Shown one piece after another: positions 1 through 64,000 of a DNA stretch of 64,000 nt. The notes below the pieces were generated by a model. It made no database searches, was not told the DNA's origin, and saw only the letters and a program-made list of their open reading frames with translations. A program made the position numbers and the translations under genes. This DNA is from Candidatus Aenigmatarchaeota archaeon. GTDB lineage: Archaea; Aenigmatarchaeota; Aenigmatarchaeia; CG10238-14; SCSR01. Where the stretch lies: positions 1,521-65,520 of the forward strand of contig JACQIA010000002.1 in NCBI GenBank assembly GCA_016198705.1, in the 5' to 3' direction. How positions within the stretch are numbered: position 1 is the first letter of the stretch; each line of letters starts with the position of its first letter.

Positions 1-1108
1 CTGTCTTGCTCCTTATTGCATCGCCAAATTTCGACTTTATCATGTGAAAGACTGTTTCAGCATTTGACCTCTTGTGGTAGTGTTCTGTGAACTCGCCGTG
101 CTTATACATGAAATAATACCACATCTTATGCCAAGTCGAAGAGCCATTGGCTCTCGGTGTTGTATTCTTTTTGAACGGGATATACGGCATAGCCCCGATT
201 TCTTTTATAGCATCCAAGTTGTTCCTTGAACTGTAACCCATGTCCGCACTCAATTCCTTAATCTGAAAATGCTCTGATGTTTCTATCATCAAAGGCTGTA
301 GGAACTTTGTATCATGTTCGTGTGCTGTTGTTACCTGTAATGCCGTGACTATGTTCGTCTTAACGCCACTCATTACATGAGCCTTCAACCATTTTCTGAT
401 ATTCTTCTCTTTACCGTATTTGTAATCAAACCAACGGTCAAACCTTGATGTTGAAAACCCAGTAGAGTCTACTGTAAAGTCTTGTTCTACCGATTTCAAA
501 GGCAGACTGGATATTGTGATTAATTCCTTTATTACCTGTGTTAACTCTGGATTTTCCATGTAGTATGCGACACTTGAGTAATGCGGGACTTTTCGGATAT
601 ATCCAAATTCTTGTGCGATCTTCATGTCTGATGTGAATCTTCTTAGTGAGAATGTTGTAAATACTTTGAGAGCAGATGAAAATACCATATCTGATAGAAG
701 TAACTTTGGTCTACCGAAAACATACTGCGGTTGCTGTATGGTCTTGCACAAGTCATTCAGTAATTTCAGGAACAACTCCTTTTGTTGGGTTTGCGATTTG
801 TCGTAAGCTACCCAGTCTTGGGAATAAGTCACCTTTTTAGTAACTGTAATATTACCTTGTTCGTCAATTTGCTTCTTTACAATTATTTCCACTGCAAACT
901 GATGTTTGCACTTAATCCGTCTCTTTTCAAAATCGGGGCATGAGCAAGTAGGCATGTCTTTCTCTAATTTCACAGTATAAGAACCGTTGCCTGTTTGGGA
1001 CGGCACAAGCCACTTGTCGCCCAAATAAGTAAGCTTTGAAGATTTGACAATCTCTTTACCTCTTAATTTTCTATCTTCAAGCAGTTGGTTATAGTCCATT
1101 TCAATCAT
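1..1108 (-). CDS. DDE transposase, IS4/IS5 family, N-terminal SWIM zinc finger; 3' end (C-terminus) cut by the window
   Basis: Own translation of the minus strand gives MIEMDYNQLLEDRKLRGKEIVKSSKLTYLGDKWLVPSQTGNGSYTVKLEKDMPTCSCPDFEKRRIKCKHQFAV ... SADMGYSSRNNLDAIKEIGAMPYIPFKK ... HYHKRSNAETVFHMIKSKFGD, which carries the YREK motif. Confidence 0.7.
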   Translation of the reverse strand, partial: MIEMDYNQLLEDRKLRGKEIVKSSKLTYLGDKWLVPSQTGNGSYTVKLEKDMPTCSCPDFEKRRIKCKHQFAVEIIVKKQIDEQGNITVTKKVTYSQDWVAYDKSQTQQKELFLKLLNDLCKTIQQPQYVFGRPKLLLSDMVFSSALKVFTTFSLRRFTSDMKIAQEFGYIRKVPHYSSVAYYMENPELTQVIKELITISSLPLKSVEQDFTVDSTGFSTSRFDRWFDYKYGKEKNIRKWLKAHVMSGVKTNIVTALQVTTAHEHDTKFLQPLMIETSEHFQIKELSADMGYSSRNNLDAIKEIGAMPYIPFKKNTTPRANGSSTWHKMWYYFMYKHGEFTEHYHKRSNAETVFHMIKSKFGDAIRSKT

Positions 1109-1120
1109 CACTACCTATAC

Positions 1121-1140
1121 TATATACCTTTAGGTATATA
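1121..1140. promoter_or_regulatory. Perfect 8-bp inverted repeat (TATATACC-TTTA-GGTATATA) in the divergent region between the transposase and the Zn-ribbon ORF; TATA-box-like
   Basis: Read directly from the sequence; it lies 13 nt upstream of the transposase ATG. Confidence 0.3.
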
Positions 1141-1229
1141 TACTTAACAGTAGTTCACTTCCGATGGCATTAGGCTTATAAGCATCGTATACCATATTTA
1201 TATTACTCAAGTGATTGAGGTAAAGTATC

Positions 1230-1397
1230 ATGATAGAATGCCCTAAGTGCCACCATAAATGGGATAACCGCCTCGAATGCAAGAGGTGCGGTCACAAGTG
1301 GTATCAAAAAACATCTGAATTGCCAGAAGTATGTCCCAATCCAGAATGTAAAAGCCCATACTGGAACAAACCAAGGAAAAAGAAGGGGAAGGCATGA
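1230..1397 (+). CDS. Small zinc-ribbon protein (55 aa, CPKC...CKRCGH...CPNPEC)
   Basis: ATG at 1230 and TGA at 1395-1397, overlapping the methyltransferase ATG at 1394. Translation is MIECPKCHHKWDNRLECKRCGHKWYQKTSELPEVCPNPECKSPYWNKPRKKKGKA. It falls below the 60-aa cut-off of the ORF track. Confidence 0.4.
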   Translation: MIECPKCHHKWDNRLECKRCGHKWYQKTSELPEVCPNPECKSPYWNKPRKKKGKA

Positions 1398-2302
1398 AAG
1401 CCGAAGTGGGATTGCAAGGGTTTAAAACTACGAGAGAGATTATTCTAAATGATTACATGCAGATAAGACTAGACGGAAAAGTAAACGGCACAAGAATACC
1501 ACAGCCATTCTTAAAATGGGCTGGTGGCAAAAGGAATCTCATCAATGAAATTCTTGGCAAACTGCCTGAAAAATTCAACAATTATCACGAGCCTTTTATC
1601 GGCGGGGGAGCGGTTTTCTTTGCGGTTGGAAACAAGGCAAATCATTCTACAATTTCGGACAGCAATCTCGAGCTAATCATGACTTTCAAGGTAATACAGA
1701 AGAACCCAAAAGCACTCATCGAGAAACTGAAAATACACGCATCGAAGCACTCTGAAAAATATTTTAGTGAGATAAGGGGACAAGAACCTGCAGATCCAAT
1801 AGACATAGCCTCACGCATGATATACCTGAACAAGACCTGCTACAACGGGTTATATCGGACAAATAAGAATGGCAAATTCAATGTCCCTTTCGGGAAAAAC
1901 AACAGCCCCAACATTGTGCAAGAAGAAAATATTTTATCATGCCACGAGTTTCTGAAAGATACTAAAATATTATTCGGGGATTTTGAGACAATAAATCCGC
2001 AGAAGGGCGATTTTGTGTATTTAGATCCGCCCTACCACCCCACGGGCGAAATGTCCTTTACAAAATACACGAAGGAAAACTTCACGGAAAGAGACCAGTT
2101 GAGATTAAGGGACTTCATAGCAAGGCTGACAAAGAATGGCGTTTTTGTCATGCTGTCAAACTCTAATACAAAGTTCATAAATGATTTGTATGGCGACAAG
2201 AAGTTCAAGAAAGACATAGTGCTGTCGCCCAGATTCATAAACTGCAAACCGAACGAAAGAAACGAAGTGGAAGAACTTTTAATTACAAATTACCAATTGT
2301 AG
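1394..2302 (+). CDS. N6-adenine DNA methyltransferase, Dam/D12 class (alpha group)
   Basis: Motif I FLKWAGGKRNLI and motif IV DPPY (YLDPPYHPT) in Dam-like order; 302 aa. Confidence 0.85.
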   Translation: MKAEVGLQGFKTTREIILNDYMQIRLDGKVNGTRIPQPFLKWAGGKRNLINEILGKLPEKFNNYHEPFIGGGAVFFAVGNKANHSTISDSNLELIMTFKVIQKNPKALIEKLKIHASKHSEKYFSEIRGQEPADPIDIASRMIYLNKTCYNGLYRTNKNGKFNVPFGKNNSPNIVQEENILSCHEFLKDTKILFGDFETINPQKGDFVYLDPPYHPTGEMSFTKYTKENFTERDQLRLRDFIARLTKNGVFVMLSNSNTKFINDLYGDKKFKKDIVLSPRFINCKPNERNEVEELLITNYQL

Positions 2303-2305
2303 CTT

Positions 2306-2764
2306 ATGAAACAAGGGACATACGCAAACTATACAGGAGATAAACTTCAAAAATTTATTTTCAACAATCTTGTTGAGAAAGGATATACCTTAATAGACAG
2401 GAAGAAATTCGACTCTTCGAAATACCTTGAACAGCCTATATTTGCAACTGAGTATACCGTTGGGAAAAGCATATACGAGACTAAGATTGATTGTGATTTT
2501 ATAATATTTCACCCTAAAAAATTCCCGAATTGCCTGATTATAGAGTCCAAATGGCAAGAATCTACTGGCTCAGTTGACGAAAAGTTTCCTTATCTTGTTT
2601 ACAATATCAAGAAATGCTACCCATGTGCTACAATTGTTGTCTTGGACGGCGGGGGCTACAAAAAGGAAGCTGAGCAGTGGCTGAGAAAACAAGTTGGCGG
2701 TAAGCTCGTCAAGGTGCTAAACATGAGGGAATTTCAGAAGTGGTCTAACAGCGAAGAATTATGA
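2306..2764 (+). CDS. Predicted PD-(D/E)xK nuclease, candidate cognate restriction endonuclease of the Dam-like methyltransferase
   Basis: 152 aa with E...IDCDFIIF...LIIESKWQ fitting the (P)D...ExK catalytic pattern. It starts 4 nt after the methyltransferase stop, so the two are probably co-transcribed. Confidence 0.4.
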   Translation: MKQGTYANYTGDKLQKFIFNNLVEKGYTLIDRKKFDSSKYLEQPIFATEYTVGKSIYETKIDCDFIIFHPKKFPNCLIIESKWQESTGSVDEKFPYLVYNIKKCYPCATIVVLDGGGYKKEAEQWLRKQVGGKLVKVLNMREFQKWSNSEEL

Positions 2765-3544
2765 GTTCAACAAATCTTGTTTTAAAGCTTCTAAAAAGGC
2801 TTTTATATCAATCAGAAGTTTTTCTTGCAATGCCAAAAATTCACTTGAGTTCAGTCCTATAACACTACTTTTACCCGCATATTTCAAACAGCTCTGAGCA
2901 ACGAGTCTTTTTGTCTTTTCTGGATCATCTACCAAGTCTAGATCATGCACGGGAAATGTTCTTAGGTGTTTGATATGAAATATAATAAAATCATCTATGC
3001 TTTTAGATTCACCGTTTTCAATAATTGTATAGAACTTTTTTGGTATTCGAAGATGACGCTCTTCTGATGCACCTTCATAAAATATCTTATATAATGCCAC
3101 AATAAATTTTTGAAAGTGTTCTTGAGTTTTAACTGGTATACGAATTTGACTAAAACTTGCCAGTGAAGTATGTGTCACTCTAAAAATGACTCCAGTTTCC
3201 TTTGATTCGGAGAGATTATTACAATCGGAAATTAAAATTCCTAACTCATCAGATAACTTTCCAAATAATTGAGCTTTTCCATGATGAACAGAACCAATAA
3301 GCCTGTATTCAGACGATTCACTAAAAATGAATTTAGGTATTTTATCATTCTCAATTTCGTTGTTTATTTTCTGTAATAAAGCAGTCCTAACAAGGGGCAA
3401 ATTTTTTTCTAATATGCTTGAAACTTCTAATTCCTCGCTAACGCCAGTTGCTCGGATAATTTCCGATATTTCACTCTCTAAATCAATAGTTTTAGTATCG
3501 GGTAGGTTCCATATAGTAGTTACAATATCTTCATAAGATATCAT
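2759..3544 (-). CDS. Hypothetical protein (261 aa), downstream partner of the ParB-like gene with a 4-nt overlap
   Basis: Complete ORF overlapping the upstream gene by ATGA; no motif recognised. Confidence 0.4.
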   Translation of the reverse strand: MISYEDIVTTIWNLPDTKTIDLESEISEIIRATGVSEELEVSSILEKNLPLVRTALLQKINNEIENDKIPKFIFSESSEYRLIGSVHHGKAQLFGKLSDELGILISDCNNLSESKETGVIFRVTHTSLASFSQIRIPVKTQEHFQKFIVALYKIFYEGASEERHLRIPKKFYTIIENGESKSIDDFIIFHIKHLRTFPVHDLDLVDDPEKTKRLVAQSCLKYAGKSSVIGLNSSEFLALQEKLLIDIKAFLEALKQDLLNS

Positions 3545-4650
3545 TTTATTCCCAATGCTTTTAAATGAGCTTCTACAATTTTTTTCAAATCGTTAAGCAA
3601 ATCCACAAACTTCTCAGAACCATTCGATAGTTTTATTTTAACATCAGGTAGATTCTCTATCTGGGAATTTAATTCTTTTAATTTCCTTAGCCACTCCTCA
3701 AGTTCTTTCGGCTCTTCTTCCAAATTCCATATTTCATATTTAAGGCGGTTTATATGCATATCAACACTCGATTCAAACTTCTTGAAAAGACTTGGATAAT
3801 TAACCATGGCTTTTGCCACAAAATCTCGAACATCATTAGATCGTTCAATCCTTGGCGGATTACCTTCAACACTGACTATCCAAGATAGATATTTTCTAAG
3901 ATTCTCGATGTTTTTGAAATGTTTCTCCTTTTCATCCCATTCAAGCCATTGTTGTATAGGGGTGTTTATTGCTGTGAAAATGGCTTCTTGAAAGAAGCTG
4001 AAATCGTCTTCCTTCAGATATTCACCAAATTCTTCATCTTGAGTGCTTTGTTCATACGCATAATAAGAACGCATCAATCTTGCTGACTTTATAGAACCTA
4101 TACCAACTGCTTTTCCAGCGTCTTCTATTTTAATCTTCCTCTCTTTAACAAGTTTTATTAATAATTTTGCCTGTTGATACGGTTTCCAATTTTTAATGCC
4201 AGATATGTGCCTTATACCTTGAATTATCCAAGCTATATCAGGTTCCTTACCTTTGTAGACATAGACGGTAAATCGCAAAATGCTGTTCAGAACAGCATCA
4301 GATAGTTCTATCTCCCCACTCTCATGCTCTATCTTCAATTGTTTTATTGCCGTTATTCTTCTGTTACCTTCTACTACTACATATTTTTTTGAGTCTGCAA
4401 TACGTCTTACTACAATTTTATCTATTGGTAAAAAACCAACTCGTTTGATATTTTCTTTCAATTCTTCTATACCAAAATCGTGCATTTTTTCAAAACATGT
4501 TCTTTGTATACTTTCTTCGATTATTCTGCTATCCGATACAAGCTTTTCTTTTCCAGAGAATCTTGGATTGTTCGGATCTAAAAATACATCTTCTAAGTTT
4601 ACTTGTCTTTCTTCAAAATCGTTTAAATCAATTATTTCGTTACCATTCAT
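3541..4650 (-). CDS. ParB/sulfiredoxin-fold (ParB-like nuclease / DUF262-like) domain protein, 369 aa
   Basis: The N-terminal segment LPIDKIVVRRIADSKKYVVVEGNRRITAIKQL matches the ParB N-domain / DUF262 core (hydrophobic-x-DG-QQR/ERR-x-TA). The long C-terminal part is helical with no recognised domain. Confidence 0.55.
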   Translation of the reverse strand: MNGNEIIDLNDFEERQVNLEDVFLDPNNPRFSGKEKLVSDSRIIEESIQRTCFEKMHDFGIEELKENIKRVGFLPIDKIVVRRIADSKKYVVVEGNRRITAIKQLKIEHESGEIELSDAVLNSILRFTVYVYKGKEPDIAWIIQGIRHISGIKNWKPYQQAKLLIKLVKERKIKIEDAGKAVGIGSIKSARLMRSYYAYEQSTQDEEFGEYLKEDDFSFFQEAIFTAINTPIQQWLEWDEKEKHFKNIENLRKYLSWIVSVEGNPPRIERSNDVRDFVAKAMVNYPSLFKKFESSVDMHINRLKYEIWNLEEEPKELEEWLRKLKELNSQIENLPDVKIKLSNGSEKFVDLLNDLKKIVEAHLKALGIK

Positions 4651-4701
4651 AGTGAAACCCTTTTAATAATCTAATAAATAGAATTAAATCTTAAGAGTTT
4701 T

Positions 4702-4932
4702 ATGGCTGGTCAATATGAGCAGTTAAGCTGTCCCTTCTGCGACAAAGGCAAGATCCAATGTTTGTATTTTCCAAGTGCATGGAGTGTGAAAGCCAAAAGA
4801 ACAAAGACCTTGCCTGGGAGCGGTTCTGTTAGCAAAAGTGCTGAGGTGTGGATAATTAAAACTGGCTGTTCTGCATGTGGTAAATCCCAAGAAGAAGTTG
4901 AAAAGGAATTTAGGGATAAGGGAATTATTTAG
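4702..4932 (+). CDS. Small zinc-ribbon protein (CPFC...CSAC), 76 aa
   Basis: MAGQYEQLSCPFCDKGK...IKTGCSACGKSQ; divergent from the ParB-like operon. Confidence 0.35.
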   Translation: MAGQYEQLSCPFCDKGKIQCLYFPSAWSVKAKRTKTLPGSGSVSKSAEVWIIKTGCSACGKSQEEVEKEFRDKGII

Positions 4933-5167
4933 ACTTTTTCAACAGAATTTCGACTAAATCAACAGAAGCTACTTATTCAACAAAGCTTGTAGCAGACTAT
5001 TTTCGTGTACGAAAAATATCAGTTTTCAGACGGAATTTGTATTCAGAGTGGCTGATGGTGTTTGGAATTGAAAGGGGGAAATAGGGCGTTGTTTGGCTGA
5101 ATAAGGTTGTTTTTGGCTGATTAGAGGAACGGCAGTGATTGAAGGATGATGGAGATGGGATGGCATG

Positions 5168-6877
5168 TCAATTGCCTTCAAGCTTGGCTATTCTAGCTTT
5201 CAGCGCATCATTCTCAGCTTTCAAATCTTTGAGTGCCTGGAGCATGAGATAGGGAAGCTCCTCATTATGAATTTGCTTAATCCCATCCTTTTCTGTCACC
5301 AGTTCAGGAAGATATTGCTCTACCTGTTGGGCAATTAATCCGATCTGTGTTTCATTGCCCATGTGCATTTCAGGATATTCGTCTGAACGCCATTGGAAGT
5401 ATACTGGTTGTAATTGTGTTACTTTATCCAATACTGATGGTAATGGGGCAATATTTTTCTTGAGTTTTATATCTGAAGAACATGTGCCTGCTAGTATAGT
5501 TCCATCAGCATCTTTAACGCATCCTGTAGTTCCGGTGCCGACACGGATGTCGCCACTAACGTCTAGTTTATCTAGTGGCGCTGTTTTTCCGATGCCGACG
5601 TTGCCGGTGCTTGCAATTATTCCCAACAGTACATTTGCATTTGAATCTTGGAAAGAAAAATCTGATGCACTGCCAGCTGATTTGAAGTGAATTCCTCTAC
5701 TGGCTACAGCGGTGGTATATAAGCCTCTTTTGTTGAGAGGGCTGGTAGCACTACTATCATCGGTGGACATTGTGCCGCGTAACCCCTCGCTGGAGTGGAC
5801 ACCAATAGTGCCAAGCACACTTAACTTTTCGCTTGGAGATGCCGTCCCGATGCCGACGTTGCCCGACGTATCAATATCAATCCTGCTGAGACCATTGGTT
5901 CGTAAGCTAAGTGGGTGATTGGTTAAAGTACCTATGAGAGCATCCGTATCTCTCGATCTTAAAAATATAGTACTCCCCCCAGTCGTGCTCACTTTGATAG
6001 TTGGTTCTGTTGTTCCACCGCCACTGACTTCAAGCTTGCTACTTGGCGTCGTCGTCCCAATTCCGACGTTGCCTGATGGCGTTATAACCATCCGACTCTG
6101 TGCACCGCCAGTGCCTCCAGTTCTAAACTCAAGGTCCCCAACACCACTAGTTCCTGTTGGAGTGCCGCTTCCTATCGCGGCAGAAAAGCTTGTTGCAGTA
6201 TCACCAAAGAGAATTAGATTGTACGAACTAGATGGAGAAAGAAATTGAAGAGTTGGAACTGCGCTGTCTTCAATAAGAACATCTGTGCCTGAAGAGGAGC
6301 TTAACCCGGAAGCGCCACCAAACACGTGTAATTTTTTTGCCGGACTCGTAGTCCCGATGCCGACGCTGCCATCATCCTTGATGACCGCCAAATCACTTCC
6401 AGCGGAGCTTTGGAAATAAATGCCGTCTGGTCCTGCCGCAACAACACTTGGTACAAATAATATTGCTGGAGAGGAAATTATCTTCATAATCTGTCCTAGT
6501 ACAGTTATTATTGCTGTACTGCACATGCTGGATGTACACAATCTTAGAGTATGTTTGCCTTCTGGCAGGGATGATAGTGCTTGTATTGTTGCTGTTTGTC
6601 CTGGGGGAATTGGGAATGGGGAGATTAATAGATCAACAGGATTGCCAGCTTCAGTGGCTTTGATTTCTTTTATCGCATCTGTGCCGCTATTTATGACAGT
6701 AATGGTGTCTTTGAATGCATCAACCACTGAGAATGCTGTTGAAGTTTTGCTGGTAAAAACGCCGGAAATAAATGAATAACTAAATCCAACCAAACCAATT
6801 GTAATTATTAGTATCAATAAGGTGCCTATTATCGAGGATATTGCTTTGGCCTCTTTTTTGATTTTCATACCCATCAC
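5168..6877 (-). CDS. Surface fibre protein: class III (type IV pilin-like) signal peptide + GNVGIGTTxPxxKL tail-fibre-like repeats + C-terminal peptidase S74 intramolecular chaperone domain
   Basis: The N-terminus MKIKKEAKAISSIIGTLLILIITIGLVGFSY is a pilin-type signal. There are at least four repeats of the form GNVGIGTT(S/T/A)PxxKLxV. The C-terminus SSDIKLKKNIAPL...QIGLIAQQVEQYLPELV...LPYLMLQALKDLKAENDALKARIAKLE matches the endosialidase/tail-spike auto-cleaving chaperone domain (SDxRxKxNI ... GLIAQEVEEVLPELV). Confidence 0.8.
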   Translation of the reverse strand: MMGMKIKKEAKAISSIIGTLLILIITIGLVGFSYSFISGVFTSKTSTAFSVVDAFKDTITVINSGTDAIKEIKATEAGNPVDLLISPFPIPPGQTATIQALSSLPEGKHTLRLCTSSMCSTAIITVLGQIMKIISSPAILFVPSVVAAGPDGIYFQSSAGSDLAVIKDDGSVGIGTTSPAKKLHVFGGASGLSSSSGTDVLIEDSAVPTLQFLSPSSSYNLILFGDTATSFSAAIGSGTPTGTSGVGDLEFRTGGTGGAQSRMVITPSGNVGIGTTTPSSKLEVSGGGTTEPTIKVSTTGGSTIFLRSRDTDALIGTLTNHPLSLRTNGLSRIDIDTSGNVGIGTASPSEKLSVLGTIGVHSSEGLRGTMSTDDSSATSPLNKRGLYTTAVASRGIHFKSAGSASDFSFQDSNANVLLGIIASTGNVGIGKTAPLDKLDVSGDIRVGTGTTGCVKDADGTILAGTCSSDIKLKKNIAPLPSVLDKVTQLQPVYFQWRSDEYPEMHMGNETQIGLIAQQVEQYLPELVTEKDGIKQIHNEELPYLMLQALKDLKAENDALKARIAKLEGN

Positions 6878-7223
6878 TTTTTCAAAAGATCCCGGAAAAA
6901 ATCATCCCAAGTATATCTCCTTTTTGCATTCTTTGAGCCGAGAATCAGCTTTTCTTTCCTGAGAACTTCAAAAGTGTCGTCTCTTACGCTTATTATAGCT
7001 CGTGACATTTTATCATTTCATGGAATTTTATTATTTAATTAATTTAATGCATATCATGATTTTTATTCATTTATATGATTTCATGTATATAATGGATTTG
7101 ATAAAAAAGCATAAATACAGTTCACTAGATATTATGCCCCATTTGACTGGTTGCCAAACTGCAGAATGGATGACCGAATTTGGGCTTTTTTAATAGTTTA
7201 CCTTCCAATTAACATTAGATTCT

Positions 7224-7643
7224 ATGAACGAGAAGGAATTGCAGGAAAAGATATTCGCTTACAGGCTTTTCGAGTCTAGATTAGACGCTTTGTTAAAGCA
7301 AAGGGACATGCTTATAAATAAACTTATGGAGTTGCAATCAACGATAAATAGCATCGAAGATTTGCACAAATCCGAAGGCGAGATTATCTTCCCCATAGGT
7401 AGCGGGGCGTACAAGGTAGCCAAAACAATCGATAAAGATAATGTGATAGTAGAAATTGGTGCTAATGTCGCCTTAGAGAAAACTGCTGAAGAAGGCAAAG
7501 CTACACTCAATAAAAGAAAGAGTGGGCTTGAAAATTCTATCAACCAGCTGCAGCAGGAGATTTTAAAGGTTTCCAATGCAGTTAATCAACTCGGTCCAGA
7601 GCTACAGGATTTGGCTAAAGAATTTCAGCAACAGGCTGGTTAA
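7224..7643 (+). CDS. pfdA: Prefoldin alpha subunit
   Basis: 139 aa with coiled-coil N- and C-termini and a central beta region. It lies immediately upstream of ftsY, overlapping as TAAATG, which is the conserved archaeal pfdA-ftsY arrangement. Confidence 0.6.
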   Translation: MNEKELQEKIFAYRLFESRLDALLKQRDMLINKLMELQSTINSIEDLHKSEGEIIFPIGSGAYKVAKTIDKDNVIVEIGANVALEKTAEEGKATLNKRKSGLENSINQLQQEILKVSNAVNQLGPELQDLAKEFQQQAG

Positions 7644-8777
7644 ATGTTCGGTCTTTTAAAAAAGAAATTATCAAAAGTAGTCGAATCCATTTCTGATAAA
7701 TTAAAAAAGAAGGATGCGGCTGCAGAAAAAATCGAAGAAGTAATTGAGCAAGCAGAAGATAAAAAGCCGGAAGAAATTTTAGAGCAAATCGAACCAGTAA
7801 AAGAAGAAATACCAGAAATAATTGAAGAAATAAAATCAGGTTTGGCAGAAAGCAAGAAAAAACCAGAAGAAACCAAATCTATTTTCAAAAAAATAAAAGA
7901 AAAAATAAAGAAAACATTGGTTGAAAAGACATTAACAGAGAAAGATTTGTTGCCTATTCTAGATGCTTTGGAGGTTGATTTGATAGAAGCAGATGTTGCA
8001 GTTGAAGTTGTGGTAAAAATAAAGCAAAGTTTGATAGAATCATTGGCTGGGAAAGAAATTAAGAAAGGCAAAGACAAGGAAATTGTTGCTAGCGCATTAA
8101 GGGAAAGTTTGTTGAAAATACTAGACGTTAAAGAGCTGGATTTAGAGGAGTTAATAAGACAAAAAAAGCCTTTAGTTTTGCTGTTCTTGGGCTTCAATGG
8201 CTCAGGTAAGACAACTTCATTGGCAAAATTTGGTAAAATGCTTAAGGATAAGGGCTATACTTGTGTCTTTGCCGCTTGCGATACATTTCGTGCAGCATCT
8301 ATCGAGCAGTTGGAAGAGCATGCGGGAAAAATAGGAGTTAAAATAATCAAGCACAAATATGGCGCTGACCCCGCCGCTGTATTATTTGATGCAATTGCTC
8401 ATGCCAAAGCAAATAACGTTGATGTGGTGTTGGCTGATACAGCCGGACGGGCCCATACAAACAGAAATTTGATGGAGCAGATGCAAAAAATCGTCAGAGT
8501 TAATAAGCCAGATTTGAAAATTCTTGTCATAGACTCTTTAACAGGGAACGATGCAATTACGCAGGCTAGAATTTTTAATGAGGCGGGTGTTGACGCATCA
8601 ATATTCACGAAAGTTGATGTGAACGAGAAGGGCGGGGCAATCCTGTCAGTCACTTATGAATTAAGCAAGCCCATTTTATTCTTAGGCTTGGGGCAGGAAT
8701 ACAATGATTTGGAGAAGTTTGACAAGGAAAAATTCGTCAGTAGTTTACTTGGGGAAAATCTTAAAAGTTCCAGTTAA
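7644..8777 (+). CDS. ftsY: Signal recognition particle receptor FtsY
   Basis: NG-domain motifs GFNGSGKTTS, DTAGR, TKVD..GGAIL; the N-terminus is acidic. Confidence 0.9.
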   Translation: MFGLLKKKLSKVVESISDKLKKKDAAAEKIEEVIEQAEDKKPEEILEQIEPVKEEIPEIIEEIKSGLAESKKKPEETKSIFKKIKEKIKKTLVEKTLTEKDLLPILDALEVDLIEADVAVEVVVKIKQSLIESLAGKEIKKGKDKEIVASALRESLLKILDVKELDLEELIRQKKPLVLLFLGFNGSGKTTSLAKFGKMLKDKGYTCVFAACDTFRAASIEQLEEHAGKIGVKIIKHKYGADPAAVLFDAIAHAKANNVDVVLADTAGRAHTNRNLMEQMQKIVRVNKPDLKILVIDSLTGNDAITQARIFNEAGVDASIFTKVDVNEKGGAILSVTYELSKPILFLGLGQEYNDLEKFDKEKFVSSLLGENLKSSS

Positions 8778-8790
8778 TTAGTTTTTAATT

Positions 8791-10116
8791 ATGTTGAATA
8801 GCCTAAGCAAAGGACTGGGAAACCTAATAAGGAAATTAATTACAGGCACAACTATCGATAAGGTCGCAGTAGAAGAAACCCTCCGCGATATGGAAACAAT
8901 ATTATTGCAATCCGATGTTGACGTAAATCTAACAGGAGAACTTTTGGCAAATATAAGGAAAAAATGTTTGGACGAAAAGATTCCTCCAGGTTTAACTCTA
9001 AGGGAACATGTTTTGAAGGTAATTTACGAAGAGCTAATAAGACTTTTGGGTGAAAAACCCGTAGGTTTATTGGGCAAAAGAAAAATAATGCTCGTGGGTT
9101 TGTTTGGGTCAGGTAAAACTACTACGGCCGGTAAACTCGGCAAGTATTTCTTGAAACAGGGATTGAAGCCAGTTTTTATAGGATTGGACTACCACCGCCC
9201 CGCTGCGGCAGATCAAATAATGCAGATAGGTAAACAAATTGGTATACCTGCATACGTCGAAGATAACAAGGATCCCTATTCAACTGCAAAAAATGCATTA
9301 GAAAAATTCGCTAAAAACGATGTTTTAATTTTCGATACAGCTGGCAGGAATGCTTTGGATATAGAATTGGCTGATGAACTGAAGAAATTAGGCGAAATAA
9401 TAAAACCTGATGAAGTGGTTTTAGTAATCCCTGCCGATTTGGGAAAAGTTGCTAAGCAGCAATCAGAAGAATTTCACAAATTGGTTGGGATAACCGGTGT
9501 GATAATAACCAAGATGGATGGAACTGCCAAGGCTGGCGGGGCGCTTGCAGCTACTTCAACAACAGGCGCTAAGGTAAAGTTCATTGGTGTTGGAGAGAAG
9601 ATAGAAGATTTGGAATTGTACGATCCAACTAGATTTGTTTCAAGGTTGCTTGGACTGGGTGATTTGCAGACATTGCTTGAAAAGGCAAAAGAAGTGGAGA
9701 TTAAGAAAGAATCTGTGGAGAAAATCGCAGAAGGAAAATTTACGCTGCAAGACTTTTACGAGCAGATAGAAGCCATGGGAAAGATGGGGCCATTGAGCCA
9801 GATTGCGAATATGATTCCTGGTATGGGGATGATGAAATTGCCGGAGGGTATGCTGGAAAAGCAGGAGGGAAAATTGAAGTCATTCAAAATTATAATCCAG
9901 AGCATGACAAAAGAAGAACGCGAGTATCCTGAAATTATCAATAATAAAAGAATTGCTAGAATAGCCAAGGGTTCTGGCAGAAGTGAAGCTGATGTAAGGG
10001 AACTGCTGACCCAATACAACCAGATGAAGAAGCTGTTCAAGTCTATGGGTGGAATGAAGGGTTTGCAAAGAGGGGCACTCAAAAATATATCAAAACAGTT
10101 TGGGTTTAAATTCTAA
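8791..10116 (+). CDS. srp54: Signal recognition particle protein SRP54
   Basis: GLFGSGKTTT, DTAGR, TKMDGTAKAGGAL, and a Met-rich M-domain (GMGMMKLPEGM). Confidence 0.9.
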   Translation: MLNSLSKGLGNLIRKLITGTTIDKVAVEETLRDMETILLQSDVDVNLTGELLANIRKKCLDEKIPPGLTLREHVLKVIYEELIRLLGEKPVGLLGKRKIMLVGLFGSGKTTTAGKLGKYFLKQGLKPVFIGLDYHRPAAADQIMQIGKQIGIPAYVEDNKDPYSTAKNALEKFAKNDVLIFDTAGRNALDIELADELKKLGEIIKPDEVVLVIPADLGKVAKQQSEEFHKLVGITGVIITKMDGTAKAGGALAATSTTGAKVKFIGVGEKIEDLELYDPTRFVSRLLGLGDLQTLLEKAKEVEIKKESVEKIAEGKFTLQDFYEQIEAMGKMGPLSQIANMIPGMGMMKLPEGMLEKQEGKLKSFKIIIQSMTKEEREYPEIINNKRIARIAKGSGRSEADVRELLTQYNQMKKLFKSMGGMKGLQRGALKNISKQFGFKF

Positions 10117-10133
10117 TTTCATGAAATCAATTT

Positions 10134-11369
10134 ATGAAATTTCCTGTGGAAGTTCTTGAACAGGCAAAAAATCGAGAAAAACTGCTCGAAATCCTGATAA
10201 ATGGACTGTGTTTAAACTGTTTGGGGCGCCAATTCGGGATGCTGGGGCATGGCTTGACTAATGCCGAGCGGGGGAAAATTTTAAGGGAATTTGCAAATAA
10301 ATTAAATAAATCCGAATTTAAAGAGCCAGACGTTTGCAATATGTGCAACAATTTCTTTAAAAACCGCATAGGCAAAATTGCCAATTCTATTGCCAAAAAA
10401 CTAGGCGATATAGAATTCAACACTTTTTTAATAGGGTCTATAATCTCAAGAGAAGTCGCTAGAAGGCAAGAGGAATTATGGGAGCGAATAGGAATCGAAG
10501 ATGTGGAGCCGATTAAATCTGAAATAAATAGGGAACTTGGGAAAATATTAGAAAAATTAACTGGAAAAAAGTTTGATTTGAAAAATCCCGATATAACGAT
10601 AGTAGTTGATTTGGATACTGATAACATAAGGCTGCAGATAAGGAATTTGTTTGTCTACGGCAAATATCAAAAATTAGTTAGGGGTATACCGCAAACCAAA
10701 TGGATATGCAGCAGGTGCAGTGGCAAAGGATGCACTTTCTGCAAGGGTGAAGGCAAGCTGTATCCTACCTCTGTCCAAGAGATTGTAGAGAAGCCTTTGA
10801 TAAAGGCGACTAACAGCAAAAGTTCTGCTTTCCATGGTGCCGGTAGGGCAGACATAGATGCTAGGGAGTTAGACTACAGGCCGTTTGTGCTAGAATTGAT
10901 AAGGCCAACCATAAGGAAGCTGGATTTAAAAAAGATGGAAAAGCAAATAAACAAATCTAAAAAGGCCAAAGTTACAAGTTTGAAATTAATCAAAGAAGGC
11001 AAATATATTATACGAAAATTGAAGACTGACAGGATTGACAAGACATATCTCGCAGAGGTTGAGTTTAAGCAAGACATAGACAAGAAGAAGTTGAAGTTGG
11101 TTAAAGGAATCATCAAAGAGCCTATCATCCAAAAAACTCCCCTCCGTGTTGTCCACAGAAGGGCTGATAAGTTCAGAAAGCGTTTAGTCAAAGCAATTTC
11201 CTATAAACAATTGGCCAATCGTAGACTGCAATTGAAGATAAGGGCTGAAGCTGGGCTGTACATCAAAGAATTGATAAGCGGGGACGATGGCAGAACTAAG
11301 CCCAACATTTCGGAGATACTTGGCAATAATGTTAAAAAGATAAAGTTAGATGTTATAAAGATTGGATGA
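10134..11369 (+). CDS. pus10: tRNA pseudouridine synthase Pus10 (psi54/55)
   Basis: N-terminal Zn-binding CLNC / CNMCNNFF; catalytic region HGAGRADIDARELDYRPFVLELI resembles the Pus10 GREDVDVR-GRPF core; 411 aa. Confidence 0.6.
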   Translation: MKFPVEVLEQAKNREKLLEILINGLCLNCLGRQFGMLGHGLTNAERGKILREFANKLNKSEFKEPDVCNMCNNFFKNRIGKIANSIAKKLGDIEFNTFLIGSIISREVARRQEELWERIGIEDVEPIKSEINRELGKILEKLTGKKFDLKNPDITIVVDLDTDNIRLQIRNLFVYGKYQKLVRGIPQTKWICSRCSGKGCTFCKGEGKLYPTSVQEIVEKPLIKATNSKSSAFHGAGRADIDARELDYRPFVLELIRPTIRKLDLKKMEKQINKSKKAKVTSLKLIKEGKYIIRKLKTDRIDKTYLAEVEFKQDIDKKKLKLVKGIIKEPIIQKTPLRVVHRRADKFRKRLVKAISYKQLANRRLQLKIRAEAGLYIKELISGDDGRTKPNISEILGNNVKKIKLDVIKIG

Positions 11370-11454
11370 TGTATAGATTACTTACACAGCTTTATTGAAT
11401 TTCTGATGATTTAAAGATTTAAATAGTTAATAACCGTAATTTTTGGTGATATAA

Positions 11455-12207
11455 ATGGTAATGTACTTTCAAACCGCCTTCGAAAGACGACCTCAACCTC
11501 CTGATTGGAATGTTATCACAAGAGATCAGCGTCAACAAGAACTTCTAAGTGTTGGGCAAAGAGTTGCTCAAGAGTTAAATGTAAAAGAAGTTAGATATCA
11601 AGATTATCATAAGTCATACGTGGGTATCACCTTTTATATTAGTCCTGTAAAAGGTCAGTGTAATTATGCTTCCGACGACGATGGGCATTATTATACGATA
11701 CCCGTTGATGATTTCGATCCTTTAAACTTAGACATAATGAAAGCAAAGTTAAAATGGAATCCTCCTTACGAGGTTGATGTAGGCGGCGTAAGTCATAACC
11801 TTGAAACAGGAGTAATGCATCTACGCGTTAGTGTTGCTGTTGGTGAAGAGGAAACATTGGTTTATCGAGGTAGAGGTACGTATGAAGAATTAAAAGAGCA
11901 GGGCTTGGTAAGAAAAGTAGGAGAATCTTATGCACCACTTCCTAATATTGTGTTATCCAAGCATAGAGAAAGAACTACAAAGACTAGAGGATTCTTAGGA
12001 TTTGGCCAGCGAGAAAGACAAGAAACAATTTACGAAGCTAAAGAGAGAACAATTGAACCTGTAAAAGCACATATTGGTGTTTCAGCTGATGGAAGTGTAT
12101 CTGTAGATGGAAGATTTTTACAAAATGAAAATGTGCAAAGAGCATTAGATATTATTGTCGAAGAGTTATTTGGGCTGGATATAAAAACTAAAACCCCTGT
12201 TTCATGA
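11455..12207 (+). CDS. Hypothetical protein, 250 aa, compositionally atypical (Arg/Gln/Glu-rich, Lys-poor)
   Basis: Complete ORF with no recognised motif; it sits between pus10 and rpl21e, and its protein composition differs from its neighbours. Confidence 0.4.
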   Translation: MVMYFQTAFERRPQPPDWNVITRDQRQQELLSVGQRVAQELNVKEVRYQDYHKSYVGITFYISPVKGQCNYASDDDGHYYTIPVDDFDPLNLDIMKAKLKWNPPYEVDVGGVSHNLETGVMHLRVSVAVGEEETLVYRGRGTYEELKEQGLVRKVGESYAPLPNIVLSKHRERTTKTRGFLGFGQRERQETIYEAKERTIEPVKAHIGVSADGSVSVDGRFLQNENVQRALDIIVEELFGLDIKTKTPVS

Positions 12208-12331
12208 AATCCAGTATAAGCTTCTTGTTCCCTTCCGGTATTTTCACCGATTCCCTCAATCTTTTTAAGTCTGTCCGCAGATGTAATTTATAGTAGTTGG
12301 GTCTTTCATAGAATACATACAAAGTGAGTTT

Positions 12332-12616
12332 ATGACTAATAAATCCAGAGGCTTTAGGCAATCAACCAGGAAAAAATTGCGCCAAAAACCCTCATTTAGG
12401 CCTCCGATTACGAAATTTCTACGAGAATTCAATGAAGGGCAAAATGTGGTTATCGAACTAGAGCCTTCTAGTCAGAAAGGAATGCCATTTCCAAGATTCA
12501 AGGGCAAAATAGGGAAGGTTATTGGTAAAAACGGCAGGAGCTATATAGTTGAGCTGTTTGACGGCAGGAAGATGAAAAAGATTACCTCAAGACCAGAACA
12601 CCTGAAAGCCATCTGA
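12332..12616 (+). CDS. rpl21e: Ribosomal protein L21e
   Basis: SSQKGMPFPRFKGKIGKVIG compared with L21e QKGMPHKxYHGKTGRV; 94 aa. Confidence 0.8.
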   Translation: MTNKSRGFRQSTRKKLRQKPSFRPPITKFLREFNEGQNVVIELEPSSQKGMPFPRFKGKIGKVIGKNGRSYIVELFDGRKMKKITSRPEHLKAI

Positions 12617-12650
12617 TTTATATGCTATAACTGTAAATAAGAAATGTGAT

Positions 12651-12977
12651 ATGATGGAGATAGTAAGCGAGCAAATCGTAACCGATTCAGAGGCCAAAGA
12701 ATTGCTAGAAAAGAATGCAGATGGGGAGTTGAAGTATGAGCAGAAGAATGCAATCGAGATTTTAAGGAAGTTCATTGCTGTGCCAACGGATAAAATCAAG
12801 GCCTTGATGGAGGACTTGAATAAAATAGAAAAATTAAGGGACAGGCACATAATTTCTATTGTTAATTTTTTACCTGAAGATAAAGAAGACTTGAGGGTAA
12901 TTTTGCATAAGGAATACGCAACATTTACAGAAGACGAACTAAATCTAATCCTTGAAACTGTGAAAAAAACTGTTTAA
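12651..12977 (+). CDS. rpoF: RNA polymerase subunit Rpo4/F (probable)
   Basis: 108-aa acidic helical protein lying between rpl21e and DUF655, the conserved archaeal L21e-RpoF-DUF655 cluster. The call rests on context and size. Confidence 0.5.
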   Translation: MMEIVSEQIVTDSEAKELLEKNADGELKYEQKNAIEILRKFIAVPTDKIKALMEDLNKIEKLRDRHIISIVNFLPEDKEDLRVILHKEYATFTEDELNLILETVKKTV

Positions 12978-12982
12978 AGCAT

Positions 12983-13546
12983 TTGGTGAAACAAATGATA
13001 GCAAAAGACGATTACGTGATAGTTTTAGATTTTTTGCAGCATGGCAAACCATCTGATAGGCGTGCAGAGCCAGTGGCTCAATGCGTTGGCGATAAGTTTT
13101 TCAACTTGCTGGAGGTTGCTATAAAAGATGATGTTGCTGTCAAGACAAAAGACAGGCTTTACATCGGCGAAAGCAAGCGGGATCAGGTGAAATACATACG
13201 TGGTAGGATTAATTACAGTGAATTGACGTCGTATGCCAAAGACAGCATACAGGAGGTTGTGGTTGAGTTGGTTCAAAATGATGAGAAAAGATTTGTGGAA
13301 TTTTTCAATAAATCTAGTTCCCTAACTACACGAATGCATTCATTAGAACTGTTGCCTGGGATAGGAAAATCCCATCTATGGGATATCTTAAATGAACGAA
13401 AGAAGAAGCCATTCGAAACTTTCAAGGATGTCCAAGATAGGGTGTCTATGCTGCCTGACCCTAAGAAGATGATAATAAAGAGAATTTTCAATGAATTTGA
13501 AGGAAAGGACAGGCATAGGTTGTTTGTTGCTAGCACTATGTTATAA
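12983..13546 (+). CDS. DUF655-family RNA-binding protein (HhH)
   Basis: The N-terminus DDYVIVLDFLQHGKP compares with DUF655 YAYVLDYLPxG; it is the third gene of the conserved trio. Confidence 0.6.
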   Translation: MVKQMIAKDDYVIVLDFLQHGKPSDRRAEPVAQCVGDKFFNLLEVAIKDDVAVKTKDRLYIGESKRDQVKYIRGRINYSELTSYAKDSIQEVVVELVQNDEKRFVEFFNKSSSLTTRMHSLELLPGIGKSHLWDILNERKKKPFETFKDVQDRVSMLPDPKKMIIKRIFNEFEGKDRHRLFVASTML

Positions 13547-13560
13547 GCTATATTGATTGT

Positions 13561-14571
13561 ATGCCAATAGAAGCAATAAAAAAATATTCGGAAATGATTT
13601 TGGACGCATGGGATATAACAAATAAATCTCAATTGCCGGCTTACGAATTTGACAAGATTTTGATTTGCGGCATTGGCGGTTCTGGCATTGGGGGATTGTT
13701 GCTAAAGGATTTGTTGAGGGATAAACTAGAATATCCGGTAGAGGTTTTTAGCGATTACACGCTGCCTTATTATGCCGATGACAAGACCCTGGTTTTTTGC
13801 GTTAGCTATTCCGGCAATACAGAAGAAACACTAAGCCAATTCGTCGAAGCATTTCGAAGAGGGAGTAAGATAATATGCATATCGTCTAACGGGAAGTTGC
13901 AGGAATGGTGCGGGAAATTAAAACTGCCATTTGTTAAGTTGCCTGGAGGCCATTTGCCTAGGGAGGCTCTGCCTTATTTGTTCATGCCAATGGTCGCTTA
14001 CCTGCAGAAGATACAAGCGATAGATTTGAAGAAAGATGTGCAGGAGGCTGTTAAATTGCTTAGGGAGTTGAACTTGAATCACTACTATAAGATGGCTGGT
14101 AGTTTTAGAAATGCCATTCCTTTGATTTATACTTCAAATAAATTTACTGCAGTAGCTAAAAGGATGCAGAATCAATTCAATGAAAACAGCAAAGTGCCTG
14201 CGAAGCATGAAATATTGCCTGAGTTGAATCATAACGAGATTAATGCGTTTCAGGATAAGGCATTGAACAAGAATTTCTCTATGCTGCTTTTGAGAGATGA
14301 GAGTGATAGTGAGCAGATTAAAGCAAGATTTGATTTGACGAGAAAACTGGCTGAAAATAGAGTGAAGAATGTGAATGAGATTTTTGCGAAAGGGCAATCG
14401 CTATTGGCGAGGATGATGAATTTAATTGCCATAGGCGATTATTTGAGTTACAAGTTGGCTGAGGCAAATAATGTTGATTCTGTTGAAGTGAAGAATAATG
14501 ATATATTGAAGTCTGAGTTGAAGAAGAAGTTTGATTTAGTTAAGAAATTGGAAAGGGAATTAGTGCTTTGA
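13561..14571 (+). CDS. SIS-domain sugar isomerase, probably bifunctional phosphoglucose/phosphomannose isomerase
   Basis: ICGIGGSGIGGLLL and SYSGNTEET SIS motifs; 336 aa. Confidence 0.55.
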   Translation: MPIEAIKKYSEMILDAWDITNKSQLPAYEFDKILICGIGGSGIGGLLLKDLLRDKLEYPVEVFSDYTLPYYADDKTLVFCVSYSGNTEETLSQFVEAFRRGSKIICISSNGKLQEWCGKLKLPFVKLPGGHLPREALPYLFMPMVAYLQKIQAIDLKKDVQEAVKLLRELNLNHYYKMAGSFRNAIPLIYTSNKFTAVAKRMQNQFNENSKVPAKHEILPELNHNEINAFQDKALNKNFSMLLLRDESDSEQIKARFDLTRKLAENRVKNVNEIFAKGQSLLARMMNLIAIGDYLSYKLAEANNVDSVEVKNNDILKSELKKKFDLVKKLERELVL

Positions 14572-14772
14572 ACCCCTTGCTGCTATAGCTACGGATATCC
14601 ATAGCAAGCCTCCAATCAAAAATAGCATTATCGAAATGACTAGAGCCAGAATAAATCCCATCTCGTCAACTCCCGGTGAAATATCCAACCTCCCAGATAT
14701 CATCGATCCTAATAAAATCGATATTGAGCCGAAAATCCATAGAATAGCAGTCTTCCAGCTTCTTAGAGGCAT
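14560..14772 (-). CDS. Small two-helix membrane protein (hypothetical)
   Basis: 70-aa hydrophobic ORF; weak support. Confidence 0.25.
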   Translation of the reverse strand: MPLRSWKTAILWIFGSISILLGSMISGRLDISPGVDEMGFILALVISIMLFLIGGLLWISVAIAARGSKH

Positions 14773-14814
14773 AAATTAAGTTTGCTTTGTCAGAATAAAA
14801 ACTTCTCACTCATT

Positions 14815-15072
14815 CTAGATTGTCCTAGTAACTTCCACTACTTCAATTTCCCCAACATCGTCCACAGATTTTAACTTATTCTCTATTGCATCCACCTGCC
14901 CTTCAGAATCTTCAACCAGCTTTGAAACTCTTAAAGCAACCAATCCAAAAGCAATAGGTTCTCTGACTATTCTATCCGGCTTTATTAATGATTTGATTTT
15001 ACCTTCCAACTTATCCAAATCTATACCAGCCTCTTTAGGCATGACTTTTAAAGTAACAAGAACTTGAGACAT
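14815..15072 (-). CDS. ef1b: Translation elongation factor aEF-1 beta
   Basis: MSQVLVTLKVMPKEAGIDLDKLEGKIK compares with the aEF-1beta start MSDVxxxxKVMPESxDVDLExL; 85 aa. Confidence 0.8.
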   Translation of the reverse strand: MSQVLVTLKVMPKEAGIDLDKLEGKIKSLIKPDRIVREPIAFGLVALRVSKLVEDSEGQVDAIENKLKSVDDVGEIEVVEVTRTI

Positions 15073-15073
15073 T

Positions 15074-15232
15074 TCAAGGACCTAGGAACTTGCATTTACT
15101 GCAGCTATATTTAGAACTTAAATTCTTGCAATTCGCACATCTGACAATTTCCGCTTGGCCGCAATCAGGACAGTTGAAGCGGATGAAATTAGTTTTTACC
15201 AAAGTATTTACATTGCACGTACTGCATCTCAT
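15074..15232 (-). CDS. Zn-ribbon protein of the COG2888 type, co-operonic with aEF-1beta
   Basis: Own translation: MRCSTCNVNTLVKTNFIRFNCPDCGQAEIVRCANCKNLSSKYSCSKCKFLGP (52 aa, four CxxC pairs). ATG at 15230-15232 and TGA at 15074-15076, 1 nt upstream of the ef1b start; below the ORF-track size cut-off. Confidence 0.6.
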   Translation of the reverse strand: MRCSTCNVNTLVKTNFIRFNCPDCGQAEIVRCANCKNLSSKYSCSKCKFLGP

Positions 15233-15286
15233 TACATCACTTGGTTTAATTAAGTTAAAATCGTTAATTTTAATAGATTACTAAAG

Positions 15287-15372
15287 CCCCTGTCGTCTAA
15301 CCTGGACCAGGACACAAAACCTGTGTAACCCTGCGGAGGTTGGAATCCGAGTTCAAATCTCGGCGGGGGCAT
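15287..15372 (+). tRNA. tRNA, 86 nt (no encoded CCA), intron-containing. Best-fitting model is tRNA-Arg(GCG) with an 11-nt non-canonical intron between positions 29/30 (15319-15329)
   Basis: Acceptor GCCCCTG/CGGGGGC, one G-U pair; discriminator A. T-arm CCGAG-TTCAAAT-CTCGG; D-arm GTCT/GGAC with GG in an 11-nt D-loop. Removing AACCTGTGTAA yields anticodon stem CAACC/GGTTG and loop CTGCGGA (U33, GCG, A38), mature length 75 nt. A Tyr(GTA) alternative with a 7-nt canonical intron fits worse (3 extra nt, G1-C72). Confidence 0.6.
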
Positions 15373-16286
15373 CAATTCTTCAACTTAACCTTCATAAAAT
15401 CGTATGCAACTTTAGAATTAGGAAATACAACTTTAGCTTCATCCTCCAATGGCTTTGTATCAGTATATCTTCTGCTGACATGTGTTATAATCAACTGCTT
15501 GACATCAGCTTTTTTAGCCACCTCCGCCGCTTCTTTAGCTGTAGCATGATACTTCCCCCTCTCCTTATCTTCATCCAAGAATGTAGCATCATGTATCAGC
15601 AAATCCCCCTCTTTAGCAATTTTTACAACATTCTTACACACTTTGGTGTCACCTGTATAGACAACCTTTAATCCAGATTTAGAATTAGCAACTTCTGTTA
15701 TCGTGATGATCTTATTTTTATATTCAGCCTTGCCCTCCTTCTTCAATTTCTTCAACCAATATCCCCTCTTCAACCCCAATTCCTTCAATTTAGCAACATC
15801 AATATTCCATTTGTCCTTCTCTTTAAAGCAGTAAGCGGCAGAAGGAACCGTATGCAACGTTGGTATTGACAACACCTCATATTCGCTTGAGTCTAAAATT
15901 TTAGTTATCTCCTCCCCTTCAAATGGGACATTCACCGCTTCTATAGGAAACCTAAGACCGAAATACCCTAAATCAACTATATCCGCAACAAACCTTTCTG
16001 CCTCTGGCGCAAAAATCTTCAATTCCTTCTTTCTCTTTTCTAAATTCATGGTTTGAATCAAAGGAATTAGCCCAGCAAAATGGTCAGCATGCCAATGGCT
16101 GATAAAAATCTTATCTATATCCATAAAATTAATCCCAGCCAGCAACAATTGCTTCTGCGTCCCCTCGCCACAGTCAAAAAGCAATGTATCCTTTTCCTCG
16201 CCATAGTATTCCAAAATTATAGCTGAGTGATTCCTGTCTTTGCTCGGTATGCCAGATACAGTGCCCAAAAACGTGATTTCAATCAT
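15372..16286 (-). CDS. rnz: Ribonuclease Z (tRNA 3' endonuclease), short form
   Basis: Metallo-beta-lactamase motif ISHWHADH; 304 aa; directly abuts the tRNA. Confidence 0.8.
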   Translation of the reverse strand: MIEITFLGTVSGIPSKDRNHSAIILEYYGEEKDTLLFDCGEGTQKQLLLAGINFMDIDKIFISHWHADHFAGLIPLIQTMNLEKRKKELKIFAPEAERFVADIVDLGYFGLRFPIEAVNVPFEGEEITKILDSSEYEVLSIPTLHTVPSAAYCFKEKDKWNIDVAKLKELGLKRGYWLKKLKKEGKAEYKNKIITITEVANSKSGLKVVYTGDTKVCKNVVKIAKEGDLLIHDATFLDEDKERGKYHATAKEAAEVAKKADVKQLIITHVSRRYTDTKPLEDEAKVVFPNSKVAYDFMKVKLKN

Positions 16287-16362
16287 ATTATTATTTCACT
16301 CCTAAAATTAAAGAAATACAGCTAATGAAAGATATAAGTTGAGTTAAAATAAATCAATTAAC

Positions 16363-16563
16363 ATGGGCTATGCTCTACCGATGTTGTTGCTTGCTATAGT
16401 AATTTTCATTAACGCCTATTTTTTCTTCTTCTCCGGCGATGCCTACCTGAGTAGTTTGATATCTGGTGCGAAGGACCAAACTTTGCTAATTTTTGTAGTA
16501 ATTTTTGCAGTAATAATTTTCATAATATTGATTATGGCTTTTGCCATACCACGCCGTTACTGA
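16363..16563 (+). CDS. Small membrane protein (hypothetical)
   Basis: 66-aa hydrophobic ORF. Confidence 0.25.
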   Translation: MGYALPMLLLAIVIFINAYFFFFSGDAYLSSLISGAKDQTLLIFVVIFAVIIFIILIMAFAIPRRY

Positions 16564-16565
16564 GG

Positions 16566-18023
16566 TTAGCTTAATTTTTCCCTCTCAAAATACTTCCTAA
16601 GGAAAACCCCGAAATCAGTGTTCCTTTGAACGACTTGCATTATCCTCTCAGTCTCAGAAAAGACCTCAAACCCGTTTGCAATCCTTTCGGCGATATGGTT
16701 TGGTATGCCTTTCGCCTTCAAAATGTCCAAAGGCTTAGTTAAGCTGTCTACAAGCTTGTCCCTAGCCGTCAAAAAGTCTCTATTAACTTCAGCAACCCAA
16801 AAGCCATCTTCCGGATAAATGCCTATAGCCTGTTCCTTATACTTGTTCAAGAAATTCTCAGCATCCTTCAAATCAAAAATGCTCGGCCCAACTTTCTTCT
16901 GCATAGCAGGCAGTTTCGATACCTCCATCTCCAAAATAGCTGTAGCGATAAACCTCTCGTCAGTAAACACATCCTTATTCAAAACTTTAAACTCATACTT
17001 GGTTTCTTCCAGTATGCTCTGCAGTCTGTCAGCAAACCTCCTTAGCTGCGGCCATAAGATATCTGGAACAACTTTAGGCGGTATGAATTTCACCACCACC
17101 AATTCGGTCCTTCTTTTCATCTGCAATTCTATCAGTTCACTCTCACCTAGAGGCTGCGTGTCTTTGCCTATCATCAACTCCAATGAAGGACTATCTAAAA
17201 ACATCTGCGCATACTTCTTGAATTTAAAAAAATTGAATGCGGATAAAGCCGCAGCTGTATTTCTTGTTTTATCCGTAGGATCTAAAAGAATCAAGGCCTG
17301 CCCTTTGAACATCTCCACAAGCTTTTGGTAATCTTGTTTGGCATAGAATTTTTCCATATCAATAATCTCCCCAGCCGTCCATTTTACAGACGCTTTCAAC
17401 ACATTCAGAAAGCTTCTATAAGCTATAATCAATAACTCGCACACATAGCCGGAATAGCCAAGCACTTTAGTATCGGCACCATACATTCCATTCGAAACTA
17501 GAAATTTCTTTAAAAGCCTGACCTCATCTGATAACCCCAACGGCAGTTTTTTTTCTATATATCGAACATGAAAGGGAGTTCTGTCAACTGCAGACTTCAA
17601 ATGTTCCGTAGAAGTGACTTCATAGCAAGGGACTATGTCGATGCTAATATCATTAATTTTTCCAGAAACATACGGATGCTCAGCATATGCTATCTCATAT
17701 TCACCCTTCAGCTTGGTAATGACAACCTTCCCAACCTGCAATCCTGTAGTCTCCAGTTGCTTTTTCGTCAGCTTTTCAGGAAATAGAGCAAAAACATCAA
17801 ACTCATTCTTGTTTGGCAGCCAAGTGTCTCGGGTAATGCTGCCGGCAAGCATGGCTTTCGCTTTATATCTCTTAGCCACCTTTTTGGTTAAGGAGAGAGT
17901 TTTGTTGGCCAAACTTTCAAGCTTCCTTCGTTGCTCCTTTGTCGGCCTTACTTGTTTCAAGGCTTCTTTGGAAATTTTATCATAATTTGTCATTTTTAAA
18001 CACTTTCCACTAGTTAAAGACAT
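16566..18023 (-). CDS. cca: CCA-adding enzyme (archaeal class I tRNA nucleotidyltransferase)
   Basis: GSITRDTWLPNKNEFDVFALF compares with class I GSxxRGTxL...DiDiF; 485 aa. Confidence 0.8.
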   Translation of the reverse strand: MSLTSGKCLKMTNYDKISKEALKQVRPTKEQRRKLESLANKTLSLTKKVAKRYKAKAMLAGSITRDTWLPNKNEFDVFALFPEKLTKKQLETTGLQVGKVVITKLKGEYEIAYAEHPYVSGKINDISIDIVPCYEVTSTEHLKSAVDRTPFHVRYIEKKLPLGLSDEVRLLKKFLVSNGMYGADTKVLGYSGYVCELLIIAYRSFLNVLKASVKWTAGEIIDMEKFYAKQDYQKLVEMFKGQALILLDPTDKTRNTAAALSAFNFFKFKKYAQMFLDSPSLELMIGKDTQPLGESELIELQMKRRTELVVVKFIPPKVVPDILWPQLRRFADRLQSILEETKYEFKVLNKDVFTDERFIATAILEMEVSKLPAMQKKVGPSIFDLKDAENFLNKYKEQAIGIYPEDGFWVAEVNRDFLTARDKLVDSLTKPLDILKAKGIPNHIAERIANGFEVFSETERIMQVVQRNTDFGVFLRKYFEREKLS

Positions 18024-18220
18024 TTTCTACCTTATAATTATATAAGACAGTCTTGATTATCTTAGAAAGAAACAAAAAAGACAAAAAAGTCTTCATTTGC
18101 CTGAAATAAGCTAATTTAGACCCTATTTCACCACGGTAAAACATTATACCGATGTATATAATGGAGGATATACTTTATTAGTTTTTGCCTACAATAGAAA
18201 TTTAAAGCGGGTAGAACACT

Positions 18221-18877
18221 ATGCCAGAAGTAAAAGCATGCATTTTTGACGGAAGCGGTGTGTTGCTGGATGATGTAAATGCTATTTTTAACATTTCCAA
18301 CAGAATTCTTGAAGAAATGAAATTAGAGCCGGTAACATTTGAAGATTTCCAAGGCAGAACTAAAATACCATTTTGGGAATACTACAAATCTTTTGGTTTA
18401 TCTGAATTCGATAGCAAAGCCACTGATTTTTACTTCAAAAAATTTTATCCTTTATTTTTCGATGACGTTAAGCTATATCCAGAAGTAAATACTGTGTTGC
18501 AGCAATTGAAATCCAGAGGCATAAAATTAGGAATCGTCACTCATCTTCCAAAAGAAGTAGTTTCAAGGCATTTGCAATCTTTTGGAATCCAAAACTACTT
18601 TGATGCAATTATAACTTTCGACGATACAGATGAACATAAACCATCGCCCAAACCTTTACTTATCGCATTATCGAAAATTGGTGTTGACATCACAGATGCA
18701 GTATTCATTGGTGATATGGTTGAAGACATATTGACAGGAAAAAGGGCGGGTGTTAAGACTGTTGCTGTGTTGAGAAATGAAAATCCATATCAAACAAGAG
18801 ATAAGGTAATTGAACAAAATCCCGATTATCTTATATCGAACTTGGCAGAAATATTTTCCAATGGAATTATCAGATGA
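18221..18877 (+). CDS. HAD-superfamily phosphatase
   Basis: Motif I FDGSGVL (DxDx[TV]-like), K ... GDMVED; 218 aa. Confidence 0.6.
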   Translation: MPEVKACIFDGSGVLLDDVNAIFNISNRILEEMKLEPVTFEDFQGRTKIPFWEYYKSFGLSEFDSKATDFYFKKFYPLFFDDVKLYPEVNTVLQQLKSRGIKLGIVTHLPKEVVSRHLQSFGIQNYFDAIITFDDTDEHKPSPKPLLIALSKIGVDITDAVFIGDMVEDILTGKRAGVKTVAVLRNENPYQTRDKVIEQNPDYLISNLAEIFSNGIIR

Positions 18878-18883
18878 TTAAGT

Positions 18884-19204
18884 ATGAGAACTAAGGCACC
18901 CTATCAATTTACTCAAGAAGGTCACTATGGTAGATTTTTACGAGGACCTATTGATTTGAACGGGCATCCTATTTTTATTGATCCAAATGGACCTATGAGA
19001 AAAATAGTAGCAGAATTAGCAGAAAGACAACGCATTATATATGGAAATAATTTTGATGGGGTAACTATGTATTATGATGGTAGGTTAGTCTATGTAGATA
19101 GGAGAAAGCATAGAGGCGGAAGATCTGTGAGTAACAAACTATCAGTAGCCGACTCTTATTCAATGACAGAACTGACTGCACTTGTTGAAAAGGTTTTATC
19201 TTAA
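18884..19204 (+). CDS. Hypothetical protein, 106 aa, Arg/Gly-rich
   Basis: Complete ORF; no motif recognised; composition atypical for this genome. Confidence 0.35.
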   Translation: MRTKAPYQFTQEGHYGRFLRGPIDLNGHPIFIDPNGPMRKIVAELAERQRIIYGNNFDGVTMYYDGRLVYVDRRKHRGGRSVSNKLSVADSYSMTELTALVEKVLS

Positions 19205-20478
19205 GTCTTATTTAGGAAACTTACAAGTTCATGTAATTTCACTTCACTTTCCTTACCTTTTATCATGTCTTTTACCTTAACAAGATTTCTCCCCAATTCT
19301 TTCTTGCCAACAATTACAACGAAAGGTATTTCTAATGAATTAGCATATTCCAATTGATTTGATAATTTCCTGTCCATAATGTTAATATCAGCTCGAATGG
19401 AATTTCTTCTTAGACTTTGAACAATTTCGAATGCTTTGTCCTTTACACTATCGTCAACAATCGCAACATACACATCAACAGGGCAATATTTTTCAGCATC
19501 TACTACAACTTCCATCAATCTATCCACCCCAATTCCAAATCCAGTCGCAGGTAAATCCTGGCCGCCATATAAGCCAACCAAAGTATCATATCTTCCACCA
19601 GAGGCGACAGAACCGAAATCTTCTTCCCCCTCTACAAAAGTTTCAAAAACAAATCCAGTATAGTAATCAATTCCCCGTACTATGCTGAAATCTATTTTAA
19701 TGTTCTCAACACCCATCTTCTCTGCAAGCGATTTTATTCCTTTCAAGTCCTTTACTTCATCCGGTTTACCAGATTTTACAAGTTCTAAGAATTTGTCGAT
19801 GGAGTTGCTAGCAATTTTGTATTTTCCCAATTCACTCCTTACACCCTTCTCTCCTATTTTGCCTAACTTGTCTATTACTCTAAATACATCGAACTTTTTA
19901 CTTTCAGGAATTCCAGACTGCTTGATTAAACTCTCAACGATTTTTCTTGAGTTGATTTTAAAATAAAACTTTTTGATGCCAACAGACTTGAGCACATCAT
20001 AAACTACAGATAAAATTTCTGCATCGGCTTCAGGCTTGTTTGAGCCAATTAGTTCCACTCCAGCCTGCCAGAATTCACGCCAACGCCCTTTCCCTGGCTG
20101 GTCATATCTCCACATGTTTGTGATATAGCAGAATTTAATTGGTTTTGGCAATGAAGTATCAGATGCGACGATTCTGCATATAGACACTGTGGGGTCAAAC
20201 CTCAATCCCAGTTTTCTACCGGCTTTGTCTGTGAATACATAAATCTCATTTTCTATGTCAGGACCAGATTTTTTTGATAACAATTCGAAATCTTCAAATG
20301 CAGGCGTCCATACTTCGCCATATCCGTAGCCTTCAAACACTTTTCTTATCTTTTCAAAAACCTTTCTGCGTTTAGCCATCTCTTCTGGCAGGAAATCTCT
20401 TGTTCCCTTAGGAGGCTGGAATTTCATATTAGATATTTTTACTCTGTTGTTATTATCTTTAGAATAAGCACTAGCCAA
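19201..20478 (-). CDS. hisS: Histidyl-tRNA synthetase
   Basis: MKFQPPKGTRDFLPEE and class II motifs. The true start is probably the internal Met at about 20427 (MKFQPP...). Confidence 0.85.
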   Translation of the reverse strand: MASAYSKDNNNRVKISNMKFQPPKGTRDFLPEEMAKRRKVFEKIRKVFEGYGYGEVWTPAFEDFELLSKKSGPDIENEIYVFTDKAGRKLGLRFDPTVSICRIVASDTSLPKPIKFCYITNMWRYDQPGKGRWREFWQAGVELIGSNKPEADAEILSVVYDVLKSVGIKKFYFKINSRKIVESLIKQSGIPESKKFDVFRVIDKLGKIGEKGVRSELGKYKIASNSIDKFLELVKSGKPDEVKDLKGIKSLAEKMGVENIKIDFSIVRGIDYYTGFVFETFVEGEEDFGSVASGGRYDTLVGLYGGQDLPATGFGIGVDRLMEVVVDAEKYCPVDVYVAIVDDSVKDKAFEIVQSLRRNSIRADINIMDRKLSNQLEYANSLEIPFVVIVGKKELGRNLVKVKDMIKGKESEVKLHELVSFLNKT

Positions 20479-20650
20479 AGTGAACTAAACCACTTCTATT
20501 TTCACCCTTCATTCTTTACACCTTTCAATTACAGTATCTTAGCAGGTTTAAATAGCTTGAGGTGGGAATTATACTTAAGTGAGCCTAATGAGTGGTTGCC
20601 GGATCGTCTAATTCTAAACTTTATTTAAAACTATCACCAAAAGTGATTTC

Positions 20651-23521
20651 ATGAATACTAAAGAGATAGAAGAGCAAATTTTCCAATTTTGGACAAGGAA
20701 TAAAATTTACGAAAAAGTTAAGACTCTAAGGAAAAATGCAAAGAAATTCTACTTCCTCGATGGACCGCCATATGCAACCGGCAGCATACATATGGGTACT
20801 GCAATGAACAAGATAATCAAAGATTTCTACATACGCTTTTTCAGGATGTTTGGATTTAATGTTTGGGACCAACCTGGATACGATACACATGGCGTCCCAA
20901 TAGAAAATAAAATAGAGCAGAAATTCGGCTTCAAGACAAAAAAAGACATAGAGAAATTCGGTGTAGATAAATTTGTTAACGAATGCAAGAACTTTGCCAC
21001 ACAATACATAGACGTTCAAAACAAGCAATTCGCCAATCTTGGTGTTTGGATGGATTGGAACAATCCTTACATGACGTTGGATAACGATTATATAGAAGGC
21101 GCTTGGTTTACATTCAAGCAGGCATTTGAAAAGGGGTTCTTGTACAAGGGCGTTTATTCTGTCCATGTCTGCCCGCATTGCGAGACTGCTGTTGCTTATA
21201 ACGAGATTGAATACGAAAAAGTTACAGATCCTTCTATCTATGTAAAGTTTCAGATAAAGAATAAACCTAATGAATATTTACTGATCATGACTACCACTCC
21301 ATGGACGATTCCTTCTAACATGGGTATTATGGCTAAACCAAACGCAGAATATGTGAAAGTGAAAGTAAACAATGAAATTTTGGTTGTAGCTAAAGATTTG
21401 CTGGAGACTTTGATGAGCAAATTCAATATAACTAACTATAAGGTAATTGATTCACTAAAAGGCAAACAACTGGAAGGCATAGAATACAACCACCCACTTT
21501 CAGACTTACTTCCATTCCACAAAGTTTTGAAGAATATACATAGAGTTGTTTTATCAGACCAGTATGTAAGTTTGGAAGAAGGAACCGGTTTAGTCCATAC
21601 AGCGCCAGGGCATGGCAAGGAAGATTATGAAGTCGGAATGAAAAATAATCTGCCGGCAATCAGTCCTTTAAAACTAGATGGGACATTTGATGAAAATTCA
21701 GGGAAATACGCAGGCATGTATGCGAAAGATGCAGATAAAATAATTATTGAAGATTTGAGGAACAGAAACGCATTATTGTTTGAAGAAAAGGTTACTCATG
21801 ATTACCCATTATGTTGGCGATGCAATTATCCATTGCTGCAGATGGCTGTTCCGCAGTGGTTCTTCAAAGTGACCCAAATACGCGACAAACTTCTAAAGGA
21901 AAATGAAAAAATAAATTGGGTTCCTTCTTGGGCTGGCCAGAGATTTAAAAATTGGTTAGAGAGTTTGAGTGATTGGCCTATATCTAGGCAGCGATACTGG
22001 GGAATACCGCTGCCAATTTGGATTTGTGATGCATGCCAGAATGTTAAAGTAATTGGCTCGCGTGACGAATTGCCTAAGATACCGAAAGACTTTCACAAGC
22101 CGTACATAGACGAAGTGCAGTGGACATGCAAAAAATGCGGAAAGGGAACTATGAAAAGGGTTCCAGATGTCCTGGATGTTTGGTTCGATTCTGGTGTTGC
22201 TCCTTGGGCTTCTCTGGGATATCCTAGAAACAAAACTCTGTTCACCAAGATGTGGCCTGCCGATTTTATCTTGGAAGGGCCTGACCAGATAAGAGGCTGG
22301 TGGAACTCATTAATGATCACTAGCATCATAACTTTCAACAGGAGGTCATTTGATAATGTTCTATTTCACGGTTTTGTTCTAGATTCCCATGGAATCAAGA
22401 TGAGTAAAAGCAAAGGCAATGCTGTCGAACCTGAAAAATTAATAGAAAAGCACGGAAGAGACGTGTCACGATTTTACTTTTTATCTGGGGCACCATGGGA
22501 AGACTATTACTTCAAATGGGAGGATCTGGATGAAGTTGCAAAATCTTTTGTCATCATAAGAAACACATTCAACTTCATCAAAACCTACGTTACTAATGCT
22601 GGTAAACCAAAAAATCTAAAATTGGAAGACAGATGGCTTTTATCAAAATTAAATTCTTTAGTTGCGAATTGCACAGACTATTGCAAAACTTTCAACTCGC
22701 AGAAAGCGGCTAGTGAAATCAGCAGCTTCATCCTAAACGATTTTTCGAGATGGTATGTGAAGCTGGTAAGAGACAGGGTTTGGGTTACATACAAAGGCAA
22801 AGACAGGCAATCGGCATTTTACACACTTCTATACACAACAGAAACTTTGCTTAAACTGCTCGCGCCGTTTACACCAATGCTGGCAGAGCATGTTTATCAA
22901 ACAGTTATAAAACCCTTGAAGAAAGGCAAAGAATCCATCCACATGTACGATTGGCCTAAGGGTGACAAAAAATTCATAGACAAAAAACTGGAGGAGAGCA
23001 TGTCTATAGTAAAGCAATTGGTTGAAGCATCATCAGCAGCAAGAAATCAGGCAAGCTTGAAATTAAGATGGCCGGTAAAAGAGGTTCTAGTTTTTTCGGC
23101 TGATAGAAAAGTAAATTCGGCAGTAAGGCAATTAAAAAATATTTTGTTATCGGCTTGTAATTCAAAAGGAATAAAAACTGTTAAGAAGAAACCCACAGGA
23201 CAATTCTCTTCAATCAAGCTACCCTTTGGAGAGGTAATGGTTAACAAAGTTCTTGACAAGCAACTGTTAGAAGAAGCAATGGTGAAAGAATTGATAAGAT
23301 CAATACAGGATTCCAGAAAAAGAAACGGCTTTGATGTCAAAGAGTTGATAAATTTAAGCTTGAAGTCCGATGATAAAACCAATGCTGTATTGAAGAACTA
23401 CAATGAATTTTTGATGAAGGAAGTGGGTGCGAAAAAGGTGGTCATAGGCAGGTTAGAAGGAGAATTCAAAGATAAGTTGGAATTTCAAGGGCGGCAAATA
23501 GAAATTATGTTTTTTAAGTGA
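20651..23521 (+). CDS. ileS: Isoleucyl-tRNA synthetase
   Basis: LDGPPYATGSIHMGTAMNKIIKD (HIGH region), KMSKSKGN, and a CP1 editing region with CWRC; 956 aa, short for an IleRS. Confidence 0.85.
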   Translation: MNTKEIEEQIFQFWTRNKIYEKVKTLRKNAKKFYFLDGPPYATGSIHMGTAMNKIIKDFYIRFFRMFGFNVWDQPGYDTHGVPIENKIEQKFGFKTKKDIEKFGVDKFVNECKNFATQYIDVQNKQFANLGVWMDWNNPYMTLDNDYIEGAWFTFKQAFEKGFLYKGVYSVHVCPHCETAVAYNEIEYEKVTDPSIYVKFQIKNKPNEYLLIMTTTPWTIPSNMGIMAKPNAEYVKVKVNNEILVVAKDLLETLMSKFNITNYKVIDSLKGKQLEGIEYNHPLSDLLPFHKVLKNIHRVVLSDQYVSLEEGTGLVHTAPGHGKEDYEVGMKNNLPAISPLKLDGTFDENSGKYAGMYAKDADKIIIEDLRNRNALLFEEKVTHDYPLCWRCNYPLLQMAVPQWFFKVTQIRDKLLKENEKINWVPSWAGQRFKNWLESLSDWPISRQRYWGIPLPIWICDACQNVKVIGSRDELPKIPKDFHKPYIDEVQWTCKKCGKGTMKRVPDVLDVWFDSGVAPWASLGYPRNKTLFTKMWPADFILEGPDQIRGWWNSLMITSIITFNRRSFDNVLFHGFVLDSHGIKMSKSKGNAVEPEKLIEKHGRDVSRFYFLSGAPWEDYYFKWEDLDEVAKSFVIIRNTFNFIKTYVTNAGKPKNLKLEDRWLLSKLNSLVANCTDYCKTFNSQKAASEISSFILNDFSRWYVKLVRDRVWVTYKGKDRQSAFYTLLYTTETLLKLLAPFTPMLAEHVYQTVIKPLKKGKESIHMYDWPKGDKKFIDKKLEESMSIVKQLVEASSAARNQASLKLRWPVKEVLVFSADRKVNSAVRQLKNILLSACNSKGIKTVKKKPTGQFSSIKLPFGEVMVNKVLDKQLLEEAMVKELIRSIQDSRKRNGFDVKELINLSLKSDDKTNAVLKNYNEFLMKEVGAKKVVIGRLEGEFKDKLEFQGRQIEIMFFK

Positions 23522-23525
23522 TCTG

Positions 23526-24053
23526 ATGAAAGAAACATTGATTTTGGTAGATGACAAAGACAATCCCATAGGGTTTGCGAGCAGAGAAGAATGCCATCAA
23601 GGCAATGGCAAAAGACATAGGGCATTTGTAGTATTTCTATTCGATGATGAGGGCAGAGTATTGCTGCAGTTCAGATCCAAGGATAAACTAGGCGGCCAGA
23701 GATGGGATGTCACTGCTACAAGCCACGTTAGAAAAGATGAGACATACGATACTGCAGCTGAAAGATGTTTGAAGCACGAACTCGGCATCTCGGTTCCTTT
23801 GCAGAAGAGTGGCTCATTTACTTATACAGAGGCTTATGAAGAGTATTCTGAAAACGAATATTGCGCAGTCTTGATTGGGAAATTTAATGGGAAAGTGATT
23901 CCGAACAAAGAGGAGATGGATAGAGTCAATTATTCGGCATTGGATGAAATCAAAAAGGATGTAGCAGAAAATCCAGAGGCTTACACAAAATGGTTCAGGG
24001 GGGCATTTCCAATATTCTGCGATTTTATCAAAAAATCTGGATACACCAGATGA
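23526..24053 (+). CDS. NUDIX-family hydrolase, IDI-type-1-like fold but lacking the catalytic Cys
   Basis: HRAFVVFLFDDEGRVLLQFRSKDK and ERCLKHELGI Nudix-like box. The segment WDVTATSHV sits where IDI-1 has WTNSCCSHP. Confidence 0.5.
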   Translation: MKETLILVDDKDNPIGFASREECHQGNGKRHRAFVVFLFDDEGRVLLQFRSKDKLGGQRWDVTATSHVRKDETYDTAAERCLKHELGISVPLQKSGSFTYTEAYEEYSENEYCAVLIGKFNGKVIPNKEEMDRVNYSALDEIKKDVAENPEAYTKWFRGAFPIFCDFIKKSGYTR

Positions 24054-24057
24054 TCAA

Positions 24058-24459
24058 ATGAAACTTGCTAAAGACCACATATTGCTTATATCACTAGCAT
24101 CATCTGTCATAGGCTTGGCATTGATTTACATAGCAACAATCCAAATAGAGCCAAAAAGCATACTTATTAGCGATATAACAGCCGATATGGAAGGGCGTAA
24201 AATTCTTGTTGAAGGCCATCTAGCCGAAAAAAGGAAGCATGAAGATGGACATCTGTTCCTTACAGTTTCGGACAACAATTCAAAAATACAGGTGCCGTTG
24301 TTTTCAGATTTCATGAAAGAGCTTGCTCAAATAGGAATTACGGAAAATGACTTCCACGTAGGTGATAAAATTGCCGTCAAAGGCATTGTAGAAAATTACA
24401 AAGGAAGTCTGCAAATTATACCAAAAAATTTAAACGATGTAAAAATTTTAGGTGAATAA
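24058..24459 (+). CDS. Membrane-anchored OB-fold nucleic-acid-binding-like protein
   Basis: N-terminal TM helix followed by an OB-like segment (ILVEGHL...GDKIAVKGIVENYKGSLQI); 133 aa. Confidence 0.35.
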   Translation: MKLAKDHILLISLASSVIGLALIYIATIQIEPKSILISDITADMEGRKILVEGHLAEKRKHEDGHLFLTVSDNNSKIQVPLFSDFMKELAQIGITENDFHVGDKIAVKGIVENYKGSLQIIPKNLNDVKILGE

Positions 24460-25703
24460 TGTTTATTGAAATATTCTTTTTCAGTTTGTTAGGAATTGTT
24501 GTTGGTGTTATCCTTGGATTGCTCCCGGGTCTCCACATCAATAACCTATTACCCTTGTTTATTTCACTTGCAGTTTTAATCCCCAATCCATACTATCTTG
24601 TAGTTTTTATAATCTCAATAGCTATTGCACAAGTGTTTACAAGCTTTATACCTTCAATATTTCTTGGATCTCCTGACGGCGAAAATAACGCATTGTCCAT
24701 CTTGCCAGGCCATAGATTGCTGTTGGAGGGAAGAGGATACGAAGCTATTCTATTAACAACCATCGGAGGATTTGGTGCATTGATAATAAGCATAATTACT
24801 GTTTTATTTTTCGGAAATTATTTTACTATCCTCTATGACATCATCCGACCTTACATAGCATACCCACTTATTGTAGTAATACTCTTCATGATTCTTTCGG
24901 AGAGGCGAGTGAAGAAAATATTGTATGCAGGTTTAATCGTACTTCTTTCAGGAGTCTTGGGAATTCTAGTTCTGAATTCATCTATCGTTGCACAGCAGAA
25001 TGCTTTGTTTCCTACTTTTGCAGGATTATTCGCTATCAGCACTTTAATGGCATCAATAACAGAAAGGGCAAAAATTCCAAGACAGGAAATTGATGCGACG
25101 CTGAAAATGTCTAAATTAAACATAGCTAAGTCAATAGTTCTGGGCGTTATCGCGGGAGTGTTAGTAGGCTTACTCCCGGCAGTTGGAGTGTCGCAAGCGG
25201 CTACATTCATGCAATACATCGGTGGCTTAGGAGAAGCTAGGGCATTTCTTACAACACTCGCCAGCATCAATACTGCTAATGAAGTTATTTCACTCAATTC
25301 CCTTTATTTGATCTCAAATCCCCGTTCAGGAGCATCTGTGGCTATAGAGCGAATATTGCCAGAAATAAATTTTAATGACATGCTTCTTTTTCTAGGCGTG
25401 ATACTTCTTTCAGCTGGTATTGTAGTTCCTATAACTCTGCATTTAGGAAGAGTGATACCACATATTTTGGTTAAATTCAATTATACTTCCCTATCGTTAG
25501 CCATCATTGGCTTTTTATTTCTCATGATAGCACTCGTGACAGGTGTTTACGGTTTATTGATTGGATTGACATCAACTGCTATAGGTCTGTCATGCACATA
25601 CTTGGGTGTCAGAAGAAGCAGTTGCATGGGAGTTCTGCTGTTACCGAGCATTACTTTTTTCGCTGGAATAAATCCATTAATTTTAACTATACTAAACATT
25701 TAA
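24459..25703 (+). CDS. TctA-family (DUF112) integral membrane transporter-like protein
   Basis: Polytopic; GVILGLLPGLHIN and GVIAGVLVGLLPAVGVS repeats are typical of DUF112; 414 aa. Confidence 0.5.
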   Translation: MFIEIFFFSLLGIVVGVILGLLPGLHINNLLPLFISLAVLIPNPYYLVVFIISIAIAQVFTSFIPSIFLGSPDGENNALSILPGHRLLLEGRGYEAILLTTIGGFGALIISIITVLFFGNYFTILYDIIRPYIAYPLIVVILFMILSERRVKKILYAGLIVLLSGVLGILVLNSSIVAQQNALFPTFAGLFAISTLMASITERAKIPRQEIDATLKMSKLNIAKSIVLGVIAGVLVGLLPAVGVSQAATFMQYIGGLGEARAFLTTLASINTANEVISLNSLYLISNPRSGASVAIERILPEINFNDMLLFLGVILLSAGIVVPITLHLGRVIPHILVKFNYTSLSLAIIGFLFLMIALVTGVYGLLIGLTSTAIGLSCTYLGVRRSSCMGVLLLPSITFFAGINPLILTILNI

Positions 25704-25710
25704 GTAGAAG

Positions 25711-28038
25711 ATGATGATAACAAAACAAGAGATTCTTAAAACGTTTCAAAAAGAGTCGGAGAAACATTGGAAGGTAAAAATTTTTGAAGATGAAGGATTT
25801 GTAAGAAAGAACTGTAATTCTTGTAAAAAGGGATTCTGGACTCTTGATTTGGGAAGAAAACATTGCCCTGATCCGGCATGCGGCGAGGAATATAATTTCA
25901 TTGAAAACCCGATAACAAAAAAATCCTGGGACTACATGGAAACATGGAAACTTTTTGAAAAGTTCTTTGTAAGAAACAATCATTCTTCAATTTCCAGATA
26001 TCCTGTAGTATCTAGATGGCGGAATGATTTATTTTTCAACATAGCTTCTATTGTCGACTTTCAGCGATTTGATAATGGAGTGATGAGTTTTGATTATCCC
26101 GCTAACCCTCTGATAGTTCCACAGATGTGCCTAAGGTTTTCAGATATTCAGAATGTGGGAATTACAGGTAGGCACCACACATGTTTCATGATGCCTGGGC
26201 AGCACGCTTTTAACCCACCAAAGGAGGGTTATTGGAAGGATGAATGTATACAGCTTAATTTTGATTTTTTGACTAAAGAGATGGGAATACCTAGGGAGGA
26301 TTTGATTTATGTGGAAGATTTATGGACAATGCCGGATTTTTCCGCATTAGGACCTTATATAGAGACATTTTCTCGTGGATTGGAGTTAGTTAATTCTGGT
26401 TTCATGCAATTTGGAATTTCAAATAATTCAATAAAAGAATTGCCAATGAAATCCATAGATGTAGGGTGGGGACTTGACCGTTTGGTTTGGTTTTCAAATG
26501 GTACACCAACTGGTTACGAAGCGGTTTTTGGCTCAGTTTTAGATAAAGTTAAAAAAATCTGCGAGATTGATTATGATAGAGAATTCTTTTTCAAATATGC
26601 AAAAATTGCCGGTTCACTGAACATTGAAGAGACTCCTGATCTTAAAATCGCACGCGAAAAGGTTGCACGACAATTGAACGTGGATGTCGATAAGTTGGAA
26701 AGGAACATAGCCCCTCTCGAAGCAGTCTATTCTATATGCGATCACTCGCGTGCATTAGCATTTGCTATTTCCGACGCTGCACTTCCGTCCAATGTAGGTG
26801 GAGGTTATAACTTACGAGTTATCTTAAGGCGCGCTTTAAGTTTTATCAAAAAATTCGATTGGTCTTTGAAATTAGAAGATGTAGCTATTTGGCATGCAGA
26901 CTACCTAAAAAAACTGTTTCCAGAACTGAAGAAACATGAAGATGACATAGTGAAAATTTTACAGGTCGAAGAAAAACGATACAACCAGATGCGCGAAAGG
27001 AGTAGAAAAATAATCGATGATCATGCTGGAAGAAAGATACCTGAAGAAGAGCTGATGAAACTGTATGAGTCCGAGGGAATTACACCCGAACAGCTGAGTA
27101 CAGAAACGCCACCAAACTTTTACCAAAAAATCACGGAAAAGCATATGGGACACAAAGCTGCTGAAGAGAAATTCCCATTTGATGTTGGCAATTTGCCAGC
27201 AACTAATATTTTGTATTATGAGAAACCTCCTGTATTTGAGTTTAAAGCAAAAGTGTTGAAAGCATTTGATGGTTTTGTTGTTCTTGATCAAACTGCATTT
27301 TATCCAACGCAGGGTGGACAAATGCATGACACAGGGTATATCGACGATGCAAGGGTAATGGATGTGATCAAAATTGGGAATGTTATAATTCACAAAATTG
27401 AAGGAAATGCGAAAGAAAAGCAAAATATTATTGGTAAAATTGATAAAACAAGGCGGGACAAGTTAAGAAGGCATCATGATTCTATCCACATTATCAATGG
27501 CGTTGTACATAAAATGATAGGCCCATGGTGCCATCAATACGGGACTGAAAAAGATGTGGATAAAGCCAGGATTGACATAACTCATTACGAAGCATTAACT
27601 GACGAGCAGGTGGAGGAAATAGAGAAGATGGCCAATGAAATTATTCAAAAGAACTTGCCAATAACAAAAACTTTGATGGATAGAAGTGAGGCTGAGAATA
27701 AATATGGGTTTGAAATATACACCGGCGGCTATGTCCCTTCCAAACAGATAAGGGTAGTTAGCATTGGAAATTTTGATACAGAGGCATGTGCAGGGACACA
27801 TAGTGACAGTACTGGGGATATAGGGCATATAGCTGTTGTAAAGACAAAAAGAATTGCTGATGGGTTGGTTAGGATTGAAATAAAAGCCGGTGACGTGGCT
27901 TTAGAATATTTGAAGGATAAGGAAAGAGTGCTGCAGGAGGTTGCAAAAAAATTGAACGTGAATGAAGAGGATGTGCCCAAAGCTGTTGAAAGACTTTTTG
28001 AAACATGGAAAAAGAAAAGGAAACAGCTTAAGAAGTGA
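25711..28038 (+). CDS. alaS: Alanyl-tRNA synthetase (archaeal type), C-terminally short
   Basis: N-terminus GFVRKNCNSCKKGFWT...RYPVVSRWRNDLFFNIASIVDFQ matches archaeal AlaRS. The editing-domain motif HxxxH...CAGTHSDSTGDIG is present. At 775 aa it has no C-Ala domain. Confidence 0.85.
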   Translation: MMITKQEILKTFQKESEKHWKVKIFEDEGFVRKNCNSCKKGFWTLDLGRKHCPDPACGEEYNFIENPITKKSWDYMETWKLFEKFFVRNNHSSISRYPVVSRWRNDLFFNIASIVDFQRFDNGVMSFDYPANPLIVPQMCLRFSDIQNVGITGRHHTCFMMPGQHAFNPPKEGYWKDECIQLNFDFLTKEMGIPREDLIYVEDLWTMPDFSALGPYIETFSRGLELVNSGFMQFGISNNSIKELPMKSIDVGWGLDRLVWFSNGTPTGYEAVFGSVLDKVKKICEIDYDREFFFKYAKIAGSLNIEETPDLKIAREKVARQLNVDVDKLERNIAPLEAVYSICDHSRALAFAISDAALPSNVGGGYNLRVILRRALSFIKKFDWSLKLEDVAIWHADYLKKLFPELKKHEDDIVKILQVEEKRYNQMRERSRKIIDDHAGRKIPEEELMKLYESEGITPEQLSTETPPNFYQKITEKHMGHKAAEEKFPFDVGNLPATNILYYEKPPVFEFKAKVLKAFDGFVVLDQTAFYPTQGGQMHDTGYIDDARVMDVIKIGNVIIHKIEGNAKEKQNIIGKIDKTRRDKLRRHHDSIHIINGVVHKMIGPWCHQYGTEKDVDKARIDITHYEALTDEQVEEIEKMANEIIQKNLPITKTLMDRSEAENKYGFEIYTGGYVPSKQIRVVSIGNFDTEACAGTHSDSTGDIGHIAVVKTKRIADGLVRIEIKAGDVALEYLKDKERVLQEVAKKLNVNEEDVPKAVERLFETWKKKRKQLKK

Positions 28039-28552
28039 TTACTTTTTTACCCTTTTTTGCCTTCCTGTCTTTTCCCAGCCTTTTAATCCTTACCTCTATC
28101 TCTGCCAATTGCTCTACCAAGTTAGTATAAAGCTTTCTTAAGTCATCTTCGGATATCTCTTTTTTATAGTACTGCTCTTTCAGAAACTGCATGATATCTT
28201 TAATCTCCATCTGCCTCTTCCTCAGAATAGATATTTCAAGCTGCCTTTCTGTCATGATGGCGGCAAAGCCTACAATTAATGCAATACTTCCAATCGTATT
28301 GAATATGTACCATAAAACCGGGCGAGGTATGATGTAGTTGTTGCTTACAAGTCCTATAATTTCTATGAAGAGGTTTAAAGAACTAAACAGAAAACCTATT
28401 GATAGTATAATCCATGGTAGTGTAATCTTCCTTTGGATATTCATATATTTGCCTATATACAGCAAAAATCCAGCCATTACCAAGTAAGAAAAGAAAATGA
28501 ACAGATCTACAAAAAGGGCTAGTGTAGAAGGTGGCGGTAATAGTAACGACAT
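28028..28552 (-). CDS. Membrane protein with C-terminal coiled coil (hypothetical)
   Basis: 174 aa: four TM helices followed by a charged helical tail. Confidence 0.35.
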   Translation of the reverse strand: MSLLLPPPSTLALFVDLFIFFSYLVMAGFLLYIGKYMNIQRKITLPWIILSIGFLFSSLNLFIEIIGLVSNNYIIPRPVLWYIFNTIGSIALIVGFAAIMTERQLEISILRKRQMEIKDIMQFLKEQYYKKEISEDDLRKLYTNLVEQLAEIEVRIKRLGKDRKAKKGKKVITS

Positions 28553-28596
28553 AAAATTAATTGGTTTTTTAACCTTATTTTATTATATCTTTATGT

Positions 28597-28752
28597 ATGG
28601 CGTCAACTGGGGAGTTCTTAAATTTAAAGAAGAAGGAAAAATTGCTTAAAAAGGCCGCTGAGATATTAAGCGTAAATGATGTTGATTTGCCGAGGGTTGT
28701 GGAGAGATTCCTTAAAGATATAGAAGAGATGAATAAAAAGCTTAATCTTTAA
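28597..28752 (+). CDS. Micro-ORF (51 aa) homologous to the last ~45 residues of the upstream AlaRS
   Basis: Own translation MASTGEFLNLKKKEKLLKKAAEILSVNDVDLPRVVERFLKDIEEMNKKLNL aligns with the AlaRS C-terminus ALEYLKDKERVLQEVAKKLNVNEEDVPKAVERLFETWKKKRKQL, about one-third identical. Confidence 0.3.
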   Translation: MASTGEFLNLKKKEKLLKKAAEILSVNDVDLPRVVERFLKDIEEMNKKLNL

Positions 28753-28780
28753 CTAAGACAAAATTTACTTATGGGATTTT

Positions 28781-29458
28781 ATGCAAAATACTGGTTTAGA
28801 CTTGCCTCTTATAGAAGATAGAACATTGAAATTGGCGCGAGAAGCTGCACAGCATGAGGTAAAAGGCTTTGTCCTACATGATGAAAAAGACTATATTAAA
28901 GGTGCTATCCACTTTGGATTGGCCTATAAGATAATCAACAGCCACCGTATAAATCCTGTAAGTGACGAAGATGCACTGCTAGCTGGTGTACATAAAATGG
29001 GTGTATTGCGGGCATATGATATCATCGTAGACGACCCAGAAATTACATTAAGTTACATAGATCCAACTATACAAACCAATCCTGGGTTTAAGAGTATGCT
29101 ATATCATGCACTAGAAGAATGTCGCCTATTCGGATTACCTGAAAATTATGGTAGAAATAAAGTAGAATGGTACATGCAACATGCAGAATGGGTAAAATTA
29201 CTGCCAAATAAGTTCTCACAAAATCTCGTTTTTTTAGATAAGTTGAAAGAGGCCGAAAAGACATTTGTCCATACTATAAGCGGTGAGAGTCAATTATTTG
29301 AGCGTGCATGGCCTCTTTATCTTGTGTGCGTACTTTTGCATGATATACCTAGAATAAATGGGTTGCTTAAGCACGATGAAGCAAACATATCAGACATGAT
29401 AGAAGCTTATACCACTTACTTAAGTATTTTATTTCGTCACAAATTAAATAATAAGTAG
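28781..29458 (+). CDS. Hypothetical protein, 225 aa
   Basis: Complete ORF; no confident motif. The HD pair in LLHDIPR is not in canonical HD-domain order. Confidence 0.35.
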   Translation: MQNTGLDLPLIEDRTLKLAREAAQHEVKGFVLHDEKDYIKGAIHFGLAYKIINSHRINPVSDEDALLAGVHKMGVLRAYDIIVDDPEITLSYIDPTIQTNPGFKSMLYHALEECRLFGLPENYGRNKVEWYMQHAEWVKLLPNKFSQNLVFLDKLKEAEKTFVHTISGESQLFERAWPLYLVCVLLHDIPRINGLLKHDEANISDMIEAYTTYLSILFRHKLNNK

Positions 29459-29465
29459 ATTTGCA

Positions 29466-30032
29466 ATGTTACCATTTGTCGCTAAATTGCTAATGGGCGG
29501 ACAGCTTAGCTTTGAAAAAGGCAACTTATCTATCTTTGGGGAAAGAGTTTTAATTATACCTCTCGAACTGATACTTATTTTGGTTAGAGAATCATTAAAA
29601 GATAAAAAGCTGGCTAAATATGTTTATGAAAGTTCAAAACAATCTGTAATCGGGTTTTGTACAGATATACAAAAAAGATTGAAAGTCACCCAAAAGGAGA
29701 CATTGGATATTTTAATTAATCTAACAGAAATGAACGGCTACGGTGAAATCACCCCTATAAAGGTTGACTACAAAAATAAGGTTGCCATTTATCATTTGAA
29801 AGGTCTCCCTTCGAAGGCATTTTTCGGTAAAATGAAAGTAAAGAAAAATACAACAGTAGACGTCTACTGGTGCGGATTAGTGGCTGGTGGCATGTCATTT
29901 GTCTTTTCAGAAGATATAGATTGCATAGAAACTAGATGTATCATAACTGGTAAAGATTCTTGTGAAATTGTAGCTGCAAGAAAAGAATTTTTGAAAAAAA
30001 TTTATCCGAAAGCTAAAAAATATTTTGCTTAA
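29466..30032 (+). CDS. V4R (4-vinyl reductase) domain protein
   Basis: C-terminal Cys pattern WCGLVAGGMSFVFSEDIDCIETRCIITGKDSCEIV typical of V4R; 188 aa. Confidence 0.5.
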   Translation: MLPFVAKLLMGGQLSFEKGNLSIFGERVLIIPLELILILVRESLKDKKLAKYVYESSKQSVIGFCTDIQKRLKVTQKETLDILINLTEMNGYGEITPIKVDYKNKVAIYHLKGLPSKAFFGKMKVKKNTTVDVYWCGLVAGGMSFVFSEDIDCIETRCIITGKDSCEIVAARKEFLKKIYPKAKKYFA

Positions 30033-30034
30033 TT

Positions 30035-30733
30035 TCATTTCTTAATTGCCAATCCATTCTTCCCAATTTCTATAGGATAAATATCAGTCCCATGAGACGT
30101 CCTTCTCATCTTCCTTATAATTAGACTTCTTGGAGTTCCACCCGCTGCATACTCCAAATAATGCAAAACTATAACACTATCAGCGATAAATTCCTCAAAA
30201 CCAAATCTGCTTAAAGCCTTAACCTCAGCCTCCGGTATTTCTGTAATCAACAAAGATGTTATTCCTATGTTCTTCAATGCCTTCATATAACTCATGACTT
30301 CGCTTCTCACCTTTCCCATATCCAATGAAGAAACTTTCCATCCCATCGTAGCAATCGACAAACTATCCAGAACAAACCTTTTGGCATTTATTTTTTTAGC
30401 ATAATTAATCGTAGAAAATTGCAAAGTTTTTATATCCGTAGGCTCCTCTGCAATCAAAACAAACTTTCCTTGCTCTTTAGCTTTCTTAAATTCGACATCC
30501 CAGCCAAATTTTGCAACATCAGTCATGATATCCTCTTCGCTCTGCTCAAGCGTTATGTATATCCCACTCTCCCCCTTTCTTAATCCATGAAGTAAATATT
30601 GCATGCCAAATACAGTCTTTCCGGTACCAGTTTGTCCAGCCAATAAGTTCACAGAATTTTTGACAAGCCCTCCTTCAATTAACTTATCCAATCCTGGCAC
30701 ACCAGTTTCTAGGCGTTCAACGGCAGATGCCAT
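30035..30733 (-). CDS. KaiC-like RecA-superfamily ATPase (COG0467 type)
   Basis: GVPGLDKLIEGGLVKNSVNLLAGQTGTGKTVFGMQYL Walker A, 232 aa, single-domain KaiC/RadB-like architecture. Confidence 0.7.
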   Translation of the reverse strand: MASAVERLETGVPGLDKLIEGGLVKNSVNLLAGQTGTGKTVFGMQYLLHGLRKGESGIYITLEQSEEDIMTDVAKFGWDVEFKKAKEQGKFVLIAEEPTDIKTLQFSTINYAKKINAKRFVLDSLSIATMGWKVSSLDMGKVRSEVMSYMKALKNIGITSLLITEIPEAEVKALSRFGFEEFIADSVIVLHYLEYAAGGTPRSLIIRKMRRTSHGTDIYPIEIGKNGLAIKK

Positions 30734-30801
30734 AATGAATCTTAATTTCCCGCCAATATAATCCTTTGCATTATATAATATCTGGTGTGTAAATTTAATT
30801 T

Positions 30802-31194
30802 ATGAAAGGCCAAGCTGCTACTGAATTGCTAACACTCATCGGAATAAGCCTTCTAATAATTATCCCTCTTTTTTACTTTACTTTGCTCCATTCGTCGCAA
30901 TCCACTTCACAACTTCTCGCTACCGATGCAGTGAACACTATAGCCAATAATGCAGATTATTTGTATTCTCTAGGCAATCAATCAGCTACAACTGTAAATG
31001 TAAGGCTACCCGAAAATCTTGTTTCTGCTTCAGTCAAGGGCAAGGCTATAATTTTAAAACTAAGCACAAGTGCCGGAGTTACGGATGTTTTTGCAGTCAC
31101 AAAAGCCAATTTAACAGGGTCTTTGCCTGCTGCAAGCGGTAGCTATCTGATTAAATTGCAAAACATAAACAGCATGATAAACATATCCCGGTGA
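30802..31194 (+). CDS. Minor pilin-like protein 1 (class III signal peptide, KG|QAATE...)
   Basis: MKGQAATELLTLIGISLLIIIPLF: Lys-Gly, then Q at +1, E at +5 and a hydrophobic stretch, the archaeal EppA/Tad-type prepilin signature. Confidence 0.6.
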   Translation: MKGQAATELLTLIGISLLIIIPLFYFTLLHSSQSTSQLLATDAVNTIANNADYLYSLGNQSATTVNVRLPENLVSASVKGKAIILKLSTSAGVTDVFAVTKANLTGSLPAASGSYLIKLQNINSMINISR

Positions 31195-31198
31195 ATGG

Positions 31199-31612
31199 AT
31201 GAAGGGACAGAGTTCTTTTGAAATGATTATGATGACAGCAATAGTATTGGGAGTTTTCCTGTTTGCTTTGGTTTGGTATTTTACCAACAATGCAGATATT
31301 AGCAAATCATCTAAAATCTTGAAAGCAAGAGGCTTGTGCTCAGAAATAACGGATATCATAAATAGCGTGTCATCCGCAGGCAATAATGCCAAAGCAAGTT
31401 TTACTCTGCCCTCAAGTTTAGAGTCTTCGAAATACAACTTGACAATCTTTGCACAAACAAAAGTGGTATACACTTCAGTAAACAATGTAAGCATCTACTG
31501 TTCGATATTAACGCCAAATGTAACTAACGGCACACATTCTAATTTTAGCTTGAAAGCAGGCGATTATAACGCCAAAAATATCTTTGGGGTGGTGAACATT
31601 AATGCGAAATAG
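31199..31612 (+). CDS. Minor pilin-like protein 2 (KG|QSSFE...)
   Basis: MKGQSSFEMIMMTAIVLGVFLFALV. Confidence 0.6.
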   Translation: MKGQSSFEMIMMTAIVLGVFLFALVWYFTNNADISKSSKILKARGLCSEITDIINSVSSAGNNAKASFTLPSSLESSKYNLTIFAQTKVVYTSVNNVSIYCSILTPNVTNGTHSNFSLKAGDYNAKNIFGVVNINAK

Positions 31613-32108
31613 CGGACAGGTAATAACCATCGATTTTTTCGTTGCTGTAACAGCAATTACAATACTTATTGCTTTTGTTGTCCTAAGCTGGAACCAAGCT
31701 GTGGAAGAATTTAGGTCAAGAGAGATGCGCACAGAGATGACAGTATCAACAATAAATCTGGCTGATAGTTTGGTTAAATCTCAAGGAGATCCTAGTAGTT
31801 GGGAAAATATAAGTGAAATAAATAATATTAATTCTCTAGGCTTAGTTGTAGAAGACCATATACTTGATTCTAGCAAGCTCATAGCTTTTGTAGGCTTGGG
31901 GGAAAGCAATTTGAAGAAAATTTTAGGTATACAAAATTATAATTTTTACTTTAAAGTTTCTGATGGTAAAAAGACTGTCAATTTGGCTGATATAAAACTA
32001 GAAAATGGTTCTTATCCCAATTCATCCGCTTCAGCTGTAATAAATTCCCAAAGGATTGCACTTTTGAAAAATACACCAGTTTATTTGGATTTCGTACTTT
32101 GGCGATAA
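31602..32108 (+). CDS. Minor pilin-like protein 3
   Basis: MRNSGQVITIDFFVAVTAITILIAFVVL; overlaps the neighbouring pilin gene. Confidence 0.5.
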   Translation: MRNSGQVITIDFFVAVTAITILIAFVVLSWNQAVEEFRSREMRTEMTVSTINLADSLVKSQGDPSSWENISEINNINSLGLVVEDHILDSSKLIAFVGLGESNLKKILGIQNYNFYFKVSDGKKTVNLADIKLENGSYPNSSASAVINSQRIALLKNTPVYLDFVLWR

Positions 32109-32542
32109 TTATGAAGGGGATTATATTTACCACCGATGCATTGCTAGCAACATTGGCATTTTTCATAATTTTAACTGCATCTTTTTACATCAAATCGCAA
32201 ACACAGGCTGACAATTTTGGAAATTTGCACCTTTCGAAGGCTGTAAATGACATATTGACTGTTTTAAATAAAAACAGGACATTGGAGACTGTTGACAAGA
32301 CTGTGATATCTGATATTTTAATCCAAGTTCTGCCTCCAAGCATGAACGCCTCTCTACGAGTACAATATTTCAAATGTTCGAATCAGCAATGCGACAGTTT
32401 TTCTTTAGACAAAGAATTCCTGATTAATAATTGCATAGGAAAATCATTTGAACCATCACTAGCAAAAACATCTTTCCTAACATTCGAAAGCAATCGTGTC
32501 AGTTATTTTGGATTAGCTGAATTAGGGGTTTGTTTATTATGA
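32099..32542 (+). CDS. Minor pilin-like protein 4
   Basis: MAIIMKGIIFTTDALLATLAFFIILTASF. Confidence 0.5.
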   Translation: MAIIMKGIIFTTDALLATLAFFIILTASFYIKSQTQADNFGNLHLSKAVNDILTVLNKNRTLETVDKTVISDILIQVLPPSMNASLRVQYFKCSNQQCDSFSLDKEFLINNCIGKSFEPSLAKTSFLTFESNRVSYFGLAELGVCLL

Positions 32543-33474
32543 AAGGATTGGTATTTACGATCACACTTATGTTTTTCGCAATTACATTGTTAACTTTTAC
32601 TTTTCTATATAAACAAAGTCTATCAGAATTTAACGGGCAAATCATCAAAAATTCTTTGATCGATAGAGTTTACTACAAATATCAATCCATACAAAATGAC
32701 CTTAGGCGTTTGCTTGGAGGAACAGTGAACGTCGGTGGAGTTAACGTTACGGTAGAGGAAAATAATAATTTAACTGTTGTAAATTTCACCGAAGTATTGC
32801 CCAGAAGGCCTGGCACTTCTGATTTTTCCAAAGATTTAGACAATTACGAAAAATTCGCAGAAGCAAAACTAAATGAGACAAATTTACTTATAGATTTGAA
32901 TGTTATAGATCTAAAATGTCTTCCTTTTATCATAGAACCTTATAACATTAGAATTATCCATATACCTGATACAGATTGTACACACGCATCTGCCCAAACC
33001 GAAGTTATAATAAACGCCTCTTCCAGTTGGCAGTACTTGAAAAACTACACCTTTATCTTTAGGCCAGATGGAAATATTGCGGGGGCAGATATAACAGGCT
33101 GGAGTGGTGGCGGTTGCAACAAACCTGGCTTGGGACTTAATATAATTTTCATCGGCAAGGACACAATCCGTGGACCATTCTCCACCACCACCAGCTATGA
33201 TAAAATTTGTAAATTTAACATGGACGAGATTGCGTGTCCTGGTGCCAGTAATAAAGGATACGTACATGTAGTCCACAACCAAAACTCTCAAGATGCTGAC
33301 AAAGGTATTATTGATATACAGGTCCATCCTAATTGTAATATAACATCAACAGTTTCGTTAAACCTAACAGACATTCCAGGTACGACTAGCGTAAGCCTGC
33401 CCACACAAATAATCAAAATTAAAGAGACCCTATACGAAATCGAAAAGAATGATACAATCTATATAAATAAATAG
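32530..33474 (+). CDS. Large pilin-like / pilus-associated protein 5 (314 aa)
   Basis: MFIMKGLVFTITLMFFAITLLTF N-terminus followed by a Cys-containing extracellular domain. Confidence 0.5.
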   Translation: MFIMKGLVFTITLMFFAITLLTFTFLYKQSLSEFNGQIIKNSLIDRVYYKYQSIQNDLRRLLGGTVNVGGVNVTVEENNNLTVVNFTEVLPRRPGTSDFSKDLDNYEKFAEAKLNETNLLIDLNVIDLKCLPFIIEPYNIRIIHIPDTDCTHASAQTEVIINASSSWQYLKNYTFIFRPDGNIAGADITGWSGGGCNKPGLGLNIIFIGKDTIRGPFSTTTSYDKICKFNMDEIACPGASNKGYVHVVHNQNSQDADKGIIDIQVHPNCNITSTVSLNLTDIPGTTSVSLPTQIIKIKETLYEIEKNDTIYINK

Positions 33475-33483
33475 GTAATTATC

Positions 33484-34200
33484 TTGAAAAAGAAGTTAAA
33501 AGCCAAAAAATCCCGCACGATTAAAGTAAAGGGAAAATCGCCAAAAACTAGGCATAGAAAAGTGAAATACAGGCGAAAGCAGCTAAAAATCATTAACATA
33601 ATGACTAAAAAAATTATAGTAGGAAACGACACGTCCAATCTTGCTGAGGTTGCACAAATTTTTATCGACAAGCACATATCTCATTTGCCAATAATGAAAG
33701 AAAATAAATTGGCAGGAATCATTAGTGTAGCAGATGTGCTTAAAGCCGCAAATGTTGCTGATTTATCAGAATTAGATGAGAATAAAATCAAACAATTGTC
33801 TGCAGTGAATACTTCAGATGTGATGAAAAAGCCCATCTGTGTTTACATCAACGCGCCGTTAATTAGAGCAAGGAAACTGATGAAAAAATACAATATAGGC
33901 AGCATACCAGTTCTAGATAAGGAGAAAAATTTGGTAGGGATAATCACAAAAACAGATTTGGTGCGAACCCTTTCCAAAATATTTATCGGTCGGCATATCC
34001 AAACCACTGTTGACGAACTGCTTAAAACTTTGGAAACTTTTGGTTCTATGCCTATAGACAAACTTGCTAGCATGCTTGGTGTAAAACCTGATTTGATAGA
34101 AGGATGGGGGAAAATTTTGGAAGAGCATAATATGGTAACAGTTGTTTACCCGACTTTTGGGAAACCTTACTTAAAAATAAATAAGAAGGAGCCGTCCTGA
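33484..34200 (+). CDS. CBS-pair protein with C-terminal winged-helix-like module shared with the next gene
   Basis: Two CBS motifs (HLPIMKENKLAGIISVADV; GSIPVLDKEKNLVGIITKTDL). The C-terminus LASMLGVKPDLIEGWGKILEEHNMV parallels the MinD-like gene's C-terminus. The true start may be the Met at about 33601. Confidence 0.55.
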   Translation: MKKKLKAKKSRTIKVKGKSPKTRHRKVKYRRKQLKIINIMTKKIIVGNDTSNLAEVAQIFIDKHISHLPIMKENKLAGIISVADVLKAANVADLSELDENKIKQLSAVNTSDVMKKPICVYINAPLIRARKLMKKYNIGSIPVLDKEKNLVGIITKTDLVRTLSKIFIGRHIQTTVDELLKTLETFGSMPIDKLASMLGVKPDLIEGWGKILEEHNMVTVVYPTFGKPYLKINKKEPS

Positions 34201-35207
34201 TGGCTAGATTTATCGGTGTGGTTTCAGGCAAGGGTGGTGTGGGCAAGACGACTGTCGTCTCCAATTTATCTTATGCCTTAAACGAGCTAGGACAAAGAGT
34301 CATAGCCGTTGACTGCAATGTCACCACGCCCCATCTTTCCAATTATATGCCAAACTTCAGCTGGCGTACCACTCTGAATGATGTGATGAAAAAGAAAGCC
34401 GATATCTTTTCAGCTCTGCATTACGCCAATGGCGTTTATGTCGTTCCAGCTTCTTTGAATTTAGCCGACTTGGTCGATGTTGATATAACCACTCTGCGAG
34501 AAACAGTGCAACCATTAGCAAATATAAACAGTTTAGTGCTCTTAGACTCGGCACCAGGCTTGGGTAAAGAGGCGCTATCAGTTTTGCATAGTTGCGAAGA
34601 AATTCTATTCGTTACAATACCACAAAAATCAGCGGTAAATGATATTTTACGTTGTGCGGAAGTTGCAGAAGAGATTGGTCTGAAGCGTCTGGGATTAGTT
34701 CTAAATATGTACAGAAAGAAAAAATACAATCTAGCACAGGAGGAGATTGAGGAAATTACAGGATTGAAGGTAATAGGAAATATATCCTTCGATGAAAAAG
34801 TCATCCAAGCTATTTCATCGAGATCACCGCTTGTAAAATCTTGGCCTGAGTCTAAGGTAAGTCAAGAATTCATGAAATTAGCAGCCAACCTAATAAACAT
34901 ACCATACAAAAGACAAGGGAAAATAAGTCGGATGATAAATAGATTGTTTCGACGAAATCAAGAATTAACAAGCCGCAATTACCCCATCCTGCATACTACA
35001 AACAAAGATTTAACAACAGCTGGCGATAAAATTCTTGATTTGCTTGCAGCCAATAAGAAAATGAAAATAAGTGAAGTCGCAGAAAAAGTTAACTTAAGTG
35101 AAGAAGAAATTTATAAATGGGGGAAAATTTTGGAGGAACAAAGGCTACTAAGTATGCAGCCATCAATTTTCGGAATTAAAAAATCTAAGTTGGTTTGGAA
35201 TGATTGA
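34200..35207 (+). CDS. MinD/ParA-family ATPase (CpaE/TadZ-like position in a pilus locus) with C-terminal wHTH-like module
   Basis: Deviant Walker A GKGGVGKTT; C-terminus ISEVAEKVNLSEEEIYKWGKILEEQRLL. Confidence 0.7.
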   Translation: MARFIGVVSGKGGVGKTTVVSNLSYALNELGQRVIAVDCNVTTPHLSNYMPNFSWRTTLNDVMKKKADIFSALHYANGVYVVPASLNLADLVDVDITTLRETVQPLANINSLVLLDSAPGLGKEALSVLHSCEEILFVTIPQKSAVNDILRCAEVAEEIGLKRLGLVLNMYRKKKYNLAQEEIEEITGLKVIGNISFDEKVIQAISSRSPLVKSWPESKVSQEFMKLAANLINIPYKRQGKISRMINRLFRRNQELTSRNYPILHTTNKDLTTAGDKILDLLAANKKMKISEVAEKVNLSEEEIYKWGKILEEQRLLSMQPSIFGIKKSKLVWND

Positions 35208-36726
35208 AAAAATATTGGCAAAATACACAATTGTTGTCGATAATGTAGCAGGCAGTATAGAGATAACAAAAAAAGGCGATGAACTTGTTCCTGTATATGA
35301 GCTTAAACTGCCCACCTTGGAAAAAGGCACTTTAGCACTTTTGGATAAGGTTAGAGAAATCTTGGTTGCGCATATACCTATAAAGGCTACTGAATTGCTC
35401 GATATAGCAACAGCAGAAAGCGTCAAAGAAAAAATTTACGCCAATGGACTTGAAATAATAAAGTCAGAACTGCCGACAGTAGACGAACAGATACAGAAGT
35501 ATCTAATAGGTTTGCTTATTCATGAAATGCTCGGTTTGGGGAAGTTGGAGATTCCATTAGGCGATGGCGAATTGGAGGAAATAGTAATCAACAGTGCAAA
35601 GGAACCGATTTGGGTATATCACAAAAAATTTGGCTGGCTTAAAACAAACATAGTAATTTCTTCTGAGGCAGAGATTGTAAATTACGCTGTAGCCATTGGT
35701 AGAAAAGTAGGTAGGCAGATCACAGTTCTAAATCCTTTGATGGATGCGCATCTTACCACTGGAGACAGGGTTAATGCAACTTTATTCCCAGTTTCTACTA
35801 GAGGAAATACACTAACCATAAGAAAATTTCGTCGTTCACCATGGACAATCACTGATTTTATAGAAAACAAGACTATTACTCCAGATGTAGCAGCTTTGCT
35901 TTGGCTTAGTATGCAGTATGAGATGAACATGATTGTCGCAGGTGGTACTGCCTCTGGCAAGACAAGCTTTCTAAATGTACTAACGCCGTTCATACCCCCT
36001 AACCACAGGATAATTACTATAGAAGATACACGCGAATTAACATTGCCTTCATTCTTACATTGGATACCGCTTACCACAAGAGAGCCGAACCCCGAAGGCA
36101 AAGGAGAGGTGACGATGTTGGATTTGCTAGTGAACAGTTTGCGCATGAGGCCGGATAGAATAATTTTGGGTGAAATAAGGAGATCAAGAGAAGCTGAAGT
36201 ATTATTTGAAGCAATGCACACCGGTCATTCAGTCTATGCTACCATCCATGCATATACAGCCGACCAGACTTACCGTAGGCTAGTTAACCCTCCTATAAAC
36301 GTGCCAGAAACCATGCTGGAGGCTTTGCATCTCATAACTGTCTGTTTCCGTGATAGAAGGCTGGGCATAAGAAGAGTTTTCCAGGTTGCTGAATTAGTCC
36401 CATCCGGAAGAGGTACTGGCGTATCAATGAATGTAATTTTCAGATGGAAGGCTGACAAGGATATTATCGAACAGCATGCCGAAAGTTACCGGTTGTTCGA
36501 AGAATTGCATATGCATACAGGCATGACTAATGCAGAAATTACCGATGACTTGAAGGACAAGGTCAAAATACTTGAGTGGCTGGTTAAAAATAAAGTGAAT
36601 ACAGTCGATTCAATAGGTAGAATAGTATCACAATATTATTCCGAGCCAGAAATTATTTTGGAATTGGTAAACAAGAAGAAAAAGCCTGGGCTTGGAGGAA
36701 AAAGCGCTAAAGGAATAGAAGCATGA
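35200..36726 (+). CDS. Type IV pilus assembly ATPase (TadA/FlaI/VirB11 family)
   Basis: Walker A GGTASGKTSFLN, TIEDTRE, Walker B/His box; 508 aa. Confidence 0.8.
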   Translation: MIEKILAKYTIVVDNVAGSIEITKKGDELVPVYELKLPTLEKGTLALLDKVREILVAHIPIKATELLDIATAESVKEKIYANGLEIIKSELPTVDEQIQKYLIGLLIHEMLGLGKLEIPLGDGELEEIVINSAKEPIWVYHKKFGWLKTNIVISSEAEIVNYAVAIGRKVGRQITVLNPLMDAHLTTGDRVNATLFPVSTRGNTLTIRKFRRSPWTITDFIENKTITPDVAALLWLSMQYEMNMIVAGGTASGKTSFLNVLTPFIPPNHRIITIEDTRELTLPSFLHWIPLTTREPNPEGKGEVTMLDLLVNSLRMRPDRIILGEIRRSREAEVLFEAMHTGHSVYATIHAYTADQTYRRLVNPPINVPETMLEALHLITVCFRDRRLGIRRVFQVAELVPSGRGTGVSMNVIFRWKADKDIIEQHAESYRLFEELHMHTGMTNAEITDDLKDKVKILEWLVKNKVNTVDSIGRIVSQYYSEPEIILELVNKKKKPGLGGKSAKGIEA

Positions 36727-37604
36727 TACCTTTTGTACCATTGCCTTTGGATAAAGCTGTAAAAGTTTCCCGTCCATTTATAGGTTTGTCAAATAAACTG
36801 CATGTTTTATTTCCCTATCTAGATACAAAACTTTCTCAGGCCAATATACCTGTAAAGGGTAAGGAATATCTTTCTGTGATTATTTTTTCAACATTCTTTT
36901 GGTTTGCTTTAACCGCAGGACTTCTGCTGACGTTGGGTCTATTTCTGAAAAATTTACCCCCCAACTTTACTGCCATAGCCCTTTTGGGGTCATCTGCAAT
37001 TTCTTTTATAGCATTCTTTTACATCAATTTTTATCCAAATGCTATAGTCATCCAGAAAACTAAGGATATAGACAAAAATTTACTTTTTGCACTGAGGCAT
37101 CTACTGATTCAAGTTAAGTCTGGAGTCCCTCTTTTTGAGTCTCTAGTATCTGTAGCCAAGGGAAATTACGGCTTGATTTCTGTCGAGTTTACCAAATCAA
37201 CAAAGAACATCGCCACTGGCATGTCCCAATCTGTGGCATTGGAAGAAATTGCCTATAAAAATCCTAGTCTCTACTTCCGTAGAACAATATGGCAATTAGT
37301 AAATTCTCTTAAAGCGGGGGCAGATATAGGAAACACACTAGAAGTTCTGGTGCAAAGCTTATCAAACGAGCAGAGGGTAGCTATTAGAAAGTACGGCTCT
37401 CAGTTGGGTCCTTTGGCATTGATGTACATGATGGTTGCTGTCATTATGCCGGCATTGGGTATTACATTTTTAATAATTTTTTCTTCTATATCTAGCCTAC
37501 AGGTTTCCGAAATAGTTTTCTATATGATTCTTGGATTTTTGGTTATTTTTCAACTCGCCTACTCGGGACTGATTAAAAACAATCGACCATCGGTGGAATT
37601 ATGA
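36723..37604 (+). CDS. TadB/TadC-like pilus platform membrane protein (first half)
   Basis: Polytopic membrane protein in the FlaJ/TadC position, overlapping the ATPase by 4 nt. Confidence 0.55.
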   Translation: MIPFVPLPLDKAVKVSRPFIGLSNKLHVLFPYLDTKLSQANIPVKGKEYLSVIIFSTFFWFALTAGLLLTLGLFLKNLPPNFTAIALLGSSAISFIAFFYINFYPNAIVIQKTKDIDKNLLFALRHLLIQVKSGVPLFESLVSVAKGNYGLISVEFTKSTKNIATGMSQSVALEEIAYKNPSLYFRRTIWQLVNSLKAGADIGNTLEVLVQSLSNEQRVAIRKYGSQLGPLALMYMMVAVIMPALGITFLIIFSSISSLQVSEIVFYMILGFLVIFQLAYSGLIKNNRPSVEL

Positions 37605-38581
37605 GAATATCATTTAGAATAGTAAGCCAATTGGCCCCTCAAAGCTACAAGAAATGGGTAGAAGAAAATTTGCGATATGCAGGCTTTTCTATAAGCCCTT
37701 GGAAATTCGTAGGTCTGATGGTTTTATACGGTTTCTCAGTAGCTCTGGCATTGGCAACGATTTTGTATGTTTTTGACTACCATTTAATATGGGTTCTTGC
37801 AGGATGGATAGCAGGTTTTATATCAATTTTCGCCATTTTTAACAGTATCCTTATCATAGTCGTCGACAATCGTGCTAGATTTGTAGAAGATATGTTGCCA
37901 GATGTGTTGCAACTTATGGCTGCCAACATGCGTTCTGGCTTTGCACCTGAACGTGCCTTGCTTTTATCGGCACGGCCAGAATTCGGTTTCCTGGAGACAG
38001 AAATCAAGAATGCATCAAAAGAATTATTTTCCGGCGCAAATATAGAAGATGCTTTGGGAGGAATTGCACGCAAAATTAATTCCAAGATACTGTCCACTAC
38101 AGTAAAACTTATTGTCGAAGGCATCAAAAAAGGAGGGGAACTTACTAAATTGCTGGAGCAAACTGCAGAAGATGTGAGAAATACAAGGATACTTAAAAAA
38201 GAAATCACAGCGCAAGTAACAGTATACGCCATTTTCATCTTTTTTGCCACTTCAATAGGTGCGCCATTTCTATATGGCATTTCCACTTTTTTGGCAGAAA
38301 CTATGGCTCATATAGGTAAGCAGATAGACATCGGAGACGCAGCATTGCCACAAACATCATTTATAAGTTTGAATAAGGTAAGCATAGACCCAGTCTTTCT
38401 AAGCAACTATTCATTGGCCGCGCTTGCAATAACGTCGATATTCGGAGGGATAATCATTGGTTTAATTCTAGAAGGTTCTGAAAAGGTTGGGATAAAGTAT
38501 ATCCCCGTTATGCTAGTGATAAGCATGCTGATATTCTTTGCAGCCAGATCAGTAATATCCCAAGTTATTATCATCTTTTAA
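37601..38581 (+). CDS. TadC/FlaJ-like pilus platform membrane protein (second half)
   Basis: Polytopic; together with the preceding gene it resembles a FlaJ split into two genes, as in bacterial TadB and TadC. Confidence 0.55.
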   Translation: MRISFRIVSQLAPQSYKKWVEENLRYAGFSISPWKFVGLMVLYGFSVALALATILYVFDYHLIWVLAGWIAGFISIFAIFNSILIIVVDNRARFVEDMLPDVLQLMAANMRSGFAPERALLLSARPEFGFLETEIKNASKELFSGANIEDALGGIARKINSKILSTTVKLIVEGIKKGGELTKLLEQTAEDVRNTRILKKEITAQVTVYAIFIFFATSIGAPFLYGISTFLAETMAHIGKQIDIGDAALPQTSFISLNKVSIDPVFLSNYSLAALAITSIFGGIIIGLILEGSEKVGIKYIPVMLVISMLIFFAARSVISQVIIIF

Positions 38582-38614
38582 TAGGAAAGCTTTTTAAAGT
38601 GGAAATTAAATATA

Positions 38615-39025
38615 ATGAATAGGAGAAATTTAATGAAGATGAAAAAAGCACAATCGGCAATGGAATACCTGATGACTTACGGCTGGGCTATATTGATAGT
38701 CATCGTGGTAGTTGCAGCTTTGTATGCTTTAGGTGTTTTCCAAGTTGGTGGGCAAGGAGTGACATGCAGTCCATGTTTCAGCAATTTTGCTTACGTTGAC
38801 TATTCTGCAGGGACTCTGTTGATTCGTAACGGTCCTCAGGACATTAGCAGCGTATCAGTTGCATCTGTCCCTGTTGGGGCAACAACAGCAGCAACATCAG
38901 CGACACCTGGTCAAGATATAACAATCACAGCTGTACCAACAACTGGAAATCCTGTGGTAACTGTTACTTATACAGTAACTGCCTCAGGTTTATCGCATAC
39001 AGACACAGCAACAATGCATAACTAG
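38615..39025 (+). CDS. Major type IV pilin candidate (archaeal DUF361-type class III signal)
   Basis: KKAQSAMEYLMTYGWAILIVIVVVAAL is the classic QxxxEYLxxYGWAI archaeal pilin motif. The mature part is Thr/Val/Ala-rich, and a strong hairpin follows the gene. Confidence 0.75.
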   Translation: MNRRNLMKMKKAQSAMEYLMTYGWAILIVIVVVAALYALGVFQVGGQGVTCSPCFSNFAYVDYSAGTLLIRNGPQDISSVSVASVPVGATTAATSATPGQDITITAVPTTGNPVVTVTYTVTASGLSHTDTATMHN

Positions 39026-39059
39026 AAATCGCGAAATTTTCATTTTTTTTGATTTCTAG
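39022..39059 (+). terminator. Stem-loop (9-bp stem CTAGAAATC/GATTTCTAG, T-rich loop) overlapping the pilin stop codon
   Basis: Read directly from the sequence; it is followed by further T-runs. Confidence 0.35.
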
Positions 39060-39172
39060 TGATTATTGCTTCTAATTTTTAGAAGATTTTTGGTAAATTA
39101 GTATACCTTCTTCCTTCTTTCCCACAGCCAAACAATTATGTCAAAATAACCCTTGCCTGCTAAACAACAATT

Positions 39173-39661
39173 TCATACATTTCTCAGCGCACACTCTACC
39201 GGTGGCTGCAGCATTAACCCACATAAGGAATTTATTATTTCAGTCTCCGTAACATTCATCCCCTGCAAAGTCTTTTCTCCAACTCTTATTTGATTACTAT
39301 CTGTAACAAACCCTATAATGTTCACTTTAGGTAAATTCGAAGAAGTTGATTTTATCTCCTCCACAAAAATTTGATTCTCGAACTGCTTTAGATTTACAAG
39401 CTGCCCTAATATATTTTGTGTTTCCAAACACTTCTCGCAAGTCAAATTATATTCGAATCTTATGATAACCTTGCCCTGTTGCAATATAGCATTTTCTTGT
39501 TGCGGCGTCAGCTCACCATCTACTACTTTACTATCAGGTACTTCTGTTTTTTGCGGGATTGAAGGATTATAAAAAGCTGCCTGCAGTACATAAGGGACTA
39601 TAGAAAAGCCACCTACAAGCATGAACAATACCAATATAAGCAGTGCAGATTTGACCTTCAT
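39173..39661 (-). CDS. Exported thioredoxin-fold protein (CxxC)
   Basis: N-terminal signal/TM; CEKC motif with downstream pattern resembling small thioredoxin_3-like redox proteins; 162 aa. Confidence 0.35.
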   Translation of the reverse strand: MKVKSALLILVLFMLVGGFSIVPYVLQAAFYNPSIPQKTEVPDSKVVDGELTPQQENAILQQGKVIIRFEYNLTCEKCLETQNILGQLVNLKQFENQIFVEEIKSTSSNLPKVNIIGFVTDSNQIRVGEKTLQGMNVTETEIINSLCGLMLQPPVECALRNV

Positions 39662-39701
39662 TTAAATCAGTAATATATCTTTTTACTTATAATTTATTCT
39701 A

Positions 39702-40499
39702 ATGGTATTAGAGAGATTAATTTCTATAAGCGACGCATTGAAGCATCCGGGGTGGATGTATATTATTGGCGGTGCTGTATCAGTACTGTGCCTTTTTATA
39801 TCATTTTTGATTTTCCCGCAATCAGTAGGATTGTTTACAACGTTTCTTATAACAATTGCGATGACACCCTTCATGGTAAGACTGATTACTTATGAGGAAG
39901 CTAGTACAGAGAAAGAAATTGAGGGCCATATAGAAGGGAATTTCTTTCAGAGGTACAGCAATGTTCTTTCAATATATTCAGCATTTTTTGCAGGCATGAT
40001 TACATTTCTCTCTATAGCTTTCTTGATTTTGCCAGACGTAACGGTTCAAAAACTATTTGAAGATCAGATAAAGGAAATAAATTTAATAAGGGGAAGTGTG
40101 ATTTTTGCCAGCACTTTTGAGAGAATAGTGGTTAATAACATAGGTGTCTTAATACTTTCTGTGATTCTTTCTTTCTTGTTTGGAGCAGGCGCTATATTCA
40201 TTCTGGCTTGGAATGCGTCTATATTATCTACTGCAATAGGCTTGACAGCAAAAAGTATAGGTGGCATCCACAGCTTGCCTATAGCAGTTTTGGTATATTT
40301 CCCCCACGGGAGTTTGGAAATTTTAGCCTATTTCATCGGGGCTATCGCCGGCGGTTTGGTTTCCGCAGCATTTACAAGAAAAGAGACGAGAATGTTCTGG
40401 CCAGTAGTAAAAGACGGCCTGATGCTTGTAGGAATAGCAATCGTCATTTTAATGGTTGCTGGGGTAATTGAAACGACCTCTATCGCCATATCAGGGTAG
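39702..40499 (+). CDS. SpoIIM-like (DUF95) membrane protein
   Basis: Polytopic; GAGAIFILAWNASIL and PHGSLEILAYFIGAIAGG are typical of DUF95. Confidence 0.5.
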   Translation: MVLERLISISDALKHPGWMYIIGGAVSVLCLFISFLIFPQSVGLFTTFLITIAMTPFMVRLITYEEASTEKEIEGHIEGNFFQRYSNVLSIYSAFFAGMITFLSIAFLILPDVTVQKLFEDQIKEINLIRGSVIFASTFERIVVNNIGVLILSVILSFLFGAGAIFILAWNASILSTAIGLTAKSIGGIHSLPIAVLVYFPHGSLEILAYFIGAIAGGLVSAAFTRKETRMFWPVVKDGLMLVGIAIVILMVAGVIETTSIAISG

Positions 40500-42989
40500 C
40501 TATTCTAAATATATTGCTGGCTTGCCGTACTTGGCTCTGGACACTTTATTTTCTGGATCGTATTTGTTTTTGTCAGAAGCTTTGAACAATTCTATTTTTT
40601 TGAACTTGAACAAATTTTTCAAATAGTTTGTTGCCTCTTTGAAATATTCGTATTCTTTATCGGTTACAAAATATAGGTAAGCATTTTTCTTTGTTCCAGT
40701 TAATCTCAAAACATGATTTAAATCTTCCTGTGTTTTTTTGAAAATATTCTCAAGTTCTATGGCAGTCTTGTCAATTTTCTTTGCATCCGCTTTTGGCCAA
40801 TATTCTAAAGAAACAAATTTCTTATTCCCCAACTCATGCCAAAGTTCTTCAGACGCATGAGGTATAATAGGTGAGAATAAAAGCACCAATAGCCCAAGAA
40901 TTTCTTTCAACGTCCTTTCGCTTATGGAGTTTCTATAAGTTTCAATCTCCCCCACAATTTCTTTCAACTCATTTATAACCGAAGGAAAGTTGAATTCACT
41001 AAAATCTTTTTCTATATTGCCTATAGCACTGTGCACTCTGCTTAGAATGTATTTGTCTCTAGAGTTATTTTCTGGATTATGTTTCTTAAATTGATTGGCG
41101 AATTTATTCAAAGTTCTATGGTAGGATGTCAATCCTTTGTCACTCCATTCAAATTCTTTAGCAGGCAAAGCTAGGCCCAACATAAACAAGCGAACAGAAT
41201 CTGCACTAAATTTCTTTATCATTTCTTCCGGATCCACAACATTCCCACGTGATTTTGACATGGCAAAGCCGCCTTTTAGTACCATACCCTGAGTTAAGAG
41301 ACGGTTGAAAGGTTCGTCCATTTCATGGAGGCCTATATCTCTTAATGCCTTTGTGAAAAACCTTGCATACAAGAGGTGCATTATTGCATGTTCTATCCCG
41401 CCGATATACTGGTCAACAGGCATCCAATAGCTTACAATCTTCTTGTCAAAAGGCAATTCATCATAATCAGGTGAGCAGTATCTGAAGAAGTACCAAGACG
41501 AATCAACGAAGGTATCCATAGTATCAGTTTCTCTTCGAGCATTTTTCTTACATTTCGGACATTTAGTAGCAACAAATTTCTTAGACGTTTCTAGAGGATT
41601 GCCTTTTCCAGTGAATTTGACATCAGTTGGTAATTTGACAGGCAAATATTCATAAGGCACAGGAACAATACCGCAATCGTTGCAATAAATAACTGGTATA
41701 GGTGTCCCCCAATATCTTTGTCTTGATATTAACCAATCACGGAGCTTGTAGTTTGTTATACGTTTTGCATTGTTATTGCTCACAAGCCATTCTGCTATCT
41801 TTGGCAGAGCTTCTACATTTTTAAGACCGTTGAACTGGTTGGAATTAATCATTGTTCCATTTTCTGTATACGCCTCTGTCAGCTGATCAACATCAAAATC
41901 AAGTTTGTCGGCAGGTCTTATTACAACTTTTAATGGCAAGCCGTATTTCTTTGCAAACTTGAAATCTCTTTTATCGTGCGCGTCGCACATAACCGCACCA
42001 GTTCCGTATTCCATAACTGCAAAGTTGGCCACCCATATAGGTATTTTTTCTTTGGATGCAGGATTGACTGCATATTTACCTATGAATACACCTTTCTTCT
42101 CCTTTTCCTCATTGAGTCTATCGATTGTACTTTCACCTATAGCTTTTAGTACAAATTCCTGCACTTCTTTATGGTACTTTGTCCCCTTAATTAATCTTTC
42201 AACTAATGGGTGTTCGGGTGCTAAAACAAGGAAAGTTACAGAAAATATAGTATCTGGTCGTGTTGTAAAAGTCGGTATTCTAACATCCATGCCCTCAACG
42301 GGAAAGAATATCTCAACACCTTCACTTTTCCCAATCCAATTCCTCTGCATAGTCTTAACATTTTCAGACCAATCCAATCGTTCCATATCTTCAAGCAGTT
42401 GATCAGCGTATTCTGTTATTTTGAAGAACCATTGTTCTAGTTCCTTCATTTCAACGCTAGAATGGCATCTCCAGCATTGTCCTTTATCAACCTGTTCATT
42501 TGCTAATACAGTTTTGCAGCTAGGGCACCAATTTACAGGAGCTTTTTTCTTGTAAGCCAACCCCCTTTCCAGAAATTTCAAAAATATCCATTGGTTCCAT
42601 TTGAAGTAGTTTGGATTGAACGACGCTATTTCCCTAGTCCAATCATAGCTTAATCCCAGCATCTTTTGTTGCTGTTTCATAGCCTTGATAGATTCTATAG
42701 TCCATTTTTCCGGACGAGTCTTGTATTTTATCGCTGCATTTTCAGCAGGCAGGCCAAATGCATCATAGCCCATAGGATATAATACATTGAATCCCATCAT
42801 TCGTTTGAATCTCGCATAAGCATCACCGATGACATAATTTCTCACATGTCCCATGTGTAGCTTGCCTGACGGATAAGGATACATTTCTAGATTGTAGAAT
42901 TTTTTCTTTTTTGGATTTACATTGGCTTCGAAGATTTTAGCCTTTTCCCATTTCTTCTGCCATTTCTGCTCTATTTTTTTGAAATCCAT
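40500..42989 (-). CDS. leuS: Leucyl-tRNA synthetase
   Basis: YPYPSGKLHMGHVRNYVIGD (HIGH region), MSKSRGN, CP1 editing region; 829 aa. Confidence 0.85.
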   Translation of the reverse strand: MDFKKIEQKWQKKWEKAKIFEANVNPKKKKFYNLEMYPYPSGKLHMGHVRNYVIGDAYARFKRMMGFNVLYPMGYDAFGLPAENAAIKYKTRPEKWTIESIKAMKQQQKMLGLSYDWTREIASFNPNYFKWNQWIFLKFLERGLAYKKKAPVNWCPSCKTVLANEQVDKGQCWRCHSSVEMKELEQWFFKITEYADQLLEDMERLDWSENVKTMQRNWIGKSEGVEIFFPVEGMDVRIPTFTTRPDTIFSVTFLVLAPEHPLVERLIKGTKYHKEVQEFVLKAIGESTIDRLNEEKEKKGVFIGKYAVNPASKEKIPIWVANFAVMEYGTGAVMCDAHDKRDFKFAKKYGLPLKVVIRPADKLDFDVDQLTEAYTENGTMINSNQFNGLKNVEALPKIAEWLVSNNNAKRITNYKLRDWLISRQRYWGTPIPVIYCNDCGIVPVPYEYLPVKLPTDVKFTGKGNPLETSKKFVATKCPKCKKNARRETDTMDTFVDSSWYFFRYCSPDYDELPFDKKIVSYWMPVDQYIGGIEHAIMHLLYARFFTKALRDIGLHEMDEPFNRLLTQGMVLKGGFAMSKSRGNVVDPEEMIKKFSADSVRLFMLGLALPAKEFEWSDKGLTSYHRTLNKFANQFKKHNPENNSRDKYILSRVHSAIGNIEKDFSEFNFPSVINELKEIVGEIETYRNSISERTLKEILGLLVLLFSPIIPHASEELWHELGNKKFVSLEYWPKADAKKIDKTAIELENIFKKTQEDLNHVLRLTGTKKNAYLYFVTDKEYEYFKEATNYLKNLFKFKKIELFKASDKNKYDPENKVSRAKYGKPAIYLE

Positions 42990-43191
42990 AGTTATCTTAA
43001 TTTTAATTATCCTATAATATTATTTATTCGAATCTATACTAATTATAAAATTATTGCAGATCTTTCCTCTGGGTTCCTCTGCCATAGCATCTTTTCATCC
43101 ATTAAAAGGAACAGTTCTAGGATCTCCACATGCATCCTCTTCTAAAACTTGTAAATGTTTTTCACATCAATCATTTAAAGATTTACAAAAA

Positions 43192-44490
43192 TCATCTATT
43201 GAAAAATTCTCTATGAAGAGATTCAACCGCTTGCCGTTCGTATCTTGGGTCTAGCATTATACCTATTGACGTTGAATGAGATTCGCCGGCATTAGGATCA
43301 TGAGTTCTTTGTATGTTTATACCTCTTAATGCACTATAAGCACGTTTAGCAATTCCTTTCGCATCACTCATGCCAGAACCCACAACACCTATGTACGAAA
43401 CTCTTTCTTGGTAAGTTATTTGAATTTCTTTTCTATCTACAGCATGATTTACAATAGCCTTAGCGAGCTCTCTTCCTCTTTCAGAAACACCAATTCCTAA
43501 CCCTCCTGGTATTCCTCCATAAGTAAACCAATCAATTGTTGGATTTCTATAAAGTTCACTAATAACACCTCTCCACTCTCCACGTATACCGTATGTATCT
43601 ACATCTCTAGACGCTATGAATCTCACAGTCTGCTTTTTGGCACCGGGATTAATCCTTGTTTTCCTTTGTCCATTCATTCCAGCTATGTAAACTTGTGAAT
43701 TGGGATGAGTTTCTAAAAATGTCTTAAGAGGTTCTACAGAGCTAGGAGTTCTCAAACTCGCACCGAAAAAGCCTGCAGCCCATGCTTCGTCCAAATCTAT
43801 TTCATCTACTACACGAGCACGGCCATACGGAGCAGTTGTTAATGCGTCTTCAGCAATAACCCATACAACATCTGCACCAAACGCATAAGCAGCTATAAAT
43901 GATGCGGTATCGCCCCCGCCTCTCCCAAGTGTCCTGGCAAGACCATCATTGAATACAGTATATCCTGGAACTACAATTACACCATCTCTCATAGGTATTC
44001 TTTCAGCAGCTTCTTTAGAACCTTCTAAATCTATTACAGCTTTTCTACGTTCTTCTTTTTGTCTTATGGGAAAATTTTGATGTTTATGATCTACAAGTGT
44101 GGAATTTATGCCCGACTGTACTAGGTAACTATTCAATACTTGTGCAGTTAGTTCGTATCCTGATGCAACTAATATCTCATCTATGTTATGACTCCTCCCT
44201 CCAAGAAGCATATTATCAAACTGTCTACATGCACTTTCAAAATTTGTAGTTAATCGGTTGTCATCTAGTTGTTGTATAAGAGCTTCATATGCTCCAAAAA
44301 CTTGACGCCCCTTCCTACCATTCCCTGCATCCAAAGTTTCTACTAATCTATCTGTAGTATCGCGTAAAGGAACAGTAACAATAACTATTCTGCCATTGTT
44401 ACCTTCCATTGCTTTAATCTGTCTAGAGATTCTTTCTAGATCAGCTGGTTCTTGAATAGTCTGGGGACCATATTTAATTATTGCTGTCAT
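43192..44490 (-). CDS. Aspartate kinase (amino-acid kinase domain + two ACT domains), compositionally foreign
   Basis: IIKYGPQT...VVPGYTVFNDGLARTLGRGGGDTASFIAAYAFGADVVWVIAEDALTTAPYGRARVVDEIDLDEAWAAGFFGASLRTPSSVEP matches aspartokinase signatures (GRGGSD, V-TD-GVYTADPR-V). C-terminal ACT domains IGVVGSGM and SIGIMLD. GC about 45% against about 33% nearby; Arg-rich and Lys-poor. Confidence 0.75.
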   Translation of the reverse strand: MTAIIKYGPQTIQEPADLERISRQIKAMEGNNGRIVIVTVPLRDTTDRLVETLDAGNGRKGRQVFGAYEALIQQLDDNRLTTNFESACRQFDNMLLGGRSHNIDEILVASGYELTAQVLNSYLVQSGINSTLVDHKHQNFPIRQKEERRKAVIDLEGSKEAAERIPMRDGVIVVPGYTVFNDGLARTLGRGGGDTASFIAAYAFGADVVWVIAEDALTTAPYGRARVVDEIDLDEAWAAGFFGASLRTPSSVEPLKTFLETHPNSQVYIAGMNGQRKTRINPGAKKQTVRFIASRDVDTYGIRGEWRGVISELYRNPTIDWFTYGGIPGGLGIGVSERGRELAKAIVNHAVDRKEIQITYQERVSYIGVVGSGMSDAKGIAKRAYSALRGINIQRTHDPNAGESHSTSIGIMLDPRYERQAVESLHREFFNR

Positions 44491-44807
44491 TTCCGATCAC
44501 TCAAGTAGAAAATTACTTTATTTAAGTTTCTTTTATGCAACCAGGTCCTCTGCTGCCTTGCAGAATCCTCCCCTATTGCCCCTTTGAATTAATCTTAAGA
44601 GCAGCTAGGGTAGAAAACATCCTATAGATATGAGTGGTAAAGTTACTTGCTAACGAATTTTTAGTACTTATTCCCCAACTCATTTAAAACACAAAATTTA
44701 TTTCTGTTATTATATTAAAAAAATATACTTTAAATAGTTTGCTGGGATTTTACTATTAACTATTTCATACAAAAGCTTCTATTAATTAATTGTTATAGTA
44801 GGTAAAT

Positions 44808-44911
44808 GCCTTCGTAGCTCAGCTTGGATAGAGCAGCTCACATGATTGGCTGAACCTTCTATCTGTCTGGGAGCAAGGAGAAGGTCGAGGGTTCAAATCC
44901 CTCCGAGGGCA
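44808..44911 (+). tRNA. tRNA, 104 nt, intron-containing; identity unresolved
   Basis: Acceptor GCCTTCG/CGAGGGC (one G-U); discriminator A; T-arm GAGGG-TTCAAAT-CCCTC; variable loop AGGTC; D-arm GCTC-AGCTTGGATA-GAGC. About 29 extra nt lie between position 26 and the variable loop, including a 6-bp helix CCTTCT/AGAAGG. No single canonical 37/38 intron gives a clean anticodon arm. Confidence 0.65.
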
Positions 44912-45871
44912 CTATTCTAAAATTGAAGAATCGAAAGCTACTGCTAAAGCTCCATATAGGACAACATCTTCACCCAATTGAGTTATTGCTACTTTAGGAA
45001 TTCTGTTCAGTGAATGTTTTGATAAATTTTTTATAATTGGATTTAAAATAAAATTCTCGTTTTTTAGGGCAACACTTCCACCTATTGTAATTAAAGAAAC
45101 ATCATACGCAGCATTGATATTGGAAATTCCAATAGCATTTACTTCTCCAATCTTTTCTAAAATTTCTAGACTCAATTCATCTTTTAATTTCACAGCTTCA
45201 AAAAACTTTTCAGAAGTCAAATTTGCAATATTGCCATTGCACAATTTTAAAATTAAACTATTCTTCAAGCGAGTATCATTTTTACCCAGCAACCTAACAA
45301 AATTAGGAATAGTTCTTCCAGAGCAATATGCTTCCCAATGTCCATATCCACCGCAACCGCATTTTAATTTACTGTTCAAATCAATTGTTAGATGGCCTAC
45401 TTCTGTTGCATTCCCGTCTTTGCCCAGAATCAATTTCCCATTTAAAACCACACCACAGCCTATACCGGTGCTTATTGTTAGATAAGCTAAATTCTCCTCT
45501 TTCTTTCCCAAGCCAAAACTTTTCTCGCCAATCACCCCAGCATCGCAATCGTTCACAAGGTATGTAGGAACATCGAACACGCCTTTTAATTGCTTAACTA
45601 TAGGAATGTTTTTGAAAGGTATGTGAACAGGATTCGACAATTCTCCTTTCTTTAAATCCAGCAATCCTATCGAACCTATACCAATTGCTGAGAAATCACT
45701 TTTTAAAGAATTAATCATTCTTACAATTTGTTTAGTAACAGAATTTTTGTCTTCAACGTCCAATTTTTCAGAAAGTTTATCTTTAACATTGCCATTCTCA
45801 TCTCCTAAACATACTCTAACGTTGGTGCCTCCAATATCGACTCCAACTGCGTATTTTGTCATCTCCATCAA
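44912..45871 (-). CDS. ROK-family sugar kinase (glucokinase-like)
   Basis: VGVDIGGTNVRV N-terminus and ROK zinc motif CGCGGYGHWEAYCSG; 319 aa. Confidence 0.75.
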   Translation of the reverse strand: MMEMTKYAVGVDIGGTNVRVCLGDENGNVKDKLSEKLDVEDKNSVTKQIVRMINSLKSDFSAIGIGSIGLLDLKKGELSNPVHIPFKNIPIVKQLKGVFDVPTYLVNDCDAGVIGEKSFGLGKKEENLAYLTISTGIGCGVVLNGKLILGKDGNATEVGHLTIDLNSKLKCGCGGYGHWEAYCSGRTIPNFVRLLGKNDTRLKNSLILKLCNGNIANLTSEKFFEAVKLKDELSLEILEKIGEVNAIGISNINAAYDVSLITIGGSVALKNENFILNPIIKNLSKHSLNRIPKVAITQLGEDVVLYGALAVAFDSSILE

Positions 45872-45890
45872 AATTAAACACGCATCTTGT

Positions 45891-47540
45891 TTAATTTATC
45901 CTCAATACAGCTGTATTGCATGTGCTAGTTGTGCACATCTTTAAAGTATGAGTGCCTTTTGATAATTGATTGTATATCTTCATTGTTGCTATTTCGCCTG
46001 GGTTTATTTGGGAGCCTGTGTCGTAATTGGCTTTAATTTCTTGTGCTGTCAGCGCCCGATTGTAAATCCTCACTTCATCTAGTTGTCCATTAAATTTGTT
46101 GAAGCCCGCAGTAACCGACCCCATAGCAAGAGGAACCCCTACATCGGACTGACCAACTCCTGTTGGAGTGAGTACCTCATCGAGGGGGAGCACTACTCCG
46201 TTCTTATAGAGTATGGGATCATTACCAACCGAATCTTGGTTATAAACTACGGTATAGAATGCTGGCGTACCAACCTCAACCGGTTGATTAACTGTTATCC
46301 ATTGACCGGTTCCTGTAGTGAAGAGTTTGACAAGGGCTAGATCCCTAGCAGTACCCGCGAAAGCAGATGAAAAATAGATTCTCCATCCTACACCATCATC
46401 CTTTCCAAGGATATCCATGTTATTGGCTGGCGGTGCAGTAGCAGATGCCCAAAATTCTACTGTTCCTCCTCCAACGAAAATATTTTGGATACTAGAATGA
46501 TCCGTGACAGAAACTATATCATTCACTCCGTCAAAAGCTTTAGCAGCCCCGTATTTCCCCTTTACAATATTATGCCTATCATTAGCGTCATTATTAAAAT
46601 TATACCACGCTACACTTCTGCTAACAGGATATGTATAATTCATATCTTCTTGGATTTCTGATTGTGACAATGCTCTGTTGTAAATGCGCACTTCGTCGAT
46701 GGTGCCGTTAAAATAGCTGCCTGCGTTTCCACCGTCATCCCTTTTTCCTATGGTAGCTGTTGTGGCTATTGTATTGATGGCTACGCTGAAAGTTCCGCTC
46801 GCGGCTGAAACGCCATTCAGATAATAGTTCCAAGCGCTTCCCGAAAGGGTGAATGCGACGTGATTCCAACTGCCGTTAGTTGGAAGCTGTGAGCCAGAAA
46901 TAATTATGTTGTTTGCGCCATTTATTCCGTCAGTAAAGACATAAATATTTCCCCCCACAGTAGCGAATTGAAATATGAAGCTTTGAGCAGCGGCGGCAAC
47001 GTTATTGAGGGCGAACACTGTTCCACCGGGATTCAATTTGTTGGGCATAATCCACGCCTCGATAGTCCTGCTGGAAGCGCCTATCGGAAGGTCAGTTATG
47101 CTGCTTACGTTGACATAATCATCCACACCGTCAAACTGCAATGCATTCCCATACTGCCCGCTAGCAAATCCAGCCCCATTTATCGTCCCGTCATTAAAAG
47201 TCTCCCCATTGAATGTTCCTGTGTTTCCTTTACCAGAAGAATCTGTAGCAGTTATCCTATCCAATTCATCCATCTTCCAATACCCAACCGAAGAATTATC
47301 CTGCTTAGACATACGATAAACAGCATCACTCCCGTCTATCTTCACACTTCTAAAAGCAGTTATCGGCGCAGTCCCGTCATTGCTTATGGTAACAGTATCG
47401 CTGAACGCATCAACCACATAAAACACTTCAGCAGTCTTTGTAGTAAACACACCAGAAATATAAGTATAGCTGAATCCAAACAAGCCAATTGTGATTATCA
47501 GCACTAGTAAAGTAGCTATAATTGAGGAAATGCCTTTCAT
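45891..47540 (-). CDS. Pilin-signal surface protein with two LamG/ConA-like lectin domains (putative adhesin)
   Basis: N-terminus MKGISSIIATLLVLIITIGLFGFSY is a class III signal. The two LamG signatures are GNALQFDGVDDYVNV...IEAWI...NHVAFT...GTIDEVRIYNRALSQSEI and later GQLDEVRIYNRALTAQEI. Confidence 0.7.
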   Translation of the reverse strand: MKGISSIIATLLVLIITIGLFGFSYTYISGVFTTKTAEVFYVVDAFSDTVTISNDGTAPITAFRSVKIDGSDAVYRMSKQDNSSVGYWKMDELDRITATDSSGKGNTGTFNGETFNDGTINGAGFASGQYGNALQFDGVDDYVNVSSITDLPIGASSRTIEAWIMPNKLNPGGTVFALNNVAAAAQSFIFQFATVGGNIYVFTDGINGANNIIISGSQLPTNGSWNHVAFTLSGSAWNYYLNGVSAASGTFSVAINTIATTATIGKRDDGGNAGSYFNGTIDEVRIYNRALSQSEIQEDMNYTYPVSRSVAWYNFNNDANDRHNIVKGKYGAAKAFDGVNDIVSVTDHSSIQNIFVGGGTVEFWASATAPPANNMDILGKDDGVGWRIYFSSAFAGTARDLALVKLFTTGTGQWITVNQPVEVGTPAFYTVVYNQDSVGNDPILYKNGVVLPLDEVLTPTGVGQSDVGVPLAMGSVTAGFNKFNGQLDEVRIYNRALTAQEIKANYDTGSQINPGEIATMKIYNQLSKGTHTLKMCTTSTCNTAVLRIN

Positions 47541-47668
47541 AATCCATTATTGTTTTTTAAATTAAAATGGGGTTGCCGAGTTTAGTATGATTTGCAATAA
47601 GCGCAATTAATGTTGAAAATTGGAAATAGCATAAACCTTTTTACTTCCAAAACCAAATCTAATCTATA

Positions 47669-48436
47669 ATGTCACGAACAATAGGTATTCTCGCTGGAAA
47701 AGGTGGCGTCGGAAAGACTACTCTAACAGCCAACTTAGGATATGCTTTAACTGAACTAGGCAATAAAGTAACACTTGTCGATGCAAATCTTACAACACCG
47801 CATCTGGGGTTTCATCTAGGCATGCATTTAGTTCCAAAAACTTTGCATGACGTATTGCGCGGATATACTTCTGTAAGAAATGCAACTTATGTTCATCCTT
47901 TGGGGTTTAAAGTAATTCCAGGCAGCATTTCTGTCAAGGATTTGGTTAATGTAGACATAGCAAAACTTTCAAATGTGACATCCCATCTTTCAGACAAGTC
48001 AGATTTTATTTTACTGGATTGTGCACCATCTTTGGGCAGGGAAGCTATTACAGCGCTGCAAGCTACAGATGAAGTGCTTATAGTGACAAATCCAGACTTG
48101 CCATCGGTTGCAGACGCTTTGAAGACATTGAAATTTGCACAAAAAACTGGAAAAATATTTTCAGGTGCTGTTTTGAACAGAGTTAAATGGGGCTCTGGTG
48201 AATTGAAGAAATCAGAAGTAGAGGAAATTCTTGGCTCGCGTATCATAGCAGAAATACCAGAAGATAAAAATGTACCAAAATCTATCGCAGCTAAAACTCC
48301 TGTCTTAGACTTTTCCACAAATTCTCCAGCCTCAACTGAGATTAGAAGATTAGCGCATCATTTAGTTGGCAAAGAATACAATATAAGAACAAACTATGGT
48401 TTTCTTGACTGGCTAGTTGGGTGGATGACTAAATAG
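47669..48436 (+). CDS. minD: MinD/ParA-family ATPase
   Basis: AGKGGVGKTTLTANLG deviant Walker A; 255 aa. Confidence 0.7.
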   Translation: MSRTIGILAGKGGVGKTTLTANLGYALTELGNKVTLVDANLTTPHLGFHLGMHLVPKTLHDVLRGYTSVRNATYVHPLGFKVIPGSISVKDLVNVDIAKLSNVTSHLSDKSDFILLDCAPSLGREAITALQATDEVLIVTNPDLPSVADALKTLKFAQKTGKIFSGAVLNRVKWGSGELKKSEVEEILGSRIIAEIPEDKNVPKSIAAKTPVLDFSTNSPASTEIRRLAHHLVGKEYNIRTNYGFLDWLVGWMTK

Positions 48437-50081
48437 AGTCTAAATTCACTTCAAAAGCAGCAACTGGTATTTCTAAATTCCAATTTTCCAATACAACAGG
48501 ATTTATTTCTCCAATAACACCTATTTGCTTTCCTTCAACCAAAACACTAGCAACTCTGCCATTGAGGAATGAGTTATGTTCAACAGCTTTCAATTTATAC
48601 TTAACGCCGGCATTCGAGAGAAACGCATCCAACATAGAAGAAATTTCTTGATAGCCGGCATTGCTGTCAGCGATTGCACATGCCAACTTTCTAACATCCC
48701 TAGTTTTAGTTTCTTTACTCTCATCAATAAGTACAGCATCGCCAATTTCAAAAATCTTCTGCGGATATTCCACGTGTTTGTTTGCCGAAAGGAATTCTAA
48801 TAAACTTGGCAATAGCCAATTTCTAAAAACATTCCAATTGTCCGACACAGCATTTTCTATACCCACAATTCTTTCTTCCTTTAAATTCATTTTATCAAAA
48901 AGATTTTTGCTATTTGTCAAAGTATAGGATAAGACTTCTTGCAGCCCCAATCCAACCATTATTTCCGCAATCTTGCCCGATAATTTTTCTATTTCACTTT
49001 CACTCCCAACTGTAGGAAGTTTAGGAGTTACAGGCTCAATTTTGTTATACCCAAAAGAAATTATCACATCCTCAACAACATCCCTTTGATGCATTATATC
49101 TTGTCTATAAGCTGGGTACACAACTTCTATTTTACTTCCTTTTATTTTTGCATCATACCTGGCTTGCCCCAGCAAATTAGTTATTTGTTTCTCATTCAAA
49201 TGCAACCCAGAAATTTTATTCAAATATTCTATATCTACAGATGATTTTCTGGGTGTTAAATCTGGTGGTACGATTGTTTTATCCGGATAAGCAACTTTGA
49301 CTGTCTCTATTCTTGCCCCTCTATCAGCTAAAGCGCAAGCCATTACATTCAAAGCCGGGAGCAAAAACTTCAGGTTAAAACCAGAACATTCCAAAAATAT
49401 ATTTTTAGTTTTCTCAGTAATTTGGCCTGAATTATTGGAATTAATTATTGGCGGTATTGAAAGAACTTCACCTTTTGCATCTATGAAAATCGGATACTCT
49501 TTATATCCAGCTAACAAATGTCCAAATTCTTTACCTTTTGGATGTTTTTCTAAAATTTCCTTAGGTGTTAATTCTTCTCGGAATTCTAGCGGTACAAATT
49601 TTATGCCGTCAGGCTTTACCGTAGTGAAATTTATGGGGGATTTTATTTTATCTAAATCGTAATATCCTGATGAAAACTCCCTCCTATTTCTGCCGAACGT
49701 TTGGTCGACTTTTACTTGTAATTGGATTAGTTGCGACAACGCTTCCTTATTTAATTTTAAATTTCTAGCGACCACACAAACTGTGTATGGCCTAACACTT
49801 TTCATCTTCTTATCCACTTTGATAACGACATTAGAATTTCCAACAGAATATTTAGGACAGCCAACATTTTTCGTGTATCTGCCTTGAATTTCTCTTGCTA
49901 TTCCTTCAGCAGACCACAAATCTGGCCGGTTGGTGTCTTTTACATCAATTTTCAATAGATCTCCATCTACTGCATCGATCTCTCCCTTCGCAAATAATAT
50001 AGCATCTTTCAGTTCCTCTACAGAAAGCTTTCTTCCTACCAAATTACACAAATCTTTGTAAGAAACTTCTATTTTCGGCAT
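48429..50081 (-). CDS. pheT: Phenylalanyl-tRNA synthetase beta subunit (archaeal type)
   Basis: 550 aa; N-terminus MPKIEVSYKDLCNLVGRKLS, B3/4 and B5 domain architecture; adjacent to pheS. Confidence 0.8.
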   Translation of the reverse strand: MPKIEVSYKDLCNLVGRKLSVEELKDAILFAKGEIDAVDGDLLKIDVKDTNRPDLWSAEGIAREIQGRYTKNVGCPKYSVGNSNVVIKVDKKMKSVRPYTVCVVARNLKLNKEALSQLIQLQVKVDQTFGRNRREFSSGYYDLDKIKSPINFTTVKPDGIKFVPLEFREELTPKEILEKHPKGKEFGHLLAGYKEYPIFIDAKGEVLSIPPIINSNNSGQITEKTKNIFLECSGFNLKFLLPALNVMACALADRGARIETVKVAYPDKTIVPPDLTPRKSSVDIEYLNKISGLHLNEKQITNLLGQARYDAKIKGSKIEVVYPAYRQDIMHQRDVVEDVIISFGYNKIEPVTPKLPTVGSESEIEKLSGKIAEIMVGLGLQEVLSYTLTNSKNLFDKMNLKEERIVGIENAVSDNWNVFRNWLLPSLLEFLSANKHVEYPQKIFEIGDAVLIDESKETKTRDVRKLACAIADSNAGYQEISSMLDAFLSNAGVKYKLKAVEHNSFLNGRVASVLVEGKQIGVIGEINPVVLENWNLEIPVAAFEVNLDSI

Positions 50082-51338
50082 TCACATCACTTTTTGATTT
50101 CTTAACCACTCTAAATTTTGGCTAAATAAATGGCGTATATCCTGCAAATTTAGTTTGAACATCGCTAACCTGTCAATACCAATACCCCATGCTAAAACTG
50201 GCACATCTACACCTAGAGGATTAGTTAATTCTTCCCTAAAGATTCCAGAACCACCAAATTCAATCCACCCTAGATTAGGATGCAATGCTGACAGTTGGCA
50301 TGAAATTTCCGTGAATGGATAGTAATCTGGTAAAAATTTTACTTTTTCAGCTCCAGCAATTTCAATCGCAAACATCTTTAAAATCCCGAGCAAATGTTTG
50401 AAATTCAAGCTCTCATCAAGCACTATACCTTCAGTTTGATTAAATTCAACTCCGTGCGTAGCATCTATGATATCCGGTCTAAAACACCTAACCATTGCAA
50501 AATACTTCCCTGGAATTTTCGGTTTGTCTGCTAACGTCCTCGCTGATAGTGCAGTACCATGTGCCCTAGGCATTAATTGCATAGCTTTTCTAGGATCCCA
50601 TCTATATCCCCAACCACTGCTGCCAGCTATGCCCTTTTCATGTGCTTTCTTGACATTCTCAGCGATTTTTTTATTTATACTTCCAAACTTTGGATATTTT
50701 AATTGATATGTCTGCGTCCAATCTCTTGCAGGATGGTTTTGCGGCTGATAAAGACTATCAAAATTCCAAAACTCAGTTTCAATCAGCGGACCAGCCATTT
50801 CTTCAAAGCCCAATTCAACCAACTTCTGTCTTACTTGCTTTAAAAATTGATTGTAAGGTTGTCTTTTGCCTGTATAGATTTTCTTTCCCGTGATTTCTAC
50901 ATTATAGGACTTGAATTTAACTTGTTTCCAAATTCCAGTTTTCAATAATTCAGATGTAAGGTTTGTTATCTCTTTGCCAATCAGTTTGTCCACATCGCCA
51001 ATTACAGCCTTCTCAACTAATTTTCTTTGGAGCAATGTTTCCAACAATTTGTCGTCTACACTTTCATTTTTAGCTATTCTTTCTAGAGCTTTTTGTTCAT
51101 GTATATCTACAGGCATCTTAACAAGAAAAATTTCATCATGATCTCTATCAATCCAGCCTTTATCCATCGCCCACTTTAAACCAATAGAAAAATTCTTTAC
51201 ATGTGCAATTGCTTTCTCTATCTTGATGGATTTCTTGGGGTTGTTATTCAGAAATTCTACTAGAGTTTTTTCTGGCAGACCTTTTTCTAAATAGTCTTTA
51301 CCTTCTTGTGTCAACCTGTAGTAGATTTCTTTAGACAT
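50082..51338 (-). CDS. pheS: Phenylalanyl-tRNA synthetase alpha subunit
   Basis: Class II motifs; C-terminus GIGIDRLAMFKLNLQDIR; 418 aa. Confidence 0.8.
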   Translation of the reverse strand: MSKEIYYRLTQEGKDYLEKGLPEKTLVEFLNNNPKKSIKIEKAIAHVKNFSIGLKWAMDKGWIDRDHDEIFLVKMPVDIHEQKALERIAKNESVDDKLLETLLQRKLVEKAVIGDVDKLIGKEITNLTSELLKTGIWKQVKFKSYNVEITGKKIYTGKRQPYNQFLKQVRQKLVELGFEEMAGPLIETEFWNFDSLYQPQNHPARDWTQTYQLKYPKFGSINKKIAENVKKAHEKGIAGSSGWGYRWDPRKAMQLMPRAHGTALSARTLADKPKIPGKYFAMVRCFRPDIIDATHGVEFNQTEGIVLDESLNFKHLLGILKMFAIEIAGAEKVKFLPDYYPFTEISCQLSALHPNLGWIEFGGSGIFREELTNPLGVDVPVLAWGIGIDRLAMFKLNLQDIRHLFSQNLEWLRNQKVM

Positions 51339-51339
51339 A

Positions 51340-52458
51340 TTAATCTCTCAACATGAACTTCTCTATATGATCTTTAGCCTTATCTTTTTTCTTTCGGTGT
51401 TCCTTCAAAAATTTGTTTATTACTTCAATCGTTAATTCCTTTAGTTCGCCAGTCAACATTTTTCCCGATTTGTAATCCTCATAAATTTGTTTTAGTTTTT
51501 TGTCATCTTCAAGATAGTATGTTAAATATTGATATGATACATCAACATCCGGCATACCACCCTTTTTCCTATGATCTTCTACAGTATCCCTGCCTCCCGA
51601 GAATGCATATCTTAAAATTTTATTTTTAACTTGCTCAGGCTTGTCATTAGTGAAAATTGCTGTATTTTCTATCGATGTAGACATTTTCCCTCCTTCTGCT
51701 AAGCTTGGCAAAAACCTGCAAAGTATTGTTGCTGGTTTAGAATATCCAATCTTTGGTGCTATATCTCTTGTCAATCGGAAATGAACATCTTGATCTATGG
51801 CGCATGGAATTAAGCATTGTGTAGTTTTACCTTCGATTACAGTTGGCAAGAATGCTGGTACTGACTGCATGGTTGTGTAAAATAATTCGCCCAGATTGTT
51901 GGAATCTGTAAATCCAAATAATGCTTTAGCAGTAGACAATGTAGTTTTCTTTGCTGCTAAGCACGCATATTTGTACATATGGCCTGCGTATTCTGTATCT
52001 AAAAATATTTTTGTTTTCTTTGGATCAAAACCTACTGCAACAATATCGAGTATGTTCTCATAAGCCCATTTTTTCGTATCCTCTAAAGTCAAGCCTTCCT
52101 TGAAGAAAAACTTTTCTTCGTCTGGTATTTGGAATAGCAAAGGGACGTCTAAATTCTCCTGCAGCCATTTGCAGAATATCCATGGAATTAGATGACCTAA
52201 GTGAACCGGTCCAGAAGGTGCTCTGCCTGTGTAAAGATAGAATTTCTTTTTCTTTTCCACATCATCTAAAATAGAATCAAAATACATGTGTGCAAAGAAT
52301 ATCTTCCTCTTGAGAAAATAATGCAGTTTACCAGCAAGTTTTTCCAATCTCTTCAAAATAACCTCGTCAAGAGGTTTGACACCGAACTGTTTTATCAACC
52401 TATCATAATCTATGTCACCCTTTACTTCCCATGGTGTCACTACAAATTCTTTTGCCAT
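51340..52458 (-). CDS. trpS: Tryptophanyl-tRNA synthetase (archaeal/eukaryotic type)
   Basis: HLGHLIPW (HIGH-like), GGKMSTSIENTAIF (KMSxS); 372 aa. TyrRS is less likely on size and the KMSTS form. Confidence 0.65.
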   Translation of the reverse strand: MAKEFVVTPWEVKGDIDYDRLIKQFGVKPLDEVILKRLEKLAGKLHYFLKRKIFFAHMYFDSILDDVEKKKKFYLYTGRAPSGPVHLGHLIPWIFCKWLQENLDVPLLFQIPDEEKFFFKEGLTLEDTKKWAYENILDIVAVGFDPKKTKIFLDTEYAGHMYKYACLAAKKTTLSTAKALFGFTDSNNLGELFYTTMQSVPAFLPTVIEGKTTQCLIPCAIDQDVHFRLTRDIAPKIGYSKPATILCRFLPSLAEGGKMSTSIENTAIFTNDKPEQVKNKILRYAFSGGRDTVEDHRKKGGMPDVDVSYQYLTYYLEDDKKLKQIYEDYKSGKMLTGELKELTIEVINKFLKEHRKKKDKAKDHIEKFMLRD

Positions 52459-52601
52459 ACGTATCCAATTAAAATTAAATTTTATAATGCAAATCCTTAT
52501 AGTTTATATGTTCCCAACATTCCCAAGATTAAGTTGCTTTTGGACAAAAATTCTGGCCATTGACAAACCTTAAATAACTATTACACCCAAATACAGAAAA
52601 T

Positions 52602-53192
52602 ATGGCAGCTTTTAAATTTGTAATTTCCGAACCTTCTACTAAAAAATCATTCCAGAAGGAAGTAGACCAGGCCAAAGCTATTTCTTTGGTCAACAAAAAA
52701 ATCGGTGACGAATTCCCAGGCGATATCCTCGATTTACACGGTTATAGTTTACAGATTACTGGCGGGACTGATAAAGATGGATTTCCAATGCACCCGTCAG
52801 TCAAAGGCTCTGTCAAGAAAAGGGTTTTGCTTAATAGCCCCCCTGGGTTTCATCCAAAAATAAAGGGGCAGAGAAAAAGAAAGACCGTGCGAGGCGATTC
52901 TGTATCCACAGACATAACACAGATAAATGTCAAAGTGACCAAAAAAGGAGAAAAATCTTTGGAAGAGTTAGTGCCGATGAAACTTAAAGAGAAGAAGGAT
53001 GAGACAAAGCAGGAGAAACTTGCAGAGAAAAAAGAAGAAAAGCATGCTGAAGCTAAAAAAGAGCCTGAGGCAAAGCCTGCAACCAAGAGTGAAGCCAAAG
53101 AAGAAAAACCTGCCGAACAGAAAGAAGCGAAAGAAGTTGCAGAAAAACCAAAAGAGCAGAAAATTGAACAGCCGAAAGAGGCTAAAGCTTAA
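52602..53192 (+). CDS. rps6e: Ribosomal protein S6e with Lys/Glu-rich C-terminal extension
   Basis: MAAFKFVISEPSTKKSFQKEV compares with the S6e N-terminus; the low-complexity tail is KEEKHAEAKKEPEAKPATKSEAKEEKP. Confidence 0.8.
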   Translation: MAAFKFVISEPSTKKSFQKEVDQAKAISLVNKKIGDEFPGDILDLHGYSLQITGGTDKDGFPMHPSVKGSVKKRVLLNSPPGFHPKIKGQRKRKTVRGDSVSTDITQINVKVTKKGEKSLEELVPMKLKEKKDETKQEKLAEKKEEKHAEAKKEPEAKPATKSEAKEEKPAEQKEAKEVAEKPKEQKIEQPKEAKA

Positions 53193-53227
53193 ACTCTTTC
53201 TTTACTATTCTAAATTTTAACATTGGG

Positions 53228-54436
53228 GTGGACAAATTAAAAGAAATCAATCCAAAAATGGTACCAGAATGTAACATAGGTACTTTGGGACATGTAAGCC
53301 ATGGTAAAACAAGCTTAGTTGCGGCACTTACTGGTAAAATAACATTAACCCATTCAGAAGAATTGAAGCGTGGAATAACCATTCGCCTAGGTTATGCTGA
53401 TGCAACCATCTACCGATGTATAAAATGCAATAGGTATTCTACTACTAACAAATGCCCTTATTGTTTTTCTGATTCTGAAATAATTAGGACGATAAGTTTC
53501 GTAGATGCACCAGGGCATGAGACATTGATGGCAACAGTGCTGACAGGAGCAAGTTTGATGGATGGTGTATTATTCGTAATTGCAGCCAACGAAAAATGTC
53601 CCCAACTGCAGACAAAAGAGCATTTAGCTGTTTTAGAAATAGCAGAAATCAAAAATGCTATAATTATACAAAATAAGATTGATACGGTTTCAGAAGAAAG
53701 GGCTTTGAAAAGCTACGAAGAAATAAAAGATTTTGTAAGAGGAAGTATATTGGAAGAAGCGCCAATTATTCCTGTATCCGCCCAATACAAAACAAACATA
53801 GATGTGGTTTTGGAAGCAATGGAAAAATTTATTCCCACTCCCAATAGAGGAGAATCAAACGAGCCTAAAATGCTTGTTGCTAGAAGTTTTGACATAAACA
53901 AGCCAGGGGCAAAACCTGAAAAATTGGTCGGTGGAATACTTGGAGGGGCAATATTATCTAGTAAGTTTTCTGTAGGCGAAAAAGTAGAAATAAGACCGGG
54001 TGTGAAGATCGGGAATAAGTATCAACCGTTATTTGCAAAGATAGTTGGTTTGAAGAAGGCTGGAATAAATCTTGATGTTGCTGGCGCAGGTGGTCTTTTG
54101 GGCTTGATGACGACATTAGACCCGTCTTTAACAAAATCTGATTCTTTAGTTGGCAATGTCGTGGGTTTGCCAAATAAGATGCCAGAATCAAAAGAAACCA
54201 TCTCGCTTAAAATAACCTTTCTAAATAGGGCTGATGCGTCGAATGTTAAGGTAAATGAAATAATTTTAATTAATGTGGGGACTGCAAGGTCGGTTGGAAC
54301 TGTATCCAGTGTTAAGAAAGAAACTATAGAAATGAAGTTGAAAATACCGGTTTGCGTGGAAGAAAAAGAAAAGGTAGCAATATCCAGGCAGATAGATGGA
54401 AGATGGAGACTAGTAGGTTATGCTATTACAGCTTAA
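53228..54436 (+). CDS. eif2g: Translation initiation factor aIF-2 gamma
   Basis: GHVSHGKTSLVAALTG G1 motif and a Zn-knuckle (CIKCNRYSTTNKCPYC); 402 aa. Confidence 0.85.
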   Translation: MDKLKEINPKMVPECNIGTLGHVSHGKTSLVAALTGKITLTHSEELKRGITIRLGYADATIYRCIKCNRYSTTNKCPYCFSDSEIIRTISFVDAPGHETLMATVLTGASLMDGVLFVIAANEKCPQLQTKEHLAVLEIAEIKNAIIIQNKIDTVSEERALKSYEEIKDFVRGSILEEAPIIPVSAQYKTNIDVVLEAMEKFIPTPNRGESNEPKMLVARSFDINKPGAKPEKLVGGILGGAILSSKFSVGEKVEIRPGVKIGNKYQPLFAKIVGLKKAGINLDVAGAGGLLGLMTTLDPSLTKSDSLVGNVVGLPNKMPESKETISLKITFLNRADASNVKVNEIILINVGTARSVGTVSSVKKETIEMKLKIPVCVEEKEKVAISRQIDGRWRLVGYAITA

Positions 54437-54891
54437 GCAGCAACACCAGCAGTAGAACAAAATGCACTTCCAGTCACTGGTGAAGCCCCAGTTGCAGATG
54501 CTCTTAATCTATAGGTTCCAATTGTAGCAGCGTTTGGTCTATCTAAACCAACTGTAGTATCGGTATCAGCATCGTCAGGACAAGCTCCTGAAGTCCCAGG
54601 AGCTATGCTAGTTATGGAACAACTTCCTGCAGCAACACCAGCAGAATCTGTGGCACTTACTGTGACAGTACCACTTGGAGATGTACCTTCATTCCTAACA
54701 GTAATATCTATATCATCTCCAGCACACGTTGCATCAAGAATATCTAAAACCACACCAGTTCTCGAACTTACAACACCGCTAAGATAAGTATAAGCAAAAC
54801 CAGCCAAAGCTATAGTTATCACAAGCATCAAAAGAGTCGCTATTACGGTTGATATACCTTTTTTCATATTATCACTTTTTAAGTACTGCAA
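54433..54891 (-). CDS. Secreted pilin-like protein (archaeal class III signal, Gly/Ala/Thr/Ser-rich)
   Basis: KKGISTVIATLLMLVITIALAGFAYTY; the mature part is GATS-rich with Cys pairs. Confidence 0.6.
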   Translation of the reverse strand: MQYLKSDNMKKGISTVIATLLMLVITIALAGFAYTYLSGVVSSRTGVVLDILDATCAGDDIDITVRNEGTSPSGTVTVSATDSAGVAAGSCSITSIAPGTSGACPDDADTDTTVGLDRPNAATIGTYRLRASATGASPVTGSAFCSTAGVAA

Positions 54892-54894
54892 TCT

Positions 54895-55299
54895 TTATAC
54901 GCCTGCAGTCGAGCAAAATACTGTTCCACTAGCTGGCGCTGCTCCAGCTGCACTTACGCTTAATGAGTTAGTTCCTGTCCCTCCAATGGCTCGATTGGCC
55001 GTGCATTCACCAGAAAGTCCGGGATTTACAGATGCAATTGTACAAGAACCGGCAGCAGTAGTTCCATCAGGCTGTGTAGCCGATACAGTTATATCTCCAC
55101 TAGGTGCAGTTCCTTCATTCCTGACACCAACAGTTATTGAATCACCAACACAGCTTGATTTAATAAGACCCAAAACTACACCAGTTCTGGCAGTTGTAGT
55201 TCCTGTAATGTATGTATAAGCAAAACCTACCAATGCTATAGTTATCACAAGCATCAAAAGAGTCGCTATTACTGTAGAAACACCCTTTTTCATAAGCAT
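54895..55299 (-). CDS. Secreted pilin-like protein, tandem paralogue of the previous gene
   Basis: MKKGVSTVIATLLMLVITIALVGFAYTY; the signal peptide is near-identical to the neighbouring gene's. Confidence 0.6.
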   Translation of the reverse strand: MLMKKGVSTVIATLLMLVITIALVGFAYTYITGTTTARTGVVLGLIKSSCVGDSITVGVRNEGTAPSGDITVSATQPDGTTAAGSCTIASVNPGLSGECTANRAIGGTGTNSLSVSAAGAAPASGTVFCSTAGV

Positions 55300-55398
55300 C
55301 TTTAAAAATATTATATGTTCCCCTTTATAAATGTTTATCTATTCGCTTTATAAGTGCTCCAGTCACATTCAATTAAACATAGCAATAAATAATAACTT

Positions 55399-55761
55399 AT
55401 GAAAATTTTGCTGGACACCAATTTCATTATGGACTTATGCAAGTTTCGAATAGACCTGGCAGATGTGCAGGATTTAGTTTCCGAGCCTGTAGAATTGTGT
55501 ATTTTGAACAAAACACTGAACGAGCTTGAATTTTTATCCAAAAAAGCGAAACATGGGAAATACGCAAAATTGTCATTGCTGTTAATTACAGCCAACAAGA
55601 TAAAGATTTTAGATGTTGTTGGTGATGTAGATAAAAATTTACTAGCATTAGCTGGCAACTTTCTAATTGCAACCAATGATGGAAAATTACGGCAAAAATT
55701 GAAGCAAAAAGGAATGAAAACTATATATTTAAGGGCAAGAAAACATTTAGCTATAGGTTGA
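55399..55761 (+). CDS. PIN-domain ribonuclease (Fcf1/Utp24-like)
   Basis: ILLDTNFIMDL ... LIATNDGKLRQKL acidic-residue pattern of Fcf1-type PIN; 120 aa; a conserved neighbour of eif2g and rpoE. Confidence 0.55.
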   Translation: MKILLDTNFIMDLCKFRIDLADVQDLVSEPVELCILNKTLNELEFLSKKAKHGKYAKLSLLLITANKIKILDVVGDVDKNLLALAGNFLIATNDGKLRQKLKQKGMKTIYLRARKHLAIG

Positions 55762-55767
55762 GGCTTA

Positions 55768-57720
55768 ATGTTAGAACTCGCAATTTTAGCTGGTCTGTTG
55801 GCGGTTTTCTTTTCTGTTGTATTGGCACAAGATATAATGAGGCAGGATGCTGGAACAGAAAAGATGAAAGAAATATCCAAGGCAATCCAACAAGGTTCTA
55901 ATGCATATTTGAAGAGGCAATACAAAACATTGATCCCTGTAGTGCTGATACTTTCTGCAGCGCTCTATTTCATAGGGGTTGAGGCTATGCTGTCTTTTAT
56001 TTTTGGTGTTATCATGTCTGCACTCGCTGGTTGGATGGGAATGAATATTTCTGTTAAAACCAATTCAAGAGTTGCTCATGCTGCAAGTAAAGGTTTGAAA
56101 GAAGCTTTATCGCTTGCGTTTAAAGGCGGTGCAGTAACAGGCATGATGGTTGTTGGACTGGGTTTGTTAGGCGTGAGTGCTTTATTTATTTTGTTTGGTA
56201 AACCTGAGCTTATAATCGGATTTGGGTTTGGCGCTAGTTTAATAAGCTTGTTCATGAGAGTTGGCGGTGGCATTTATACCAAGGCTGCAGATGTGGGTGC
56301 TGATTTGGTTGGTAAGGTTGAGAAGGGAATACCAGAAGACGATCCAAGAAACCCAGCTGTTATTGCTGATAATGTCGGGGATAATGTCGGGGATTGTGCA
56401 GGCATGGCTGCAGACGTGTTCGAGTCTTATGCGGTTGCGTTGATTGCTTCAATGCTTTTGGGTGTAGCCATAACTAACGGTGTAATCTTTCCTTTAGTCA
56501 TAGGTGCGACGGCAATTTTTGCATCAATCATAGGAACATTCTTCGTTAGACTTGGAAAAAATAACGACATATGGGCGGCCTTGAACAAAGGTTTGATAAG
56601 CACTACAATAATTTCCGCAATTTTATTCTACCTTACCACAGTATATTTCTTCAATAGCATAAATCTATTTTTCGCAGCATTAACAGGTTTGATAGCTACA
56701 GTGTTGATTAGCATGATCACTGAATACTACACTTCTAGAGAACGCAAGCCAGTAAGAGAAGTTGCAAAATCTGCTACAACAGGAGCAGCGACAAACATTA
56801 TATCAGGATTAGCTCTTGGACTCCAAAGTACAGCACCTTCCATCTTGGTCATTGTTGCAGCAATTTTGGCATCCTATTATTTCGGTGGTGTTTATGGCAT
56901 TGCTATAGCTGCTTTAGGCATGCTTTCAGTAACAGGTATGATTGTGGCTATTGATGCCTATGGACCGATAACGGATAATGCTGGAGGAATTGCAGAGATG
57001 TCTAAATTGCCAGTGAGAGTTAGAAAGATCACAGACGCACTGGACGCCGTAGGCAATACAACTAAAGCTGTGACCAAGGGATTCGCAATCGGCTCAGCCG
57101 CACTAGCCGCATTATCTTTATTCGCTGCATATTCAGAAGCTGTGAATTTACAAACAATCAACATTCTCTCTGACAAAGTCGTAGCAGGTTTATTCATCGG
57201 CGGCGCTATACCATTTCTATTTTCTTCATTTTTGATGAAAGCTGTTGGAAATGCGGCAATGCTTGTGGTCGAAGAAGTCAGAAGACAATTTAAAACTATA
57301 AAAGGATTGATGGAAGGTAAAGCCAAACCCGACTATGGAAAGGCTGTTGACATAAGTACTCAAGCGGCTTTACGGGAGTTGACACTGCCAGGTATGCTGG
57401 CAGTTTTATCGCCAATAGTTGTTGGATTTATTTTGGGTACAGAAGCATTAGGCGGGATGCTAGCTGGTAGTATAGTTACAGGATTGCTATTGGCATTAAC
57501 ATTCAGTAATGCAGGTGCTGCGTGGGATAATGCCAAAAAGTACATTGAAACAGGAGCATTTGGTGGCAAAGGTTCTGATGCACATAAAGCTGCTGTTGTA
57601 GGTGATACTGTAGGCGATCCAAGCAAGGACACCGCCGGTCCAAGTTTGAACCCATTGATAAAGGTTTTAAATACAATTTCACTAATTTTTGCTACACTCT
57701 TTGTTAGTTTTGCTATATAG
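55768..57720 (+). CDS. hppA: Membrane-bound proton-translocating inorganic pyrophosphatase
   Basis: [20 protein letters not shown] and [21 protein letters not shown] signature motifs; 650 aa, polytopic. Confidence 0.9.
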
Positions 57721-57722
57721 AG

Positions 57723-58274
57723 TTGAAAATTATGTATCGCATAACAACCGTATCAGACAGAATTAGAGTTCCGCCAGAGAAATTTACATCCAACCTCAAA
57801 GAATCTGTAAAGCAATCAATAAAGGAAAAACTGGTGGGTATCTTAGACCCAAGAGTAGGCATTATCCTTTCGGTAATCGATATAGAAAAAGTAGGCGAGG
57901 GTAAAATAATGGCTAATGATCCTGGTGTGTACTACATGGCAACTTTCAAACTATTGACATACAAGCCAGAACTGCACGAACTTGTGCATGGCGAGGTAGT
58001 TGATAATGCAGAATACGGTTCTTTTGTAAGAATCGGCCCTATGGACGGGTTAATACATATCTCCCAATTGATGGATGATTTTGTGAGCTATGACAATAAG
58101 AACTCTGTGTTTCTTGGAAAAGAAACAAAAAGAACTTTGAAAGAAGGGGATAAGGTAAAGGCGAGAATAATCTCCGTTTCATTCACCGAACAAAACAAAG
58201 TTGGTTTGACTATGCGCCAAACCGGGTTAGGCTCTGTCGCGTGGATAGAAGCTGAGAAAAAGAAAAAGAAGTGA
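57723..58274 (+). CDS. rpoE: RNA polymerase subunit E' (Rpo7)
   Basis: S1-domain protein of 183 aa immediately upstream of spt4. Confidence 0.75.
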   Translation: MKIMYRITTVSDRIRVPPEKFTSNLKESVKQSIKEKLVGILDPRVGIILSVIDIEKVGEGKIMANDPGVYYMATFKLLTYKPELHELVHGEVVDNAEYGSFVRIGPMDGLIHISQLMDDFVSYDNKNSVFLGKETKRTLKEGDKVKARIISVSFTEQNKVGLTMRQTGLGSVAWIEAEKKKKK

Positions 58275-58278
58275 TAGA

Positions 58279-58467
58279 ATGGCAAAGAAGAAACAGGTTT
58301 GCAGAAATTGCAGAAGATTCACAACAGAAAAAGTATGCCCAGTGTGCAAATCAACAAATTTGTCAACAAGCTGGAAAGGCTTAGCGATAGTCATTGATAC
58401 GAACTCTGAAATAGCAAAATTGCTGAATATCTTAGAGCCTGGTAGTTACGCATTATATGTTGGTTAA
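58279..58467 (+). CDS. spt4: Spt4 / RNA polymerase subunit E''
   Basis: Zn ribbon CRNCRRF...CPVCKS; 62 aa. Confidence 0.7.
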   Translation: MAKKKQVCRNCRRFTTEKVCPVCKSTNLSTSWKGLAIVIDTNSEIAKLLNILEPGSYALYVG

Positions 58468-58759
58468 TATGGAATTATCTATTGTGAAAGAGAAAGACAA
58501 TCCCTTTTTAAAAAGGAAAGAAATATCTTTGGTAATAAACCATCCTAAAGCGCCCACTCCGACAAAGGCAGAAATTATAAAGACTGTTGCAGGCAGCAAT
58601 TCTGTTGAAGAAAGCCAAGTAGTGATAGATTATATTTTTACCAAAAAAGGCATTTCTGAATCCTTGATAAAATTAAAGATATTGAAAGAAAAGCCAAGAA
58701 TTGAAATTAAAGCGAAAGAAGGTGAACATGTTGAAGCACAAACCAGTAAAGCAGCATGA
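58457..58759 (+). CDS. rps24e: Ribosomal protein S24e
   Basis: 100 aa; KDNPFLKRKEISLVINHPKAPTPTKAEI compares with the S24e core. Confidence 0.75.
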   Translation: MLVNMELSIVKEKDNPFLKRKEISLVINHPKAPTPTKAEIIKTVAGSNSVEESQVVIDYIFTKKGISESLIKLKILKEKPRIEIKAKEGEHVEAQTSKAA

Positions 58760-58901
58760 ATATTTCAAGGTTGACGGTAATTTAACAAGAGCTAATAAAA
58801 ATTGCCCTAGATGTAGCGACACTTTTCTTGCTCAGCATAAGCAGACCGATGGAAAAATAAGATTCTACTGCGGTAAATGCCATTTGAGCAGTTGGGAATG
58901 A
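58728..58901 (+). CDS. rps27ae: Ribosomal protein S27ae
   Basis: Zn ribbon CPRCSD...CGKCHL. ATG at 58728 is preferred over the TTG-initiated ORF start at 58701; it overlaps the 3' end of rps24e. Confidence 0.7.
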   Translation: MLKHKPVKQHEYFKVDGNLTRANKNCPRCSDTFLAQHKQTDGKIRFYCGKCHLSSWE

Positions 58902-58919
58902 ATAGTGAATAAAAGTTAT

Positions 58920-59165
58920 TTAGCTCATGATATCCGCAGTCACCAATTTATCTGTTGTGGTTATCTTAACTCTCACCTTGGTTGGCGGATTTTTAATCCC
59001 AAATTTCCATATAAATTCGTTTAAGCCTTTGCTGATTTTTACTTTCTCGGCTTTAGTTTTTTTCCTTAGAATTTCCTTTAAAATTTTAGTTGCAGCATCG
59101 CTTCTATCCCATTTAGGTGTTTTCACCAATTGCTTTCTCAAGTTTATAGTTAGAATAGTTTCCAT
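58920..59165 (-). CDS. rpl31e: Ribosomal protein L31e
   Basis: VKISKGLNEFIWKFGIKNPPTKVRVKI compares with L31e VKIDQSLNEAIWARGIRNPPRKVRV. Internal Met start (METILTINLRK) is preferred. Confidence 0.7.
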   Translation of the reverse strand: METILTINLRKQLVKTPKWDRSDAATKILKEILRKKTKAEKVKISKGLNEFIWKFGIKNPPTKVRVKITTTDKLVTADIMS

Positions 59166-59227
59166 GTCTTTAAGTTTATGCCCGGAGATATTTAAGCTAA
59201 ATCCCACAAACTTTATAAAGAGAGTAC

Positions 59228-59683
59228 ATGAAAGCTATCTCCCCATTAATAGCTGTAGTTTTGTTAGTAGGCTTTACAGTGGCTTTAGGCGGGATAGTAA
59301 TAACATGGCTATCCACCTTAGCATCAACACAGACAACTATAGTGAGCAGCGGAACTGAAAAGCAGGTGAAATGTGCAGCCTCATCGCTTGCTGTCATCGA
59401 AGTTCGATATCCCTCCGGCGCCGGGAATGGTTTTGTAAATGTGACAGTAAGATATGAGAGTGGTACAGAAATTTTATCTAACATTACAGCAGAAGTAGGT
59501 GCAAGGGGTTCACTTCAAGCCAATACTTCTACAGGAACCGTCAGTCCCGGAGAAACTAGAGTTATCCAAGTTTCGCCAGCCAATTACCCTCCCGAGTTAG
59601 TTTCTGCAAGAGGATTCTGTCAAAGCTCGGTTTCAGTGATTGGTGAATGTAAGTCAGGCCAGCCCTGCATGAAAGGCAGTTAA
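59228..59683 (+). CDS. Secreted pilin-like protein (class III signal), 151 aa
   Basis: MKAISPLIAVVLLVGFTVALGGIVITWL; C-terminal Cys pair. Confidence 0.55.
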   Translation: MKAISPLIAVVLLVGFTVALGGIVITWLSTLASTQTTIVSSGTEKQVKCAASSLAVIEVRYPSGAGNGFVNVTVRYESGTEILSNITAEVGARGSLQANTSTGTVSPGETRVIQVSPANYPPELVSARGFCQSSVSVIGECKSGQPCMKGS

Positions 59684-59726
59684 GCCAATCGCTTAGTTTA
59701 TTTATTAAAAATACAAATGAATAATT

Positions 59727-60182
59727 ATGAAAGGACTTTCTCCAATAGTAGCAGTAGTGCTTTTAATAGGGTTTACTGTGTCAATAGCTGGTATAGTATC
59801 TGTTTGGATAACTTCGACTACTAGAACACAAACAGAAATTATTGGCGAACAAGCTAGTTTACAGGCACAGTGTGTTGGTTCGACATTGGTTGTAAAGGAG
59901 GTTAGACGCAGTTCTGGACAGGTGAATATTACGTATGCATTGGAAACCGGTACTGAAGGTTTAACCAATATAAGTATAGAGGCAATTGCTCTGGGTAATA
60001 CAACAAGAGCGGGACCATTTTACGTAAACACAACAATAAAACCAGGTGAAGGGAATGCTTCTACACTTAACATACAGCCAGTTGGCCCGCTGGATTTAGT
60101 TAGAGTATTTGGGCTTTGCCAAAATAAATATCCTATTTCAACAGAATGCAAATCTGGCAAGCCATGCATGGTTTCAAACTAG
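59727..60182 (+). CDS. Secreted pilin-like protein, tandem paralogue, 151 aa
   Basis: MKGLSPIVAVVLLIGFTVSIAGIVSVWI; the C-terminus ECKSGKPCM parallels the neighbour's ECKSGQPCM. Confidence 0.55.
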   Translation: MKGLSPIVAVVLLIGFTVSIAGIVSVWITSTTRTQTEIIGEQASLQAQCVGSTLVVKEVRRSSGQVNITYALETGTEGLTNISIEAIALGNTTRAGPFYVNTTIKPGEGNASTLNIQPVGPLDLVRVFGLCQNKYPISTECKSGKPCMVSN

Positions 60183-60346
60183 ATCCTTAACCTGATTCTT
60201 CTCCATCTCTTAACTTTGTCAACAGTTAGTCTTCTGCTTCTCGCTCTCTTCAAACCGAATTTTCTTATATCCGCCCATCTCGGAGCAGTTCTAATTTTAC
60301 CTATCTTCGACAATTTTATCTTTTTTGTAAGAAATTTTATGGACAT
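60179..60346 (-). CDS. rpl39e: Small basic ribosomal protein, L39e-like (55 aa)
   Basis: Own translation MSIKFLTKKIKLSKIGKIRTAPRWADIRKFGLKRARSRRLTVDKVKRWRRIRLRI, with KRWRRIRL compared to the L39e RRHWRRTKL end. Its ATG overlaps the rrp42 stop (TGATG). L39e-L31e adjacency is conserved in archaea. Confidence 0.45.
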   Translation of the reverse strand: MSIKFLTKKIKLSKIGKIRTAPRWADIRKFGLKRARSRRLTVDKVKRWRRIRLRI

Positions 60347-61104
60347 CAAACCAGTTTCCTCAATTCTTTACTTTTTTCAATAGCAGTATCCAACATTCTC
60401 TCAATATCTTCAAATTTAATTTCATTTACGCCCTGTTTTTGCAAAGCACATATCTTATCGTCGTCTCTAACTGATATGCTGAGTTTTGAATCCAAAATTT
60501 TCTCCTCGTCATAGTTTGGATCCAATATAAAATTATCTCCCACTTTGGAAACTGTTATATTTATTGGAGTAAATGCAACAGGCAATGGTTTGTCATATTC
60601 ACCTCTAACTATTTTATCGTTTTCCAATTTTGGCAATCTTGCATTTCGAAGTGCAGCTATGCTTGCTAAGGATGCAGCATCCTGTAAATTTCCATGATGG
60701 TTGATTATATGTATATCTACAAAAGTAGAGAACACATTCTCTCCCTCCACCAGGCATAATTTATCAAGTTCTATAGCATCCGATTCTCTAATGCCCCTAT
60801 CAACTATTCTCGACAATTCTACAGCATTCTCACTAGGGGGACCCGCTTCAAATTCCGGCGACGCCATCGGAGTAAATTCTGTATTCACTATAAGTATGCC
60901 TCTATCTGGTGTGTCTGGAAATGGCTTTCCTGTACCAATTTTCACGCCAGCTATGACTTCCGTCTCACCAAATTTTACTTTTGCAGAACCTTCTGCAGTA
61001 CTAATGATATTTGTAGAAATTTCTATAGCTCTGAATTCATCAAACTTCCTTCCGTCTATTCTCTTGCCTTTATGTATGAGTTCTAGTGCGTACAGTTCTT
61101 CCAT
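60346..61104 (-). CDS. rrp42: Exosome subunit Rrp42 (RNase PH-like, non-catalytic)
   Basis: RIDGRKFDEFRAIEI N-terminus with RNase PH fold; third gene of the rrp4-rrp41-rrp42 order. Confidence 0.8.
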   Translation of the reverse strand: MEELYALELIHKGKRIDGRKFDEFRAIEISTNIISTAEGSAKVKFGETEVIAGVKIGTGKPFPDTPDRGILIVNTEFTPMASPEFEAGPPSENAVELSRIVDRGIRESDAIELDKLCLVEGENVFSTFVDIHIINHHGNLQDAASLASIAALRNARLPKLENDKIVRGEYDKPLPVAFTPINITVSKVGDNFILDPNYDEEKILDSKLSISVRDDDKICALQKQGVNEIKFEDIERMLDTAIEKSKELRKLV

Positions 61105-61839
61105 CTATTCACCCTTGTAAAAATCCTTCAAAACCTTAATCTGCATTTCATAAATTTTCATGCATGACTCTTTTGCCGACTGTAAAAGTTTCAATACTTC
61201 CTTCTTTGTTAAAGCTCCGTCCATCTGCAGCAAACTTATAACTCCTTTATTTGGCAGCATAGCAAAGGCCATGTCCGCCTCAGAATTGTTATCCTCTTTG
61301 CCGTTTAAATCCACAACCAGCGTGCCATCAATTTTTCCAACAGAACATGATGCAACCAGATCTTCCATCGGTATGCCGGCAGCAGCTAAAGCCAACGAAA
61401 GCGCATTAATCGCAGTTACTCTTGTACTTCCATCAGCTTCTATAATTTCAGCAAAACCATCTATAGTAATTTTTGGAAAATCTTCCAAGAAAATTGTAGG
61501 TCCTAATGCCAACCTTATAACTTTCGATATTTCTGTGCTCCTTCTATCTGGGCCAGGAGATTTTCTGTCATTTACAGAAAAAGGCGCCATGTTATACCTA
61601 ATTCTCAAGATTCCAGTGCCAGATTCTTGCAAATATCTAGGAAACAAAGCTCTCGGTCCATGTACAGATGCAATCGCAGTAGTCTTCCCAAATTTTACTT
61701 CCGCAGAACCATTTGCTCTTGTCACTACATTTAATTTCATTTTTATATCTCGCAATTGCTCCGGAAGCCTACCATCAATTCTCTTGCCATCAACCATCAA
61801 TTTTTCTTCTTTCATTTCAAACACCCAACAGACTTTCAA
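61105..61839 (-). CDS. rrp41: Exosome subunit Rrp41 (RNase PH catalytic subunit)
   Basis: VDGKRIDGRLPEQLRDIKM, phosphate-binding GSTRVT-type region. The true start is probably the Met at 61815 (MKEEKL). Confidence 0.85.
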   Translation of the reverse strand: MKVCWVFEMKEEKLMVDGKRIDGRLPEQLRDIKMKLNVVTRANGSAEVKFGKTTAIASVHGPRALFPRYLQESGTGILRIRYNMAPFSVNDRKSPGPDRRSTEISKVIRLALGPTIFLEDFPKITIDGFAEIIEADGSTRVTAINALSLALAAAGIPMEDLVASCSVGKIDGTLVVDLNGKEDNNSEADMAFAMLPNKGVISLLQMDGALTKKEVLKLLQSAKESCMKIYEMQIKVLKDFYKGE

Positions 61840-62479
61840 TCCTTTCTGTCAACCCCATAGTATGGGATTCCTTTTCTATCGTCAATATGGCTTCTATTGC
61901 TTTAGCTTTATCTTCTCCTCTTATCCAAATAACGCCATTTTGGCCTGTATAGATGTCGCATTTGGTCTTGTTTTTTATCAAACTTATCATACTTCCAGCT
62001 TTGCCAATTATCCTTGGAATCTTGGTTGGGGTGACTTTAATTATTATCCCGCCATACAGCTTCCTTGCCGAAGGATCCCTCATACTCACTTGTACAGTTT
62101 TATTTTTTGTAACTTTTGACAATCTGCAAAAAACAATATCGCCAACATCAAAGTATCTGCTTATGTCGGTTCTAGCCATATCCACAAACTCATCCACAGC
62201 CTCAGCAATAGGCAAGAATGCGGCATAAGGGGAATTAATATCAACTAACCAGCCAGAAATCTCAACTCCTTCCACTATTCCGATTACCTTATCACCCATG
62301 TTTGGCAGATAAACTCCTGATAGAGGTATGACAGAAATTTCATTTTCATCAATCCTTGGCACCCCTACAAATTTTGAAAAAATAATCTCCCCCTCCTGAT
62401 AAACGCCATTACCCAATTTCCTGCCTTTCCTGCCATCAATTTTTTCGCCTGGTATAACTACATCCCTATATTCAGCCAT
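61817..62479 (-). CDS. rrp4: Exosome cap subunit Rrp4 (S1 + KH)
   Basis: S1 segment GDKVIGIVEGV; KH segment IIGKAGSMISLIKNKTKCDI. Confidence 0.8.
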   Translation of the reverse strand: MAEYRDVVIPGEKIDGRKGRKLGNGVYQEGEIIFSKFVGVPRIDENEISVIPLSGVYLPNMGDKVIGIVEGVEISGWLVDINSPYAAFLPIAEAVDEFVDMARTDISRYFDVGDIVFCRLSKVTKNKTVQVSMRDPSARKLYGGIIIKVTPTKIPRIIGKAGSMISLIKNKTKCDIYTGQNGVIWIRGEDKAKAIEAILTIEKESHTMGLTERIESLLGV

Positions 62480-63189
62480 CAGATAGCCTCCTTCTTTATA
62501 ATCTTAGATTCAAAACTACCATGTGTGATGCCGGAAATTTTTTGAAATATCTCTTCCTGCATGCCAGCTAACATTTCTATATTCACCTGCAGGCTTCCAT
62601 CATTCAGCCACTGCTCTTGTTGTACATTGCCAGCCGTCTTTAAAATTGGATATACTTTTCCAGAAAATTGCGGGGGTATTTTTATTTGCAATACAACTTT
62701 CTCAAACTTTATAGGCAAAATCAGTTTAATCGCTTTTATAATTTTGTCTATCTGAAGTTCTGCATCTATCAAAGGATCTATATTTACACCAGCTTGGTCC
62801 ATTGCATTTAGAACTCTTTGAGGAGGATGCGGTGTATTTGTCTGAGGGTTTATTCCCCTTTTAGATATTAATGTTGCTATTTGAGTTTTCTTTTGTTCAA
62901 CCATCTGCCTTCTTTGTTCTGTGGTTAACTGCAATTCTCCCTCCTTGATTATTTTTGCTGCAATTTTAAAAACATCAGTAGTGCCAAAAGTTTTTTGCAG
63001 ATCCTTCTCAGGAACCATATCAGTAGTTCTTACATCCCTATATATCGCGGGATAGGCTAAAATTTCACTCATGTCTATATTAGCTCCCTTCTTAAACTCT
63101 AAAGCTTTGTTTGGATCAACCAAGATTTCAAATTTCTGGCCAGAAACTGTGAGTCTACTAGTAACGGCCTTATCTAAACTAACCGACAA
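62479..63189 (-). CDS. sdo1: SBDS-family ribosome maturation protein (Sdo1)
   Basis: 236 aa, with the conserved position between psmA and rrp4 in the exosome superoperon, and an N-terminal FYSH-like segment. Confidence 0.7.
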   Translation of the reverse strand: MSVSLDKAVTSRLTVSGQKFEILVDPNKALEFKKGANIDMSEILAYPAIYRDVRTTDMVPEKDLQKTFGTTDVFKIAAKIIKEGELQLTTEQRRQMVEQKKTQIATLISKRGINPQTNTPHPPQRVLNAMDQAGVNIDPLIDAELQIDKIIKAIKLILPIKFEKVVLQIKIPPQFSGKVYPILKTAGNVQQEQWLNDGSLQVNIEMLAGMQEEIFQKISGITHGSFESKIIKKEAI

Positions 63190-63249
63190 GACATCACTTA
63201 ATTTCTCTCTATCTCCAAATATACTACTAAAGAAGCATTTAAATAGTTA

Positions 63250-63945
63250 TTATTTTGCCAGCTTTTTATTCTCATCTTCAGCTATTTTTTTGAACTTACC
63301 GTCTTTTTTTACAACTGCCAAATCAATAGAACCTTCTTTTTTGTCCTTTTCCGTTTTAGCAATAACATCAACAGCCAATTCTAATGCATCCTTTTCCTGC
63401 AAATCCTTCTTCCATCTTTGCTTCAATATCTTGTTTGCCAACACAGCACCTCTGCCTATTGCATAGGCATTCCATTCAAACAGCATGCCAGAAGGGTCAG
63501 ATTCTATAAGATGCATCCCGGTCTTATCCACGCCACCTACTAACAAAGTAACACCAAAAGGGCGGAGACCTGCATATAAAGTGGATATCTGCATCCTGTC
63601 GCCAAACAATCTAGCTATGCCCCATATATCAATCGGCTCTTCATATGTGATTTTATTTACTTGAGCCCTAACTCTAGCTTGGTTTACCAGCACACGGGCA
63701 TCTGCAAGAAGACCAGCAGCAACCACGCCTATATGTTCGTCTACTTGGAAAATTTTTTCTGATGAAGAAGAAACCATTAATGAAGTGTTAGGCTTAATGC
63801 TGGCCAAAACTATTCCATCTTTAAACGTTACACCTACACATGTTGTTCCTCTCTTGACCGCTTCTTTCGCGTACTCGACCTGGAAAAGCCGCCCATCTGG
63901 ACTAAAAACTGCTATTGTTCTATCATATCCCATGTACTCTGGCAT
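63250..63945 (-). CDS. psmA: Proteasome alpha subunit
   Basis: MPEYMGYDRTIAVFSPDGRLFQVEYAKEAVKRGTT, the canonical alpha-subunit N-terminus. Confidence 0.85.
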   Translation of the reverse strand: MPEYMGYDRTIAVFSPDGRLFQVEYAKEAVKRGTTCVGVTFKDGIVLASIKPNTSLMVSSSSEKIFQVDEHIGVVAAGLLADARVLVNQARVRAQVNKITYEEPIDIWGIARLFGDRMQISTLYAGLRPFGVTLLVGGVDKTGMHLIESDPSGMLFEWNAYAIGRGAVLANKILKQRWKKDLQEKDALELAVDVIAKTEKDKKEGSIDLAVVKKDGKFKKIAEDENKKLAK

Positions 63946-64000
63946 GATTTCTGGAATTTGTAATCACCTTGAAATAAATTAACTTCTTCTATTTAAATTA

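Follow-up and report, generated by a model that had tools for sequence, protein, structure and literature searches.

What kind of machine is encoded by the gene cluster at positions 30035–39661 of this window (the whole 64,000-nucleotide stretch analysed, from the metagenome-assembled genome of a tiny Aenigmatarchaeota (DPANN) archaeon), and where does it belong among known pili? Every gene listed in a preliminary description of this DNA is present, in the positions and order it gave. We conclude that the cluster is very probably a type IV pilus (T4P) biogenesis locus and a member of a DPANN-wide cassette. What the analysis shows directly is which genes and domains are present, where the cleavage-site motifs lie, that the gene order and the split platform are conserved, and which folds are predicted for the pilin and the thioredoxin-like protein. 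It represents a known type and is unremarkable within it, as the same cluster, split platform included, is found across DPANN. It is nearly complete; the earlier word ‘complete’ goes too far, because no A24 prepilin peptidase was found in the window or, by motif, beside any one of the 86 related loci on which our counts are based, and prepilin processing is therefore assumed.

The general architecture of archaeal T4P loci has been described, with an ATPase, two TadC proteins, at least five minor pilins, a FleN/MinD ATPase and an association with KaiC (PMC4858521). DPANN T4P islands of the same kind, with an ATPase, TadB/TadC-type genes and several signal-peptide ‘dark matter’ proteins predicted to be pilins, appear in Fig. 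2A of Makarova, Wolf and Koonin (2019, PMC6393860). The part of that paper concerned with this figure treats them as a brief example, and mentions neither the position-specific pilin series nor the winged-helix-like module 5′ of the ATPase, nor its fusion to CBS and MinD proteins.

The motor ATPase and a two-gene platform

The pilus assembly ATPase (35200–36726, + strand, 508 aa) belongs to the T2SSE/VirB11 superfamily (PF00437, 7e-33). Its score against the FlaI equivalog model, 292 bits, lies below the cutoff of 550. It is the only such ATPase; no obvious retraction ATPase is encoded. Two platform genes follow, both on the + strand. The first product (PlatN, 36723–37604, 293 aa) contains one T2SSF domain (PF00482, 3.7e-17) and aligns with residues 33–244 of the 484-residue UpsF; the second (PlatC, 37601–38581, 326 aa) contains another (9.8e-14) and aligns with UpsF 267–437 and ArlJ 224–462. 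The two share 22% identity over the T2SSF domain. By these alignments, PlatN and PlatC correspond to the N-terminal and C-terminal halves of single-gene platforms, and the ATGA overlap between their genes suggests translational coupling. Overlaps of 4 nt also join ATPase to PlatN and minor pilin 4 to minor pilin 5, and longer ones join the MinD and ATPase genes (8 nt) and minor pilins 2 and 3 (11 nt).

Since the sequence comes from a metagenome-assembled genome, the paired platform ORFs, or other unusual features, could in principle be assembly or frameshift artefacts, and the preliminary description had named a frameshifted FlaJ as the result that would overturn it. That explanation has a practically negligible chance of being right. 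The platform consists of two separate genes, never fused, in every related locus whose available sequence is long enough to tell (~80 independent DPANN loci); the sizes are similar (~290 and ~325 aa) across these independent assemblies, whose ATPases are 53–97% identical; the junction here is a canonical overlap; and each ORF holds a complete T2SSF domain. Because the unfused arrangement recurs across DPANN, we take the split to be genuine. It is not, as the phrase ‘in place of a single archaeal FlaJ/TadC’ had implied, a rarity: two tadC genes are typical of archaeal clade 1 (Epd-like) systems and frequent in clade 2 (PMC4858521, PMC6668835).

The cassette of minor pilins, ATPase, N-half platform, C-half platform and pilin occurs in more than 80 loci, which represent nine or more DPANN lineages, and its order and two-gene platform are kept throughout L001–L085, which span Aenigmat-, Micr-, Woese-, Pace-, Nano-, Iain-, Alti-, Parv- and Nanohaloarchaeota.

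Pilins and the end of the operon

Five prepilin-like genes, as first described, open the operon on the + strand behind a TATA-like element, and their N-termini range from MKG/ to MRNSG/ types (slash, predicted cleavage site). These class III signal-peptide motifs are kept position by position among orthologs from 20–55 loci per family. The earlier claim that three prepilins carry a KG/Q...E signature holds for two minor pilins. Minor pilin 1 (30802–31194, 130 aa, MKG/QAATELL) and minor pilin 2 (31199–31612, 137 aa, MKG/QSSFEMI) both have Q+1 and E+5; orthologs occur in 53 and 51 loci, and those with a recognisable cleavage site keep Q+1 in 40/43 and 45/48 cases and E+5 in 41/43 and 46/48, respectively. 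Minor pilin 2 also gives a weak PF04021 match (13.2 bits, cutoff 23.7). Minor pilin 3 (31602–32108, 168 aa, MRNSG/QVITIDFF) is instead a variant with Q+1 and D+6 but no E+5; orthologs occur in 44 loci, each of the two residues is present in 39 of 41, and the protein has a weak full-length DUF7287 match (1.4e-4).

The series continues with minor pilin 4 (32111–32542, 143 aa from its ATG, MKG/IIFTTDALL), which has a hydrophobic +1 residue, D+6 and four cysteines, the first two features being shared by 22/23 orthologs. In several relatives this position is occupied by a large VWA-domain pilin (887 aa in L001, 339 aa in L004 and 874 aa in L005). Minor pilin 5 (32539–33474, 311 aa from its ATG, MKG/LVFTITLM) has six cysteines, no acidic residue at +5 or +6, and orthologs in 21 loci. 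The starts of these last two genes are most likely the ATGs at 32111 and 32539 rather than TTGs further upstream. The minor-pilin N-termini are thus graded: two Q+1/E+5, one Q+1/D+6, one hydrophobic+1/D+6 and one without an acidic residue.

The predicted major pilin (38615–39025, + strand) lies 3′ of the platform genes, as its ortholog does in most loci, and carries the canonical motif reported for it, MKKA/QSAMEYLMTYGWAIL, with Q+1, E+5 and Y+6, followed by a conserved CSPC and a beta-sandwich domain. Translation probably starts at 38633; an identical (100%) GenBank protein is 130 aa long, and the mature protein would comprise ~124 aa. An AlphaFold2 model (pLDDT 85) has a helix at residues 3–38 and a beta sandwich, which is the architecture of archaeal T4 pilins; no solved pilin matched it significantly, the best being Natrinema PilA2 (E 0.04). 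We found 1390 homologs, of which the named ones are almost all from Aenigmatarchaeota and none has a Pfam domain. The +6 residue is Tyr or Phe in 53 of 54 orthologs (Tyr in 33), giving xxAMEY, a partial Flp motif. Profile searches matched the pilins of the locus to no curated family, and in the libraries used no arCOG02911-type pilin was recognised at the locus.

Six more pilin-like genes elsewhere in the window belong to a different N-terminal class (KG/xS..IAT.LL, with weak Pilin_N matches) and could be further substrates of the single ATPase/platform module, so that one of them, rather than the product of 38615–39025, may be the ‘major’ pilin in vivo.

The terminator-like hairpin noted after the pilin gene is real, though AT-rich. 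Two hairpins with T-runs occupy 39021–39091 (+ strand): one at 39021–39060, with a T8 run within its loop, and one at 39069–39085, followed by T5. RNA folding of the region gives a minimum free energy of −22.2 kcal/mol (z = −3.75 against shuffles, none of 200 being equally stable), and it is a probable transcription stop. A simple consensus terminator scan missed it because at least three G-C pairs were required.

Accessory and neighbouring genes

Divergent from the operon is a single-domain KaiC-like ATPase (30035–30733, − strand; PF06745, 2.2e-53; TIGR03880 KaiC_arch_3, 1.7e-44, under cutoff). In 30/86 related loci the ATPase has a KaiC gene no more than 12 kb away, an association with T4P has been described (PMC4858521), and the protein probably partners the pilus motor as a regulator. 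Between the minor pilins and the motor, on the + strand, are a CBS-pair protein (33484–34200; CBS, 6e-28; MarR-like match, 5.7e-3), whose true start may be an internal ATG near 33601, and an archaeal MinD-family ATPase (34200–35207) with an intact deviant Walker A motif, GKGGVGKT. Both end in a common winged-helix-like module (residues ~172–230 and ~272–325, respectively; BLASTP 5e-6). In 77/86 loci a ~60-aa module of this kind is encoded just 5′ of the ATPase; in the present locus both proteins carry it as a fusion.

The MinD-family half of the earlier label ‘MinD/CpaE-like’ stands, but the CpaE half does not. The protein scores 189 bits against TIGR01969 (8.5e-56, cutoff 202) and 35.8 bits against CpaE_hom (cutoff 154), its best solved structure is archaeal MinD 1ION (1e-34; FleN, 5e-20), and it is 38% identical to a stand-alone archaeal MinD encoded at 47669–48436. 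Among the 86 loci, a MinD domain occupies this position only in the window and its closest relatives, L002–L005. Judged by these matches, the protein is a diverged paralog of the genome's stand-alone MinD, not a CpaE/TadZ.

Convergent to the operon is a gene (39173–39661, − strand) for a membrane-anchored or exported protein of 162 aa with an N-terminal hydrophobic anchor, a CEKC motif and two more cysteines invariant in the alignment. The thioredoxin fold proposed for it is backed by an AlphaFold2 model (pLDDT 76 overall, ~85–90 in the domain) whose 50 top Foldseek matches in the PDB are dominated by thioredoxins, exclusively so at the very top (E ~3e-5, probability 1.0). Only 13 homologs were found. 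The suggestion that it acts on pilin cysteines has nothing beyond proximity in its favour: the gene is convergent, its partner in L004 and L008, as in the window, is SpoIIM, and the distance to the pilin gene in L004 is ~5 kb. A functional tie to the pilins is speculative.

Relationship to known pili and proposed function

The locus encodes an archaeal T4P with Epd/Tad-like traits, a split platform and G/Q...E(Y) pilins, both already described in archaeal systems (Makarova 2016, PMC4858521; Denise 2019, PMC6668835), and the earlier Tad/EppA-type interpretation is partly supported. ‘EppA-type’ holds for the cleavage site, since Q+1/E+5 matches the EppA-substrate signature of Methanococcus maripaludis (PMC3875500), but is otherwise unproven. 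A narrower reading makes the locus specifically Epd (EppA-dependent) or Tad-lineage, in the clade from which bacterial Tad pili arose, and not a generic or ‘clade 2’ euryarchaeal T4P; we consider it possible but somewhat doubtful.

Epd pili and other ‘clade 1’ T4P likewise combine an assembly ATPase with two single-T2SSF platform genes (PMC4858521, PMC6668835), a trait that unites Epd-like and Tad systems in Denise et al. They also have at least five minor pilin-like genes and, within the locus or close to it, a FleN/MinD-family ATPase (PMC4858521), and prepilin cleavage in these systems takes place just ahead of a conserved Gln, with Glu at +5 (PMC3875500). The operon MinD belongs to a family reported to be homologous to TadZ (PMC6668835), and JGI labels some major-pilin homologs ‘UPF0333 family’. 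However, the Epd major pilin is ~62 aa and stand-alone, whereas the one here is long, is encoded within the operon and has an Ig-like domain; neither it nor 70 homologs match PF04021 (DUF361) significantly (best E 0.3). The Tyr/Phe at +6 is absent in M. maripaludis (PMC3875500), signal peptides here are as short as 3 aa, and the locus and its surroundings contain no EppA gene. Fast evolution is described for clade 1 ATPases, whereas this one is highly conserved across DPANN (53–64% identity among the loci retrieved).

Other features are shared with clade 2. The full-length ATPase matches Archaeoglobus fulgidus GspE (afGspE, PDB 2OAP; 8e-69), its best solved structure, which we take to be a clade 2 ATPase, and FlaI (2e-59) better than CpaF (1e-50). 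Clade 2, which includes Haloferax PilB3/PilC3, shares the KaiC association, often two tadC genes, and a MinD that is in most cases not encoded at the locus (PMC4858521); the window, too, has PilA-type (Pilin_N-like) pilins in trans. Unlike clade 2, the locus has its own Q+1/E+5 pilin set, not of the PilA/arCOG02416 type.

Bacterial Tad/Flp (type IVc) systems also have a split platform (TadB/TadC) and a ParA/MinD-superfamily ATPase beside the motor, CpaF is clearly homologous to the ATPase, and the pilin N-terminus G/xxAxEY resembles the Flp processing site with its Tyr6, found in all Tad pilins (PMC10710030). Yet the TadA-family model gives 184 bits (cutoff 373), and the lineage-specific MinD of the locus has a canonical deviant Walker A and is no closer to CpaE than housekeeping MinD (35.8 versus 58 bits). 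Secretin, TadD/G, RcpB/C and TadV are missing from the locus, the pilin is not a helix-only protein of 40–60 aa and lacks Gly7, and the gene order differs, with the N-half then the C-half after the ATPase.

A different possibility is a short pseudopilus-type device for T2SS- or bindosome-like secretion or for DNA uptake or exchange. T2SS pseudopilin and Com sets similarly comprise one major and several minor pilin-like proteins, here one and five; a retraction ATPase is not evident; and DPANN cells rely on hosts for metabolites and DNA precursors. Nevertheless, the locus has no secretin, no substrate-binding proteins with class III signals and no DNA-translocation genes (ComEC/CedA-like), the bindosome BasE model scores 141 bits (cutoff 1000), and relatives encode a VWA adhesin-type minor pilin. 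We consider such a device improbable.

For an adhesive T4P, we infer the following scheme. The six prepilins, whose class III signal peptides are very short (MKG/ to MKMKKA/), would insert into the membrane and be trimmed by an A24 prepilin peptidase encoded elsewhere. A hexameric T2SSE-type ATPase would dock on a heterodimeric platform of N-half and C-half T2SSF proteins and drive the Q+1/E+5/Y+6 major pilin, a long alpha-helix with an Ig-like domain, into a helical filament. The five minor pilins could form a priming or tip complex, which in relatives would bear the VWA adhesin. The CBS-pair protein and the MinD paralog, which carry the same module, and the divergent KaiC-like ATPase may act as cytoplasmic regulators of the motor. 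The probable role of the pilus would be adhesion to surfaces or host cells.

Gene order, platform genes and distribution

An ORF listing of 27-43 kb, with domains assigned by Pfam and NCBIfam, reproduces exactly the gene map of the preliminary description. On the minus strand lies a KaiC-like gene (30035-30733; 232 aa; Pfam KaiC, 2e-53), and the plus strand opens with five minor-pilin-like genes with prepilin-like N-termini: mp1 (30802-31194; MKG|QAATE, the bar separating residues -1 and +1), mp2 (31199-31612; MKG|QSSFE), mp3 (31602-32108; MRNSG|QVITID), mp4 (from 32099 or 32111 to 32542; MKG|IIFTTD) and mp5 (from 32530 or 32539 to 33474; MKG|LVFTIT). The same strand continues with genes for a CBS-pair protein (33484-34200; 6e-28), a MinD-family ATPase (34200-35207; archaeal MinD, TIGR01969, 8.5e-56), the pilus assembly ATPase (35200-36726; T2SSE, PF00437, 7.3e-33), two platform proteins with one T2SSF domain (PF00482) each (N-half, 36723-37604, 3.7e-17; C-half, 37601-38581, 9.8e-14) and the major pilin (38615-39025; MKMKKA|QSAMEYLMTYGWAIL). 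A convergent minus-strand gene (39173-39661) encodes a 162-aa protein with a CEKC motif, an anchor and a predicted thioredoxin fold. The plus-strand genes are tightly packed and, because many neighbours overlap by 4-11 nt, the series suggests one operon.

The KaiC-like gene adjoins a gene for a V4R-domain protein (29466-30032, plus strand), a sub-threshold assignment at 20.6 bits against a Pfam cutoff of 31. V4R and KaiC-like genes are also neighbours in the related loci L002 and L004, and L031 has a V4R gene with no KaiC gene detected; the V4R-domain protein may act together with KaiC. In the ORF listing, the CBS gene opens with TTG, which gives its product an extremely basic extension of 39 residues at the N-terminus (KKKLKAKKSRTIKVKGKSPKTRHRKVKYRRKQLK; 33484-33600). 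Because the orthologs in L002 and L005 are without this extension, the true start may be an ATG near 33601.

The pilus ATPase has thousands of close homologs, the named ones being from Aenigmatarchaeota, and the major pilin and thioredoxin-like protein are each 100% identical to proteins of a Candidatus Aenigmarchaeota MAG annotated as 'hypothetical proteins' (HY361_00265 and HY361_00270). Scripted profile searches of four relatives' neighbourhoods and 80 GTDB loci (ATPase identity 53-64%) place the cassette in at least nine lineages: Aenigmat-, Micr-, Woese-, Pace-, Nano-, Iain-, Alti-, Parv- and Nanohalo-archaeota. The recurring order is mp1-mp2-mp3, with or without mp4-mp5, together with, in this order, the ATPase, N-half platform, C-half platform and a pilin with Gln at +1. 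The minor-pilin block is either co-directional with the rest, as in the window, or divergent, and a KaiC gene lies near the pilus locus in 30 of the 86 loci compared.

Two adjacent platform ORFs could reflect a frameshift in a single gene, as the preliminary description had recognized. That origin is ruled out, because the same split recurs in about 80 independent loci. The two ORFs map to separate halves of one-gene platforms, the N-half gene aligning to UpsF 33-244 and the C-half gene to UpsF 267-437 and ArlJ 224-462. The platform is encoded by two genes (~290 and 325 aa) at every locus with a long enough contig, and a fused gene of ~600 aa is never seen. The halves are paralogs (22% identical), and a sequence search of the PDB gave no useful match for either. 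The split platform is genuine, and the polytopic T2SSF component of the type IV filament superfamily is supplied here by two single-domain genes.

Pilin-like proteins, processing and the 3' flank

At the N-terminus of six proteins of the locus, a short, positively charged leader is followed by Gly or Ala and then by a hydrophobic helix of ~20 residues. These class III signal peptides keep their motifs in orthologs across DPANN; searches of the six against Pfam and NCBIfam gave sub-threshold matches only, with no curated family above threshold. More than 93% of mp1 and mp2 orthologs have Gln at +1 and Glu at +5. Orthologs of mp3 combine Q+1 with D+6 (39/41), those of mp4 a hydrophobic +1 residue with D+6 (22/23), and mp5 has no acidic residue in its N-terminal motif. 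Three minor pilins had been credited with a KG|Q...E signature; mp1 and mp2 carry it, but mp3 has Q+1/D+6. Among major-pilin orthologs, Q+1, E+5 and Y/F+6 are each present in 53 of 54, and the -1 residue, Ala in the window, is Gly in most.

The mature major pilin is ~124 aa long in the window (ortholog median, 147 aa). Its AlphaFold2 model (pLDDT 85) consists of a 36-residue N-terminal helix and a beta sandwich, and a Foldseek search of the PDB found no significant match to a solved pilin, the best matches being generic beta sandwiches. As modelled, this is the usual archaeal pilin architecture, not the helix-only form of Flp or Epd. A CSPC motif lies just after the helix at residues 51-54, at the same position in L001, L002, L004, L007 and L008; it is kept in the closest Aenigmatarchaeota relatives and absent in other DPANN lineages. 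Among the minor pilins, mp2 has two cysteines, mp4 four and mp5 six.

The counterparts of mp4 in relatives are likely tip adhesins, because they are large (339-887 aa) and carry a VWA domain (L001, 4802-7465; L004, 6321-7340; L005, 4425-7049). The window mp4 (32111-32542) has only 143 aa and no VWA domain.

Six further pilin-like genes in the window have N-termini of another class (K[GA]|[ILV]S..IA..LL, or KG|xS..IAT.LL) and match Pfam Pilin_N weakly. Large proteins are encoded by two of them: the product of 5168-6877 (minus strand; 569 aa) ends in a Peptidase_S74 (endosialidase chaperone) domain, and that of 45891-47540 (minus strand; 549 aa) contains a Laminin_G_3/ConA-lectin domain. The other four (134-151 aa) form two tandem pairs, at 54433-54867 and 54895-55299 on the minus strand and at 59228-59683 and 59727-60182 on the plus strand. 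Because the 64-kb window contains a single ATPase/platform module and no second one, these six proteins may share the machine of the locus. Sharing of one machine by PilA-type pilins has been proposed in euryarchaea (PMC4858521).

An A24 prepilin peptidase is absent from the 64-kb window, as judged by the GxGD motif among polytopic ORFs and by Pfam, which identified the candidates as TctA, H+-PPase and SpoIIM instead. A motif scan near the 86 related loci found nothing credible, and the dedicated EppA peptidase, a nine-TM A24 form often present in Epd loci, is missing from both locus and window. To have called the locus 'complete' was therefore an overstatement, and both completeness and EppA dependence are unproven.

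Two AT-rich hairpins with T8 and T5 runs lie 3' of the pilin gene (39021-39060 and 39069-39085). RNA folding of this region (z = -3.75) bears out the terminator-like hairpin described earlier; a sigma-70/intrinsic-terminator scan, which demands G-C pairs, did not report them.

Besides a signal anchor and the CEKC motif, the convergent 162-aa protein has two further invariant cysteines; it has just 13 homologs. A sequence search of the PDB gave no useful match, and the claim of a thioredoxin fold stands because the predicted model (pLDDT 76) matches thioredoxins. The accompanying idea that it oxidizes pilin cysteines is unsupported, proximity being its sole basis. In L004, the thioredoxin-fold gene is ~5 kb from the pilin gene. 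In the window, the gene is divergently paired with one for a SpoIIM-family membrane protein (39702-40499, plus strand), as in L004 (18110-19440), and L008 too has the two genes side by side. Compared with L004, the window carries the LeuRS-SpoIIM-thioredoxin block in inverted orientation and KaiC on the opposite side of the pilus locus.

The motor, MinD and a winged-helix-like module

The locus ATPase is of the T2SSE/VirB11 family found in the type IV filament superfamily. Because its structure matches are afGspE (Archaeoglobus fulgidus GspE, PDB 2OAP; 8e-69), FlaI (2e-59) and CpaF (1e-50), and because it falls below the equivalog cutoffs both for FlaI (292 vs 550 bits) and for the TadA type (TIGR03819; 184 vs 373 bits), it is, judged from sequence, an archaeal pilus ATPase.

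The MinD-family protein encoded upstream had been described as 'CpaE-like', which goes too far for what is an archaeal MinD. Its best structure matches are Pyrococcus and Archaeoglobus MinD (1e-34), followed by FleN, with no TadZ structure among its PDB matches at 1e-8; archaeal MinD is also its best family, and on the CpaE-homolog model TIGR03815 (CpaE_hom_Actino; cutoff 154 bits) it reaches 35.8 bits. A stand-alone archaeal MinD elsewhere in the window (47669-48436, plus strand; 241 bits, above the TIGR01969 cutoff) is 38% identical to the locus MinD and outscores it on the CpaE-homolog model (58 vs 35.8 bits). MinD of arCOG00589 has been reported as a TadZ homolog (PMC6668835), and MinD/FleN and KaiC-like ATPases are already described regulators associated with archaeal type IV pili (PMC4858521).

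The CBS and MinD proteins have homologous C-termini (BLASTP, 5e-6) that contain a winged-helix-like module of ~60 aa, at residues ~172-230 and ~272-325, respectively. In a profile search with this segment, 77 of 86 loci have the module in the gene that directly precedes the ATPase gene, and a few loci are without it although upstream sequence is present. Its consensus is ETxIDKLxxxIxxKGxIxxxxLAxxLxVxxxxIEEWAxILEEHxLIxxxYPxxGxPxL. The module either stands alone (67-83 aa) or forms part of a larger protein, with a CBS pair in 19 loci and elsewhere with MinD, a KaiC/DUF7504-like region or membrane segments. No Pfam family corresponds to it, and its winged-helix matches are sporadic and weak (MarR, HTH_24, TrmB, HVO_A0114). 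By contrast, only the window and L002-L005 have a MinD domain at this position upstream of the ATPase. Because of these distributions, the predicted conserved partner of the pilus motor is the winged-helix-like module and not MinD. The locus MinD looks like a duplicated MinD that has gained the module. A literature search, whose incomplete coverage makes it no proof of novelty, did not find the module described in DPANN pilus loci.

Affinities to archaellum, Epd and Tad systems

An archaellum is ruled out by the FlaI score of the ATPase, the split platform and the lack of archaellin family matches. The KaiC-like protein reaches 30-42 bits on the ArlH/FlaH models (cutoffs, 194-215).

The case for the label 'EppA-type' lies in the prepilin pattern of Epd pili (-1 Gly/+1 Gln/+5 Glu), which is shared by mp1, mp2 and, across its orthologs, the major pilin, whereas mp3 pairs Q+1 with D+6; in M. 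maripaludis, Q+1/E+5 after Gly is the EppA-substrate signature (PMC3875500). The label is nevertheless too strong. The Epd pilin family DUF361/Class_IIIsignal (PF04021) gives mp2 13.2 bits (cutoff 23.7) and does not match the major pilin; only 8 of 71 major-pilin homologs are scored by it, all at E >= 0.3 and none significantly. Moreover, the major pilin of Epd is short (about 60 aa when mature), whereas that of the window has ~124 aa and a beta-sandwich domain, and the window has no EppA. Flp pilins have a G|xxxxEY processing site; of their traits, DPANN major pilins show E+5 and Y/F+6 (QSAMEY in the window) but not Gly7, the 40-60-aa length or the helix-only form, and Pfam Flp_Fap matches neither the major pilin nor its homologs. 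Tyr6 is kept in all Tad pilins (PMC10710030) and missing from methanococcal pilins (PMC3875500); part of the Flp motif (xxAMEY, without Gly7) is thus present in DPANN pilins. Because PF04021 is unmatched and the mature pilin of ~124 aa is modelled as a helix plus beta sandwich, a simple assignment to Epd or Flp is doubtful. Tad is distinguished by a TadZ/CpaE-type ParA-like protein, where this locus has an archaeal MinD, and by a TadA/CpaF equivalog, where the FlaI model scores higher (292 vs 184 bits).

The combination of an ATPase, two TadC-like proteins, at least five minor pilins, MinD/FleN and KaiC has been described for archaeal clade 1 (Epd-like) systems and in part for clade 2 (PMC4858521), and DPANN type IV pilus islands with TadB/TadC are already on record (PMC6393860). 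In view of these publications, the Tad/EppA-type pilus first proposed was right in kind but is known biology, apart from the overstated labels. In the literature, Tad is derived from Epd-like systems on the strength of the split platform and TadZ-MinD homology (PMC6668835). The split platform and the Flp-like pilin N-terminus G|QxAMEY, which is absent from Epd pilins, could be read as placing the DPANN cassette in a distinct type IV pilus lineage, nearer the ancestor of bacterial Tad than Methanococcus Epd and equipped with an unrecognized conserved cytoplasmic component, the winged-helix-like module, which might link regulatory inputs to the motor; we regard this reading as unlikely.

The window locus adds to the examples of a machine that is already known, in an Aenigmatarchaeota genome that retains the full pilus assembly cassette, and its retention fits the view that DPANN archaea contact surfaces or hosts via type IV pili. 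More broadly, the comparison provides several handles: a cassette shared by at least nine lineages, five minor pilins in a fixed series, an always-split platform, Glu5-Tyr/Phe6 in the pilin and an unannotated winged-helix-like module adjacent to the ATPase. These serve annotation, as most cassette proteins are 'hypothetical' in GenBank, as well as the choice of targets in the few DPANN co-cultures and tests, now including DPANN, of whether Tad pili originated in archaea.

Follow-up and report, generated by a model that had tools for sequence, protein, structure and literature searches.

Next to a tRNA gene in DNA from a Candidatus Aenigmatarchaeota archaeon lies a gene for an aspartokinase-like (AK-like) protein, which the first-pass annotation had read as an aspartokinase of foreign composition and likely horizontal origin, being either a recent, still unameliorated acquisition or an enzyme with a non-canonical role. 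This raises the question of where the gene came from and what it does in its present host. The gene and its surroundings were examined in the window, i.e., the whole 64-kb stretch of DNA that was analysed (Table 1). The open reading frame (ORF) was found to be intact and to run exactly as the annotation had called it. Its product was a 100% match to P0001, from a 65,586-bp contig, which carries the NCBI name 'MAG: aspartate kinase [Candidatus Aenigmarchaeota archaeon]'.

Table 1. Positions in the window of the AK-like gene, its parts and its surroundings.
Feature	Position	Strand	Description
Bacterial-type leucyl-tRNA synthetase (LeuRS)	40500..42989	-	Immediately downstream of the AK-like gene, same strand; conserved synteny partner
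AK-like coding sequence	43192..44490	-	432 aa plus stop
C-terminal regulatory region	43195..43665	-	Residues 276-432; two predicted ACT-like beta-alpha-beta-beta-alpha-beta units, from model secondary structure
Amino-acid-kinase domain	43723..44490	-	Residues 1-256; Pfam PF00696, 54.7 bits
Remodelled nucleotide-site region, VVWVIAEDALTTAP...VDEIDLDEAWAAGFFGASLRTP	43744..43869	-	Residues 208-249; in place of canonical WTDVxGxxTxDP...GAKVLHP
GRGGGD motif	43909..43926	-	Residues 189-194; substrate-carboxylate and catalytic-Asp loop; aligns with GRGGSD of solved aspartokinases
TATA-like box, CTTAAATAAAG	44516..44526	-	26-36 nt upstream of the AK-like ATG; read from sequence
Conserved non-coding element	44541..44707	-	About 170 nt; just upstream of the AK-like gene, in the same orientation; nhmmer
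tRNA-Arg(UCU)	44808..44911	+	Rfam tRNA, 44.5 bits; two short putative introns (44840-44854, 44862-44875); divergent from the AK-like gene

The case for foreign DNA had been made from a GC content of 45% against 33% for the neighbouring genes. This contrast was not reproduced, since GC content was 39.3% for the AK-like gene and 37.8% for the window, with values of 37.1% and 34.2% for the flanking LeuRS and ROK genes, and a 1-kb profile of the window had no GC peak. By codon position, GC content was 53% (GC1), 44% (GC2) and 20.8% (GC3), the last being the lowest among 50 window ORFs (observed minus expected, z = -2.2). The synonymous sites of the gene are as AT-rich as those of the host or more so, with a GC3 under that of the host and not over it. 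Comparison of codon usage with the host genes also spoke against a foreign origin: the likelihood of the synonymous choices under window usage was above average (z = +0.6), and AGA, a host-typical codon, accounts for 24 of the 38 Arg codons. The small GC excess of the gene is due wholly to its amino-acid content. The product is indeed rich in Arg, Gly and Ala and poor in Lys, as had been noticed (R 8.8%, G 10.0%, A 8.8%, K 3.5%), and its R/(K+R) ratio of 0.72 is the highest among the 50 window ORFs. The Arg-rich, Lys-poor bias was found to be common to the AK-like orthologues in genomes of 37-58% GC, whatever the GC content of the host. These results show that the odd composition is a trait of the protein family and not of the DNA. 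In a by-eye reading of sequence, an amino-acid bias may pass for foreign composition; GC3, codon choice and synteny decide the question.

The order eIF2gamma - S6e - Tyr/TrpRS - PheRS alpha/beta - ParA - (tRNA-Arg) - AK-like - LeuRS - SpoIIM was also found in L001, L002, L007, L012, L040 and L047, the window block at 47669-54436 being assigned by comparison with Pfam-annotated loci. At least six further contigs have the ParA - tRNA-Arg(UCU) - AK-like - LeuRS order, and PheRS - ParA - AsnC / AK is present in L038 around a family member with canonical motifs. The AK-like protein is 46-51% identical to its orthologues, within the range of 36-67% for neighbouring housekeeping genes. Its N- and C-termini are conserved across the clade that it forms with its close homologues, dN/dS was 0.21 at a dS of 0.27, and the gene is under purifying selection.

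The LeuRS beside the AK-like gene is chimeric and bacterial-type, scoring 960.8 bits with TIGR00396 (leuS_bact; cut-off 548). It is a gene of this neighbourhood that was truly replaced from outside, yet its composition is perfectly host-like.

The adjoining tRNA gene was confirmed 317 bp upstream of the AK-like gene on the opposite strand. Default ARAGORN missed the tRNA at 44808-44911, and Rfam and intron-permitting ARAGORN found one. A tRNA-Asp(GTC) with one intron, as called by ARAGORN, was rejected, since a perfect tRNA-Arg(UCU) results when both short inserts are taken out. The spliced product is a canonical 75-nt tRNA-Arg(TCT) with 96% identity to its positional counterpart in L001, and L002 and L007 match the 3' 53-55 nt of the spliced product (model positions 21/23-75). 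These results show that the tRNA-Arg beside the AK-like gene is part of the ancestral gene order.

Close homologues of the AK-like protein (45-63% identity) are few, and every named one is from Aenigmarchaeota. Across 185,579 species genomes, clade members were confined to three Aenigmatarchaeota MAGs and one MAG with the bare title 'uncultured archaeon'. Besides the MAG of the window, the assemblies with clade members are GCA_016187385.1, which has a 786-kb contig, GCA_016181005.1 and GCA_016193585.1. A phylogeny had been put forward as a check on foreign origin, and in it the AK-like protein groups with Aenigmarchaeota homologues, the very outcome that the annotation had set against its own claim. 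Neighbour-joining bootstrap support was 100/100 both for the clade and for the split of clade plus wider family from canonical aspartokinases, a grouping that comes from a distance method only and that long-branch attraction could inflate. The best matches of the AK-like protein outside the clade, P0013-P0038, scored 75-175 bits over the full length at 27-32% identity; the first clearly canonical match was a bifunctional AK-HSDH, at 67 bits, and the closest solved-structure relative is the archaeal enzyme of M. jannaschii. The deepest clade member, P0011, comes from a GC-rich genome and has a different gene context. By these sequence relationships, the AK-like gene belongs to a discrete, unnamed, Aenigmarchaeota-specific aspartokinase-like family. 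The literature searched had nothing relevant on aspartokinase in Aenigmarchaeota or DPANN, and entries for K00928, K00133 or aspartate kinase are absent from the supplements of PMC8407114.

The first-pass annotation had placed the protein firmly in the aspartokinase family, which holds for fold and domain architecture but not at the sequence level. The score with PF00696 clears the cut-off of 24.9 bits, and the protein fell below the curated equivalog or subfamily cut-offs of all 23 NCBIfam aspartokinase models (97.3 versus 402 for TIGR00656 and 93.2 versus 208.7 for TIGR00657). An AlphaFold2 model was obtained with a pLDDT of 92.3 and a pTM of 0.91. With this model, the best 42 Foldseek matches were all aspartokinases (TM up to 0.78); the best of them, 2CDQ, 3C1M and 2J0W, aligned over the full length with TM 0.77-0.78, and identity to solved aspartokinase structures was 17-19%. 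A full aspartokinase fold is thus confidently predicted by the model. Two ACT domains had been claimed. One was found by Pfam (ACT_9 at residues 367-429; 29.4 bits, cut-off 27), which found no other ACT, and both are present in the AlphaFold2 model, the second being a prediction of the model.

Residues were mapped against E. coli LysC, whose sequence was checked and is 100% identical to 2J0W. K8, T45, R198, G199, G200 and D202 of LysC are all kept in the AK-like protein, where K6, T46, R190 and D194 correspond to K8, T45, R198 and D202, respectively. K6 and the R, G, G and D of GRGGGD are invariant across the clade. The GRGGGD motif and VIAEDALTTAPYGRARVVDEIDLDEA (residues 211-236), named by the annotation as the catalytic region, are both present, but the latter is a remodelled version of the canonical WTDVxGxxTxDP...GAKVLHP. 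In the nucleotide site, T221 of LysC is replaced by A213, D222 by E214, G225 by A216 and K257 by S245, and D230 is absent. The K257 position is otherwise R in the clade and is R, E and S in three canonical sequences. The remodelled region is the best-conserved segment of the clade, with a mean conservation of 0.79 and 17 of 45 positions invariant. The glycine loop, KFGG(T/S)S in canonical enzymes, reads K-Y-G-P-Q-T and does not match the motif; the G11 position of LysC is N, S or P in the clade and P9 in the AK-like protein. The S39-A40 loop reads V40-P41 and likewise departs from its motif, the S39 position being V, T, G or A in the clade. G11, S39, T221, G225 and K257, which are altered in the clade, are otherwise invariant in the aligned canonical aspartokinases and nearly all intermediate-family members. 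The E119 position is Y112, followed by E113, whereas the nine remaining clade members have E or D there. In E. coli LysC, E119 is the alpha-amino ligand and R198 the alpha-carboxylate ligand of aspartate, and replacing E119 shifts substrate preference (PMC5481828). The AK-like protein has 8 private substitutions, compared with 6-14 in its clade-mates, and those at functional positions are A40 to P, Y at the E119 position and S at the K257 position. As judged from the alignment, the glycine loop and the nucleotide pocket are remodelled in this clade, so that the enzyme may depart from a canonical aspartokinase in catalytic efficiency, phosphoryl donor or even substrate. Other members of the amino-acid-kinase superfamily tolerate variation in the K-x-G-G loop.

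The annotation had seen no other amino-acid biosynthesis genes nearby, and a Pfam scan of 43 window ORFs found none either. The genes asd, dap, hom and aro were found neither in the 64-kb window nor in the ~75 kb of flanking sequence seen for other members of the clade, and a published survey describes the phylum as being without de novo amino-acid biosynthesis (PMC8407114). L036 has the order AsnC + LysRS / AK (of the family) - DapA - DapB, and L048, an Aenigmarchaeota MAG, has a full AsnC - DapA - DapB - AK - Asd - aminotransferase - DapF locus. LysRS adjoins the family aspartokinase in L009 and L037 and lies three genes upstream in L008, and the family member P0174 and the DapB P0284, each with a longest contig of 4,741 bp, suggest a second AK-dap contig. 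The diaminopimelate link mentioned by the annotation was thus seen beside other family members, not beside the AK-like gene. A DapB search for the contigs of clade members returned many DPANN DapB proteins and none from those contigs; more than 120 matches scored alike, so the search was uninformative. Since the less divergent members keep the canonical residues and adjoin dapA-dapB, LysRS and AsnC, the family descends from a lysine-branch aspartokinase. A link to the archaeal DKFP/dehydroquinate route was considered because of L031, in which genes for a DeoC/LacD-family aldolase (AroA'-like) and for dehydroquinate synthase II (AroB') adjoin that for a canonical aspartokinase. It was rejected, since that aspartokinase is outside the family studied here and no such genes lie near family members.

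The AK-like gene is missing from the same slot in the related contigs L041-L046 and is therefore dispensable there. What lies between the conserved element and LeuRS differs among relatives; in L041 and L045 this slot holds an unrelated 457-462-aa protein, and occupants other than the AK-like gene are also Arg-rich and Lys-poor. The 457-462-aa protein was rejected as a hyper-divergent aspartokinase, since it had no profile, Pfam or NCBIfam match. The core of the element, AAAGGGGCRRTAGGGGAGGATTCTG...CAGAGGACC, is invariant in 11 aligned copies, and nhmmer found 13 distinct copies in all, each co-oriented with a downstream ORF (13/13). Two copies bracket the AK-like gene in L001, one before each gene set, and repeat-flanked loss would also explain the presence/absence variation of the gene. 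The element is not a known RNA family, as it had no match in Rfam even at E = 10. It was rejected as a structured RNA, because covariation by RNAalifold and pair counting was not beyond that of shuffles, and as a 5' leader belonging to the AK-like gene alone, because it is found where the gene is absent too. It may or may not regulate the AK-like gene, for which the TATA-like box is a putative promoter of its own. The genes downstream of the element are all strikingly Lys-poor and Arg-rich, which would fit a gene set expressed under lysine scarcity. The element might be a new archaeal cis-regulatory RNA controlling the downstream AK-like gene, 457-462-aa protein or small ORFs, with the AK-like protein an orphan lysC descendant with a remodelled active site, kept for a response to lysine scarcity and no longer biosynthetic; we regard this proposal, drawn from sequence patterns, as doubtful.

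These results favour, at a probability of about 60%, an AK-like gene that is vertically inherited, fast-evolving and specific to its lineage, being the positional orthologue of lysC-type aspartokinase in one subgroup of Aenigmarchaeota and still encoding a functional kinase-fold enzyme. That it still has aspartokinase activity is uncertain. In less reduced relatives, the lysC-type orthologue sits with dapA-dapB, a class-I LysRS and an AsnC/Lrp regulator. The AK-like protein would remain a functional amino-acid-kinase-fold enzyme that binds an alpha-amino dicarboxylate, most likely aspartate, via R190/T46 and the acidic residue at 112/113, with K6 and D194 probably transferring the phosphate and the ACT pair perhaps conferring allosteric control by an amino acid. 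If asd is present elsewhere in the genome, the enzyme would feed a residual diaminopimelate/lysine route or another aspartate-semialdehyde route; if the genome has no asd, it would be an orphan kept for another role.

It is conceivable, though on balance unlikely, that the protein is such an orphan and has been neofunctionalised, the first enzyme having been kept after loss of the diaminopimelate/lysine genes as a kinase with another substrate or donor or as an ACT amino-acid sensor. Although the residues canonical for the glycine loop and nucleotide site have given way to others, conservation within the clade is highest in the replaced region; the gene is under purifying selection, and the dapA-dapB, LysRS and AsnC neighbours of the less divergent branch are gone. 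The reported lack of amino-acid biosynthesis in the phylum (PMC8407114) and the altered substrate preference of LysC after replacement of E119 (PMC5481828), where the AK-like protein has Tyr, point in the same direction. Retention of the residues equivalent to R198, T45, K8 and D202, with an acidic residue at position 119 in most clade members, argues instead for the same type of substrate, and the absence of pathway partners holds for the window and the flanks seen. The loop variation tolerated in other members of the superfamily also speaks against this reading. A decaying relic with little or no function would fit the loss of the gene from the slot in related contigs and the private changes at functional positions, but it is highly improbable given an intact ORF with conserved termini, a dN/dS of 0.21, a fold predicted at very high confidence and conservation equal to that of the housekeeping neighbours.

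For a recent, unameliorated acquisition next to a tRNA gene, the atypical amino-acid composition, the adjoining tRNA, the differing slot content and the two element copies around the L001 gene could be cited. Since the clade is confined to Aenigmarchaeota, gene order is conserved, conservation is like that of housekeeping genes and dN/dS is 0.21, this explanation is rejected, and the host-like GC content and codons, the lowest GC3 in the window, the Arg/Lys bias common to orthologues and the same-position tRNA of relatives leave it next to no credence. An ancient transfer of the family or of the clade from a GC-rich donor, after which only the synonymous sites ameliorated and an Arg-rich, Lys-poor protein was left, would match the raised GC1 and GC2 with a depressed GC3, the GC-rich genome and different context of P0011, and the same signature in other slot occupants. 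We consider it quite improbable, as no donor group is visible and the family stands on a long branch of its own, the nearest enzyme of solved structure is archaeal (M. jannaschii), and the composition persists under purifying selection across genomes of very different GC content, which functional constraint fits equally well.

The series from the full locus of L048 through AK - DapA - DapB in L036 and an aspartokinase beside LysRS/AsnC to the lone AK-like gene pictures reductive evolution in DPANN genomes. With the AK-like gene, the survival of a pathway's first enzyme becomes open to concrete testing in archaea that depend on a host and are reported to be without amino-acid biosynthesis.

Among known systems, monofunctional aspartokinase (LysC/Ask, EC 2.7.2.4; TIGR00656/TIGR00657; 3C1M/2HMF of M. 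jannaschii, 2J0W of E. coli AKIII, 2CDQ of A. thaliana) has the same fold, length and domain order, kinase then two ACT. The AK-like protein shares its catalytic Lys and Asp, the GRGG-x-D loop and the substrate-holding Thr and Arg. Unlike it, the AK-like protein has replacements at the second Gly of KFGG, S39, T221, G225, D230 of TxDP and K257, has Tyr at the E119 position, misses every equivalog cut-off and has no pathway partner nearby. The malate kinases that were engineered by replacing Glu119 in E. coli LysC (PMC5481828) likewise miss the aligned acidic alpha-amino ligand, which is Y112 here. This likeness is a lead only, since the engineered enzymes carry G, A, S or C at Glu119, the AK-like protein has Tyr with Glu next to it, and the other clade members have E or D. 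Glutamate 5-kinase, N-acetylglutamate kinase, carbamate kinase and UMP kinase have the kinase fold in common with the AK-like protein and lack the double ACT module; with Foldseek, the best aspartokinases reached E-values of about 1e-27 to 1e-25, and these other amino-acid-kinase-fold enzymes about 1e-8 to 1e-9. A glycine loop other than KFGG is normal in some of these other enzymes. The lysC-type aspartokinases of Aenigmarchaeota (P0176, P0174, P0013, P0023 and P0026) fall by tree in the same discrete family, have the PheRS - ParA - AK gene-order block in common with the AK-like gene and tend to a similar Arg/Lys bias. Apart from TxDP, their catalytic and substrate residues are all canonical, and they adjoin dapA-dapB, LysRS and/or an AsnC regulator, whereas the clade of the AK-like protein has lost both this full residue set and these neighbours.

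Searching 5.8 billion proteins by word index returned only ten close homologues of the aspartokinase-like (AK-like) protein, at 45-63% identity, and the named ones were all from Aenigmarchaeota. A second tier of full-length relatives (proteins P0013-P0038, 27-32% identity), ranking before the canonical aspartokinases, emerged when 1.84 billion representatives were searched exhaustively with HMMER; both of the two members looked up by name were from Aenigmarchaeota. The close homologues (P0001-P0011, of which P0001 is identical to the AK-like protein) are referred to as the clade, and clade and second tier together as the family. Peptide patterns specific to the clade, searched in 185,579 species genomes, were present in four, three titled Aenigmatarchaeota and one 'uncultured archaeon'. 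In a neighbour-joining tree the clade and the second tier grouped together, separate from the canonical enzymes of bacteria and archaea, with bootstrap values of 100/100 at both splits, long-branch attraction being the caveat for the family grouping in this distance method. The gene order eIF2gamma, S6e, Tyr/TrpRS, PheRS alpha, PheRS beta, ParA, AK-like, LeuRS, SpoIIM was found in the comparison contigs L001 (GCA_016187385.1), L002 (GCA_016181005.1) and L007 as the mirror image of window positions 39702-54436, and its core recurred in three others (L012, L040 and L047). The AK-like protein was 46-51% identical to its syntenic orthologues, and the neighbours spanned 36% (LeuRS) to 67% (PheRS). 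The closest available pair, L012 and L047 (88% identical), gave a dS of 0.27 and a dN/dS of 0.21, and private substitutions at otherwise conserved positions numbered 8 in the AK-like protein and 6-14 in its clade-mates. Distribution, gene order, divergence, dN/dS and private substitutions are those of a vertically inherited gene under purifying selection; we put the probability of vertical descent with functional constraint at about 0.9.

The first-pass annotation had read the gene as a likely horizontal acquisition, possibly a recent one, next to a tRNA gene, on a GC content of about 45% against about 33% in its neighbours and a biased amino-acid composition. These GC values were not reproduced: GC is 39.3% in the gene, 37.8% in the window, 37.1% in LeuRS and 34.2% in the ROK gene. 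By codon position 1/2/3, its GC was 53%, 44% and 20.8%; GC3 was the lowest among 50 ORFs and below that expected from amino-acid content (z = -2.2), and synonymous choices were likelier than average under window usage (z = +0.6), AGA, the main host Arg codon, making up 24 of the 38 Arg codons. The amino-acid bias was confirmed (R 8.8%, K 3.5%), R/(K+R) reaching 0.72, the top value in the window. In orthologues from other genomes, R/(K+R) was 0.48-0.72, compared with 0.15-0.37 in soluble housekeeping neighbours, and GC3 was usually under that of the neighbours too. Because the Arg/Lys bias persists across genomes of 37% to 58% GC, it is a property of the protein family and not of foreign DNA. 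The tRNA is present: removal of two putative introns left a canonical 75-nt tRNA-Arg(UCU), which shares 96% identity with a tRNA-Arg(TCT) that stands without interruption between ParA and AK-like in L001; the 3' 53-55 nt (model positions 21/23-75) were found at the same position in L002 and L007. Relatives carry the matching tRNA in the same place, so it belongs to the ancestral gene order and does not mark an integration site for this gene. With its homologues in Aenigmarchaeota relatives, the outcome that the first-pass annotation had named as refuting its reading, and its gene order conserved, a recent transfer of the gene is extremely improbable. An ancient transfer into the phylum has a low probability; no donor is visible.

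The default tRNA finder did not detect this tRNA, and a tRNA-Asp call by the intron-allowing mode was rejected, as excision of both inserts yields the tRNA-Arg. Genes peculiar to the window lineage, ROK and LamG, lie beyond the tRNA as seen from the AK-like gene. Neither is present in L001, L002 or L007, and contig L045 carries ROK without LamG. We read the N-terminal segment of the LamG protein as a probable pilin-type signal. In composition, LamG deviates more strongly than the AK-like gene does. GC in the window is highest (reaching 48% at 5501-6500) in the gene of a 568-aa protein whose Peptidase_S74 domain is of the 'chaperone of endosialidase' kind. The vicinity also encodes a D12 adenine methyltransferase, a weak ParB-like protein and a PD-(D/E)XK nuclease, and the region (1394-6874) is possibly of mobile-element or viral origin.

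Features of the AK-like locus and corresponding positions in comparison contigs (L-handles)
Feature	Position	Strand	Remarks
AK-like ORF	43192-44490	-	intact, 432 aa
Conserved non-coding element, ~170 nt	44541-44707	-	between tRNA and AK-like gene
Further element copies	L001 9795-9967 and 11371-11514; L007 8742-8915; L012 1282-1454; L040-L047		
Occupants of the element-LeuRS interval	window 43192-44490; L045 5482-6870; L041 153-1526; L042 683-1479; L046 140-734; L001 11634-12237; L047 1834-2208		
tRNA-Arg(UCU) gene, 104 nt	44808-44911	+	Rfam
Putative tRNA-Arg introns, short	44840-44854; 44862-44875		anticodon stem, non-canonical position; canonical 37/38 position
ROK-family glucokinase	44912-45871	-	between ParA and tRNA; also in L045
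LamG-domain protein	45891-47540	-	hydrophobic N-terminal segment; 43.2% GC; between ParA and tRNA
LeuRS, bacterial type	40500-42989	-	directly downstream of AK-like gene; TIGR00396, 960.8 bits
LeuRS junction	near 42897	-	identity drop after 31 codons

The conserved element was found by nhmmer in 13 distinct copies, with a 45-nt core invariant in all 11 aligned copies (AAAGGGGCRRTAGGGGAGGATTCTG...CAGAGGACC). It is preceded by a candidate TATA-rich bidirectional promoter region, and its orientation is always that of the next ORF; it matched no Rfam family, and a secondary structure had no statistical or covariation support. In contigs without the AK-like gene the element still occupied its place upstream of LeuRS, adjoining tRNA-Arg in L042 and L044 and lying 1.0 kb from it in L043. 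The interval between element and LeuRS held only small ORFs in L042, L043 and L046; in L041 and L045 it encoded an unrelated protein of 457-462 aa that matched neither Pfam nor NCBIfam. L045 lacks the AK-like gene although its ROK, ParA and PheRS beta are 77-79% identical to those of the window. Since two element copies bracket the AK-like gene in L001, direct-repeat recombination would be a simple route to its losses. All occupants of the interval, whatever their family, were Arg-rich and Lys-poor (R/(K+R) of 0.48-1.0 versus 0.19-0.38 in flanking genes), with low GC3.

LeuRS is of the bacterial type in L012 as in the window, and the syntenic LeuRS is of the archaeal type in L001 and L045 (TIGR00395, 942-969 bits) and, judged from its N-terminal sequence, in L047. 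The first 31 codons are common to both types (84-90% DNA identity); past them, identity fell to 56% across types but was 82-88% within each type. The gene, which is fully host-like in composition, looks like an in-place xenologous replacement with a chimeric 5' end.

We mapped the clade onto E. coli LysC (sequence confirmed as 100% identical to PDB 2J0W), by which positions are numbered here, with AK-like residues in parentheses. The second tier kept all canonical positions examined (K8, G10, G11, S39, A40, T45, E119, F/Y184, R198, G199, G200, S201, D202, T221, D222, G225 and K257), the lack of a TxDP motif being its sole departure from the canonical set. The clade kept K8 (K6), T45 (T46), F184 (Y177), R198-G199-G200 (R190-G-G) and D202 (D194). 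Replacements were G11 by N/S (Pro9), S39 by V/T/G/A, T221 and G225 by Ala, K257 by Arg (Ser245), and D222 by Glu, with a one-residue deletion; position 119 was E or D in nine clade members but Tyr112 in the AK-like protein, with Glu113 adjoining. Conservation within the clade was highest in the remodelled residues 206-250 (mean 0.79, 17 of 45 positions invariant), peaking at VDEIDLDEAWAAGFFGA, a pattern that fits an active site altered and then fixed better than a decaying one.

Contexts of second-tier genes point to the lysine branch. AsnC and class-I LysRS are divergent from AK - DapA - DapB in L036. For P0174, a family member, and for a DapB 84% identical to that of L036, the longest contig listed is 4,741 bp in both cases, which suggests that they may share one contig. 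L037 has LysRS - AK, L009 has LysRS and AsnC next to AK, and LysRS is three genes from AK in L008. L038 has PheRS alpha/beta - ParA - HhH-GPD - AsnC // AK, the same block as houses the clade. From the second-tier motifs, these contexts and the L038 block, we infer that an aspartokinase encoded in a lysine/diaminopimelate locus gave rise to the family, with the clade as the positional orthologue of that enzyme. A full-looking locus of this kind occupies 6352-19489 of L048 (GCA_016180945.1, an Aenigmarchaeota MAG), as LysRS // AsnC - DapA - DapB - AK - Asd - aminotransferase - DapF, with homoserine dehydrogenase and a second divergent amino-acid kinase nearby; both kinases are outside the family. 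A comparative study described the phylum as without de novo amino-acid biosynthesis (PMC8407114), a statement that is not universal, since L048 is at odds with it. DapB homologues are common in other DPANN MAGs as well. In L031 (Aenigmatarchaeota MAG JBDRJK010000014.1, 7984-11296), a canonical aspartokinase is divergent from a DeoC/LacD-family aldolase and dehydroquinate synthase II. These two enzymes form the archaeal route to dehydroquinate, which consumes aspartate semialdehyde; the arrangement suggests another use of aspartokinase in the phylum.

A Pfam scan of 43 window ORFs found no asd, dap, hom or aro gene, and none was present in the synteny block, whose genes were assigned through comparison with other loci, or in the flanks of L001, L002, L005 and L007. 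If still an aspartokinase under ACT-mediated feedback, the AK-like protein would supply enzymes encoded at other genomic loci with aspartate semialdehyde, a reading to which we give less than even odds. We give a moderately low probability to an orphan enzyme in which the substrate, the donor or a sensing role has been altered. The steps from the sequence of the AK-like protein to its putative activity are ones that we infer.

The protein is a 100% match to the NCBI entry 'MAG: aspartate kinase [Candidatus Aenigmarchaeota archaeon]', which lies on a contig of 65,586 bp; the window thus spans nearly all of this contig from a DPANN archaeon. In Pfam the protein matched the amino-acid-kinase domain over residues 1-256 (54.7 bits) and an ACT domain once, over residues 367-429 (29.4 bits), and it scored far under the cut-off of every curated NCBIfam aspartokinase model (top TIGR00656, 97 bits versus 402). 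The AlphaFold2 model, built from a 46-sequence alignment, had a pLDDT of 92.3 and a pTM of 0.91, and its top 42 Foldseek matches in the PDB were all aspartokinases, among them those of A. thaliana (2CDQ), M. jannaschii (3C1M/2HMF) and E. coli (2J0W), with TM up to 0.78 and identity of 17-19%. By predicted fold and architecture, therefore, the protein is an aspartokinase, and by sequence a remote outlier; the next-ranked Foldseek families, carbamate kinase and glutamate 5-kinase, had E-values ~17 orders of magnitude worse than the aspartokinases.

Follow-up and report, generated by a model that had tools for sequence, protein, structure and literature searches.

Type IV pilin-family genes at conserved positions among translation and transcription genes of an Aenigmatarchaeota archaeon

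Genes at the locus

The window analyzed here is a 64-kb stretch of DNA from a groundwater Aenigmarchaeota MAG. The preliminary description had suspected an archaeon of a symbiotic type, and the source is indeed a DPANN archaeon. The window encodes S6e, aIF2gamma, a PIN_9 protein, RpoE', Spt4, S24e, S27ae, L31e, Rrp42, Rrp41, Rrp4, SBDS, and PsmA, which flank four pilin-like genes. These genes, their immediate neighbors, and an upstream locus with candidate pilus assembly machinery are as follows.

30802-33474 and 38615-39025: pilin-like genes of the machinery locus itself, with KGQ/KAQ-type signals
34200..38581, plus strand: candidate assembly machinery (Pfam: ParA/MinD-like ATPase, T2SSE ATPase, two T2SSF proteins)
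53228..54436, plus strand: aIF2gamma (Pfam GTP_EFTU, eIF2_C), convergent neighbor of pair 1
54433..54891, minus strand: pil1b, tandem paralogue of pil1a (TIGR02537, 34.8 bits)
54895..55299, minus strand: pil1a, site-1 type IV pilin-like gene (TIGR02537, 33.5 bits; cutoff, 20)
55300..55398, no strand: AT-rich intergenic region of 99 nt separating the divergent pil1a and PIN genes, with two TTTATAA[A/G] TATA-like boxes
55399..55761, plus strand: PIN_9 (Fcf1-like) PIN-domain gene, divergent from pil1a (Pfam PIN_9, 37.1 bits; cutoff, 26.3)
55768..57720, plus strand: membrane H+-translocating pyrophosphatase (H+-PPase), 650 aa (Pfam H_PPase, 918 bits)
58920..59207, minus strand: L31e, divergent from pil2a (Pfam Ribosomal_L31e, 45.9 bits)
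59228..59683, plus strand: pil2a, site-2 pilin-like gene (MKA|ISPLIAVVLL...; TIGR02537, 27.3 bits)
59727..60182, plus strand: pil2b, site-2 pilin-like gene (TIGR02537, 31.7 bits)
60179..60349, minus strand: "L39e-like" 56-aa basic ORF, named by position, convergent neighbor of pil2b

All four pilin-like ORFs of the preliminary description are present, and each carries a class III signal peptide recognized by the archaellin/type IV pilin N-terminal domain family of NCBIfam (TIGR02537), at 27 to 35 bits against a cutoff of 20 bits. Their scores against the Pfam domain Pilin_N, 17.5 to 20.6 bits, fall under its gathering cutoff of 25.2. In all four, the cleavage motif K-G/A lies immediately ahead of the hydrophobic segment. 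The four ORFs are archaeal type IV pilin-family genes and represent two families; cleavage of their products and assembly into filaments are predicted.

The likely start of pil1a is the ATG at 55293 (MKKG|VSTVIATLL...), giving a protein of 132 aa, and that of pil1b is the ATG at 54867, giving 144 aa. The two proteins share 62% identity, and the NCBI protein HY361_00340 is identical to pil1a. Pair 1 had been called convergent; instead, both genes lie in tandem on the minus strand and together face aIF2gamma in convergent orientation; the stop codon of aIF2gamma overlaps that of pil1b by 4 nt. Pair 2 is arranged in the same tandem and convergent manner relative to the L39e-like gene, again with a 4-nt overlap between the stops of this gene and pil2b. 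The pil2b protein contains a C-terminal CKSGKPCM motif, and its homologues are 67 to 81% identical to it. As originally reported, the mature parts are rich in Gly, Ala, Thr, and Ser, which make up 52 to 54% of the residues in pair 1 and 36 to 42% in pair 2, compared with 25% in neighboring cytoplasmic proteins, and each pilin has 4 Cys residues at conserved positions. These cysteines, together with the N-X-S/T sequons of pair 2 (3 in pil2a and 5 in pil2b), fit with an extracellular protein.

The 402-aa aIF2gamma ORF matches a 392-aa Aenigmarchaeota protein in NCBI with 100% identity over 98% of the query. From archaeal TATA spacing, the interval that separates pil1a from the PIN gene is presumed to be a bidirectional promoter region; the pilin cleavage motif (K/R-G/A) is close to the PIN start, at a median distance of ~66 nt in 57 loci. 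The H+-PPase does lie between the PIN gene and rpoE', as had been claimed. It has a GNTTKA motif at residue 429, which we take to indicate the K+-independent type; the basis for this subtype assignment is reportedly the 2002 work of Belogurov and Lahti. Alignment with the homologues in loci L016 and L015 suggests that L31e likely starts at the ATG at 59165 and consists of 81 aa. The L39e-like ORF is 67 to 85% identical to seven aligned relatives and had no match in Pfam, NCBIfam, or PDB; its name is our assumption from position and a motif resemblance.

Predicted structure and proposed function of the pilins

A beta-sandwich fold, for which the preliminary description had proposed structure prediction, is found in the AF2 models of pil1a (pLDDT 81.7) and pil2b (pLDDT 77.6). 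Both consist of an N-terminal helix, spanning residues 3 to 34 in pil1a, and a sandwich of 7 to 8 strands (7 in pil1a). The head is modeled as a small Ig-like beta-sandwich, probably with two disulfides. In Foldseek searches of PDB, the top match of both models is the subunit of the "flagellar-like" type IV pilus of Pyrobaculum calidifontis (8fk7_A; E-values of 1.5e-5 for pil1a and 3e-4 for pil2b), which is also the best match over the whole chain and has the same helix-plus-sandwich layout and a similar size (136 to 144 residues). However, sequence identity to this protein from a crenarchaeal hyperthermophile is only 15 to 22%, with profile E-values of 6e-4 and 2.5e-3, and the likeness lies at the level of predicted fold. 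Profile searches match the solved archaeal pilins Iho670, 8fk7, 9myg, and Natrinema PilA2; sequence matches to characterized pilins are weak and mainly N-terminal.

The four proteins resemble the known archaeal type IV pilins of the PilA/Pilin_N/TIGR02537 type, such as PilA of Haloferax and Natrinema, UpsA and the Aap pilins of Sulfolobus, and Iho670 of Ignicoccus, in having a short K/R-G/A leader, a conserved hydrophobic N-terminal helix, and a small beta-sandwich head. A further common point is the location of the genes, alone or in tandem outside the machinery locus, which in archaea typically marks major pilins (Makarova et al. 2016; PMC4858521). Past the N-terminal helix the resemblance is weak: Pilin_N scores stay under the cutoff, the UpsA family gives 23 to 29 bits against a cutoff of 130, and the four pilins have motifs of their own, a Cys pair and RNxG in family 1 and a C-terminal C-x5-C-[MW] in family 2. 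A fixed location between aIF2gamma and PIN or between L31e and L39e was not met for other archaeal pilins in a limited literature search.

The machinery locus (30035-39025) encodes a PilB/FlaI-like T2SSE ATPase and two T2SSF membrane proteins of the PilC/TadB-C/FlaJ type. With its ParA-like ATPase and small proteins with KGQ/KAQ leaders, it resembles the Epd pili of Methanococcus and bacterial Tad-like systems, which combine EppA-processed pilins with an ATPase and a split TadB/TadC platform. The four pilins differ from these systems in leader type (KG|IS, KA|IS), and their genes are 17 to 21 kb away from the machinery locus. We infer a link between this locus and the four pilins, although it may not serve them, because it carries pilin-like genes of its own with a different, EppA-like signal (KGQ/KAQ). 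A prepilin peptidase was not found within the 64-kb window.

On this basis, the leader, which is very short, carries positive charge, and ends in K-G or K-A, would be removed at the membrane by a PibD-type prepilin peptidase encoded outside the window. The remaining hydrophobic helix and Ig-like sandwich, bearing the sequons in pair 2, would then be polymerized into a surface filament by a T2SSE ATPase and T2SSF platform; the helices would form its core and the sandwich domains its exterior. A machine of this kind lies 17 kb upstream of the pilins. We consider it likely that the four genes are old, stably placed type IV pilin genes whose products are structural subunits of an adhesive pilus; the major-pilin status, the adhesion, and the reason for the location are what we infer here. 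The structural role appears most likely because stand-alone pilin genes in archaea usually encode major pilins, and the four proteins are probably such. A role in host contact, as a symbiotic interface, is plausible. The functional analogy behind this idea is with the type IV pili of episymbiotic Saccharibacteria (CPR), whose ultra-small cells depend on a host and require pilins to attach to it (PMC9894109, PMC11623550), but their system is bacterial, and its pilin heads are unrelated.

Alternatively, the proteins could carry a class III signal without being filament formers. They would then be pseudopilus-like or membrane-anchored proteins of the cell surface, for example S-layer-binding stator parts of the FlaF/FlaG kind, components similar to those of a bindosome, or minor pilins that start or cap a filament built from another subunit. 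For both models, the five best Foldseek matches include FlaF soluble domains, NCBIfam gives weak matches to UpsA/UpsB and to the bindosome component BasC, the row of paralogues A to D in related genomes resembles a minor pilin set, and the gene at 38615-39025 provides the machinery locus with a candidate major pilin of its own. Such roles are nevertheless unlikely, given the canonical cleavage motif directly ahead of the hydrophobic segment; FlaF and FlaG are not known to be cleaved. Furthermore, the only full-length match among solved structures is to a pilin that forms filaments, and the mature domain of ~100 residues together with the stand-alone location follows the major-pilin pattern (PMC4858521).

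Gene order in related archaea and age of the arrangement

An opposite-strand ORF with a class III signal is found between aIF2gamma and PIN (site 1) in 47 of the 47 metagenome loci in which both genes occur, and a site-1 pilin is also present in all 11 further related loci that cover the site (L004, L009, L010, L015 to L020, L101, and L102; aIF2gamma 58 to 85% identical). This order is kept down to 58% aIF2gamma identity in the looked-up loci and to ~50% in the metagenome loci. Relatives were sampled by the similarity of their PIN and aIF2gamma to those of the window, and few carry NCBI taxon names, so that extending the statement to all Aenigmatarchaeota is an extrapolation. Some of the loci share a contig or derive from near-identical ones (e.g., L015 and L041). 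The 64 unique site-1 sequences have a common Cys pair and RNxG motif, each ~90% conserved. The position of the site-1 pilin is a conserved trait of the sampled Aenigmatarchaeota lineage, in which the gene is an old resident.

The preliminary description had correctly stated that, relative to other archaea, the cluster S6e-aIF2gamma-PIN-RpoE'-Spt4-S24e-S27ae and the L39e-L31e pair are both interrupted. Pilins are absent from these clusters in the outgroups L001 to L003; L002 and L003 have the order aIF2gamma-(PIN)-RpoE'-Spt4 with neither pilin nor PPase in between, and eIF6-L31e-L39e is uninterrupted in L015 and L019. In the sampled lineage, site 1 holds 1 to 3 pilin copies, and the L31e/L39e site is occupied in about half of the lineage, with 1 to 4 copies where present. 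The slot between PIN and rpoE' is either empty or occupied by an H+-PPase, a soluble PPase, or a NUDIX hydrolase. A pilin gene probably became established between aIF2gamma and PIN, on the opposite strand, already in the ancestor that the sampled Aenigmatarchaeota share, stop to stop with aIF2gamma and with a short, presumed divergent promoter region in common with the PIN operon, and was probably retained since, with occasional tandem duplication. The second family occupies the L31e-L39e interval in about half of the lineage, and the PIN-rpoE' slot probably took up the pyrophosphatase separately.

The antisense, stop-to-stop position could itself be functional if convergent transcription of aIF2gamma with the pilin, and of L39e with pil2b, yields overlapping 3' ends or full antisense RNA that couple pilus output to how strongly the translation and transcription machinery is expressed, in either a positive or a negative sense. 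The median stop-to-stop spacing between pilin and aIF2gamma is 0 nt, and the stops overlap or lie within 10 nt of each other in 45 of 57 loci, leaving no space for an intergenic terminator. Downstream of the aIF2gamma stop, the window has its first oligo-T beyond the entire pil1b, and the first one for L39e comes after the entire pil2b; the position is kept in every sampled locus, including all 47 from metagenomes. However, the absence of T runs is not significant, as ~1.4 and ~1.8 runs are expected there by chance. Tight gene packing would be expected of small DPANN genomes generally, and the conservation can be explained by selection on the pilin combined with the known stability of this archaeal cluster. 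We regard this mechanism as distinctly unlikely.

A very improbable view, and the one taken in the preliminary description, is that both pilin pairs and the H+-PPase were inserted recently, possibly by acquisition, and that the pilins are recently duplicated, fast-evolving surface proteins. It draws on the interrupted clusters, on the variable copy number (1 to 3 at site 1, 0 to 4 at site 2), on the nature of pair 1 as a lineage-specific duplicate of a gene that is single in L004, L010, and L018, and on the dN of pil1, ~2 to 3 times that of its neighbors. The synteny survey largely refutes it: the gene order common to every related locus examined indicates that the site-1 arrangement is ancestral to the sampled lineage.

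Recent duplication fares no better. Between pil1a and pil1b, dS is 0.85 (omega, 0.39). Between pil2a and pil2b it is saturated, and the two are orthologues of different paralogues, B and D, respectively, among the four (A to D) that relatives keep in a row; pil2a shares 75 to 76% identity with copy B of L004 and L010 but 42% with copy D. The signal peptides, described as near-identical within pairs, are so in pair 1 (81% over 32 residues) but not in pair 2 (55%), and the N-terminal similarity within pairs is the normal constraint on a pilin core helix. Fast evolution holds for pair 1, with dN of 0.29 to 0.31 compared with 0.045 to 0.18 for the neighbors, but not for pair 2, whose dN of 0.15 to 0.16 and omega of ~0.08 to 0.11 correspond to a rate like that of PIN or S24e.

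The GC content, said to be well above the surroundings, does show an excess, which stems from amino acid composition, but it is small (0.40 to 0.45 in the pilins and a mean of 0.378 in the window; the PPase has 0.415, and S6e and PsmA are similar) and confined to codon position 2 (0.47 to 0.61 versus ~0.32). In GC3, the pilins equal their neighbors or fall below them (0.17 to 0.21 in pair 1), which argues that the pilins are native genes.

Finally, the possibility that these ORFs occur by chance or as antisense frames and yield no protein, for which the subthreshold Pilin_N scores could be cited, is practically nil, being ruled out by conservation and purifying selection: omega against orthologues is 0.08 to 0.23, well below 1, TIGR02537 is passed, the AF2 folds are confident, and dozens of diverged homologues are found at the same place.

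Gene order around the four pilin-like genes

The gene cluster downstream of S6e contains four small ORFs that the preliminary description listed, with correct coordinates, as pilin-like. An identical NCBI protein (locus tags HY361_) assigns the window to a Candidatus Aenigmarchaeota MAG. The ORFs form two pairs. Pair 1 (pil1b and pil1a) occupies the gap between aIF2gamma and the PIN gene (site 1), and pair 2 (pil2a and pil2b) lies between L31e and an L39e-like ORF of 56 aa (site 2).

Gene layout of the region
52602-53192, forward strand: S6e
53228-54436, forward strand: aIF2gamma
54433-54891 and 54895-55299, reverse strand: two small ORFs, pil1b and pil1a
55399-55761, forward strand: PIN_9 gene
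55768-57720, forward strand: H+-PPase, 650 aa
57723-58901, forward strand: RpoE', Spt4, S24e, and S27ae
58920-59207, reverse strand: L31e, GTG start listed at 59207
59228-59683 and 59727-60182, forward strand: two small ORFs, pil2a and pil2b
60179-60349, reverse strand: basic ORF, 56 aa
beyond the 56-aa ORF, all reverse strand: Rrp42, Rrp41, Rrp4, SBDS, and proteasome alpha subunit

The genes of pair 1, initially taken for a convergent pair, are co-oriented and in tandem; it is the pair as a unit that converges with aIF2gamma, the stop codons overlapping by 4 nt. Pair 2 and the 56-aa ORF show the same stop-overlapping arrangement. At its C-terminus, the S6e protein is extended by ~70 residues with a high content of Lys, Glu, Ala, and Pro; this extension is shorter or missing in relatives, whose S6e has 140 to 203 aa.

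In each Aenigmatarchaeota locus sampled, a single pilin family occupies, in antisense, the gap between aIF2gamma and PIN. Related loci were gathered by exact look-ups of homologues of the pilins and of aIF2gamma (61 to 73% identical to that of the window) and by scanning metagenomes with a PIN protein alignment (80 loci). An opposite-strand gene with a class III signal lies between aIF2gamma and PIN in all 47 metagenome loci in which both genes are present (one copy in 41 loci, two in 5, and three in 1). The site-1 pilin is also found in the related loci L004, L009, L010, L015 to L020, L101, and L102, so that every locus covering the site has at least one such gene on the opposite strand. The looked-up loci have an aIF2gamma 58 to 85% identical to that of the window; in the metagenome loci, the identity goes down to about 50%. 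The 64 unique site-1 proteins belong to a single family, whose mature domain has a Cys pair and an RNxG motif as its signature, each ~90% conserved. In 57 loci, the median distance between the stop codons of this gene and aIF2gamma is 0 nt; the stops overlap in 28 of these loci and are no more than 10 nt apart in 45.

Only three loci, all distant, came from a scan of genome contigs with aIF2gamma, and they served as outgroups; no pilin is found at site 1 in any of these MAGs (Nitrososphaeraceae, Halobacteriales labelled, and Parvarchaeota labelled). In the Parvarchaeota-labelled locus, L003, the gap holds an opposite-strand multi-TM ORF of 156 aa (11360-11830, reverse strand), whose product has several predicted membrane segments but lacks a pilin signal. 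Being present in all related loci that cover the site, the site-1 arrangement is ancestral to the sampled lineage, and the idea of these pilins as recent insertions has to be corrected. Literature searches found no description of the site-1 or site-2 pilin synteny.

Identity and divergence of the pilins

All four ORFs encode archaeal type IV pilin-family proteins, in agreement with the preliminary description. They exceed the curated cutoff (20 bits) of TIGR02537, the NCBIfam archaellin/type IV pilin N-terminal domain, with scores of 34.8 (pil1b), 33.5 (pil1a), 27.3 (pil2a), and 31.7 (pil2b) bits. Each has a class III signal, in which a short charged leader has K/R-G/A/S at its end and a hydrophobic segment of ~20 residues comes immediately after it. 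The leaders are MKKG followed by ISTVIATLLMLVITIALAG in pil1b, MKKG followed by VSTV... in pil1a, MKA followed by ISPLIAVVLLVGF (also given as ISPLIAVVLLVGFTVALGG) in pil2a, and MKG followed by LSPIVAVVLLIGF in pil2b; the N-termini, among them those of pil1b and pil2a, are textbook signals of this class. The leader motif is kept across 64 site-1 and 23 site-2 homologues. Four Cys residues per protein are conserved in position, and there are three N-X-S/T sequons in pil2a and five in pil2b; the cytoplasmic proteins encoded nearby have 0.23 per 100 residues.

AlphaFold2 models from shallow alignments are reasonably confident (pLDDT of 81.7 for pil1a and 77.6 for pil2b), and both predict a long N-terminal helix followed by a β-sandwich of 7 to 8 strands. 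The top Foldseek match in the PDB for both is the type IV pilus subunit of Pyrobaculum calidifontis, 8fk7_A (E values of 1.5e-5 for pil1a and 3e-4 for pil2b), and soluble domains of FlaF rank fifth and second, respectively. Profiles of the two families give weak but consistent matches to solved archaeal pilins (Iho670, 8fk7, 9myg, and Natrinema PilA2).

Scores with Pfam Pilin_N (PF07790) are 17.5, 17.7, 17.9, and 20.6 bits, all below its gathering cutoff of 25.2, with weak precomputed matches on some homologues. The proteins are not Ups pilins, as UpsA (NF046073) scores of 23 to 29.5 bits fall under the equivalog cutoff of 130; UpsB (NF046074) gives 15 against 70. Nor are they archaellins, which would combine a domain match with a typical length of ~200 aa or more: the four proteins have 132 to 151 aa and no match to Pfam Arch_flagellin at an E value of ≤0.01. 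The resemblance of pil1a to CARDB (PF07705; 18.3 bits, E value of 0.0027, gathering cutoff of 22.7 not reached) is confined to the Ig-like fold and an N-x-G motif.

The GC content of the pilin genes (0.40 to 0.45; window mean, 0.378) is only modestly raised, and the PPase, S6e, and PsmA genes are similar. The high GC content noted initially is thus smaller than supposed, although its attribution to amino acid composition holds: the excess is confined to codon position 2 (0.47 to 0.61 versus about 0.32), because Gly, Ala, Thr, and Ser make up 36 to 54% of the mature parts. GC3 is equal to or lower than that of the surroundings (0.17 to 0.21 in pair 1). Acquisition from a GC-richer donor is rejected since GC3 is not elevated, and composition gives no apparent hint of a foreign origin.

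The pilins had also been described as fast evolving and recently duplicated. With aIF2gamma at 80% identity to the related locus L004, neighbouring proteins are 68 to 91% identical to their orthologues there, pil2b 77%, pil2a 75%, pil1a 66%, and pil1b 60%. Values of dN are 0.29 to 0.31 for pair 1, 0.15 to 0.16 for pair 2, and 0.045 to 0.18 for neighbours; the corresponding omega values (about 0.18 to 0.23, about 0.08 to 0.11, and 0.03 to 0.12) are rough because dS to the orthologues is saturated (>1), so that dN and amino acid identity are relied on instead. Rapid evolution is therefore evident for pair 1, clearly above its surroundings, and not for pair 2, and all four genes are under purifying selection. 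Neither duplication is recent, as dS between paralogues is 0.85 in pair 1 and saturated in pair 2; the N-terminal resemblance within pairs comes from the constraint that normally acts on the core helix of pilins. The initial observation was thus largely right, and its picture of recent insertion, recent duplication, and fast evolution mostly wrong.

Site 2 and the pyrophosphatase slot

The site-2 pilin and the PIN-rpoE' slot vary across the sampled loci. Among the 30 loci spanning S27ae/S24e to the 56-aa ORF, the order eIF6-L31e-"L39e" is uninterrupted in 14. In four, which keep eIF6, a pilin separates L31e from the 56-aa ORF; 8 have L31e and one pilin, the window alone has L31e and two pilins, and 3 have two to four pilins with L31e missing there. 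The closest relatives (L004, L010, and L012/L013) have four conserved pilin paralogues, A to D, and no L31e at this place, unlike the window, where L31e is placed between S27ae and the pilins. The gene pil2a is the orthologue of B (75 to 76% identical) and pil2b that of D (77 to 81%). In a midpoint-rooted neighbor-joining tree of four short proteins, a rough one that shows only the scatter of site-2 and PPase states, the site-2 pilin is found on several deep branches and is missing from one large clade, which argues for an old gene with either losses or repeated gains behind it. For L31e, the GTG listed as its start is probably wrong, and the ATG at 59165 fits the homologues.

The 56-aa ORF has no match in Pfam (E value of ≤1) or NCBIfam (E value of ≤0.1), and none in the PDB with either the single sequence or a 7-sequence profile. 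It is very basic, with relatives 67 to 85% identical, and its homologues adjoin L31e and eIF6 in L015 and L019. This position, at which L39e would be expected, and the pattern K-K-x-K-L...P-x-W...W-R-R suggest a divergent L39e.

The window protein between PIN and RpoE' matches H_PPase (PF03030) over profile positions 1 to 645 with 918 bits. It has GNTTKA at residue 429, and the Lys in GNTT[K/A]A is the mark of K+-independent H+-PPases; the enzyme is a membrane H+-PPase and, by this motif, of that subtype. In the 58 loci with both PIN and RpoE', the slot holds an H+-PPase in 12, a soluble family I PPase in 15, both in 2, and none in 29. One locus has a NUDIX hydrolase there. The slot thus hosts different pyrophosphate-hydrolysing enzymes repeatedly, which looks like repeated in-place replacement among them.

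Occupants of the PIN-rpoE' slot
window, 55768-57720
L016, 12003-12575
L020, 12761-13291
L017, 12096-14656
L101, 2261-2695

ORFs resembling LAGLIDADG homing endonucleases are found within the conserved cluster of relatives (L010, 15363-16313; L012, 717-1661); in L012, one sits between the H+-PPase gene and rpoE'.

Filament machinery, function, and the fixed position

A complete type IV filament locus is found at 30035-39025, with a layout similar to that of Epd/Tad. It also encodes a CBS protein.

Type IV filament locus of the window
30035-30733, reverse strand: KaiC/FlaH-like ATPase
30802-33474: five small ORFs, each with a hydrophobic segment at the N-terminus; two start with MKGQ...
34200-38581: ParA/MinD-like ATPase, T2SSE ATPase, and two T2SSF proteins (T2SSE/T2SSF machinery genes at 35200-38581)
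38615-39025: 136-aa protein with a DUF361-type leader, KKAQ followed by SAMEYLMTYGWAIL, and a Thr/Ser/Ala-rich head

At least six proteins with pilin signals are encoded in this MAG, along with the T2SSE/T2SSF locus. Because pilin-like genes with KGQ/KAQ leaders belong to the locus itself, the machine at 34200-38581 may not serve the four pilins. No A24-type prepilin peptidase came up in the larger window ORFs that were searched with Pfam or inspected by eye. The prepilins would insert in the membrane, where a PibD-type peptidase would remove the leader of 3 to 4 residues, and a T2SSE ATPase with a T2SSF platform would assemble the subunits. In such a filament, the helices would be buried and the disulfide-bonded sandwich exposed, that of family 2 probably glycosylated.

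Aenigmatarchaeota are an uncultured DPANN phylum with, to our knowledge, no known hosts or contact structures. Because one small pilin family is kept in every sampled genome at a fixed and readily recognised position, it stands out as the first candidate to consider for a surface-filament subunit in this lineage and is a usable target for proteomics, cryo-EM, and antibody work; the arrangement also provides a simple synteny marker. The result adds to a known kind of system and defines no new one. Since archaeal pilin genes outside machinery loci, singletons or tandems, typically encode major pilins (Makarova et al. 2016, PMC4858521), the preferred assignment of the four proteins, by their genomic location, is as putative major pilins. 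According to Li et al. 2021 (PMC8407114), type IV pili in Aenigmarchaeota are confined to MAGs of thermal habitats. Here, contigs from the Hainich H51 groundwater samples are among the metagenome loci with these pilin genes, and the present MAG has a T2SSE/T2SSF locus. Host attachment by pili is established in episymbiotic Saccharibacteria (PMC9894109, PMC11623550) and only proposed for DPANN.

The simplest account of the fixed position is historical, a single insertion into a stable cluster followed by retention. Comparative genomics has shown the aIF2gamma-PIN-RpoE' cluster of archaea to be unusually stable. The pilin gene itself is under selection, and its loss or move would damage essential neighbours because the stops overlap on one side and ~100 nt of presumed promoter region is shared on the other. 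A functional account, in which convergent overlapping transcription couples pilin expression to the translation/transcription cluster, appears unlikely. The first oligo-T past the aIF2gamma stop lies beyond the entire pil1b gene, and that for the 56-aa ORF lies beyond all of pil2b, but this absence of oligo-T is not significant and so is no pointer to read-through. We likewise give little credence to the broadest form of the claim, that a pilin gene lying antisense and stop-to-stop in this near-universal cluster since the origin of Aenigmatarchaeota is a synapomorphy of the whole phylum and belongs to the core genes in a reduced genome, its convergent overlap functioning to couple a host-attachment pilus to the output of the cluster.

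Two large window proteins have N-termini almost like those of pair 1, KA followed by ISSIIGTLLILIITIGL in the product of 5168-6868 (reverse strand, 566 aa) and KG followed by ISSIIATLLVLIITIGL in that of 45891-47540 (reverse strand, 549 aa). One of the two has a C-terminal Peptidase_S74 intramolecular chaperone domain and the other has two Laminin_G_3/ConA-like lectin domains; both are probably pilin-fused adhesins. Elsewhere in the window, at 1394-2764, a D12-class N6-adenine DNA methyltransferase gene is followed by a 152-aa ORF, and the two may form a restriction-modification pair.
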